DNA of 32,000 nt, taken from Promethearchaeota archaeon. GTDB taxonomy: Archaea; Asgardarchaeota; Lokiarchaeia; Sigyniarchaeales; SOKP01. The position numbers and the translations under genes are program-made. The number at the start of each line of letters is the position of its first letter. Position 1 is the stretch's first letter. Where the stretch lies: contig JAUWGH010000006.1 in the NCBI GenBank assembly GCA_030606485.1, positions 210,001 to 242,000 of the forward strand, written 5' to 3'. A model generated the notes under the pieces. That model did no database searches, was not told the origin of the DNA, and saw nothing but the letters and a program-made list of their open reading frames with translations. This document shows positions 1-32,000 of the stretch, piece by piece.

Positions 1-10
1 TGTGATTAAA

Positions 11-892
11 ATGATATGGAAGACAAAAATAACAGAAATGCTTGGCATTAAATATCCAATTATTTTAGGCGCAGCAGCAGGAAAACATAATATAAAATTA
101 ACAGCTGCAGTAAGTAATGCTGGTGGATTTGGTATTTTAACTGGATCTTCTTTTAGAAATCAAGAAAAATTTCGGAATGCCCTCTTGGAAATCAAAGAAA
201 TTACAAATAAATCGTTTGGCATAAATCTTACTCCAAATAATCCTGTTGGCTTTTCAAAAGAACCAATTCCTAAGTTTTTTCGATTTTTAGAAATTGCAAA
301 AGAAGAACAAATTAATACAATAATTACCGCTGGATCTAAAATTGAGGAATTTGGAAAAAAAATAAAAGAATATGAAATGAATTGGATTCATAAAGTTACT
401 ACCATGAGACATGCGATGTATGGAGAGAAAATGGGTGCTGACGCGATAATTTTAACTGGACTTGAAGGTGCAGGTTTTAAAAATCCAAAACAAAATACTT
501 TTCTCATCAATATGGTAAATGCTGATAGGATTCTAAAATTACCATTGATTGCTTCCGGAGGGATAAGTAATGGCAAAGGTATGTTGATGGCACTAATTTC
601 AGGTGCTCAAGCTGTTCACTTATGCACCGCATTTCTTGCAACAACAGAAAGTCCCATTCCAGATAGTTGGAAACAAAGAATAATCGATACCGATTGTTTT
701 GATCCAAATATAATTAAAAAAGTATGCCAGTTTGATTTAGATACTCCTAAAATTAATGATCTGTCTTTAGCTGCGGGAACAGTTAATAAAATAATTTCTG
801 CGGAAGAATTAGTAAATAATATAATTAATGAAGCCGAGAAAATATTGAAAAATCTAGGTTTCCAAGAAGATATTATTAATTTTATTCAATAA
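11..892 (+). CDS. nitronate monooxygenase / FabK-like flavin oxidoreductase (NMO family)
   Basis: ORF 2..892, first ATG at 11. Family motifs LGIKYPII, LTAAVSNAGGFGIL, HAMYGEKMGADAII, PLIASGGISNGKGMLMALISGAQAV, TAFLATTES. Confidence 0.85.
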   Translation: MIWKTKITEMLGIKYPIILGAAAGKHNIKLTAAVSNAGGFGILTGSSFRNQEKFRNALLEIKEITNKSFGINLTPNNPVGFSKEPIPKFFRFLEIAKEEQINTIITAGSKIEEFGKKIKEYEMNWIHKVTTMRHAMYGEKMGADAIILTGLEGAGFKNPKQNTFLINMVNADRILKLPLIASGGISNGKGMLMALISGAQAVHLCTAFLATTESPIPDSWKQRIIDTDCFDPNIIKKVCQFDLDTPKINDLSLAAGTVNKIISAEELVNNIINEAEKILKNLGFQEDIINFIQ

Positions 893-931
893 TGTTTTAT
901 ATAAATATCTGGGTAGATTTTGTAAAAACAT

Positions 932-1411
932 TTAAGAAGTATACTTTTTTGTAGCTTCTAAATACTTAGTATCCTTGCTATAGTCAAAAGATGCAATGTG
1001 AATAGGTTTTACAATAACTATTACCCACTCAGTTAATTCAGATAAACCTTTCCAATATCCCCTCGCTTCTTTTTCAGACATATACCTACTGAATATAGAA
1101 TGTGCCGCTTGATCCATATCTTTATCATCCATACTGGCTTTGCCATAAATTATAACACCTCTAGTTGGTGGACCTACCTCATCAATTAAAACAGTAACAT
1201 TATTATTTCGTTTGATATTTCTACCTCTACGACTATTTTTAGGAGTTCCAATAACTATCGTATCATTATCATAATTGAACCATACAGGTACTGCATGAAT
1301 TGTTCCATCTTTATTAATACTACAGATTCGTGCAATTTTTGCTTTTTCAAGAAAAGCACTAATCTCTTCCCTAGTTAATGCTGGTGATTGAGTATATGAC
1401 ATTTTAATCAC
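932..1411 (-). CDS. pyridoxamine 5'-phosphate oxidase-like (PPOX class, FMN/F420-binding split barrel) protein
   Basis: FLEKAKIARICSINKDGTIHAVPVWF, NIKRNNNVTVLID, GVIIYGKA match the PPOX pattern. Confidence 0.8.
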   Translation of the reverse strand: MIKMSYTQSPALTREEISAFLEKAKIARICSINKDGTIHAVPVWFNYDNDTIVIGTPKNSRRGRNIKRNNNVTVLIDEVGPPTRGVIIYGKASMDDKDMDQAAHSIFSRYMSEKEARGYWKGLSELTEWVIVIVKPIHIASFDYSKDTKYLEATKKYTS

Positions 1412-1500
1412 TTCAATTTAAATATAATTAATTCTAAACCCTAATAAAACTATAATTTTAAGATAGATATAATTAATAAAATTTAATATATACAATCATT

Positions 1501-1611
1501 TTATATTTTTATTTTACTCAAGATTCCATCGAGATAATTGATATTCTCCTGTTCGAGTTCTTCCTTTAACGCATTCGCTAAAGAATATCTAAACGCCCAC
1601 ACTTCCAAATT
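1501..1611 (-). repeat. NYN gene 3'-end fragment, copy 1 (NLEVWAFRYSLANALKEELEQENINYLDGILSKIKI*)
   Basis: Hand translation of the minus strand matches the last 36 residues of the NYN ORFs ending at 3755 and 14264. An in-frame TAG (1612-1614) lies directly upstream and there is no start codon. Confidence 0.95.
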
Positions 1612-1905
1612 CTATTAATAATATGTTAAAATTCAATAAAAAACAAGGTTCATAGGAAAAGGGATAAAAAAATTAAGACATGAATGTTTAAAATTAAAGA
1701 AAAGTATCGCGATAAAAATAATCCATAAAATTAATTTAATTCCTAATTTAAAATATAAAAAAATTCACCCTACCAAGAAATAAAATTAAATTATTTTCAA
1801 TTTTTGATTCTTCCTGATATAGATTAGTGTTGATCATTGTGATCGTCAATCTTGGAAATCTATTCTAATTATTTTCTAAATTAAATAATAATTTAAAATT
1901 GATTA

Positions 1906-2361
1906 TTAAGATTCAGATGAGTCTTTATTCTCACTTGAAGTCTTTAGAAACTTTAGAATCTCTTCTTTAAATAATGTAAAATCAGGAAGTCCATGGCAAA
2001 TTTCTTTAAAAGCGACTTCATCATCAATCTTTCCATATCGATGGACTAAGAAATTTCTAAATCCCTTTAACTCCTTAATTTTCTCAGCCATTTTTTTTGA
2101 TAAAATATTATTATCCAATAAAGCATCGATAATATCGTCCCTATTTGAAGGGATTCCTAATTTTAAATCCGAATTAATTATTGAGCAAATACTAATAATT
2201 TCTTGAATTGATGCTTCGACTTTTTTATAAATACCATCTTTAACTAAGCCTAAAGCTTTAAATTCGTTTATATTATCAGGAAGATTTTCTTTTACTAAAT
2301 CAATACTTTCTTCAATTACTTTAATTTTAGTTTTAATTATATCAGTTCTCAAAACAATCAC
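1906..2361 (-). CDS. HEPN (DUF86/HepT-like) ribonuclease toxin
   Basis: R-X4-H motif in GFRNFLVHRYGKID; 4-nt overlap with the upstream MNT gene. Confidence 0.9.
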   Translation of the reverse strand: MIVLRTDIIKTKIKVIEESIDLVKENLPDNINEFKALGLVKDGIYKKVEASIQEIISICSIINSDLKLGIPSNRDDIIDALLDNNILSKKMAEKIKELKGFRNFLVHRYGKIDDEVAFKEICHGLPDFTLFKEEILKFLKTSSENKDSSES

Positions 2362-2741
2362 CGATTAATATAATCCAAATATAATGGATAAAATTCTTCA
2401 TATTCATCAATAGTCTCGTTAGCGATTTCATATATCCTTTCTTCTTCCTTCACATATAGAATTTCACCTTTTAATACCTCAATCTGAACATATAATGGAA
2501 GTAATTGAAAAATCTGAATATCAAATTTTTCATTAAACATTTTTAATAATTCTAAACGTATTTCTGGGAGTTTTTTCATTTCATCATTAAAATATAAACA
2601 GATATCTATATCACTATCCTCTAAATGATATTCACTCAGAGAAGAACCATACAAAATGAAAAACTCTATTTTGGAAAAATACTTTGTATCTCTTAACTGC
2701 TTTAAAAATTTTTTAGCTAATTGTTTAATCTCTCCTTTCAT
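2358..2741 (-). CDS. minimal nucleotidyltransferase (MNT/MntA-like) antitoxin
   Basis: LYGSS...DSDIDIC motif and DIQIFQLLPLY segment. Probable start is ATG 2741 (MKGEIK); the ORF track extends to 2789. Confidence 0.9.
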   Translation of the reverse strand: MKGEIKQLAKKFLKQLRDTKYFSKIEFFILYGSSLSEYHLEDSDIDICLYFNDEMKKLPEIRLELLKMFNEKFDIQIFQLLPLYVQIEVLKGEILYVKEEERIYEIANETIDEYEEFYPLYLDYINR

Positions 2742-3115
2742 ATTAACATTATATCTTAAATAAAATATATAATCATTGCTGTAAACCATACTATAAATTT
2801 TGTCATAAATTTATCATTTTAACGCCATAATTTGTATTATTTATTAATTTCATACTCTAAAAAAGATACCCGCGAATTTTGATTATTCTACTATGGATTA
2901 GATTGTGATGAAAATGTAAATCCATTTTCTCCAATTCCTAATACTACTTTCATTTGCAATTACTCATAGGTTATCATTATCCTTTTTTCTGAATGTTTTA
3001 TTCTTTTTTTATACTTCAAATTCTTAATTTTATGGGACCAAATCAATTTGCTGGATTTCAATTCTTTTAAAAAATCATGCGGACTGTATTAATTCCCGTA
3101 ATATCAATATCCAAA

Positions 3116-3172
3116 GAGTTCTTCCTTTAACACATTTGCTAGCGAATATCAAAACGCCCATACTTCCAAATT
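3116..3172 (-). repeat. NYN gene 3'-region fragment, copy 2 (NLEVWAF*YSLANVLKEEL), degenerate
   Basis: gagttcttcctttaacacatttgctagcgaatatcaaaacgcccatacttccaaatt aligns with 1555-1611 and with both full NYN genes; the Arg codon has become TGA. Confidence 0.9.
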
Positions 3173-3311
3173 CTATTAGTAGCATCTTTATAAAAGACAT
3201 TTTATAAAAAATAAAAATTTAAATGTATGCCTATAAATTTGTATTTTGTACCGAAATCTAATCTAATAAAAAAAATTATAAAATGAAATTATATAGAGGT
3301 GGAAAATAAAA

Positions 3312-3626
3312 ATGATATTTATTTCATATTGGGAGTTAAATCCTGATTTTGACCCAGCAGATTTGGCTGAAATGGCACAAGAGCTTATTAGTAAAAAAAT
3401 CTACCCCCCTGAAGGAGTTAAGGAAATTGCATTTTATATTAGTACCTCGGATTATTGGGGTATTAGTATAGATGAAGCCGACAGTGAAGAAGCTTTAGCA
3501 AGGAATAGTAATATGTGGAGAATTGCTAAACCTGGTATTATGAAATTTATTAAAACCGCTCCTGCTATGGAAGTAGTCAAAATGCTCCCACTAGTGGTAA
3601 AATTGAAAAAACAAATAAAAGGTTAA
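3312..3626 (+). CDS. small hypothetical protein, DUF3303-like
   Basis: 104-aa ORF starting MIFISYWEL; clear paralog of the minus-strand ORF near 29.2-29.5 kb (shared WRIAKPGI). Family name is from recall only. Confidence 0.55.
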   Translation: MIFISYWELNPDFDPADLAEMAQELISKKIYPPEGVKEIAFYISTSDYWGISIDEADSEEALARNSNMWRIAKPGIMKFIKTAPAMEVVKMLPLVVKLKKQIKG

Positions 3627-3754
3627 TATTGAAGAGACTTTCTTTCTTTATCAAGGCTCCAGAGTAAATTATATATCAAAATTAAAAATCTTAATTTTCT
3701 TTTTTTTTAAATCCCGCCATTATTTATCCCAATAATTAAATAATTACATTCAAA

Positions 3755-4252
3755 TTACATCTTTATTTTGTTTAATACATCATCAAGATAATTGATATTC
3801 TCCTGTTCGAGTTCTTCCTTTAACGCATTCGCTAACGAATATCGAAACGCCCATAGTTCTAAATTTTTATCCAATTCTTTTACTTTCTTAACAACAGGTA
3901 CAAAATCACCGTCTCCAGATACCAATATAGCCGTATCATATGCATTTTCATACGCAAGAGAGATTATATCAATCGCGATTTTTATATCAACTTTCTTTTC
4001 AACGGCATCACTAAACGTTATCTTATCAAAACTGGCTTTAATCACATATCCACTTAGATTACTTAAATCCTCATACCACTTCTTTTTCTCCAGACTCATG
4101 GGATACACGACACCTTCATATAAAAATATGCCCTGTAATTTTCGGCCCCGAGTTATGATGTTTTTCAGCTTTTCATAGTCTGCCTTGATGTTAAACTTCC
4201 TAAAACCCTTGAAAATGTTGCTATTATCTATAAAAATTATGATTCGTTCCAT
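3755..4252 (-). CDS. NYN domain (LabA/DUF88, PIN-like) nuclease, copy A
   Basis: IFIDNSN, EKKVDIKIAIDII and DTAILVSGDGDFVPVV motifs. Start set at ATG 4252 because the paralog at 14264..14761 has the same 498-nt length. Confidence 0.92.
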   Translation of the reverse strand: MERIIIFIDNSNIFKGFRKFNIKADYEKLKNIITRGRKLQGIFLYEGVVYPMSLEKKKWYEDLSNLSGYVIKASFDKITFSDAVEKKVDIKIAIDIISLAYENAYDTAILVSGDGDFVPVVKKVKELDKNLELWAFRYSLANALKEELEQENINYLDDVLNKIKM

Positions 4253-4463
4253 TTCAAAAACCTTTTTTGTTACCTTAAAATGCAATTAATGATTGATGAT
4301 TAATAATAACTATGCAAGAACCGAAAAGACGAAAAAAACTCCCGAATCGCCAACAACTTCGCAAAATGAGACCTTAAGAGTAAATATTGTGGTGACCTAA
4401 TTAAAATCAAATAAATCAATCAAATATAAATATGAAGATAAAACATATCATTTCTGCAATACC

Positions 4464-4658
4464 GTGTGTGAGGTCGAATTTAAAAGTGACCCTAAAAAAT
4501 ACATTCAAAAAGAAATAATTGATGCTTTTATCGTTCGTGATAAAGATCAAATTACAATTCCAAAAGAAATCCCAGAAAAATTAGGAATTACGAAAGGAGA
4601 TAAACTAATTCTTGATTTAAAAGAGAATAAAATAATAATTACTAAATATCTCTCATAA
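4464..4658 (+). CDS. AbrB/MazE/SpoVT-type DNA-binding protein, possibly degenerate
   Basis: QITIPKEIPEKLGITKGDKLILDLKENKIII matches the AbrB consensus, with P where R is usual; N-terminus atypical. Confidence 0.6.
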   Translation: MCEVEFKSDPKKYIQKEIIDAFIVRDKDQITIPKEIPEKLGITKGDKLILDLKENKIIITKYLS

Positions 4659-5097
4659 ATTTCGACAGCAACATATAGTTTAATATTCGATTTTATTATA
4701 TTTTACGTTATAAAAAATTTTAATAGATTTATAACTTAAATATCAAAAGTTTTCAATTTAAATATATCTCCATTAAATTTACGTATCAAATTTTACCAAA
4801 AATTAATTAGTATGAATTTAATTAATAAATTAAATTTGTTTTATGCCTTTTTGTTTAATAATGTTTTTATGGCAAGTTAAAGAAGTATCTACTAGAAATC
4901 AATTTTTTCATGTTGGAAAATGTCCCCATCGTCCCAAATTCAGGATAATAATTGGACTATATTATATTTTAATTATTTTTATCATATAAATACACATTGA
5001 ATAAAAATAATAAGTATCGAATAAAAGTGATTTTAGAAGATAGTTAATTCTAATATAAAATTTTTAATCTACAGAAAATAGAGATGATTTATCTTTT

Positions 5098-5808
5098 TTG
5101 AGTGAAATTGACAATAAAACTTTTCTTTATAATTATAAATTCAGAGTAATTTTTACTTGGGTTTGGTTTTTTATAGGTTCACTCATAGTTATTCTTATCT
5201 TTTTTATAATAAAGAATTTTAACATCGAAGAGACCCTAGCAATTTTAAATAATGAAAGGCATTTAATGGTATTCATAGAATTTAGTTCAGTCGGATTTAT
5301 GCCCTTATTAATTACTATAATGTGCAAGGATAATCTTGGCCTATACGGTGTGAATAAAGTTAAGAGAAATATACTTAAATCTATTGTTACTTCAGTTTTG
5401 ATGATTGCAATTATGTATAGTATTGGTTATTTACTAAATGGTGTTATAATAAAATATGAATCTTATGATTTTGGTCTTGAAATTCCTTGGAATATCATAT
5501 TTGGAATTATTAGTGTGTTTACATGGGGACCTTTAGAAGTATTTTTTTATATTTGGCTGCTAACTAATACAGATATGATATTTGATGAGAGAAATAAGCT
5601 GTTCTCAAAGGGATTAATCATAACAACTATTGTTTTTGCAGCTGTTCATATCCTTACTACTAATGTTTTAAATGTATTCTATGTGGGAGGTATTTTTCTT
5701 GTTTTAGGATTGATTTATAAGTATTCTAATAACATTTTGGGTCCAGCTATAGCTTGGACGATGATAAACGGAACGATATGGTTTGTATCTCAAATGTTTT
5801 GGGTATAA
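5098..5808 (+). CDS. CPBP (CAAX protease/Abi) family intramembrane protein with degenerate catalytic motifs
   Basis: Multiple TM segments; PLEVFF, FAAVH and WTMIN occupy the EExxxR, FxxxH and HxxxN positions. Confidence 0.65.
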   Translation: MSEIDNKTFLYNYKFRVIFTWVWFFIGSLIVILIFFIIKNFNIEETLAILNNERHLMVFIEFSSVGFMPLLITIMCKDNLGLYGVNKVKRNILKSIVTSVLMIAIMYSIGYLLNGVIIKYESYDFGLEIPWNIIFGIISVFTWGPLEVFFYIWLLTNTDMIFDERNKLFSKGLIITTIVFAAVHILTTNVLNVFYVGGIFLVLGLIYKYSNNILGPAIAWTMINGTIWFVSQMFWV

Positions 5809-5834
5809 TATAATATCTATTTTTTAACACGTTT

Positions 5835-6457
5835 TTAATATTCATGAGGTAAAGTAAAGACATAGATACTTACAAAAAGAACATCATAATCGTCCTTAAT
5901 CTCTGATCGCTTTATTTCGCCAATAACCACATTACTTCTTGCATGTGAAACCATCATGACAGTCCTTAATATCACCGGAAGTTTCAATTCTCTTGAAATT
6001 TTAAATGCTCTTTTTGTAAATTTTAAACATTCCTGAGGATTGCTCGGTTCTAATGCCGGTACTTTTAAAAGTTTTAAATAATACCTTAAATCCATTTCAA
6101 CAGCATTCGAATGCTGTTGAGGGTCATCAGCAACTAAAATAACTAACGCCGAGTTTAAATTTTTTGGACGAGTCGTAGCAAGAGCCAATAGAGGATCTGA
6201 AGCAACGTTTAATCCCACATTTTTCATGCCAACCATAACAGTGGCACCTCTTGCATATGCGGCACCGGCGACTTCTATAGCTACTTTCTCATTAATACTT
6301 GACTCCACTCATTTCATGCCTACCCCTGTGAAAATTTCCATGAAAATTTCTCCAACTTCAGAACTGGGTGTGCCCGGATAAAACGTGAAAACATCTAAAC
6401 CACTTTCTAAAGCACCACGAACTATCGCCTCGTTTCCTAAAAAGAAATTCGTTCCAT
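5835..6457 (-). pseudogene. iorA: indolepyruvate ferredoxin oxidoreductase alpha subunit, N-terminal remnant
   Basis: LGNEAIVRGALESG...FYPGTPSSEV, then in-frame TGA (6309-6311), then SINEKVA, MKNVGLNVASDPL, ADDP, EPSNPQE. ATG 6457 is out of frame with the body, and the gene ends after about 200 codons against the convergent CPBP gene. Confidence 0.85.
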
Positions 6458-6632
6458 TTTAAAGACTCTTTTCGTAATTAATAATTTAATCTTTTTTAAA
6501 TCCTCCTTTTAACCAAGGAAAAGATTATAATCATCACAACGAAAATATGAGAGAGGAGGAATATTGGAATTGATTAAAAAGGAAATTTTTAGATTCGGGA
6601 ATAAAATTGTTTTTTAAAATGTCAAATTAATT

Positions 6633-6992
6633 TCATTTCTCTTTTGATTGCAAAGATTTTTTAATCTTCTGTTTATATTTATCTAAATCTAATTTTAAAA
6701 TTCGCTTAATTCCAATATCCGCCTCTTCTTCTGTTAAATCCAATCCAATTTTATGGCGGTGGCAGATATCGATAAACTCCCAAAGATTAATACCAGCAAT
6801 CTCCGATGCTTTTCCAAAAGACACTTTTCCCTTCTTATATTCATCTAGTGCAATCTCAATCTTTATTTCGCGAATGGATTTTAAGAGTAAATGACGGATA
6901 GCGGTACTTTTATCCATTTTCAAAATTTTTTGCAATTTTTCAATTTCTTTATTCAAATCCGAAGGTATTACAATTGACAATCTTTCACTCAA
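6633..6992 (-). CDS. UPF0175 family protein (putative antitoxin)
   Basis: N-terminal RHH-like segment, then ALDEYKKGKVSFGKASEIAGINLWEFIDI; 8-nt overlap with the DUF3368 gene. Confidence 0.85.
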   Translation of the reverse strand: MSERLSIVIPSDLNKEIEKLQKILKMDKSTAIRHLLLKSIREIKIEIALDEYKKGKVSFGKASEIAGINLWEFIDICHRHKIGLDLTEEEADIGIKRILKLDLDKYKQKIKKSLQSKEK

Positions 6993-7479
6993 ATCTTTTT
7001 CCCTCTTTTAAATATTTCTCATATACTTTGGGAGATATCCAGCCATTTGCAGCATATTTCCCCAAATTTGATTGAAATAGTGTCGAATCAATCATGTTTT
7101 CTTTACGTAATAATAAAAGTGTATCCGCAGTAGATACTACTTCAATCTCTTTTTGTTCTGCAACTAATCGACCCTTTTTTTCATCCATTACCAATAATCC
7201 ATCTAATTGTTGCGCTAATTGTATTGCTTCATATTCTCCCGCATGAAGATAATCTTTTAAAATTGGATCATGCAGACTAATCTCCATTTTTTTAATTTTT
7301 TTATTTTTAAAATAATTTTGTAAAAGAATTGCATCAGAAAATCCAATTTTTATTCCTTCTTCTATTACCTCAAAATAAACTTTATCGGGAATAACAATAA
7401 AATCAAATAAATTTAAAATAAAACTAATTTTACCAATTTTGGTTAGATGAATCAAAGGAGATGAATCAAATATGATCAT
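6985..7479 (-). CDS. DUF3368 PIN-domain protein (VapC-like putative toxin)
   Basis: IFDSSPLIHL, IPDKVYFEV, LHAGEYEAIQLA and LVMDEKKGR motifs. Confidence 0.85.
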   Translation of the reverse strand: MIIFDSSPLIHLTKIGKISFILNLFDFIVIPDKVYFEVIEEGIKIGFSDAILLQNYFKNKKIKKMEISLHDPILKDYLHAGEYEAIQLAQQLDGLLVMDEKKGRLVAEQKEIEVVSTADTLLLLRKENMIDSTLFQSNLGKYAANGWISPKVYEKYLKEGKRFE

Positions 7480-7621
7480 TTATGATATTATATGTATTTT
7501 ACATATATATATATCTAACTTTTATAATTACAGAAAACGAAAATAATGTTTCTAAATCAATTATATTCTTACTATTTAGTTGTAGGAAAACTCTATCTAT
7601 AAACTTGGACATATTGCCCTA

Positions 7622-7644
7622 CCCCATCGATAGAGGAGATGGGG
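7622..7644. other. GC-rich hairpin CCCCATC-N9-GATGGGG in AT-rich intergenic DNA
   Basis: Perfect 7-bp inverted repeat read directly from the sequence; function unknown. Confidence 0.4.
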
Positions 7645-7849
7645 ATATTCTTAATATTTTTAAAACTTCATTCGTCTTCATTAATACTATTAATTAGAAG
7701 AATATGCACTCTATAGGAGATACGGTCTTTCAATTTAGTAATTCTTTATAAAGAATTATAAGAAAATCTAAAATATTATCAAATAATAGAAAATTTTAAG
7801 GGATTTATTATTTTTACTAACTATATGGAATTTAAAAAGTGGATGTTAT

Positions 7850-8299
7850 TTGTCACATACTAAAATTTTAACTAAAAAGAAAAAAAATATAGCTCTGATC
7901 GCCCATGATGAAAGAAAACAAGATCTCATAGAATGGGTAAAATTCAATAAAGGAACCCTTAGCCAACATAATCTTTTTGGGACTGGGACAACTGGATCAC
8001 TAATCACACGTGAACTAGGACTTAAAGTAAAAACCTTTTTGAGCGGTCCCCTAGGGGGTGACCAACAGATTGGAGCAAAAATCGCTGAAGGAGAAATCGA
8101 TTTTCTCATCTTCTTTTGGGACCCTCTTGAATCCAATCCTCATGATCCAGATGTAAAAGCGCTTTTGCGAATAACTGTCGTTTGGAACATACCTGTAGCT
8201 TGTAATAGAGCTACAGCGGATTTTCTAATCTCTTCATCCCTATTGTCTGAAGAATATAAACGTTCAGTGATTGATTATGCAAAGAGATATGGAACATAG
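7850..8299 (+). CDS. mgsA: methylglyoxal synthase
   Basis: [42 protein letters not shown] and [14 protein letters not shown] are all diagnostic. Confidence 0.95.
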
Positions 8300-8547
8300 T
8301 AATTTAAATAATCCAAATTATTGAGGATAATGAGTCAATTCTCATCATCAAAATAAAAAATTCAGAAGACCATCATATCTATATCCTAAATGGTGAGGCT
8401 GAATTTTCCCACGATAATGGAGTAATTTATGCAGATACCTTTTTAGTAAAAGAAAAGGTCGTAGTTAAGCTTTGTTTATCTGAAAAAATCGATTTATCAA
8501 AAAATTACAATAGAAAAATTATCAGTTGATTAGAATTTGGTAATCAA

Positions 8548-8931
8548 TTAAGGTAGAATTAAATTGAAATAATCAATTAAAATGTTTTTTATTCGTTTTA
8601 AATCAACATCATCTATCTTTCCCCATTTTTTTATAAACCTTTTATGACTTAAAGATCTAATTTGATATAACATTGCTATGGATTTCTTCGTTAGCCCATT
8701 TTTTTGTGATGGATTTATTGTATATGTATGATGGAATTTTCCAACTTGCAAATTACTTGTTAATGGAATAATTGTTGACAAATTCACAAACTTATTTACT
8801 TTAAGAACGATGCATGGTCGCTTATCCATCATCTCATGTTCTATATAATCTGTTTTAGTATATGATAATTGAACTAACCAAATTTCTCCTTTATTGATAT
8901 TAATTTTTTTACCTGATTGCATTAATGTCAC
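8548..8931 (-). CDS. MazF/PemK family endoribonuclease toxin
   Basis: GEIWLVQL, KRPCIVL, IIPLTS and SIAMLYQIRSLSHKRF. Confidence 0.88.
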   Translation of the reverse strand: MTLMQSGKKININKGEIWLVQLSYTKTDYIEHEMMDKRPCIVLKVNKFVNLSTIIPLTSNLQVGKFHHTYTINPSQKNGLTKKSIAMLYQIRSLSHKRFIKKWGKIDDVDLKRIKNILIDYFNLILP

Positions 8932-8936
8932 TCTGT

Positions 8937-9482
8937 TCAGTCATCTGCTAAATCCCATAATTCCATTTCCTTCTTAACATCCTCAGTAAGAAAATCTGGA
9001 CTAAATAATATTTTTTTAACTACATTTATTCCAATGGTGATCATCCAATCTTTTAGATAGGGCTTCTCTTTTTTTGTATAGACAAAGAGGTCATCATCAA
9101 GAAAAGAAGGATACTTTTTTTTAATATAAGAAATTGTGGCTAAAGTTTCTAAAAATTCAGAAAAATGATCTTTCATTAATCCATGTTCAAGTATATTTTT
9201 TTGGACGTTTTTCAATATTATTTCTTCATCTTTAGTGAATTCTTGTATTAAATCCTGATTTGACACAAAATTTGGATAGTTAAAATAGTCTGCCGTTAAT
9301 GAACTACTATAGGGACCTTTTACATATAAAATAAAATGATATTTTAGTGGATATCCCAATGCTTTTGATATATAAGCTAATTTTTGCAAAATAAACCGTG
9401 TCTGATAACTTTTTCTTGGATCTTCTAAATCAATATTCCAATACTTCAATGCTGAACATAATTTTTTAAAGTCTTCGCTCAC
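8937..9482 (-). CDS. SocA/Panacea (DUF4065)-like winged-helix protein, putative antitoxin
   Basis: RFILQKLAYI...YHFILYVKGPYSSSL resembles the LQKLxY...GPY signature; lies directly upstream of mazF. Confidence 0.6.
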   Translation of the reverse strand: MSEDFKKLCSALKYWNIDLEDPRKSYQTRFILQKLAYISKALGYPLKYHFILYVKGPYSSSLTADYFNYPNFVSNQDLIQEFTKDEEIILKNVQKNILEHGLMKDHFSEFLETLATISYIKKKYPSFLDDDLFVYTKKEKPYLKDWMITIGINVVKKILFSPDFLTEDVKKEMELWDLADD

Positions 9483-9823
9483 ACTTCATCACTAATTATT
9501 TGATTAATATTTTTAGTAAATTTCTTAAATTTTTTAAGTTCTCTTCTTCCTTTTTCACAAATCAAGTAAATATCTAACTTTTTATTATCTAATGTAATTT
9601 TCTCCTTTTTTATATATCCCATTCTGCTTAATTGATTTATGTTTGAAATTAATTTACCATCTGAAATATTTAAAACGTTTTTTAACTCTCTAAATTGTAA
9701 TCCATCTTTAAAATAGGAAATGAAAATCAAGAGTAATATCCGAGTTAATGTAAAAATATCAGAATTTATTTTTTTATAACCTTCTAAAATTGATTCTATT
9801 GCTAAATCTTCATTTATCTCCAT
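9479..9823 (-). CDS. winged-helix transcriptional regulator (HTH_34/MarR-ArsR-like)
   Basis: FRELKNVLNISDGKLISNINQLSRMGYIKKEK...YLICEKGR; 4-nt overlap with the next gene. Confidence 0.8.
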   Translation of the reverse strand: MEINEDLAIESILEGYKKINSDIFTLTRILLLIFISYFKDGLQFRELKNVLNISDGKLISNINQLSRMGYIKKEKITLDNKKLDIYLICEKGRRELKKFKKFTKNINQIISDEV

Positions 9824-9943
9824 TTTTTTTCAATATTAATAATAAAACTATTTTATTTAAATAATATGATTTACATTCAAAAACAAAGTAAAATAAAAAG
9901 TGAATATTTATAAGTTTTTAAAGTGATTTTGATTACTAATTTA

Positions 9944-10363
9944 TTAATAATCTAATTTAGAATCCAATGAATCCCTTAAACTATATTTCTTATATGCTTT
10001 TACCTTTTTCTGAATGCTATCAATTAAATGCGCCGGAAATTCGTCTAATGTTTTATCTTTAAATTGCTTATAACAGGAACAACAAAACTTCAATTCAAAA
10101 ATTTCAATATTTTTATGAAAAAAATGATTCCTCCTTGCTATGTTGTCAACCCTCCTTTCACAATTAATACAATAATCAAAAAATCTGGTGATTTTCTCTT
10201 CCTCAATTTCTTTCTCTGTCTTCCCAGTAAATATAAATTCATTTCTTATTTGATCTCTGATTGCTAACCGCAAATGTTCTGGCCTATAAGTCCCGTTGCA
10301 TCTACTACCTTCTAATAATTCCTTTATATTTGAATCTGATAAATCAACCGTAATTATCCTCAT
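9944..10363 (-). CDS. hypothetical protein: RHH-like N-terminus plus Cys-rich putative zinc finger
   Basis: MRIITVDL...EHLRLAIRDQI resembles a ribbon-helix-helix; CINC and CCSC pairs follow. Confidence 0.5.
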   Translation of the reverse strand: MRIITVDLSDSNIKELLEGSRCNGTYRPEHLRLAIRDQIRNEFIFTGKTEKEIEEEKITRFFDYCINCERRVDNIARRNHFFHKNIEIFELKFCCSCYKQFKDKTLDEFPAHLIDSIQKKVKAYKKYSLRDSLDSKLDY

Positions 10364-10614
10364 GAGTTTAATTCTCCTAATAAATCATTCTCTTTCTGTT
10401 AAAAATACTGATGTAATTTAGATTTATAAATATTTTCCCCATTCCAATTATTTATAAATTAGATGTAATTGTTTTTTTCATTATTAAATAAGATTTAAAA
10501 ATATTTTATTTAGTAAATGAACGTGTAAAAAAACTTTTCAACTGAAATGAGAAAAATTAAAGCTAATAAATTTGCCTATTGTTTTAGTAAATTTATAATT
10601 AATACACTAGATTT

Positions 10615-10938
10615 ATGCTGATTATGAAAGAAAATTCATCTACAAAAAAATTAATAATTAAAGCGATTGAAATTAAAGGTAATTGCCCTGTTTATAAAAT
10701 AGGAGATAAAACTGTTATTGAAGGTCCGGAAATAGACTTAAAACAATCAGATAAAGTGTGTATTCATGCTATATCATGTCTTGGGAATTTCATTGTCGCA
10801 CTACGAGAAGGTTTAAACCCTCAATCACTAGGTCTCGCAAAAGAAAACAACAAAAAAGCTTACTATCAATGTCTCGATCCTGGAACACCATATACTAATG
10901 GTGGAACTGTAATCTTTGAAGTTACACAGGTTTACTAA
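10615..10938 (+). CDS. TIGR04076-family Cys-rich protein
   Basis: KGNCPVYKIGD, VCIHA and CLDPG...GGTVIFEV. Confidence 0.75.
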   Translation: MLIMKENSSTKKLIIKAIEIKGNCPVYKIGDKTVIEGPEIDLKQSDKVCIHAISCLGNFIVALREGLNPQSLGLAKENNKKAYYQCLDPGTPYTNGGTVIFEVTQVY

Positions 10939-10962
10939 TTAAATTTAATAAATACAATCATT

Positions 10963-11010
10963 TTACATTTTTATTTTAATTAAAATATCATCGAGATAAT
11001 AGATATTTTC
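10963..11010 (-). repeat. NYN gene extreme 3'-end fragment, copy 3 (ENIYYLDDILIKIKM*)
   Basis: Matches the last 15 codons of both NYN genes; the flank 10943-10962 (atttaataaatacaatcatt) matches 1481-1500. Confidence 0.85.
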
Positions 11011-11075
11011 CAAAATCGGGTTCCGGTAAAGTTTTACGGCGAGAATTAATCGATATAGATTTTAAATTATTTTAA
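11007..11075 (+). pseudogene. C-terminal scrap of an acyl-CoA synthetase/AMP-binding enzyme
   Basis: Translates as FPKSGSGKVLRRELIDIDFKLF*, matching the A10 PxxxxGKxxRRxL motif; no upstream body. Confidence 0.6.
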
Positions 11076-11093
11076 ATTTTTTCATAATACAAT

Positions 11094-12224
11094 TTATTTT
11101 TTAGTTAATATTCTATTTCTTTTTGAAAGTATATAACCAATAGGATTAAATATAAGCGCATTAGATGATCTCAATAAAAATTGGATAATTGGAGCTGAAT
11201 ATATTTGAAAGGGGGAAGGATCATGAGTAAGATCTAAAAACCATCGAAATTTAGGTGTCCAGTTAGGTTTTATAGAATATTTCTTCATCAACTGTCTCAA
11301 TTTTTGTGATAATGGAAATGCGAATTTATCCAAGGAATATTTTTGCTTGATACCCCATTTTTCATATAATTCTTTATTAATATTTGCGTGGATTAGTTTT
11401 CTCGAAGGGTAACCTAATAGTTCACAACAATATAAATCTAGTTCAATTGGATTATCTGCGATAAATAATCGATTTAGAGGTATTGGAAAAGAGATATGAG
11501 GCCCTAATCCTATTCCAACTTTAGATCCCCCTATTATAGATAAACTGGGTCTCATAACTCGTCCAGCAGCTGCAATAATCTCATCTAAATGTCCATGAAT
11601 ATGGTATATTCCTTTATACCACTCGGATAAGGCTCCAAACATATTTTTTTCTGTCAAACTTACACCAGTTTCCCAATGATTTTTTAAAGGACATACAGAA
11701 ATAATGAAATTATTGGGATCTAACATAATTTTTGGAATACTTATAGAATGCGGAACTCCAAAAGCAAAAAAACGCACCTTTTCGACAGAAGATAGATTTA
11801 TGAATTTACATGATTTTAGAATCTCTTTATATCCTCTTTTCCTAAGAAGTTTTTCTGTAATAATTAGAGTAATCATATCTGCTTCGCATAGATAAATGTC
11901 TATTCCCGTACCACCAAAATAATCAATGAGTGATTTTATTATTCCTGATTCAGTATATGTTGAGGTATTTCCAGTTACTCCCCCTCCCATATTAATTTTA
12001 ATTAGAATTTTTGAAATTGTGGACAACTTTTTATTAAAAGGAAATTTGGATAAAACCTCGGAAGGATCATCATAAAAATTCTTTATGGACCTTATGAATA
12101 TCTTATTTATTTTATCTATATCATAATCTCGAGGGCTTATCTCTTTTCCAAATAACTTACCCGATTTTGAATACACTTTATAATAAGGCGTATCAATAAT
12201 AACTTTATCATCCATTTTTCTCAT
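11094..12224 (-). CDS. DUF362 domain putative Fe-S protein
   Basis: ILIKINMG, IYLCEAD, LKNHWETGVSLTEKNMFG, and DNPIELDLYCCELLG. Confidence 0.75.
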   Translation of the reverse strand: MRKMDDKVIIDTPYYKVYSKSGKLFGKEISPRDYDIDKINKIFIRSIKNFYDDPSEVLSKFPFNKKLSTISKILIKINMGGGVTGNTSTYTESGIIKSLIDYFGGTGIDIYLCEADMITLIITEKLLRKRGYKEILKSCKFINLSSVEKVRFFAFGVPHSISIPKIMLDPNNFIISVCPLKNHWETGVSLTEKNMFGALSEWYKGIYHIHGHLDEIIAAAGRVMRPSLSIIGGSKVGIGLGPHISFPIPLNRLFIADNPIELDLYCCELLGYPSRKLIHANINKELYEKWGIKQKYSLDKFAFPLSQKLRQLMKKYSIKPNWTPKFRWFLDLTHDPSPFQIYSAPIIQFLLRSSNALIFNPIGYILSKRNRILTKK

Positions 12225-12424
12225 GTGTTTTCATAATCTAGTTAATACTATTCAAAATGAAAATAATAGAATAAATATTTTTTATATGCTATTTTATAAC
12301 ATTGGCGATGTAAATAAATTATCTTATCGCAAAATTCATAACTTTCCAATATAATTTCTCTAATTTCTGTTGAATCTAAACAAATTAATAGTTTATCTAA
12401 ATCCCGAATGTTTTCACCATAAAT

Positions 12425-12673
12425 ATGATAATTATTGATCCCGTCTGCGGTATGAAATTAAAATTTATCTATTTGTCAGAACGGCTGAACAAGCTTTTAA
12501 CAATTTCCAAGTCAGGAAGAATCGTTATAATGTGCGCTGAAATATTTTGGTTCAGATGCCACCGCAGATGGATTGCAGAACAGTTAGTAATAGCCGGACG
12601 TAAAGTAATTCATATAATAGATGATACAAAAACATATCCTCATAAGTTGCGCAAAGAGATTCAGGAGGATTAA
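12425..12673 (+). pseudogene. chimeric ORF: YHS-domain start fused to a DUF488 C-terminal half
   Basis: IIDPVCGMK (YHS start), then IMCAEIFWFRCHRRWIAEQLVIAGRKVIHI (DUF488 C-terminal motif); neither domain is complete. Confidence 0.6.
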
Positions 12674-12693
12674 ATTTAATTATAAGATCGACT

Positions 12694-13365
12694 TTATTTT
12701 TCTAGTGTAATCTTCATCCAAGTATCTATTAGCACCATTTGATAACTATCTTTGAATTTAGTTTGCTCTAAAATATTTTTAATTTTAGTGTTATATTCTT
12801 CCCATGTAAAACCATGTAGCTTAGTGATACGGCTTGATATCAAATACCGTAAAAATCCGTATTTTCTTAATAATTCATTTACTTCCTCTTCAGGAAGGTC
12901 AGAACATCCATCATAAATCCATCCTTCTCCTTTACTTTTCAAAACGCGGTAACATTCATTGAAAACTTTAACTGGATTCTGCCAGTGATGAAAAGAACCT
13001 GTACTTACAATAAAATCAATTGATTCATCTTCAAATGGTAAGTCGGTAGCATTACTTAATTTAAATTGTACATTTTTAATGTCTCTCGCATTACGCGTTG
13101 CAATCTCTACCATTTTCTTACTCAAATCAATCCCATAAATCGTGAGCTTTGGTGCCCTTTTTGCTATTTCTATTGATAAAAAACCCGTTCCTGAACCAAT
13201 ATCTATGAGAATTCCCTTTTCTATTCTTTGAATAATAGTTAGGGCAATTTTAGTTTCTGATTTGCTTAGAAGCTTTTTTATAAAAGCATTATAAAAAATA
13301 GCACCCAGAGTAGGAATTGCTTCAAATTTTACTTGTATATCCCTAATAAATTTAATTAAACACAC
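12694..13365 (-). CDS. class I SAM-dependent methyltransferase
   Basis: LIDIGSGTG, YGIDLS, NATDLPFEDESIDFIVST and RVLKSKG. Confidence 0.9.
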   Translation of the reverse strand: MCLIKFIRDIQVKFEAIPTLGAIFYNAFIKKLLSKSETKIALTIIQRIEKGILIDIGSGTGFLSIEIAKRAPKLTIYGIDLSKKMVEIATRNARDIKNVQFKLSNATDLPFEDESIDFIVSTGSFHHWQNPVKVFNECYRVLKSKGEGWIYDGCSDLPEEEVNELLRKYGFLRYLISSRITKLHGFTWEEYNTKIKNILEQTKFKDSYQMVLIDTWMKITLEK

Positions 13366-13401
13366 TTGTATCTAACGTTGTATAATAAAAGATACTAAGA
13401 T

Positions 13402-14193
13402 TTATTTCTTTTGGTTTATTATATCCTGAACAGTAATTTCAGTATGATGATATCTCTGTGTTTTTAAAGTTCCTATACCAAATTGAATAGATTTTTCAGG
13501 GCAAAAATTAATACATGCTAAGCATTGCTGACATTTATGCTGCCATTGTGGTATTCCCTCTATTAGTATAATATTATTTACTGGACAAACCTTTTCACAT
13601 ATACCACACTTGTTGCAATTATCATCGGAGTAGAATGATTTATCACTTTCATACACTTCCTCTCGAAATTTATAATTAAATCTTTCACTCCTACTTACAT
13701 CTTTTTCAAAAATATCTTGATTGAGATTTTCTCTTTTATCCTTTAAAATTTCAGAGATTAATTCAACTTCTTTAATTGCATTTTCGAAAAACTCTTTTTG
13801 ACGTTCTTCTGAGTGAATATCATACGCAATAATGAAATTATTGGGCATAATAATATAAAATCCAGCACTAAGCTTTTTCTCTTTCGTTTTTAAAATCTTC
13901 TCCAACTGTTGTAAAGGAAGTTCGTTAATATCTCCAGCATACGTTATAACCGTAAAAAAATAATTGGATTTACTAAGATCTATTTTGTTTATAAAATCAT
14001 ACACTATTTTAGGCAATCCAGAATAATATAGGGGAAAAATAAAACCTACTTTTTCACTCGTCGATGCAAGGTTTTCCATTTCCCAAACCTTTGCAATGGG
14101 TATAAGTTCACAGTCTTCTAACTTTTCGGCAAGAACTCTCGCAATCTTTAAAGAATTGCCCGTTCCAGTAAAAAAATAGATTGTCGTTTCCAT
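13402..14193 (-). CDS. EFR1-family flavodoxin/[4Fe-4S] ferredoxin protein
   Basis: YFFTGTGNS flavodoxin motif plus CNKCGICEKVCP and CQQCLACINFCP. Confidence 0.88.
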   Translation of the reverse strand: METTIYFFTGTGNSLKIARVLAEKLEDCELIPIAKVWEMENLASTSEKVGFIFPLYYSGLPKIVYDFINKIDLSKSNYFFTVITYAGDINELPLQQLEKILKTKEKKLSAGFYIIMPNNFIIAYDIHSEERQKEFFENAIKEVELISEILKDKRENLNQDIFEKDVSRSERFNYKFREEVYESDKSFYSDDNCNKCGICEKVCPVNNIILIEGIPQWQHKCQQCLACINFCPEKSIQFGIGTLKTQRYHHTEITVQDIINQKK

Positions 14194-14263
14194 ATATACT
14201 TAAAATGCTCTCTTCTTTTAGAGTTTATTAACCTTTAATCCAATTTCTGGTGAGACACTCTTT

Positions 14264-14761
14264 TTACATTTTTATTTTACTCAATATATCATCAACATAA
14301 TAGATATTTTTCTGTTCGACTTCTTCCTTTAACGCATTTGCTAACGAATATCGAAACGCCCAAACTTCCACATTTTTATCCAATTCCTTTACTTTCTTAA
14401 CAACCGGCACAAAATCCCAGTCTCCAGAGACCAATACCGCCGTATCATATGTATTCTCATACACAAGAGAGATTATATCAATAGCGATTTTGATATCAAC
14501 TTTCTTCTCAATGGCATCACTAAACTCTATCTTATCAAAACTCGCTTTAATCACATATCCACTTCTATTACTTAAATCCTCATACCACTTCTTTTTCTCT
14601 GGGCTCATGGGATACACAACGCCTTCATATAAAAATATGCCCTGTAATTTTCGACGCTTCGTTATGATTTTTTTCAGTTTTTCATAGTCTGCCTTGATAT
14701 TATACTTCTTAAAGCCCTGGAAAATGTTGCTGTTATCTATAAAGATTATGATTCGTTCCAT
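14264..14761 (-). CDS. NYN domain (LabA/DUF88) nuclease, copy B
   Basis: 143/165 residues identical to copy A by hand count; SGDGDF has become SGDWDF. Confidence 0.92.
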   Translation of the reverse strand: MERIIIFIDNSNIFQGFKKYNIKADYEKLKKIITKRRKLQGIFLYEGVVYPMSPEKKKWYEDLSNRSGYVIKASFDKIEFSDAIEKKVDIKIAIDIISLVYENTYDTAVLVSGDWDFVPVVKKVKELDKNVEVWAFRYSLANALKEEVEQKNIYYVDDILSKIKM

Positions 14762-14878
14762 TTCAAAACCCTTTTTTGTATCCTCAAAATAACATTAATG
14801 ATTTAATGTTAAATCTTACTTTTCTTATTTAAAAGCGGAAGGATTTAAAAAGCATAATTTTCTTAAAACTGAAAAAAA

Positions 14879-15298
14879 TTAATGAATTTCAGAATTTAAA
14901 GATGTTATTTTTTTATACTGTTCCTCAGGTAGGTTATCCTTAACAATTTCAAAAAGTTCTAATAGGATATGATCTGGACCTTCAACCATAACATACTTCC
15001 ACACCCCATAGCTTTTAATTTGATTTCTAAATTTATATCCTTTACTTTTCATATGTGCTACAAGAGTCTCAAGATCATCTGTCTCTATCCCTATATGATG
15101 TACTATTCCACGCGCCTTATCTTTAGGTGGCTGATCATAGAAATTAAGTTTCGCAGAGCCAATAGATATCATAGCATTCCGAGCTCCTGCCATCTCCAAA
15201 TCAAATAGTACTTCTGCACCAAACATCTCATGATAAAATTTAATACTTTCATCGATATTAGAAGCAAAAAGGTGTGCATGATGTAAATTTGTTCTCAT
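14879..15298 (-). CDS. VOC (glyoxalase/bleomycin resistance) family protein
   Basis: LHHAHL...FYHEMFG, VHHIGIETDDL and VEGPDHILLELFE. Confidence 0.88.
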   Translation of the reverse strand: MRTNLHHAHLFASNIDESIKFYHEMFGAEVLFDLEMAGARNAMISIGSAKLNFYDQPPKDKARGIVHHIGIETDDLETLVAHMKSKGYKFRNQIKSYGVWKYVMVEGPDHILLELFEIVKDNLPEEQYKKITSLNSEIH

Positions 15299-15471
15299 TT
15301 CTTATCCCAATCAATTAACAATTAAAATTCTCAATTTTAAAATTAAGTAAATGAAATAAATAATTGACTATTCTAATATTATTATCAATATTATAAATAA
15401 TCAGAAACTATTTTTATCTGAAAGAGCAGTAAATTTTTTTATATTATTGAAAAAAATAAGATTGAGCCATT

Positions 15472-15657
15472 TTGCCTGAATATGAAGTTAAGATAAAATT
15501 CCATATTTTTCCATATAGAAAATTCAACATTATCGCTACTGATGATGAAGAAGCGAGAAGAATTGCTAAAATCCAAGCAGAACATATTATTGATACTTTA
15601 GACTTTACTATTGCTAGTATAAGACCTAAACGATATTTGATGGACAGGTTTTTATGA
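15472..15657 (+). CDS. small hypothetical protein
   Basis: 61-aa ORF with TTG start; IIATDDEEARRIA has a plausible beta-alpha pattern; no family recognised. Confidence 0.4.
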   Translation: MPEYEVKIKFHIFPYRKFNIIATDDEEARRIAKIQAEHIIDTLDFTIASIRPKRYLMDRFL

Positions 15658-15723
15658 AAAGAGCAAATCTATTCTGTCCATGATCGAATTAAAAAGAGAA
15701 AATTTTTACTCTTAATTTAACTT

Positions 15724-15783
15724 AACATTTGCTAAAGAATATCTAAACGCCCACCCTTCCACATTTTTATCCAATTCTTTTAC
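15724..15783 (-). repeat. NYN gene 3'-region fragment, copy 4 (VKELDKNVEGWAFRYSLANV)
   Basis: Aligns with both NYN genes and shares gctaaagaatatctaaacgcccac exactly with copy 1. Confidence 0.9.
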
Positions 15784-15987
15784 TTCCTTTTTTAATATTT
15801 TAACTGTGACAAATTTAATGCGTCCCTTAAACTATTAGTAAACTCAATAACTAATATTTTATCAGAGAATAATCTATATTTTTTTGTTAAAGCCCCAAAT
15901 GTCATAAATTTTTAGAAAGTTAATATTAAACTTTATAAAATTACATCTTTCCTTTAAATTTATAACAAAAATGATTATTCAGTTGAT

Positions 15988-16266
15988 TTATCCCCAATCG
16001 CTTTTATAACCAGTTCCTCCAGGGGGCCATGAGAAAATGATTGCCTCTTCCTGACAAACATACCAGCAAACGGCACATTCCAAACATTTTTCTAAACTCT
16101 TAATTTTAGCTTTTTTTTCCATGATTTCGAAACACCCAGCTAAACAAACTTTCACACAATTGCCGCATCCTATACATTTCTCATCATTAATTTTTATAAA
16201 CTCGCCCGCGCCCTCAACCCATTGCACACCAGGAAAATCTTTAAATGTTTTAACCATATTTATCAA
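15988..16266 (-). CDS. 2x[4Fe-4S] ferredoxin (FixX-like)
   Basis: CIGCGNCVKVC and CLECAVCWYVC; begins 7 nt after the flavoprotein stop. Confidence 0.88.
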   Translation of the reverse strand: MINMVKTFKDFPGVQWVEGAGEFIKINDEKCIGCGNCVKVCLAGCFEIMEKKAKIKSLEKCLECAVCWYVCQEEAIIFSWPPGGTGYKSDWG

Positions 16267-16273
16267 CTCTTAC

Positions 16274-17938
16274 TTAATATACATAAAATATTGATGGATT
16301 GGCTTTATCTACAAATTTTATCATTTTATTGCTTAATTTATTCGATATAGGATTTAATAATTTTATAATCGCTGAATTGATGGGCTCAATAATAGGCAAA
16401 CTTTTTCTCATTAATGTGTTCAAAGAATTTGAAAGAGGAATTATAATAATTTTAAGTACTCTTCTTATCCGCAGCATTGATTTCATTATTAAGTCTATAA
16501 ATCTCAACGTGCTTAGAAATTTGCGTTCCTTCTTTCTGACTCGTTTTGATGCTGTGACTTTAATAACCTTCTTTTTCACATAATCATAACTCTCGTGAAG
16601 CCAATTCTGATAATAACGGAAGTACATCTTAATCCATTTTGTTATTATCGTTGGATCTTCTTTCACATAGGCAAGGAGCAGCTTCATGAACGGCGTGGTA
16701 AAATGTGTCAACGAGCCTAACCCCCAACCTTGATGAATATACTTCTTGAGCTTCTTTATATCATGCTCTTGTTGAGCGATACGCAAATTATAGCGATTTC
16801 TACCCTTGATAGACCACTGAATAATTGAATGTGCCTTTATCTTATCATCATATTTCTTCAAAAAAGCTTTGGAAACGTCATTGGCTTTAATTGCTTCAAT
16901 TGCGACCTGGGCGGCAATTTCGGCTGAATACCATGCTGCCGGCACGCCATCACACAATTCTGTACTTTCAAGCCCCGCAGCATCTCCAATTAATATCATA
17001 CCATCCGTATGATTAGGCATTTTCCGGAGCTTTTTATTTAGCCCTACATAAATCTCGAAACCTTCCCACATCCTTGCACGCAATTTAGCTCGAGGAGCTA
17101 CTAAATCTTTCCACCACAACAGTTTTGAAGTTATATTATGATGATACTCATCAAATAGTTTACCTAAATTTGGCACCGATTTCTGATCTGTTCTTAAACA
17201 CTGGTCCTGCATAAAATGAATACTACTTCTATAAGGCCACACCATTAGACCATTGCCATAACCAAGCGGCGGAGATATTTTTTGCTCGTCCCAACCCCAA
17301 CACATCTTAACGGAATATCCAAAAATTTTATCAATGTCTTCTTTTCGCATAACATAGTCGTATGTATCGGCTAACGAGATGGTTTCAGGTGGATATTTTT
17401 CGCGTACGCCCGCCTTTATCGCTAATATGCCCTGCGAGCCCTCAGCATTTATTACAATCTTAGCCCTAATTTTCTCGCCTTTATCTGTTATAATTCCTTT
17501 AATGAATTCGCCCTCTTTTATAAAATTGGTGACTGTAGTTGACGTCCTTAGTTCAACGCCTGCCTCCACGGCCTTTCTGGCTTGCCACTGACAAAATGGC
17601 TTACAATAAGTATTATAACCAAATGCAATGATCGGAGAGAGTGGTTTCGGGACCTTTAGTGAATCATCGATTTCAATATCCCCTTTATCGATGTCTTTTA
17701 TAATATAGTTTACTATACCATCAGCAGGACGCTCAAAGGGAGGATTACCATCCCTAATAAATGCTGGAGCAAATAAAAATCCTTGAAATGGAATAGTTAA
17801 ACCCGAAATGACTTTATCGCCAACATTCTCAGAACGTTCAAGCATTAAGGTTTTAAGCTCGGCATCAGCACAGAGCTTCGCTGCTACAGAGCCCCCAAAC
17901 CCAGCACCAACAACAATAATATCAAAGTCTTCGTCCAT
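16274..17938 (-). CDS. FAD-dependent oxidoreductase, geranylgeranyl reductase/FixC-like
   Basis: DIIVVGAGFGGS, LMLER, IVINAEG and ILIGDAAG; long basic C-terminal extension. Confidence 0.82.
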   Translation of the reverse strand: MDEDFDIIVVGAGFGGSVAAKLCADAELKTLMLERSENVGDKVISGLTIPFQGFLFAPAFIRDGNPPFERPADGIVNYIIKDIDKGDIEIDDSLKVPKPLSPIIAFGYNTYCKPFCQWQARKAVEAGVELRTSTTVTNFIKEGEFIKGIITDKGEKIRAKIVINAEGSQGILAIKAGVREKYPPETISLADTYDYVMRKEDIDKIFGYSVKMCWGWDEQKISPPLGYGNGLMVWPYRSSIHFMQDQCLRTDQKSVPNLGKLFDEYHHNITSKLLWWKDLVAPRAKLRARMWEGFEIYVGLNKKLRKMPNHTDGMILIGDAAGLESTELCDGVPAAWYSAEIAAQVAIEAIKANDVSKAFLKKYDDKIKAHSIIQWSIKGRNRYNLRIAQQEHDIKKLKKYIHQGWGLGSLTHFTTPFMKLLLAYVKEDPTIITKWIKMYFRYYQNWLHESYDYVKKKVIKVTASKRVRKKERKFLSTLRFIDLIMKSMLRIRRVLKIIIIPLSNSLNTLMRKSLPIIEPINSAIIKLLNPISNKLSNKMIKFVDKANPSIFYVY

Positions 17939-17973
17939 TTATAAAATATTGAATAAAGAAGTATATAAATTTA

Positions 17974-18210
17974 TTATTTTAATTTTGTAATTATTTTCTC
18001 CCAATTAAAATATTGATTTAGATTTTTTAATCCTTCAATAATCAAATCTACTATTTTAAACATAGGCATTTTTACTGCCCATCCATATTCATCAAATAAG
18101 TATAAAGAAAGTTCTCAAAAGAGCATTTTACGTGTTTCTCTTCGATACATGCCTATAAATGCACCTCCAACGATTTCACTTGTTCCAGAATCATCAATTT
18201 CTATAGTCAT
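17974..18210 (-). pseudogene. N-terminal remnant of an uncharacterised RNase H-like protein
   Basis: MTIEIDDSGTSEIVGGAFIGMYRRETRKMLF, then in-frame TGA (18115-18117). The IDDxG..xxG start resembles RNase H-fold strand 1. Not in the ORF track. Confidence 0.45.
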
Positions 18211-18262
18211 TTAACTCCCTTATACTTAAAAAGTTGTTCAATCATTTAAATCTTTTCTTAAA

Positions 18263-18556
18263 AATGCCAAGTCAACACTTCAAGAATTTTGCCAAAAACA
18301 TCAATTTGACACTCCAAAATATCAAGAAATTAAAAAAGTAGGTCCTGAACATAAACCCATATTCACAGTAGAAGTTATCATAAGACCTGATAGTAATAAA
18401 ATTGGTTTCGAAAATGTTTTTAACACTTACATAATTGATAATTCTTTTGTGAGTTCGACTGGAAAGGGAAGATCAAAAAAGATAGCTGAAATGAAGGCTG
18501 CTGAAACTATGTTTGATATTATTAGTTTATTATCTACTTCGGAAATGATGTCATAA
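18263..18556 (+). pseudogene. double-stranded RNA-binding domain (dsRBD), no in-frame start codon
   Basis: NAKSTLQEFCQKHQFDTPKYQEIKKVGPEHKPIFTVEV...GKGRSKKIAEMKAAETM is a textbook dsRBD. The frame is open from 18230 with no ATG/GTG/TTG before the domain; ATG 18264 is one base out of frame. Confidence 0.85.
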
Positions 18557-18744
18557 TAATTGAACGGCGCCAAATTAAAGGTTTTAAGATTGTAAGCAGC
18601 GATAAAAACTATCTCCCAGTTATGAAAATTGCAAGCCATAAAAATATAAAATCTTACATCTTAGGCGTCAAACAATCCGAAATCTACCAAAAGTATGGTA
18701 TTAAAGATATTAAATTTCGTGGAATCCTACGATACCTCAAATGA
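18526..18744 (+). pseudogene. C-terminal half of a second, divergent NYN/PIN-like protein
   Basis: IVSSDKNYLPVMKIASHKNIKSYILG resembles the NYN xSGDxDFxPxx...helix-strand-G segment; overlaps the dsRBD 3' end in another frame. Confidence 0.45.
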
Positions 18745-19005
18745 TACACTATTTTGAGAAGATTTTTTACTTTCAAAGACTTCTATTCTATAGAGATTCC
18801 AAGTTTCTCCAATAAAGGAATAAAGCATTTTTTATACGAATCTTTAAACCGTAAATTAATTTTTATGTTTTTTATTTAAATAGATTTAATTGATTATTCC
18901 ATAAATACAATTTTAAAATTATAATATAGGAGTTGGATTTAAAAAATTAAATCTAAAATAAAGAATGAAATAGAAATTCAGCAAAAATTTGAACAAGAAA
19001 AATTA

Positions 19006-19185
19006 ATGGAAAAATATTCCAATATATTAGATGAAATACCAAAAAAATGCAAAGAATGTAATAGTGAAAAAATAGAATATTGGGATGAAACAGAGGAAGA
19101 GATAATTTTTAGATGCTTGAATTGTAAAATCTTTTATACTTTTTCATTAAATAGGGAAAAATTATTAATCTTTTTTAAATATTAG
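19006..19185 (+). CDS. small zinc-ribbon protein (59 aa)
   Basis: CKEC...CLNC; below the ORF-track cutoff. The frame is open from 18943, and a GGAG-TTG at 18933 is one base out of frame across an A6 run. Confidence 0.55.
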   Translation: MEKYSNILDEIPKKCKECNSEKIEYWDETEEEIIFRCLNCKIFYTFSLNREKLLIFFKY

Positions 19186-19464
19186 ATAGAAATGTCTTCT
19201 TAAACTTTTTAGAGAAAATCGAAATTGAATGATATCTTTTTTTTTAACCATAAAAAAATTAATATTTTTATCACTTTCATCTAAAATATTTATATTTTTA
19301 GTAATCATATCAATAAATTGGAAAATAACTAATATATAGGATAAAAATTTAAAAATTGGTGAGATAAAATTAGTATTTTTTTAAAAGCAGATGATATTCT
19401 CACAAAATCAAGAGAATCCAAATACAACTTTTCTTTTAAATCAAAATTACAAGTATTTGAGCAA

Positions 19465-20277
19465 GTGACTGCAACAACTAGAAATAGAAAACCTTATCTT
19501 ATTTTAACTTTAAGGGATGCGACCAATAATTTAAGAAATGTTAAAAAATGGCTCTCTGATGAAAAAGAATTAGAAGATCAACGAAAATTGTTTGAGATTG
19601 GTAATGTTTTAGAAATAGAAGCCAAATTTGAGGTAAATTATAAAAGTGTAATTATTAATAATGCGAGAATATTAAGTTCTAATGAATTTAATTTGGACGA
19701 ATTTGTTATTTTACCAAAAATTGACGAACGAGAATTGTTAAAATGCTTAAATGAGACTATATCGAAAATAAGAAATGAATTGTTAAAGGAATTATTAGAT
19801 AAAATATTTAGTGATAAAGATATCAAAACCAAATTTATAGAATGCCCCTCTTCTGTGAAAAAACACCATCCATATAAATTTGGTAATTTAGAGCATACAA
19901 TTGGAATGATTAAAATATTTGAAAATTTAGAAGCATTTTATAATAGAAGCACAAATCTTGATGTTGATCTAATTTATACTGGAATTATTTTGCACGATAT
20001 AGGCAAAATATATGAATATTATATTTATAATGGTATTCCAAAAATTAATGCTGAATATTCATTAATTGGACATCTAGTTCTGGGAGATCAACTGGTTTCA
20101 AAATTTATAACTGATATTGAAAAATTTCCTAAAGATTTAGAAAATAGAATACGACATCTAATTTTGAGTCATCATGGAAGAAAGGAATGGAGATCTCCAG
20201 TAGAACCACAATTTCCTGAAGCCGAAATTTTGCATTATTTAGATATGATAGATTCGAGATTTAAATTAAACCCTTAA
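19465..20277 (+). CDS. YhaM/Cbf1-like OB-fold + HD-domain 3'-5' exonuclease
   Basis: KPYLILTLRDAT (OB), HHPY..GNLEHT, ILHDIGK, and ILSHHG..EW.SPVEP...EAEILHYLDMIDS. The frame is open from 19363. Confidence 0.85.
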   Translation: MTATTRNRKPYLILTLRDATNNLRNVKKWLSDEKELEDQRKLFEIGNVLEIEAKFEVNYKSVIINNARILSSNEFNLDEFVILPKIDERELLKCLNETISKIRNELLKELLDKIFSDKDIKTKFIECPSSVKKHHPYKFGNLEHTIGMIKIFENLEAFYNRSTNLDVDLIYTGIILHDIGKIYEYYIYNGIPKINAEYSLIGHLVLGDQLVSKFITDIEKFPKDLENRIRHLILSHHGRKEWRSPVEPQFPEAEILHYLDMIDSRFKLNP

Positions 20278-20338
20278 TTTTCACTTAAAGTTTCAAATAA
20301 TTTTAAAAAAATATAACATTATTTTTAAAAATAAAAAA

Positions 20339-20650
20339 GTGATAAATATAAAGATTTTTCCAAGAAAATATAAAGATAATAAGAATTGTAAAGATTGTGC
20401 ATTTCTTGAGGAAAAAAGTAAAGATTTGAAAGTTCTTGATGAACCAAATAAAGTTGCAATTATTTGTACTATAAAAAATGATATACCAAAAAATAATTAT
20501 TGTCGCCATTTTAAAAATAGAGTAGAATTATTTAAACCTGAGAAAAGATTAAAATATTATACTTTACTGAGAGAAAGAATTTATTCAGCGATATCTCTAG
20601 TTTTTAGCGGAATAGCAATTACTATTAGTATTTTTGCAATTTTTTTTTAG
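20339..20650 (+). CDS. hypothetical Cys-containing protein with C-terminal membrane anchor
   Basis: CKDC, two further Cys, and a hydrophobic tail ISLVFSGIAITISIFAIFF. Confidence 0.5.
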   Translation: MINIKIFPRKYKDNKNCKDCAFLEEKSKDLKVLDEPNKVAIICTIKNDIPKNNYCRHFKNRVELFKPEKRLKYYTLLRERIYSAISLVFSGIAITISIFAIFF

Positions 20651-21360
20651 TTGATATAAATCTAAATTTCTGATTGTTGATATATTACAGGTTATTATTT
20701 ATGGAATTATTCAAATTTTCACATCTATGATTGGAGATGGCTTGAATAACAATTTTTGAGAGACTGATTCATGTTTTTTATCATTCAATTGACCTTAGTG
20801 AAGAGGGAATTTATGAAGCTGGCGAATGGGCTACCGTAAATAATACCAAGTGATATCACTTCCAACCCTGGGATTTCAAAATAAATGAAATTAGATTTGG
20901 CGAAGATAGAGAGGTTTCAATTAAAGTTTCAATCGAATGGAAAGTCACTGAAAGGAACGATCCCTTAGGAAAGCCGCTACTAGACCTGAAATTAAAAACA
21001 ACCATTAAATTTTCCTAGCATGGAGCAAAAGCTAAATTAAATCAAGCTATTATCAATTATATTCTCAACGCAGAGGGAACAAGTAAAGAAATACCAATTA
21101 AGGGGAAAGATACAATGGAAAATCAAATGCATAATAGAAATATTTTAATTTAAACTTAAAATTGAACTTAAAAAACTCAAAATTACCAATATTATTTGAA
21201 TTTATTCCTATCTCGTTTTAAAATAGAATAAAATTTATGATTCATACATAGATTATAAAATATAAATAGAGTATTAAAGGAAAAATTTTTATAAATTTTA
21301 ATCTAAATTATTTGTGAACATCTAATAAATTATAAATTGAAAAAATTTGGAGGAGAGCAT

Positions 21361-21894
21361 ATGTCAAAAAGGCATAAAGTATTTTTAAGCTATCATCATG
21401 AAAATGATGAAAAATACAAAATTTTATTTGAAAAAATGTTTGGAAATGTTTATATTTCCAAAGCTGTTGAGCTCGGCGATATTGATCCTTATTTAAACAC
21501 AGAAACCATCCGACGTAAGATTAGAGATGAATTTCTAAGAGATTCCACCGTTACCGTAGTTCTTGTAGGTAGCGAGACTTGGAAAAGAAAACATGTTGAT
21601 TGGGAAATCTCATCAAGTATTCGAGACACTCAATATAATCCTAGATCTGGACTTCTAGGCATTATTCTACCAACGCATCTCGATTATCATAGAGAAAAAT
21701 ATGATCCATACACAATACCACCCCGATTATATGACAATATCAAGTGTGATTATGCAAAAATCTATGATTGGACCAATAATTCTAATTATATTCAAGAATG
21801 GATTCATGAAGCTTTTAAAAGAAAAGACCAAATAAATCCGAATAATGCACAAACATTGTTCAAAAATAATCGTTCTGGCAATAGATGGCAATAA
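21361..21894 (+). CDS. TIR domain protein, ThsB/DUF1863 (MTH538)-like
   Basis: KVFLSYHH, IRRKIRDEFLRDSTVTVVLVG and KHVDWEI (catalytic Glu position); GGAG precedes ATG 21361. Confidence 0.88.
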   Translation: MSKRHKVFLSYHHENDEKYKILFEKMFGNVYISKAVELGDIDPYLNTETIRRKIRDEFLRDSTVTVVLVGSETWKRKHVDWEISSSIRDTQYNPRSGLLGIILPTHLDYHREKYDPYTIPPRLYDNIKCDYAKIYDWTNNSNYIQEWIHEAFKRKDQINPNNAQTLFKNNRSGNRWQ

Positions 21895-21915
21895 ATTTTT
21901 AAAGTATCAAAAAAA

Positions 21916-23976
21916 ATGACAGTTAAATTTATTCCTTATAAACCTCGTCTTCAAGTTTATATCCTGGTGCACCCGGACTCGGATTTTAAATTAGATTTAC
22001 CAAATAACATTTACTCTTTTTTAACAAGAGATATTAAGGATCCACTATCTAGAGGATTAGGAATTCCTGTCTTTTTTTGGAACCCATTTCAAAAATCAGA
22101 TAATAAAATTTTCAATTCAATCGACTTTAATAACGCACACCATACTGTTGTTATTTCATTGATTGACTATAAAATGGTTAATGATTCTGATTGGAGTGAA
22201 TATATTAATCAAATATGGAATCGAATTAAAAATAATTATGTCCAACATCGTTTAATCCCAGTTGCTCTCGATAATACTGCATTAAATATTGATGGAGAAG
22301 TACAAAAGGCTAATTTTTTACAATTTTTTAAATTTCCCGAAGATAAACGTATCCAACTATTAAGAATCCAATTAACTCATGAATTATGTCGACTTCTTAA
22401 GGGTGATTTAGATCCAAATCTTTTTAACAAACTCTCATTACCAATTAATTTGTTTCTTAGTCATGCAAAAATAGATGGAGAATCTCATATAATAAAGGTA
22501 CGAGATTTCATCAATAAAGAAACATCAATAAATTCATTTTTTTACGCAATTGATATTCCACCTGGATTAGAATTTGAACGGATAATTGAAGAAAATATTG
22601 CAAATGCGTGCTTGTTGATATTTCAAACCGATAAATTTGCATCAAGAGAATGGTGTAGGCGAGAAGTTTTAATTGCAAAAAAAAAAAAATGTCCTATAAT
22701 TGTTATTAACTGTTTAGTTGATGGTGTAGATAGAAGTTTTCCCTACATGGGGAATGTTCCTATAATTCGTTGGAATATAGAAGATAAGAATAGAATAATT
22801 GATATTTTAACTCTTGCACTTCAAGAAATGCTTCGTTATTTGTATAATGCCCAACATCTCAAAGATTTTTACAATGTTTGGAAAATTTCTGATAAAAATT
22901 TAAAATGTTTTCGCGCTCCCGAAATATTAACTTGTATTCAATTTTTAAATGATAATCAAATTAAAAGTAATAATATTTTTATATACCCAGATCCACCTTT
23001 GGGTATAGAAGAACATATCTTACTTAAAAAAACTTTAACAAATGTACAATTTATGACGCCCACTCAATTTATAAAAAAAAAAATTAGCAAGATAACCAAC
23101 CAAAAATCGCGTAAAATAATTGGTTTGTCAATATCAAAAAGTCCTGAATTACCAAGGAAAGGGTTAGCGCCCCATCATTTAACTGATGCAATGGTAGAAT
23201 TTACTCGTTATGTACTTGCATCTAAAACTTCAATTGCTTATGGAGGGGATCTTAGAGAAAATGGTTTTACAAAAATCCTTTTTGATTTGGCTAGAAAACA
23301 CACTAAATCAGATGAGGAACCAAGAACCCGTATTTTAAATTTCTTATCTTGGCCTTATTATAGGAAATTGTCCGAAAAAGATCAAGCAGAGTTAATTCGT
23401 GTGGCAGATATTAAAAAAATAGACCTTCCGGATGATCTTAAAAAATTTTCTGAAAAAGAAATAGATGTTCAAAAACCAGAAGATAAATACTTAGTAGCTC
23501 GCGCCCTTACGAAGATGAGGAGTGAAATGAATAAATTTATTGATTGCAGGATATTTTTTGGGGGTAATACAACGGAATTTCAAGGTAAATATCCAGGGTT
23601 AATAGAAGAAGCTTATCTTACCTTGAAAGCAAAAAAACCTATTTATTTAATTGGTTCTTTTGGTGGTGCTTCTCATGCTATTATTGAAGCTATAAAAGGT
23701 GAAATACCAGAAATTTTAACAATCGAAAAACATCTACAAAAATCGGATTATAAAGCATTTGTTGAATATTATAATCAAAAAGTATTGCAAAATTCAAGTA
23801 TTATAGAAGAGATTATTGATTATGACAAAATATTAAAATTTTTTCATAAAATTGGAATAGATGGATTGAAAAATGGTTTGACAGAAGCTGAGAATTATCA
23901 ACTTTTTAAAACGCCCTATATATTCGAGATGATTTCATTAGTTTTAAAAGGTCTTTCAAGAATCAAAATTATATAG
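21916..23976 (+). CDS. TIR domain + C-terminal SLOG domain fusion protein
   Basis: Central TIR (LFLSHAKIDG, SREWCRREV); C-terminal SLOG-like region (IAYGGDLR..GFT, RIFFGG, GKYPGLIEEA, KKPIYLIGSFGGAS); N-terminal Rossmann-like region unassigned. Confidence 0.78.
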   Translation: MTVKFIPYKPRLQVYILVHPDSDFKLDLPNNIYSFLTRDIKDPLSRGLGIPVFFWNPFQKSDNKIFNSIDFNNAHHTVVISLIDYKMVNDSDWSEYINQIWNRIKNNYVQHRLIPVALDNTALNIDGEVQKANFLQFFKFPEDKRIQLLRIQLTHELCRLLKGDLDPNLFNKLSLPINLFLSHAKIDGESHIIKVRDFINKETSINSFFYAIDIPPGLEFERIIEENIANACLLIFQTDKFASREWCRREVLIAKKKKCPIIVINCLVDGVDRSFPYMGNVPIIRWNIEDKNRIIDILTLALQEMLRYLYNAQHLKDFYNVWKISDKNLKCFRAPEILTCIQFLNDNQIKSNNIFIYPDPPLGIEEHILLKKTLTNVQFMTPTQFIKKKISKITNQKSRKIIGLSISKSPELPRKGLAPHHLTDAMVEFTRYVLASKTSIAYGGDLRENGFTKILFDLARKHTKSDEEPRTRILNFLSWPYYRKLSEKDQAELIRVADIKKIDLPDDLKKFSEKEIDVQKPEDKYLVARALTKMRSEMNKFIDCRIFFGGNTTEFQGKYPGLIEEAYLTLKAKKPIYLIGSFGGASHAIIEAIKGEIPEILTIEKHLQKSDYKAFVEYYNQKVLQNSSIIEEIIDYDKILKFFHKIGIDGLKNGLTEAENYQLFKTPYIFEMISLVLKGLSRIKII

Positions 23977-24179
23977 TTAAAACAAATTATTTTTTTATAT
24001 CAAAAAACCTAAAAGATTTATTAATAATTAACCGATTTTTTTTAATATTTTAAAAAAATAAATTAATTTAAGATTTCAAGATTCTTCCTTATTTTTTTAA
24101 AGTCATATTCTTTATTTTTTAAATATTCATTTTAACCTTAATGTAAAAGATTTAAATAGAAATACGGATAATATTAAAT

Positions 24180-24628
24180 ATGGCAAGAATTTTTCTGTGT
24201 CATCCAAATAGAGAAGCATATGCTACAAGTACTGCTCACAGCTTTGCTCACTATATTCGAGAACATTCAAGATTTGGTGTTTGGTTAGATACAGAACATT
24301 TTCCTAAAGTCAAATAACTAGTGAAAATCAAATTAGACAGATTTTACGTAAAGGACTAAATCAATGCAACATTTTTTTGAGTCTATACTTTCCAAGTACA
24401 TCATTATCTCGTTCAAGAAGTGATATTTGGTATGAAGATGAGCAAAATATGGCGTTTCATCGTGGAATGCCAATTATTCAAACATATCTTGAAGGTGCTC
24501 GATCAACCCCTTCTGAAAGATCTTATCGTAAAAGATATAAATTTCATTATTCCCATTATCAAAAATGGAAAGCAGATTTATTGAATAAAATAAGAGAAGT
24601 TGCACGTTTAAATAATATTTCCTATTAA
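24180..24628 (+). pseudogene. third TIR domain gene interrupted by a single frameshift
   Basis: MARIFLCHP...FGVWLDTEHFPK is in one frame and SQITSENQIRQILRKGLNQCNIFLSLYFP...IWYEDEQNMAFHRGMPII in another. Adding one A at cctaaagtc (24303-24311) gives a ~149-aa TIR. Confidence 0.75.
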
Positions 24629-24731
24629 AAAATAAAATTTATTAATAAAATATCAATGCAAAATAGATTTCATAAGAAATTTTATTAATTTTCTCTAAAT
24701 TCTAATTTATGATTTAAATTCATCAATCTTT

Positions 24732-25886
24732 CTATGGGAAAATGATATATATTGAAATTAAAATCATAATAACAACAAGTATAAATGCAAGGATAATATT
24801 AATTTTAAATTTCTTAAATTGGCGATTAACTTCATTTAAACCTAACTTTTCTAAAAGTAAATGATAATTCTTTTCATTAGCAGCTTTCTTTGCATTGTTT
24901 TTTCCAATATTCTCAAGCACTAATGAAAGTACTTCATAATTGATTAACCTCTTATAATTTAGATTTTTTAATAAATCTAAAAAAATTTCAAATGCTTCTT
25001 GATAATGTTGTATTTTTGCTAAGTTTAAAGCTAATAGGTGTCGAAATTCTAAATCATTAACTTGATCTATTGCTTTTTTACATAATATTATCCCTTCTTC
25101 ATAATTTTTTTCATAGTAAGCAATTTCAGCCATTTTTAACATTATCTTAGGATCCTTATCAAAATAAATTAGTTGCTTCTTCCGGAAAAAGTACTCTTCA
25201 TGAAGCTTTATATTTTTTCTTAAAAGTTTTAAAATATAATCTGAAAGTTCCCAATTTTGACTATCTTGTAATCTTTGAAATTTTTTATTAATTATATTTT
25301 TATTTTCTTTTATATCATTATAAATTGCAGATATTCGTGCTTCTAAAATATTTTTGATAATTTTAAATTCTTTAGTCGAGAATTGTTTAGAACTAGGTAA
25401 TCTTAAATCAACTTTTGGAATAATCAATTTAATCAAGCCAATAAAAAAAGAACTAACAATGAGTCCAACTAAAAAACTCCCAGGATATGTAGAACATGGT
25501 GAACCTAATAATGAAATTGCACATATTGTTATATCTGGAACAAATTGATTTAAAATACTCCCCAAAATTAAAATTAATGTTCCTAACATCTCATATGATT
25601 TAACCAACTCTGGTGAAATTTTTTTATTAATATCAAGGTAATAAAATATTGGCGGGATTATGAAGAAAGCCGCTAATATTATAAATATCCAAAAACCTAA
25701 ATTAAATAAATAATTCAAAGAGGAATTAGGTATAAATAACAGACTTTTAAATAAAAATATAACAAATGAAATAATATATAATAATTTTGAAATTGTTGGT
25801 TCAATTTTTCTAATATATTTACTGAATTTTATTTGGTTAGTATCAATATCTTGTATATTATTTATCGATTTATTTTTACCTTTCAT
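24732..25886 (-). CDS. membrane protein with TPR-like repeats
   Basis: About four N-terminal TM segments, TPR-like AEIAYYEKNYEEGIILCKKAI / ALNLAKIQHYQEAFEIF, and a C-terminal TM helix. Confidence 0.6.
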   Translation of the reverse strand: MKGKNKSINNIQDIDTNQIKFSKYIRKIEPTISKLLYIISFVIFLFKSLLFIPNSSLNYLFNLGFWIFIILAAFFIIPPIFYYLDINKKISPELVKSYEMLGTLILILGSILNQFVPDITICAISLLGSPCSTYPGSFLVGLIVSSFFIGLIKLIIPKVDLRLPSSKQFSTKEFKIIKNILEARISAIYNDIKENKNIINKKFQRLQDSQNWELSDYILKLLRKNIKLHEEYFFRKKQLIYFDKDPKIMLKMAEIAYYEKNYEEGIILCKKAIDQVNDLEFRHLLALNLAKIQHYQEAFEIFLDLLKNLNYKRLINYEVLSLVLENIGKNNAKKAANEKNYHLLLEKLGLNEVNRQFKKFKINIILAFILVVIMILISIYIIFP

Positions 25887-26160
25887 AACTTAAATACCTT
25901 AATTTAAAATTAAATCCTAATTCAAGAATTTTTCATATCAATTTTTATGAGTAATATAAACATAATTGCATATTAATAATATACAATATACAAGAAAAAT
26001 CACAAAAAATAAAATTTAAAATAAAAATTAATCCTTTTTTCAGTCCTGAATGATAGAATTTTTTTGATTGAAATTTTGATAGCGAGAATAAGATTATATA
26101 TAATTATATATTTTTTTATATTCATAGTTAGTTAATTTTTCTATTAAATCTACGAATTCA

Positions 26161-26478
26161 TCAGGAAAATGGAAAATCAGAAATTGTAATGGAACCATCC
26201 TTTTCAATGTAAAAAGTAATTTGATGACCTAAATGAAATAAATTTGAATTCATAAAGATTCCTCCATTATCCTTTAGAAAATTGAAATTTTTTCTTTTTA
26301 TTCCTACTTTTTTATACAATTCTGGTTTCTTCTGGCGTGATTCTACTATTACTAACTTCTTCTCCAAATCTTTAGTTTCTTCCAAGCAAGTTGGTCCTTC
26401 TCCATTTTTAACATCAATTGGGAGTGTATTACTTTCATCAATAACAAATTCTATTTCCTTTTTAACCATCATTGCCAC
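26161..26478 (-). pseudogene. DUF2997-like protein read through into the start of a truncated downstream gene
   Basis: IEFVID...GEGPTCLEETKDLE...KKPELY resembles DUF2997; an internal GGAGG-ATG at 26253 starts a 30-codon stub. Confidence 0.5.
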
Positions 26479-26664
26479 TTCCTTACGACTATTTAAGTTT
26501 TTTAAAAAAGACCTTATATATTAAAAGAGTTATTATACTATATACAATTAGAAAATATAATCTTATTTGGTATTAAAGGTAAATATATAAGTCAATATTT
26601 GAAATTATTTAAATTAGGATATCATTTATTTTCATATAATATAATATTCGGGGGTTTATTTTAA

Positions 26665-27978
26665 ATGAAAAAATACTCAGATGTCCAAAAAATTATTTGG
26701 ATTACAAGATCTTTTTCAACTTCAATGGATAAAGAGTTACTAATTAATAGATCTTTATCAAAAATATTCTTCTTAGGTAGAACTTTTGAATTACTGAATC
26801 AAATATTTGGGATTACTCAAATATCATTAAATGAACTCTATGATAAAGGTTTATTTTGTAATTTAGAGCCAGAATTGGTAAATTTAATTATAGATGTATT
26901 AATTAATTTTGGCCTTGCACAAAAATCATCAGATGAAAAATATTTGGAACTAAATTTCCTTGATAATAAATATAAATTATATAGTAAGATATATCAAGAA
27001 TCTAATTTTAAAGAATTATCAAAACAAGAAACATGTTGTTTAAAAATTTTAGATATTCTTACAATTAAACCCTTAAATTATGAAGAAATTGCTGATCATT
27101 TTTTAATTGAAGATAAAGAATTATTAAAATCTAGTTTAAATCTACTAACTGATTTAAATTTGAGTAACAAAATCGAAATAAAAGGACAATATTATTATTT
27201 AACTCCTTTAAATACATATGGGAATTATCAAAAATATGTGGATTATTGCCAAAATCACTCTTCTGAAGAGATTGATTTAGTTGCTGAATTATTTGAATAT
27301 TTAAAAGAACATAAAGGTATCCCATATGGTTTGTTACCAGAAAAATTTAAAAAGATTGGAAAATATTGTCTTGATTTAGGTATTTTACATGGAGTTAACT
27401 ATGAATTTGGCAAATCTAAAGGTGATGATAATTTTACTTTAATTTTCCCTACATCAGAAGAGTTCGATATGATAAAACATTCTTGTAACGATTTTGATAA
27501 AATTCACGCCTCTATTGGACTACTTGTATACGGTGTTTATTATAATCCCCATAAAATTAAATATCCTGAAAAGTATATTTCAGCATTAATAAGTCGAGGA
27601 GAATTAAGAGGTACTAATATATTCCTTAAAGAAAAAATTTCCCAATTTAATCCAAGTATTTGTTCTGGCATTATTAATTATTCACCAGGCTTTTCTAAAT
27701 ATTTTACAAGCTATGGGAACTTAAAAACCTTCGAGGTTCATAAACCAAAATTAATTTCTTCGGAGGATAATCGCAATGCACTAAATCAAGGATTAAGGTT
27801 ATTTCTAAAAAATGATCCTCTCGAATTTGAAACAAATAAATTATTTGAAAAGTCAATTTTTGATATTGATATATTATATTCCGATACAGCCGGAATTTCG
27901 ACTTTTCCTTTTAGTAGAAAAAAATCTTTAAAAGAAAAATATATTGAAGAATTATTTCAATTAAGGAAAGAGAGATAA
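26665..27978 (+). CDS. uncharacterised 437-aa protein with probable winged-helix repeats
   Basis: Long clean ORF; ISLNEL...VLINFGLAQ and LNYEEIADHF...LNLLTDLNL look like wHTH units. Confidence 0.7.
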   Translation: MKKYSDVQKIIWITRSFSTSMDKELLINRSLSKIFFLGRTFELLNQIFGITQISLNELYDKGLFCNLEPELVNLIIDVLINFGLAQKSSDEKYLELNFLDNKYKLYSKIYQESNFKELSKQETCCLKILDILTIKPLNYEEIADHFLIEDKELLKSSLNLLTDLNLSNKIEIKGQYYYLTPLNTYGNYQKYVDYCQNHSSEEIDLVAELFEYLKEHKGIPYGLLPEKFKKIGKYCLDLGILHGVNYEFGKSKGDDNFTLIFPTSEEFDMIKHSCNDFDKIHASIGLLVYGVYYNPHKIKYPEKYISALISRGELRGTNIFLKEKISQFNPSICSGIINYSPGFSKYFTSYGNLKTFEVHKPKLISSEDNRNALNQGLRLFLKNDPLEFETNKLFEKSIFDIDILYSDTAGISTFPFSRKKSLKEKYIEELFQLRKER

Positions 27979-27980
27979 AT

Positions 27981-29078
27981 ATGACTTTTGCTGGGAAAAA
28001 TGATAAAGATAGAAAAAATAAATTATTATTATTTAATTTATTTTGGAAAAATGGATTCATTCCTCGTATAGAAATACCAATATATGAATATGTTGGAGAT
28101 GATAAATTTGGAAATCCATTAACAGATTTAGATGTATTTGCATGGAAATATATACCATTTATCGGAATTATAAAACTTACTGGAAGCGCAAAAGGTGATA
28201 CACCTAACGTTTCTCATAGATCTGAAATTTTTAAATTAAAAGGTGTAAATGAATATTTTAATCCATTTCAATCTTTTTATGTTCACGATTCAAGTCCTAC
28301 GGATGAACTGTATTGGTTTGGAAAAAAATTAGGGATTGAAATATTATCAAAAGCTTCTATTTCATCAATGACAAAAAGATTAAAAGGAAATTTTAATTTT
28401 TCCGAAGTGGGAGCTAATTCTTTATGTAATTCAATATTACTTACAAAAAAATTAAATAAATATGATTTCATAACTTCATTAGTTTGGTTATCTAAAAATC
28501 CTGATAAAATTTATAAAATAGAAGCATTACTAATAGAAAGTATAAAAAAATATAATAACATTGATGAAAAAAATAACTTACTTCTTCTTCTCTATTTAAT
28601 TTCAATATATCTTTTTTCAATTACTGAGATTATTGAAAAAATTCAAAATGTAGCACCATCTGATCTTCAATTTAAATTAAAATGGGCATTATATGGAGGA
28701 AAAGAAATTTATAATACGGTAGTAGACGTAATCGACGTGATTAATACATATTTAGAGAAAAAATATGAAGAGAAATCTACACCATTTAACTATGAAAACT
28801 TTATTCCCAAATTTAAACTTCACTCTTTAGTAATTAATAGATTTTTTTTACAGATAGAAGCTATTTTTATTGCAATTAGGTGTATTGATTTTATACTATT
28901 ATATTATGCGGAGTATGATACTATTTTGGATATAGATGTTATAATAAATGATTTTACAAATTCTGAAGTTAAAAAAGGTGAGGCTTTAGGTGTATTAAGA
29001 CATCTTTTTTTGTATTTTAAAGAGAATTTGGACCCCAATTTTGAAAAAGTGGCTAAAAAAATTAATCTAATGAGATGA
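27981..29078 (+). CDS. uncharacterised 365-aa protein with possible PD-(D/E)xK-like N-terminal domain
   Basis: Starts 2 nt after the previous stop; LTDLDVFAW...GSAKG resembles restriction-endonuclease motifs II/III; helical C-terminal half. Confidence 0.6.
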   Translation: MTFAGKNDKDRKNKLLLFNLFWKNGFIPRIEIPIYEYVGDDKFGNPLTDLDVFAWKYIPFIGIIKLTGSAKGDTPNVSHRSEIFKLKGVNEYFNPFQSFYVHDSSPTDELYWFGKKLGIEILSKASISSMTKRLKGNFNFSEVGANSLCNSILLTKKLNKYDFITSLVWLSKNPDKIYKIEALLIESIKKYNNIDEKNNLLLLLYLISIYLFSITEIIEKIQNVAPSDLQFKLKWALYGGKEIYNTVVDVIDVINTYLEKKYEEKSTPFNYENFIPKFKLHSLVINRFFLQIEAIFIAIRCIDFILLYYAEYDTILDIDVIINDFTNSEVKKGEALGVLRHLFLYFKENLDPNFEKVAKKINLMR

Positions 29079-29182
29079 ATCAAATTATATAAGACATGAT
29101 AAATAATCCAATTGTAAATAGAGAGTATTAAAATAAAATTGTAATTTATATTATTTATTTTAAGATTTTTTTTCCATTTTCT

Positions 29183-29461
29183 TTATTCTTTTACTTTTCT
29201 GCTTAGTTTCATCCTGAGAGGTATTAGTTGTACAGTTTCTAATGCAGGTTCAATTTTAATCGTTTTAAAAATACCTGGCTTAGCAATTCTCCATAATTTT
29301 ATGTTGTTGGTGATATCTTCTGTTGTTTCTGCGTCTGATACGGATATTCCCCCACCTCCGGGAGTTAAATACCAGGTAAGTTGTTTTACTCGTGGGGCAG
29401 GATAAAACTTTTTCGAAAGCAACTTTTGTCCAAACTCGTTATTAAATTCCGAAGAAAAATT
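29183..29461 (-). pseudogene. 5'-truncated paralog of the DUF3303-like gene at 3312..3626
   Basis: The homologous frame NFSSEFNNEFGQKLLSKKFYP...WRIAKPGI runs up to the TAG of the MBL gene (29462-29464); about 11 N-terminal residues are missing. Confidence 0.6.
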
Positions 29462-30949
29462 CTAAACACATTGAAATTTGATTGGTTCATTATGCTCGGC
29501 AATAATTACTTCTATTTCTGAGGTATGAAAAAATTTTTCAAAAAACTTAGCGTGTTCCGTATGAATTGGAATTAAATATCGCGGATTAATTTCATGTATA
29601 AAGTTAATTAAATCATGTGGCGTTGCATGTCCGGATGCATGAATACGATAAGCCGGGATTCCAATTTTTTCTAATTCCTTACTTATAGTTTTCGAATTAT
29701 CATAGAACTCCTCGACATAGGGATCAACACTTGAAGATATAAACAAACCCTTGAGATTATGGTTAAGATTATTCATTAGATCTTCATAAAGATGAGTTAT
29801 ATATATAAAATAGTTTCTTTCCAAATCTTTTAGTTGATTATACTCAATAAATCTCTCTCCTTGCTGTTGTTTGTAAATAACTTGACGAATCTCCTCTTGC
29901 CAAGGAAATCTTACGCGTCCCTTTTTCAGAATATAAACATGCTCATCCTCAATAATGTTGGGATCCATCATCGTTTCATAGATCGCATCCTTATTTAAAA
30001 GATAATAAAAATACGCATCCTTCTCTGTAATAATGTATTTCCAGCCATACTCTTTCGCGATATGTGAATATGTCCTGAACCGATCCCAATCTATTCGATC
30101 ATATTTTACTAAAATAAAATCAAAAGGATTCTTCTGAAATAATTTCTCTAAATTACTTTTCACACTATCTTCCGATTCGACCATTCCCTTATGAACTTTC
30201 GTTCCTTCACATATCAGCACTTTTACTCCATTTGAAATTAGATTTTGCTCTTCCTGATTTAAATTAATTTTCGATAAGTATAAATTATTGGTTTTTATCT
30301 CTTGAAGAAATTCTTCTGTCATGTTCGATAAGGGTCCATGCATTCGAAAATCTCCCGTATAAACAATTGGTCCCGCAGAACTATATATAATAAATCCATA
30401 CGCCGCAGGTATCGAATGATCCACATGAAACGGGACCACATTCAATCCTTTGATACTCAATATATCTCCTGTCCTAAATGTATGCCAATTCAATCCGGCA
30501 AAATTATTCTCAATTGAACGCTTTGTAGACTTGTAGAATGCCATAATAATTTTCTTGGTAACAACACCCGTATAAATCGGAATTATGCGATTCACAAACG
30601 ATATCCCTAAAAAATGATCCTTATGCGGATGCGAAATGAAAATCGCATCTAAATTTGAAGGGAAATCCTCATCAACTAAATTCTTAGGTTGAGTTCCAAT
30701 TTGCTTAGTATATAAATTCTCAATAGAAAGATGGTCCTCATTAGGAATTATGTCAAGACTTATTAACTCTTTAATCGATGAGGGATGCTGTCCCTTTCTA
30801 TAATTCCCTTTAAATTTTTCAATATTTACGCCAAAATCCAAAAAAATCTTTACGCCATATCCAATATCTTCTAAAAATACGATATTCCCCCCTACTTCAT
30901 TAACTCCACCTAATAAAGTTATCCTAATCGTCTGATTGGATTCTCCCAT
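29462..30949 (-). CDS. MBL-fold beta-CASP hydrolase, RNase J-like
   Basis: LLGGVNEVGGN, LDFG, SHPHKDH, VDHSIP, YTGDFRMHG, ICEGT, HASGHA and IPIHTEH. Confidence 0.88.
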   Translation of the reverse strand: MGESNQTIRITLLGGVNEVGGNIVFLEDIGYGVKIFLDFGVNIEKFKGNYRKGQHPSSIKELISLDIIPNEDHLSIENLYTKQIGTQPKNLVDEDFPSNLDAIFISHPHKDHFLGISFVNRIIPIYTGVVTKKIIMAFYKSTKRSIENNFAGLNWHTFRTGDILSIKGLNVVPFHVDHSIPAAYGFIIYSSAGPIVYTGDFRMHGPLSNMTEEFLQEIKTNNLYLSKINLNQEEQNLISNGVKVLICEGTKVHKGMVESEDSVKSNLEKLFQKNPFDFILVKYDRIDWDRFRTYSHIAKEYGWKYIITEKDAYFYYLLNKDAIYETMMDPNIIEDEHVYILKKGRVRFPWQEEIRQVIYKQQQGERFIEYNQLKDLERNYFIYITHLYEDLMNNLNHNLKGLFISSSVDPYVEEFYDNSKTISKELEKIGIPAYRIHASGHATPHDLINFIHEINPRYLIPIHTEHAKFFEKFFHTSEIEVIIAEHNEPIKFQCV

Positions 30950-31091
30950 AAATAATCAATTTATAGAATTTCTATTTACATTAAAATTATAAAAAGAGTT
31001 ATTTTTAATTTATCTTATCTCAAATTTTCCCATAATTTTATCCTTACACAAAATTTAAAAAAACCAAGTAAATCATATTATTAGAGAAATA

Positions 31092-32000
31092 ATGACATCT
31101 ATAACGATTTATGATGGAGCAGATACTATTGGCGGAAGCAAAATATATGTGGAAGAAAATGGAAAAGGTGTTTTTCTCGATTTTGGAATGAATTTTAAGA
31201 AATACCATTACTTCTTTCAAGAATTTTTAAAAGAACGCTCTTCTAGAGGGCTCTATGATTTAATCCATTTAGATCTTATTCCAAAATTAAATATTTATCG
31301 AGAAGATTTAATCCCGCCCGACCTTGATCTTTCGAGTTATCCAAAATTAAATATTGAAGCAGTATTAGTAAGCCACCCCCACATGGATCATTTCGGCAAT
31401 ATAGGTTTACTTAAAACGGATATTCCCATCATTGCTTCACCCATGAGCTTCGCATTAATAAAAGGAATGGCTGACTCATCAAACCTTACATTAAACTTGG
31501 AAGTTGCATTTTACTCCAAAAAAACTCAAGGAATATCTAACAAAATCTTAAAATCTCTTAAAGGCACATATAAAACCAGAAACTTGATTTGCACAGAAAG
31601 TTATCCTGATACTTTAGAATATTTCTTAACTACAAACATTAAAAATGCTCCAGACAAAACAACAGGAGAATTAAAACCACTGGAACGTGGTGATTTATGT
31701 GATTTAAGCGCTAACCCCACTCAATTCGAAATAAGTTGCTATGAAGTGGATCATTCCATCTACGGCTCTACGGGATACATTTTATCCGGTGATACCACAA
31801 TAGCCTACACCGGCGATTTTCGATTACACGGAAAAAATGCCGATAAAAGTGAAAGATTTATAAAAAAAGCCAAGAACGCTTCTATTTTGATAATAGAAGG
31901 AACCAGAACTTCAAGAGAAGATATTGGTGAATCGGAAGAAGAGGTTTATGAAAACTGCCTTAACGTTATTCAAGAAGCAAAAGGAGTCGTTGTCGCAGAC
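31092..32000 (+). CDS. second MBL-fold beta-CASP hydrolase, RNase J-like (partial, runs off the window)
   Basis: Not in the ORF track. Hand translation from ATG 31092 gives MTSITIYDGADTIGGSKI, FLDFGMN, SHPHMDH, VDHSIYG, YTGDFRLHG and IIEGTR; no stop seen before 32000. Confidence 0.9.
   Translation, partial: MTSITIYDGADTIGGSKIYVEENGKGVFLDFGMNFKKYHYFFQEFLKERSSRGLYDLIHLDLIPKLNIYREDLIPPDLDLSSYPKLNIEAVLVSHPHMDHFGNIGLLKTDIPIIASPMSFALIKGMADSSNLTLNLEVAFYSKKTQGISNKILKSLKGTYKTRNLICTESYPDTLEYFLTTNIKNAPDKTTGELKPLERGDLCDLSANPTQFEISCYEVDHSIYGSTGYILSGDTTIAYTGDFRLHGKNADKSERFIKKAKNASILIIEGTRTSREDIGESEEEVYENCLNVIQEAKGVVVAD

Follow-up and report, generated by a model that had tools for sequence, protein, structure and literature searches.

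Remnants of NYN genes and repeat-bracketed cassettes in a rearranging accessory region of a Lokiarchaeial genome

The window, a stretch of 32,000 nucleotides analysed at its full length, lies in an accessory and defence region on a Lokiarchaeial (Promethearchaeota, Asgard) chromosome, in which gene-sized modules are gained, lost and reshuffled. Inside 15 kb it contains two NYN genes that are intact and four NYN pieces in the same orientation, all on the minus strand, and whole-genome BLASTN finds NYN-like DNA only in this 15-kb stretch of the 3.75-Mb genome. The original prediction of two full genes and four minus-strand fragments holds, with PF01936 matches for the genes and BLASTN E-values of 1e-11 to 2e-34 for the fragments, searched against the whole genome. 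Fragment extents are counted in NYN gene nucleotides 1-498; G000 is the genome carrying the window, G001 and G002 are sister genomes, and L-numbered loci (e.g. L058, L059, L063) are related Lokiarchaeial contigs used for comparison. The features are:

1480..1611, minus: frag1 (R), NYN nt 388-498 with ~21-30 nt of 3' flank; in-frame TAA TAG stand ahead of it
1612..3115, minus: MNT-HEPN toxin-antitoxin cassette (Pfam HepT-like and Polbeta/NTP_transf_2), strain-dependent in presence
3116..3188, minus: frag2 (R'), NYN nt 388-444 (3116-3172) plus a shared 16-nt non-NYN junction to 3188
3189..3733, plus: DUF3303 cassette (Pfam DUF3303), between NYN_A and the remnant
3755..4252, minus: NYN_A, intact NYN (PIN-like nuclease) gene, Pfam PF01936 E 1.5e-23
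4306..4400, minus: piece of a group II intron reverse-transcriptase (IEP) gene, next to NYN_A on its upstream side; over 95 nt it matches C2:278718-278812, within the genome's only RT gene, at 80% identity
5835..6480, minus: iorA pseudogene, truncated and carrying both a frameshift and a stop; at its start it resembles the NYN promoter/start
6633..7545, minus: UPF0175-PIN toxin-antitoxin pair, duplicated in direct orientation 14.7 kb upstream (C4:201976-202886, 94%)
10942..11011, minus: frag3, NYN nt ~450-498 plus ~25 nt of flank, abutting the TIGR04076 stop codon
11005..11053, plus: 49-nt fragment of an acyl-CoA ligase gene 3' region, 91.8% identical to C4:209702-209750, direct orientation
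12425..12673, plus: chimeric ORF, a YHS-type N-terminus joined to a DUF488 C-terminal piece (Pfam DUF488 positions 87-121 of 121 only)
14264..14761, minus: NYN_B, second intact NYN gene, Pfam PF01936 E 1.5e-24
14879..15298, minus: VOC/glyoxalase cassette (Pfam Glyoxalase), between frag4 and NYN_B
15709..15831, minus: frag4, decayed internal NYN remnant, aa 111-149, with one in-frame TAA; core 15726-15789 equals nt 364-427

The two intact genes score 84.4 and 87.6 bits with PF01936 (cut-off 24.2) and cover profile positions 1-136/138 of 145; their match to NCBIfam TIGR00288 is partial and under the family cut-off. Their nucleotide identity is 88.7% across 540 nt that begin 41 nt before the ATG and end at the stop, and the conserved NYN unit extends from about -41 to +503, so that the duplicated full unit takes in ~41 nt upstream with a likely promoter. 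This gene-sized unit is common to both genes without any common flank. In the SGDGDF motif of NYN_B a Trp replaces the Gly. The dN/dS of NYN_A against other copies is 0.13-0.17, and 0.10-0.19 is found among full copies; the full genes are under purifying selection, as functional genes are, and in-frame stops occur in the NYN of some relatives (L062, L112). In close relatives homology stops at either NYN border. The upstream flank of NYN_A (memb236 and a small plus-strand gene, ~4420-4658) is the upstream flank of a truncated NYN in G002, and the EFR1 promoter region is common to the window, G001 and L063 up to window position 14255, with a different upstream gene in G001 and L063. Some NYN genes are mosaic: L059 is ~9.5% divergent from NYN_A over nt 1-409 and identical to it over nt 410-519, and L062 and L097 do not differ over nt 424-669.

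Direct repeats derived from NYN stand on both sides of the DUF3303 insert and of the MNT-HEPN insert, frag1 being the right-hand and frag2 the left-hand repeat of the MNT-HEPN insert; the frag2 repeat (family D2) is 86% identical to 1555-1627. Three allele states are found. In state 0, L063 lacks DUF3303 and shows NYN directly followed by PNPOx, and the flank of frag1 is continuous with this intact NYN (L063 3670-4363 equals window 1611-918, 95.5%). In state 1, L058 shows NYN-DUF3303-R-PNPOx, with one uninterrupted remnant at the site that is empty of MNT-HEPN; its two alignments to the window have 72 nt in common, equal to a single repeat copy. In state 2, the window and L059 show NYN-DUF3303-R'-MNT/HEPN-R-PNPOx, with two repeat copies around MNT-HEPN and the same junctions in both. 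An empty-site allele, one of the checks proposed with the original prediction, therefore exists. The same pattern of insert and duplication is obtained for DUF3303 when L063 is compared with L058, and around each new insert resident sequence is directly duplicated, ~111 nt and then ~73-85 nt. New DNA within a direct duplication and a single-copy empty-site allele, both expected of insertion-duplication, are thus found here. DUF3303 is present in L058, L059, G000 and G001, the frag1 remnant also in G001, L058, L059 and L061, and MNT-HEPN is missing at this site in L058 and G001. Since MNT-HEPN is also found elsewhere without NYN repeats (G001/L060 and L091), these repeats are not required for its movement. 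The layout from frag1 through MNT-HEPN, frag2 and DUF3303 to NYN_A is not an assembly artefact, because L059, an independent metagenome contig, is collinear with window 918-4280 at 96.4%.

Counterparts of frag3 and frag4 are also found in relatives. L062 and L097 carry a NYN of intact length that runs on into the flank of frag3 and TIGR04076 (window 11011-10285, 94%), and the join between frag3 and the acyl-CoA ligase fragment is a 9-10-nt microhomology, GGAA(A)ATATC, at a junction also present in G001. On contig C170 of G002 (L030), a 3'-truncated NYN (nt 1-427) is followed by the junction and flank of frag4 from its VOC side, 97.3% identical over 330 nt; G001 keeps only the 5' junction at this site. 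Because of this positional homology (L063 for frag1, L062/L097 for frag3, G002 for frag4), each short NYN piece is shown to be the remnant of a resident copy that is intact or longer at the same position in a relative. The pieces are decayed resident copies and not displaced att halves of one gene, as had been proposed; other genes (IEP, iorA, acyl-CoA ligase and those in the YHS/DUF488 chimera) leave fragments in the region too. Among 130 related loci NYN is partial in 21 cases and full in 110, against ~10 partial and ~77 full for neighbour genes. Several relatives contain a full NYN and, in addition, a long partial one from aa 60-70 to 165, and other pieces span aa 1-44, 1-69, 1-75, 1-142, 9-142 and 13-111. 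The prediction that all fragments come from the last ~40 codons is roughly right, except that frag4 is internal and not terminal, and the statement that N-terminal fragments are absent applies to the window, apart from a weak 29-nt NYN promoter/start look-alike at 6447-6475 fused to the iorA pseudogene start, but not to the relatives, which carry 5' pieces such as aa 1-44.

The content between NYN pieces varies strongly among same-genus genomes, as the predicted hotspot requires. G001 is collinear with 37 kb upstream of the island, collinearity stops at window position -2813, and window 15900-32000 is almost wholly absent from G001. The defence and toxin-antitoxin content of the region includes MNT-HEPN, UPF0175-PIN, MazF and ThsB-TIR/SLOG, so that a conserved flank adjoins strain-variable content rich in such genes, as in variable genomic hotspots and defence islands. 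Such hotspots, rich in defence and toxin-antitoxin genes, are found in cold-seep ANME-1 archaea (PMC13385816). The likeness lies in a sister-collinear block that stops abruptly at the island, in content differing within the genus, in a cargo of toxin-antitoxin, Thoeris-like and small metabolic genes, and in a conserved gene serving as recombination anchor; here, in contrast, the NYN anchor is multi-copy inside the island and repeatedly leaves partial copies, and shuffling is at the level of single genes. The layout of gene, insert and 3' fragment is found in at least four other genes of the genome. Because local repeats genome-wide are 75 direct to 1 inverted, the co-orientation of the NYN pieces is a genome-wide trait of local repeats.

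No recombinase or transposase was found among the window ORFs by Pfam scans, in agreement with the original prediction, and these scans show no element-encoded integrase or excisionase. The linked tyrosine or serine recombinase that it proposed to look for is missing from the window's contig and from the NYN contigs of G001 and G002: the tyrosine recombinase genes (PF00589) of G000 number just two, both on contig C1, and no serine recombinase was found in its genome, while the PF00589 genes of the sisters are one in G001 (C8) and two in G002 (C188, C150), none on a NYN contig. The duplication boundaries are nt 388-498, about -23 to 444 of the remnant, -41 to 427, and from ~450, respectively; because they vary by event there is no fixed crossover point, and no core crossover common to both ends of every insert was found. 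Several independent 3' remnants begin within nt 442-454 (frag3, L058 6091, L040, L022) and frag2 ends at nt 444, which hints at a break-site preference near nt 442-454, a range close to the detection limit for short pieces.

These observations bear on the reading of the region as a reusable att-like or integron-like array, in which a recombinase encoded elsewhere (e.g. a housekeeping Xer-type enzyme) would recognise the NYN 3' core and insert small promoterless or self-contained cassettes. Occupied and empty alleles, NYN-derived direct repeats flanking cassettes, the clustered remnant starts and the overlap of the three best-defined duplications at nt 388-427, where a conserved imperfect 8-4-8 inverted repeat is visible in the fold, would all suit it, yet none of the three genomes has an integrase within or close to the array, no cassette is large enough to encode one, the repeat boundaries shift, and one join to an unrelated gene is by microhomology. 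No attC-like fold is seen, since none of the pieces, folded as single-stranded DNA, does better than shuffled sequence (z -0.71 to +0.73), and hairpins with conserved ends are not found, the piece ends being different. Fragments matching resident copies at different positions, MNT-HEPN in repeat-free contexts and the 5' NYN fragments of relatives also count against this reading, which is improbable, and a dedicated att or integron-like integration system is not supported; what stands of the landing-pad proposal is the hotspot, the empty site and the inserts bracketed by NYN repeats. Slightly less probable still is an integrase-less integron-like array, in which the NYN unit itself would be recombinogenic, the NYN nuclease or a recombinase encoded elsewhere acting on a preferred 3' site (nt ~400-450) and the breaks capturing small cassettes. 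Integrase-mediated islands at the 3' end of tRNA or protein genes likewise show a full gene, an insert and a displaced 3' piece in direct orientation, but the NYN region shows neither an integrase nor a fixed att core, and its cassettes are only 0.6-1.5 kb. Asgard integrated elements with a tyrosine integrase of their own resemble these islands in layout. Those described carry integrases and use a short fixed motif (PMC11529989). Integron cassette arrays resemble the region in their co-oriented, unrelated small cassettes with related repeats of ~60-130 nt between them, and differ in that here no IntI-type tyrosine recombinase gene is found beside the array, no attI is recognised, the repeats lack the hairpin fold, and they consist of pseudogene pieces whose ends differ.

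Tandem or segmental duplication of NYN blocks by unequal crossing-over, followed by deletion and replacement and without insertion-duplication, is the least improbable of the alternatives, though still unlikely. Asgard archaea are reported to show high gene duplication, often tandem, with probably weak selection for streamlining (PMC13247210), and the excess of direct local repeats and the full plus long partial copies of several relatives agree with this process; on the other hand, in states 0-1-2 the DNA between repeats is new and no neighbouring gene is duplicated, which would demand an extra replacement event per step, and NYN_A and NYN_B share only the gene-sized unit. That the remnants are functional, as a ~32-34-aa C-terminal NYN micro-protein, as antisense or decoy RNA, or as a promoter element serving the gene downstream, is about as doubtful as the recombinogenic NYN unit. 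The copy beside DUF3303 is conserved in at least five related genomes, with an open frame in four of them, frag1 lies ~70-90 nt upstream of PNPOx, and remnant copies differ mainly at synonymous sites (dN/dS 0.05-0.11, over very few sites). This low ratio is attributed to exchange with functional alleles, and translation of the remnants would fit too; but in-frame stops interrupt the L059 (TAG) and L075 (TAA) copies, the start codon is not conserved (TTG lost in L058, GTG in G001), frag2, frag3 and frag4 are truncated differently in unrelated contexts, and the remnants show no significant structure and no Rfam match. Retrocopies of NYN mRNA, 5'-truncated through a group II intron reverse transcriptase, are disfavoured and are the least probable origin. 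In its favour, frag1 and frag3 are 5'-truncated and end alike, ~30 nt beyond the stop, the genome has one reverse-transcriptase gene, on C2 around C2:278718-278812, and a fragment of such a gene, of the kind that the prediction had suggested looking for, adjoins NYN_A. Against it, the duplicated upstream ~41 nt with its likely promoter, the missing 3' end of frag2 and frag4, the 5' pieces in relatives and the positional identity of frag1 and frag3 with resident genes depart from the expected retrocopy pattern, which is a transcribed region only, with a common 3' end and variable 5' truncation.

The preferred explanation, with a probability of roughly 0.65, is homologous and illegitimate recombination in a fast-rearranging region, leaving NYN pseudogene scars; repeated NYN copies followed by decay, listed as an alternative in the original prediction, come closest to it. 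It draws on the positional homology, the stepwise alleles, the frag3 microhomology junction, the mosaic NYN genes, the flank that NYN_A has in common with the truncated G002 gene, the lack of recombinases on the NYN contigs, the debris of other genes, the excess of direct local repeats and the reported Asgard gene duplication (PMC13247210). The clustered remnant starts, the mainly synonymous differences between remnants, the overlap of duplications at nt 388-427 and MNT-HEPN in repeat-free contexts count against it. New DNA would enter via host homologous recombination anchored in NYN or NYN remnants, either by single-crossover insertion-duplication or with one homologous and one illegitimate end, and microhomology joins would also have taken place. 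Entry would preserve one intact NYN and leave a partial co-oriented duplicate beside the insert; the cassette between the direct repeats could then loop out and enter again, MNT-HEPN being an example, and crossovers between NYN copies would swap flanks. Campbell-type insertion-duplication and homology-facilitated illegitimate recombination are established in naturally transformable bacteria; to our knowledge they have not been demonstrated in Asgard archaea, and we know of no circular intermediate or uptake route there. Like them, the region shows a direct duplication flanking new DNA, one full copy kept and microhomology at the non-homologous junction, with the difference that here the events are deduced only from alleles, which belong to different populations. 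As in the orphan toxin tips of Rhs/CDI systems and Neisseria pilS, 5'-truncated co-oriented partial copies able to recombine are found close to an expressed full gene, and exchange between partial and full copies is suggested by the mosaic 3' ends of NYN, but the NYN remnants lack an alternative variable module, several have stop codons, and their small number and close similarity would not allow them to diversify the protein. The region is a true hotspot of insertion and rearrangement, with some cassettes lying between NYN-derived direct repeats. NYN is a recurrent resident of it, in several positions and several copies, and the remnants would be functionless and may persist because selection for a compact genome is weak.

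The window contains two intact NYN genes, which match Pfam PF01936, and four co-oriented pieces of NYN, as the original prediction had read from the sequence and as Pfam and BLASTN searches confirmed. Positions within the pieces are counted along the 498-nt NYN gene:

3755-4252, minus strand, intact NYN gene (NYN_A)
14264-14761, minus strand, intact NYN gene (NYN_B)
1480-1611, minus strand, frag1, NYN nt 388-498 plus flank
3116-3172, minus strand, frag2, NYN nt 388-444
10942-11011, minus strand, frag3, NYN nt about 450-498 plus flank
15726-15789, minus strand, core of frag4, NYN nt 364-427, with a decayed form recognisable over 15709-15831

NYN_A and NYN_B are 88.7% identical across a gene-sized unit that starts 41 nt before the ATG and extends to the stop, and dN/dS values of 0.10-0.19 among full NYN copies indicate purifying selection. 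NYN_B, otherwise under purifying selection, has within the conserved SGDGDF motif a Trp at the place of the Gly of NYN_A and relatives. In-frame stops are present in the 'full-length' NYN of two related loci, L062 (2904-3401) and L112 (about 9983-10471), and because of such stops NYN seems dispensable in some lineages. Elsewhere in the source genome, G000 (3.75 Mb, 13 contigs, 29% G+C), BLASTN and TBLASTN found NYN sequence only as one distant paralogue on contig C10. The labels given to the surrounding modules were also right: PNPOx, MNT-HEPN, DUF3303, TIGR04076, DUF362, methyltransferase, EFR1, VOC and ferredoxin-GGR. The window contains no tRNA gene and no Rfam family, and exact-sequence protein look-ups for NYN_A (165 and 176 aa), NYN_B and DUF3303 gave no record. 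Its DNA is found in cold-seep and marine-sediment metagenomes (20 DNA runs from 9 studies), a set that includes no RNA run and is uninformative on expression; samples other than the cold-seep source sample contain 54-69% of the window.

The comparison of the pieces drew on two genomes of the same genus, G001 and G002, and on 130 related loci taken from collections of genomes and metagenomes. L063 has an intact NYN continuous with the 3' flank of frag1 and PNPOx (L063 3670-4363 corresponds to window 1611-918, 95.5%). NYN in L062 and L097 is continuous with the flank of frag3 and TIGR04076 (window 11011-10285, 94%), and on contig C170 of G002 (L030) NYN nt 1-427 is followed by the junction and flank of frag4 (97.3% over 330 nt), of which G001 retains only the 5' junction. 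Frag1 and frag2 have a common 5' junction with an in-frame TAA TAG. Since every fragment has a positional counterpart in relatives, the fragments are remnants of resident NYN copies formerly standing at those positions, and not pieces split off one target gene, as had been proposed. Relatives also contain 5' and internal NYN pieces (aa 1-44, 1-69, 1-75, 1-142, 9-142, 13-111 and 102-156). Among the 130 loci there are 21 partial versus 110 full copies of NYN and about 10 versus about 77 of neighbour genes; therefore, per-copy fragmentation of NYN is not clearly above that of its neighbours, and NYN is simply the resident with the highest conservation and the most frequent duplication.

Three allelic states were found between NYN and PNPOx. 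L063 shows NYN-PNPOx (state 0), and L058 shows NYN-DUF3303-R-PNPOx (state 1), where R is a frag1-type remnant in which nt 388-498 follow the TAATAG junction. State 2, NYN-DUF3303-R'-MNT/HEPN-R-PNPOx, is that of the window and L059, R' being a frag2-type remnant (388-444). For MNT-HEPN, L058 is an empty site, where the overlap between its two alignments to the window, 72 nt, equals a single repeat copy. At every step of the series the new DNA lies between direct duplicates of resident sequence, about 111 nt long at the first step and about 73-85 nt at the second, including roughly 23 nt of non-NYN flank. New DNA with a flanking direct duplication is the footprint of insertion-duplication. An assembly artefact is rejected, as the independent assemblies L058 and L059 reproduce the junctions, and the three states bear out the prediction of a landing zone that can be reused, with alleles both occupied and empty.

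The NYN alleles of close relatives are also mosaic, which speaks for homologous exchange within NYN. L059 differs from NYN_A by about 9.5% over nt 1-409, is identical to it over nt 410-519 and differs by about 5% downstream, and between L062 and L097 there is no difference over nt 424-669 but about 12% upstream. Homology between related loci often ends at one NYN border and runs on past the other, and the upstream flank of NYN_A in G000 is the upstream flank of a truncated NYN in G002. Remnant copies differ mainly at synonymous positions, at very few sites, and those of L059 and L075 contain in-frame stops; the synonymous pattern may come from exchange with functional alleles where states 0 and 1 coexist.

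The original prediction took the NYN 3' end for an att-like site building an integron-like array and noted that the window has no recombinase. The latter point holds, as Pfam scans of the window ORFs gave no recombinase or transposase. PF00589 genes number two in G000 (both on contig C1), one in G001 and two in G002, none of them on the NYN contigs of G001 and G002, and no serine recombinase was found in G000. An att or integron-like mechanism is not supported, given this lack of a linked recombinase, duplication boundaries that vary from event to event, pieces that fold no better than shuffled sequence, the 5' pieces in relatives and a microhomology join. The join is the 5' junction of frag3, where 9-10 nt, GGAA(A)ATATC, are shared with a 49-nt piece of an acyl-CoA ligase gene; the source gene is 11 kb from frag3, at window -1886 to -219. 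This piece, a copy of the ligase 3' region (11005-11053, plus strand, 92% identical) joined to frag3, is common to G001, L058 and L059. MNT-HEPN is also found without NYN repeats, upstream of DUF362 in G001 and L060 and in another context in L091. The co-orientation of the NYN pieces is not special, because local repeats in G000 (45-1000 nt long, identity of 78% or more, spacing of 25 kb at most) are strikingly one-sided, 75 direct to 1 inverted at 32 loci. A diversity-generating retroelement was considered, since the repeats are about 110 nt long at a gene 3' end and the genome has a reverse transcriptase (RT). It was rejected because the mismatches do not look adenine-specific by eye (alignments inspected, untallied); the RT belongs to a group II intron and is encoded on a different contig. 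Starts at nt 442-454 are seen in four remnants, apparently independent, and nt 444 is the end of frag2; the three duplications with the best-defined limits share nt 388-427. A preferred break site in NYN could account for these positions; equally, a detection limit for short pieces together with selection for events keeping NYN intact could explain both the clustering and the overlap.

Collinearity between G001 and G000 runs over about 37 kb and ends at window -2813. Beyond this point, gene-sized blocks common to both genomes (EFR1, a DUF3303 gene with an R remnant, NYN, iorA, an intron-RT fragment and DUF362) are reordered with genome-specific DNA between them, and almost none of window 15900-32000 is present in G001. 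The region contains further debris and duplicates:

4306-4400, minus strand, 95-nt piece of a group II intron RT gene, lying 52 nt upstream of NYN_A
5835-6480, minus strand, iorA (indolepyruvate oxidoreductase alpha) pseudogene, truncated, with a frameshift and a stop
6633-7545, UPF0175-PIN toxin-antitoxin pair, direct duplicate of C4:201976-202886, 14.7 kb apart, 94% identical
12425-12673, plus strand, chimera-like YHS/DUF488 ORF of 82 aa, pairing a metal-binding N-terminus of YHS type (DPVCGM) with the final third of a DUF488 domain

The sole RT gene of G000 is an 892-aa ORF (C2:276273-278951) with an internal direct repeat of 150 nt; the RT-gene fragment adjoins DUF362 rather than NYN_A in G001. 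The promoter and start region of the iorA pseudogene (6447-6500) resembles that of NYN (M-E-R-I start), and its 29-nt NYN-like start (6447-6475) is too short to call a NYN 5' fragment. Conversely to the chimera-like ORF, a small plus-strand gene at about 4420-4658 is without the YHS N-terminus. A ThsB-type TIR protein followed by a 686-aa TIR-SLOG protein (21337-23976; Pfam ThsB_TIR, TIR_2, SLOG cluster2) confirms that the right half of the window is defence-island in character. The layout at NYN (gene, insert, 3' fragment) is shown by at least four other G000 genes, each with a direct copy of its own 3' end 1-5 kb downstream (66-219 nt, 84-97% identical) and unrelated genes between:

C10:322594-329127, gene and 3' scar
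C10:437664-440070, gene and 3' scar
C13:45855-48342, gene and 3' scar
C8:320064-322938, gene and 3' scar

One of the four inserts contains a 940-aa ORF and a 280-aa ORF, the start of the latter DUF3800-like by eye.

The hotspot part of the original prediction was partly right, and its att or integron-like part is not supported: the NYN locus, though well resolved, is in essence an ordinary hotspot of recombination that carries pseudogene scars. Host homologous recombination, with NYN or its remnants as the anchor, would have inserted and swapped cassettes, together with illegitimate joins; the direct repeats would afterwards permit cassette loop-out and re-entry, and scars would persist under weak streamlining selection. 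The observed part of this mechanism consists of the positional remnants, the stepwise alleles with flanking duplications, the microhomology junction, the mosaic alleles and the lack of a linked recombinase. This agrees with published accounts of Asgard archaea, in which gene duplication is unusually high and often tandem and streamlining is probably weak (PMC13247210). The locus differs from the described Asgard integrated elements, which encode integrases of their own and rely on short fixed motifs (PMC11529989). Hotspots of variable content that include defence and toxin-antitoxin genes have been described in other cold-seep archaea (PMC13385816). No new integration system is revealed by the NYN locus, whose interest would grow considerably were a preferred break site in NYN to be confirmed. 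It is a clear, allele-resolved example of an Asgard chromosome gaining and reshuffling small accessory and defence cassettes without recognisable mobile-element machinery; its pseudogene scars are datable, and the NYN remnants and junctions are a practical marker for tracing recombination history among Lokiarchaeial populations.

Follow-up and report, generated by a model that had tools for sequence, protein, structure and literature searches.

A stretch of 32,000 nucleotides (hereafter the window) carries a cassette of three genes, A, B and C, which probably encodes anti-virus signalling of the Thoeris kind and falls in the type IX class. The connection to the effector of that class, ThsJ (IMG 2538300522), runs through its published domain label and indirect links. 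Type IX Thoeris was described in a December 2025 preprint as ThsB together with a 'TIR and SLOG' effector, ThsJ (Yirmiya et al., bioRxiv 10.64898/2025.12.03.692087), and Tables S1 and S2 of the same preprint label TIR-plus-SLOG effectors type IX. In the window, a separate ThsB gene (gene A) adjoins the effector gene, and gene B encodes TIR and SLOG in a single polypeptide (matches to TIR_2 and PF18163). As in type IX, one or more separate TIR genes stand beside a TIR and SLOG protein, and SIR2, Macro and caspase are absent; the cassette differs from the published class in its host, an Asgard archaeon, and in its third gene, which belongs to a rare family of small TIR-like proteins and is frameshifted in the window. 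B was compared with the ThsJ of Bacillus cereus VD021 by domain label, and a TIR with a STALD-type SLOG is possible for the latter. The features are collected in Table 1.

Table 1. Features of the cassette, with positions counted from the first letter of the window.
Feature	Position	Strand	Basis
Mobile three-gene cassette	21273..24649	+	Span shared with metagenomic contigs
Ribosome-binding-like motif (GGAGGAG), 5 nt before gene A starts	21349..21355	+	Sequence reading; function inferred
Gene A, ThsB-type TIR, 177 aa, putative infection sensor/signal synthase, E82	21361..21894	+	Pfam, PADLOC
Gene B, 686 aa, N-terminal domain, TIR and SLOG	21916..23976	+	Pfam, predicted structure
B N-terminal conserved alpha/beta domain, residues 1-172	21916..22431	+	Homologue alignment, model
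TIR domain of B, putative NADase effector (residues 176-307; W246, C247, R248 and E250 invariant)	22441..22836	+	Pfam, VIA-align
B SLOG domain, residues 398-686, putative nucleotide-signal receptor	23107..23976	+	PF18163, superposition on BcThsA SLOG
Gene C, TIR-like, 149 codons, frameshifted in the window	24180..24628	+	
5' piece of gene C, 45 codons followed by a premature TAA (24315-24317)	24180..24317	+	Comparison with P0130
1-nt deletion site, A3 here and A4 in relatives	24305..24308	+	DNA alignment with L088-L090
Gene C 3' piece, other frame, WYEDE motif with E88, contains ORF 24377-24628	24308..24628	+	Joined-frame alignment

As an accessory unit of 3.4 kb, the cassette moves horizontally: none of the 40 related genomes searched was found to carry it, and the same cassette stands in different flanks. 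Three metagenomic contigs (L088, L089 and L090) share about 96% nucleotide identity with the window across exactly the span given in Table 1, and no relatedness extends beyond it; the flanks outside hold PLD/Nudix, MazE or HD-domain genes. The same contigs indicate that ThsB, B and C are carried together as a single cassette. Direct and inverted repeats were sought at the cassette ends and none marks them, the sole matches being AT-rich and chance-like. Genes A and B are under purifying selection, with dN/dS of 0.2-0.3 against their relatives (about 0.2 for A). None of the datasets listed as containing the stretch is recorded as RNA.

Gene A matches the Pfam ThsB_TIR model (1.5e-18) and the PADLOC ThsB model (3.5e-12). 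Its E82, within VDWEI, aligns to the glutamate of RRWVRYEI in ThsB1 (PDB 9b7d), and the position is a glutamate in 63 of the 66 family members. Its identity is 68-70% to the ThsB genes in the Lokiarchaeum ossiferum locus and in a second locus, L002. It is separated from gene B by exactly 21 nt, with both genes on the forward strand, which agrees with the arrangement described in an earlier sequence-only reading of the window. With a type VI Thoeris ThsB it shares 50% identity over 70 aa (TIR-domain residues 1-70), and it falls in a TIR clade different from that of the type IX VD021 ThsB and nearer to the type VI ThsBs.

The protein encoded by gene B had been read as carrying a central TIR and, at its C terminus, SLOG, and profile matches and superpositions concur. 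Pfam TIR_2 matches residues 180-264 (1e-8), and E250 of the WCRRE motif is invariant in 64 homologues. In the AF2 model of B (pLDDT 88.9), residues 176-302 superpose on the TIR NADase of SARM1 with a Z of 17.3 and an rmsd of 1.9 Å over 122 residues, and the TIR domain superposes on the SPARTA TIR with a Z of about 16 (both VIA-align of the model). The modelled B TIR would thus share with these proteins its fold and its Glu-bearing helix (Z 16-17, rmsd 1.9-2.5 Å), whereas sequence identity is only 14-18% and the partner domains differ: ARM-SAM in SARM1, APAZ/Argonaute in SPARTA and SLOG in B. The TIRs of SARM1 and SPARTA are NAD+-consuming executioners that act after ligand- or assembly-driven activation. 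The family profile built on the B TIR matches bacterial and plant TIR structures, among them signal-producing TIRs such as AbTIR and also NADase effectors.

Regarding the C-terminal domain, the sequence-only reading was to be given up if this were not SLOG. PF18163 (SLOG cluster2) matches residues 399-663 with 279.3 bits (4.5e-83; cut-off 25.3) and covers model positions 4-264 of 264, and the part of the model from residue 398 to residue 686 fits onto the SLOG of BcThsA with 3'cADPR bound (7uxs; Z 15.7, rmsd 2.9 Å, 183 residues), so the domain stands as SLOG. STALD reaches 18.2 bits on B, under its cut-off of 24. A phmmer search of PDB sequences with the SLOG domain returned no match, and since the B-family profile matches only TIR chains in the PDB, no member of the B family has a solved structure. 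The N-terminal domain is kept in all 64 aligned homologues and folds confidently in the AF2 model; Pfam gives no match for it, and its profile is not similar to those of the TIR domains. A language-model look-up placed it with TIR clusters (0.91), which serves as a lead only. Neither B nor C has a model in the 2023 PADLOC collection.

B and the neighbouring ORFs gave no match to SIR2, Macro or caspase domains, and Macro and caspase were likewise undetected in all ORFs that were scanned in the window. The scans of B and its neighbours thereby bear out the earlier remark that no such gene is adjacent, as well as the proposal that a TIR-SLOG effector takes the place of a SIR2 or Macro ThsA (B has no SIR2 or Macro match and no PADLOC ThsA match). 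The established classes were rejected on the same domains: type I because B lacks SIR2, its STALD score is below the cut-off and PADLOC ThsA does not match, and types II and IV because neither B nor the ORFs scanned across the window contain a Macro-TM or caspase-like effector. With type I, as represented by the SIR2-SLOG ThsA system of Bacillus cereus MSX-D12, the cassette has in common a ThsB-type TIR with a catalytic Glu; it differs in that the enzymatic domain of B is TIR and not SIR2, in that its SLOG is cluster2 and not STALD, and in the extra N-terminal domain. The cassette probably shares the type I logic of a sensor, a signal and an NAD+-depleting effector.

Gene C is broken in the window by the loss of one nucleotide. 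Relatives carry CCTAAAAG where the window has CCTAAAG, and because one A is missing from the run of four, frame 0 stops after 45 codons. The 5' piece has the same protein sequence as residues 1-43 of P0130, an intact protein of 149 aa. The deletion is real: it recurs with 0 differences in an independently assembled contig of 44.7 kb from run X1, the likely source (depth about 59), and contigs of other samples (runs X2, X3 and X5) have an extra A inserted behind 24305. When the two frames are joined, the product is about 95% identical to P0130, and its identity to the intact L002 gene is 57% (133 aa aligned).

Several comparisons bear on the relationship of gene C to TIR domains. Neither of its two pieces matches any Pfam model. 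An hhalign comparison with the B TIR domain gives a probability of 84% (E 8e-6) and pairs E88 with E250. The homologue in L. ossiferum matches TIR_2 at E 0.01 across the whole model, and among 16 distant relatives TIR_2 is matched in three and ThsB_TIR in two. The fold matches nucleoside deoxyribosyltransferase/DNPH1, the SARM1 TIR and the SEFIR group, which Foldseek cannot separate. The family is small and rare and was found only in the Asgard-associated cassette clade; its intact members are probably a second sensor or signal maker. The ORF previously called a third TIR (83 aa) keeps its glutamate, and profile and fold comparisons suggest a TIR nature, but it covers no more than the 3' portion of a broken gene. 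The accompanying claim of a catalytic-type glutamate in all three TIRs is upheld, with E82 of A and E250 of B conserved as given above and E88 of C present in 16 of 16 relatives. Measured against what defines a catalytic TIR, namely a TIR fold in which the third strand is followed by a helix bearing a conserved glutamate, the glutamate is conserved in A, B and C, and the fold is shown for B.

These features suggest a relay. Upon virus infection, the ThsB-type TIR of gene A would convert NAD+ to a cyclic ADP-ribose isomer, which the SLOG cluster2 domain of B would bind. Binding may lead to assembly or release of the SARM1-like TIR of B, and that TIR would then degrade NAD+ (or make a further product), so that growth of the infected cell stops. 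The sequence-only reading had proposed two sensor TIRs that signal to SLOG, which switches on a TIR effector. Judged on the models, this sensor-SLOG-effector logic is reasonable, since the anatomy fits (SARM1 and BcThsA superpositions), but the second sensor gene is frameshifted in the window genome, which therefore has at most one intact sensor TIR. With gene C inactivated, the system there would run, if at all, on A and B.

The B family, as judged from sequence searches, is mainly bacterial, widespread and not rare. We found 614 homologues at E<=1e-3, and the matches listed, with proteins of Bacillus cereus and Lokiarchaeum ossiferum among them, nearly all approach full length. A further search gave 410 loci in species genomes of many bacterial phyla. 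Proteins of 680 aa from the B. cereus group are 38-39% identical to B over their full length and have ThsB neighbours. Usually one to four separate TIR genes lie beside the B-family gene. ThsB-type genes, one to three in number, adjoin the TIR-SLOG gene in 41 of 80 bacterial loci; in the remaining 39, 11 flanking ORFs match TIR_2 and five contain WD40 repeats. In at least 28 of the 80, no TIR gene appears in the adjacent 1.3 kb or so, some of these loci being truncated by contig ends. Several TIR genes are the rule in Bacillus, where the order is TIR_2, ThsB, TIR-SLOG and TIR. The layout is accordingly not a rare one, and the statement that no characterised system has it is overtaken by the publication in 2025 of type IX Thoeris with phage defence.

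The bacterial type IX operons give further points of contact. The one from Bacillus cereus VD021, with one TIR gene and the effector, protects B. subtilis, while in that of Paenibacillus macerans 8244 the effector lies between TIR genes, and this two-TIR operon gave no defence in B. subtilis (10.64898/2025.12.03.692087). Homologues of the P. macerans type IX TIR (2639430608) that are 53-56% identical to it lie directly beside B-family genes. The downstream TIR genes of two Bacillus loci (L092 and L093) are not VD021 ThsB, and the neighbours in two Paenibacillus loci (L037 and L049) are other TIR types. Within the Paenibacillus-side GTDB genus searched, a B homologue occurs in only one of 93 genomes.

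The loci with no detectable adjacent TIR gene, at least 28 of 80, raise the possibility that B is self-contained, its own TIR making the signal for its own SLOG, or its SLOG being a LOG-like N-glycosidase, with the neighbouring TIRs as optional modulators. The type IX ThsB made 3'cADPR, but 3'cADPR did not trigger toxicity (10.64898/2025.12.03.692087), SLOG domains have been proposed as both sensors and glycosidases (PMC9503650), and the profile of the B TIR fits signal producers (AbTIR) as well as NADase effectors. We nevertheless consider this unlikely, as most loci have one to four separate TIR genes, ThsB, B and C move as one cassette, and in the model the SLOG of B superposes on a ligand-binding, non-catalytic SLOG, that of ThsA.

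It is less probable still that the cassette is decaying and nonfunctional in the window genome, with the frameshift in C as the first step of loss. The deletion in C would fit such decay, as would the five non-synonymous and zero synonymous changes that separate C from three identical relatives and the absence of RNA from the datasets listed. Five substitutions are a small number, however, and A and B are both intact and full length, keep all their invariant residues and have the low dN/dS given above; moreover, a single TIR gene and an effector make up the bacterial system for which defence was validated (10.64898/2025.12.03.692087).

Type III Thoeris (van den Berg et al. 2024), which is described as combining multiple TIR proteins with a SLOG effector whose SLOG is unlike STALD, is a highly improbable home for the cassette: several TIRs and a non-STALD SLOG are present, as they would be in the system of Pseudomonas aeruginosa L0872 (ThcB1-4 and ThcA), but the NCBIfam ThcB4 model reaches only 19.7 bits on the TIR of B (cut-off 220), ThcA models match none of the three proteins B, A and intact C at E<=0.01, no NCBIfam type III model matches A or intact C, and the SLOG is fused to TIR in B, as in the published type IX label, whereas the type III SLOG protein, by that description, has no fused effector TIR. 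A first reading as type III was dropped on these grounds, with the NCBIfam equivalogs not reached and the preprint tables labelling TIR-plus-SLOG type IX.

With the cassette read as type IX-like, the sequences show that TIR-SLOG Thoeris of this kind reaches Asgard archaea. True actin and an archaeal 16S assign the host to this group, as had been claimed, and the Asgard-associated cassette clade (the tree is a quick one) is also present in the cultured Lokiarchaeum ossiferum. Neither of two Asgard defence surveys lists Thoeris in Asgard genomes. What is new is modest: the Asgard host, the L. ossiferum clade, the rare third TIR-like family and a ThsB that, by its sequence, resembles those of the 2'cADPR type.

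2'cADPR serves plant TIRs as their immune signal, and a type VI Thoeris system responds to it. Because gene A is 50% identical over 70 aa to the ThsB of that 2'cADPR-responding system, and because 3'cADPR failed in bacterial type IX, we suggest very tentatively, and as a rather unlikely extension of the type IX-like reading, that the Asgard-associated clade uses a signal other than 3'cADPR, and that SLOG cluster2 may sense 2'cADPR or a new ADPR derivative that ThsB and C produce together. If true, a TIR-to-TIR relay with a plant-type messenger would exist in an archaeon related to the ancestor of eukaryotes. The suggestion that an Asgard host bears on the origin of eukaryotic TIR immunity is not sustained in simple form: the cassette is patchy and belongs to a mainly bacterial family, and any simple line to eukaryotic TIR immunity is weakened because the cassette is accessory and horizontally mobile. 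The archaeal cassette is compact and well conserved and brings a small additional TIR, which makes it a usable test case for the questions of ligand and killing in TIR-SLOG systems.

The three genes of the locus (A, B and C) lie in the same orientation on the + strand. HMM searches find ThsB_TIR in gene A and TIR_2 together with PF18163 in gene B; these Pfam and PADLOC matches and the coordinates (see table) bear out the sequence-only reading of a ThsB-like TIR followed, after a short gap, by a TIR-SLOG protein. The start codon of gene A agrees with the starts of its homologues (MTKRHK.., MTTRHK..) and has a GGAGGAG motif just 5' of it. As that reading had also stated, no SIR2, Macro or caspase gene is adjacent: none of these domains was found in the ORFs scanned across the window, all neighbours of the locus included.

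Coordinates of the cassette genes, a neighbouring gene and the cassette of a cultured relative
Feature	Position	Strand	Description
Gene A	21361-21894	+	ATG at 21361; 177 aa; Pfam ThsB_TIR 1.5e-18; PADLOC ThsB models 3.5e-12
Gene B	21916-23976	+	686 aa; begins exactly 21 nt past gene A stop
Gene C	Frame 0 opens 24180 (MARIFLCHPNRE...), stops 24315-24317; other frame continues from 24308	+	
HD-domain protein	19465-20277		270 aa; OB-fold-like N-terminus and HD domain; about 1.1 kb upstream of cassette
Candidatus Lokiarchaeum ossiferum cassette	L001 (CP163304.1) 3314-6968		Cultured Asgard archaeon with the same kind of cassette

In the gene B protein, Pfam places TIR_2 at residues 180-264 and SLOG cluster2 (PF18163) at residues 399-663, the latter at 279 bits (cut-off 25); STALD, the SLOG model of the ThsA kind, scores below its threshold. 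AlphaFold2, using 64 homologues, gave a confident model (pLDDT 88.9, pTM 0.90) in which residues 176-302 superpose on the TIR domain of SARM1 (Z 17.3, rmsd 1.9 Å, 122 residues) and on that of SPARTA (Z about 16), and residues 398-686 on the Bacillus cereus ThsA SLOG with 3'cADPR (7uxs; Z 15.7, rmsd 2.9 Å, 183 residues). None of the 64 homologues departs from the W246-C-R-R-E250 motif or from the glycine-rich SLOG motifs YGG (442-444), PG (560-561) and GxxGG (580-584). Residues 1-172 make up a conserved alpha/beta domain that matches no Pfam family and shows no similarity to TIR in profile comparison; a language-model look-up leads to TIR clusters (0.91), which we treat as a lead only.

Searches with the gene B protein returned 614 homologues at E<=1e-3. 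The 120 that were listed carry TIR_2 and PF18163, nearly all are about 650-720 aa long, and they include proteins from Bacillus cereus (39% identity), B. toyonensis (38%), Paenibacillus, Lysinibacillus, cyanobacteria and Burkholderiales. We confirmed 410 TIR-SLOG loci on contigs from one genome per species. Judged by these homologues, this is a large and predominantly bacterial family. In 41 of 80 examined loci the TIR-SLOG gene has between one and three ThsB-type neighbours, and around the remaining 39 are 11 flanking ORFs with TIR_2 and five with WD40 repeats; in B. toyonensis and B. thuringiensis the order is TIR_2, ThsB, TIR-SLOG, TIR. Because ThsB and TIR neighbours are this common, a TIR-SLOG gene with several TIR genes around it is the normal layout and no oddity. 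In the latter two Bacillus loci, the gene 3' of TIR-SLOG (L092 3572-4495, L093 5067-6116) encodes 307-349 aa with a C-terminal TIR and a roughly 170-residue N-terminal domain (motif IAIGGKLDGSANMLLL) that belongs to no Pfam family and might be SLOG-like.

The earlier view that this layout lacked a characterised system has been superseded. Scanning about 600 million proteins, Yirmiya et al. (bioRxiv 10.64898/2025.12.03.692087, December 2025) validated seven new Thoeris types, among them type IX, which consists of a TIR gene and a 'TIR and SLOG' effector, ThsJ. In that work, the type IX operon of B. cereus VD021 protected B. subtilis, and that of P. macerans 8244, whose effector is flanked by TIR genes on both sides, gave no protection; type IX ThsB made 3'cADPR after infection, yet 3'cADPR caused no toxicity in cells. 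We infer that the locus belongs to type IX, since the domain label matches, full-length homologues occur in the B. cereus group, and homologues of a P. macerans type IX TIR (53-56% identity) sit directly beside B-family genes; ThsJ could possibly carry a STALD-type SLOG. Type III Thoeris (van den Berg et al. 2024), made up of several TIR proteins with a non-STALD SLOG protein, resembles the locus in make-up, but we rejected it: the NCBIfam type III equivalog models give 19.7 bits, where the cut-off is 220.

The mechanism put forward from the sequence remains sensible. ThsB would sense infection and turn NAD+ into a cADPR isomer, which the SLOG domain of B would bind; the TIR domain of B would then be activated, probably by assembly, and consume NAD+. 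Activation by assembly is known from SARM1, SPARTA and ThsA filaments. The gene C product, where intact, would serve as a second sensor or signal maker. Over 70 residues, the ThsB of the window shares 50% identity with a type VI ThsB whose system responds to 2'cADPR, and a Niallia ThsB adjoining a TIR-SLOG gene is 70% identical to the type VI ThsB; because of this resemblance the signal might be 2'cADPR rather than 3'cADPR, but similarity at this level does not reveal product specificity.

Gene C had been described as a third TIR gene. The ORF then noted (24377-24628) is the 3' end of a larger, frameshifted gene. With X placed at the break, the joined product shares 57% identity over 133 residues with that of an intact gene neighbouring TIR-SLOG on metagenomic contig L002, and 35% with that of a 201-aa gene in the L. 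ossiferum locus. An intact 149-aa relative (P0130), about 95% identical, occurs in at least four metagenomic contigs. DNA alignment shows that one A of an A4 run was lost (CCTAAAAG in relatives, CCTAAAG in the window). An independent assembly of the probable source run, a cold-seep metagenome, contains a 44.7-kb contig (depth about 59) with 0 differences from the window over 21300-24700, and the additional A is present in contigs from three other samples; the frameshift therefore belongs to the source population and not to the genome assembly. Against three relatives with identical C proteins, the window copy has 5 non-synonymous and 0 synonymous changes, and dN/dS is 0.2-0.3 for A and B, which fits, in small numbers, selection relaxed on C only. 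Gene C has no Pfam hit. Its family profile matches the TIR domain of B (probability 84%, E 8e-6), pairing IFLSHpNR with LFLSHAKxDG and WYxxE88 with WCRRE250, and the L. ossiferum homologue matches TIR_2 over the whole model at E 0.01. The structural model (pLDDT 78.7) resembles nucleoside deoxyribosyltransferase/DNPH1/MilB, the SARM1 TIR and SEFIR at TM 0.5-0.66, related folds that Foldseek does not separate. A profile search over 1.84 billion representatives found only 15 proteins; E88 is invariant in 16 aligned relatives, 5 of which carry TIR_2 or ThsB_TIR. We read gene C as a rare, divergent TIR-like protein that keeps the catalytic-type glutamate (E88).

Window positions 21273-24649 are about 96% identical to three metagenomic contigs (L088-L090), in which all three genes recur in unchanged order. 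Beyond this segment the flanks differ between copies (a PLD/Nudix gene, a MazE gene or, in the window, an HD-domain gene), and gene B was not found among 40 related genomes searched (same genus, family and order); for these reasons the unit is a mobile accessory cassette. No terminal repeats were seen at its ends. Window DNA at 4435-4646 and 30802-30922 is 80-93% identical to DNA that directly adjoins related copies of the cassette, namely the MazE gene of L088-L090 and the start of contig L089. Close relatives have therefore undergone rearrangement of the cassette or of the DNA around it. Relative to L088, gene A differs at 85 of 531 nt (synonymous divergence 0.56), gene B at 18 of 2058 nt (0.02), and gene C has a synonymous divergence of 0. 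That ThsB is far more diverged than its partners in otherwise near-identical cassettes suggests swapping of this sensor gene by recombination.

The HD-domain protein, weakly similar to Cas3 HD nucleases (PADLOC E 1e-7), lies outside the shared cassette; between the two are a 103-codon ORF (20339-20650) and a spacer. Toxin-antitoxin and nuclease-type genes are abundant in the window (1906-2789, 3755-4285, 4464-4658, 8548-8931, 14264-14761), including a HepT/nucleotidyltransferase pair, two NYN-domain genes, a MazE-like antitoxin and a PemK/MazF toxin; with metabolic genes interspersed, the region looks variable and prone to defence genes. At 26161-29078, a DUF2997 gene on the minus strand precedes two neighbouring + strand ORFs, of 437 and 365 aa, neither of which matches a family in Pfam or PADLOC.

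The host genome, 3.75 Mb in 13 contigs with a marker-based completeness of 100%, encodes an archaeal 16S (901 bits, best of its clan) and a true actin (Pfam Actin 445 bits vs MreB 25 bits), which fit an Asgard archaeon and support the proposed host. Its sole other TIR domain (contig C1 471156-471924, TIR_2 60 bits) lies within a 1697-codon ORF, which may encode a large sensor protein fused to TIR; immediately downstream is a second, weak TIR match interrupted by an in-frame TGA. The L. ossiferum genes are ordered C-like gene, 161-aa unknown, ThsB, TIR-SLOG, the extra 161-aa gene separating ThsB from a longer C-like gene with a Gly/Ser-rich N-terminus (201 aa); L002 has ThsB and C divergently oriented to the TIR-SLOG gene. 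A quick tree groups the window clade with the L. ossiferum protein (SH-aLRT 99) against 57 bacterial or metagenomic sequences, a grouping that is provisional because the L. ossiferum branch is long and composition is biased. Runs with the cassette come from cold-seep, marine-sediment and subsurface metagenomes. The main text of the large Asgard defence survey by Leao et al. leaves Thoeris unmentioned, and a 2026 Asgard defensome paper names it only in connection with anti-defence genes. We rate the locus as an archaeal case of a known kind, with a rare extra TIR-like partner.
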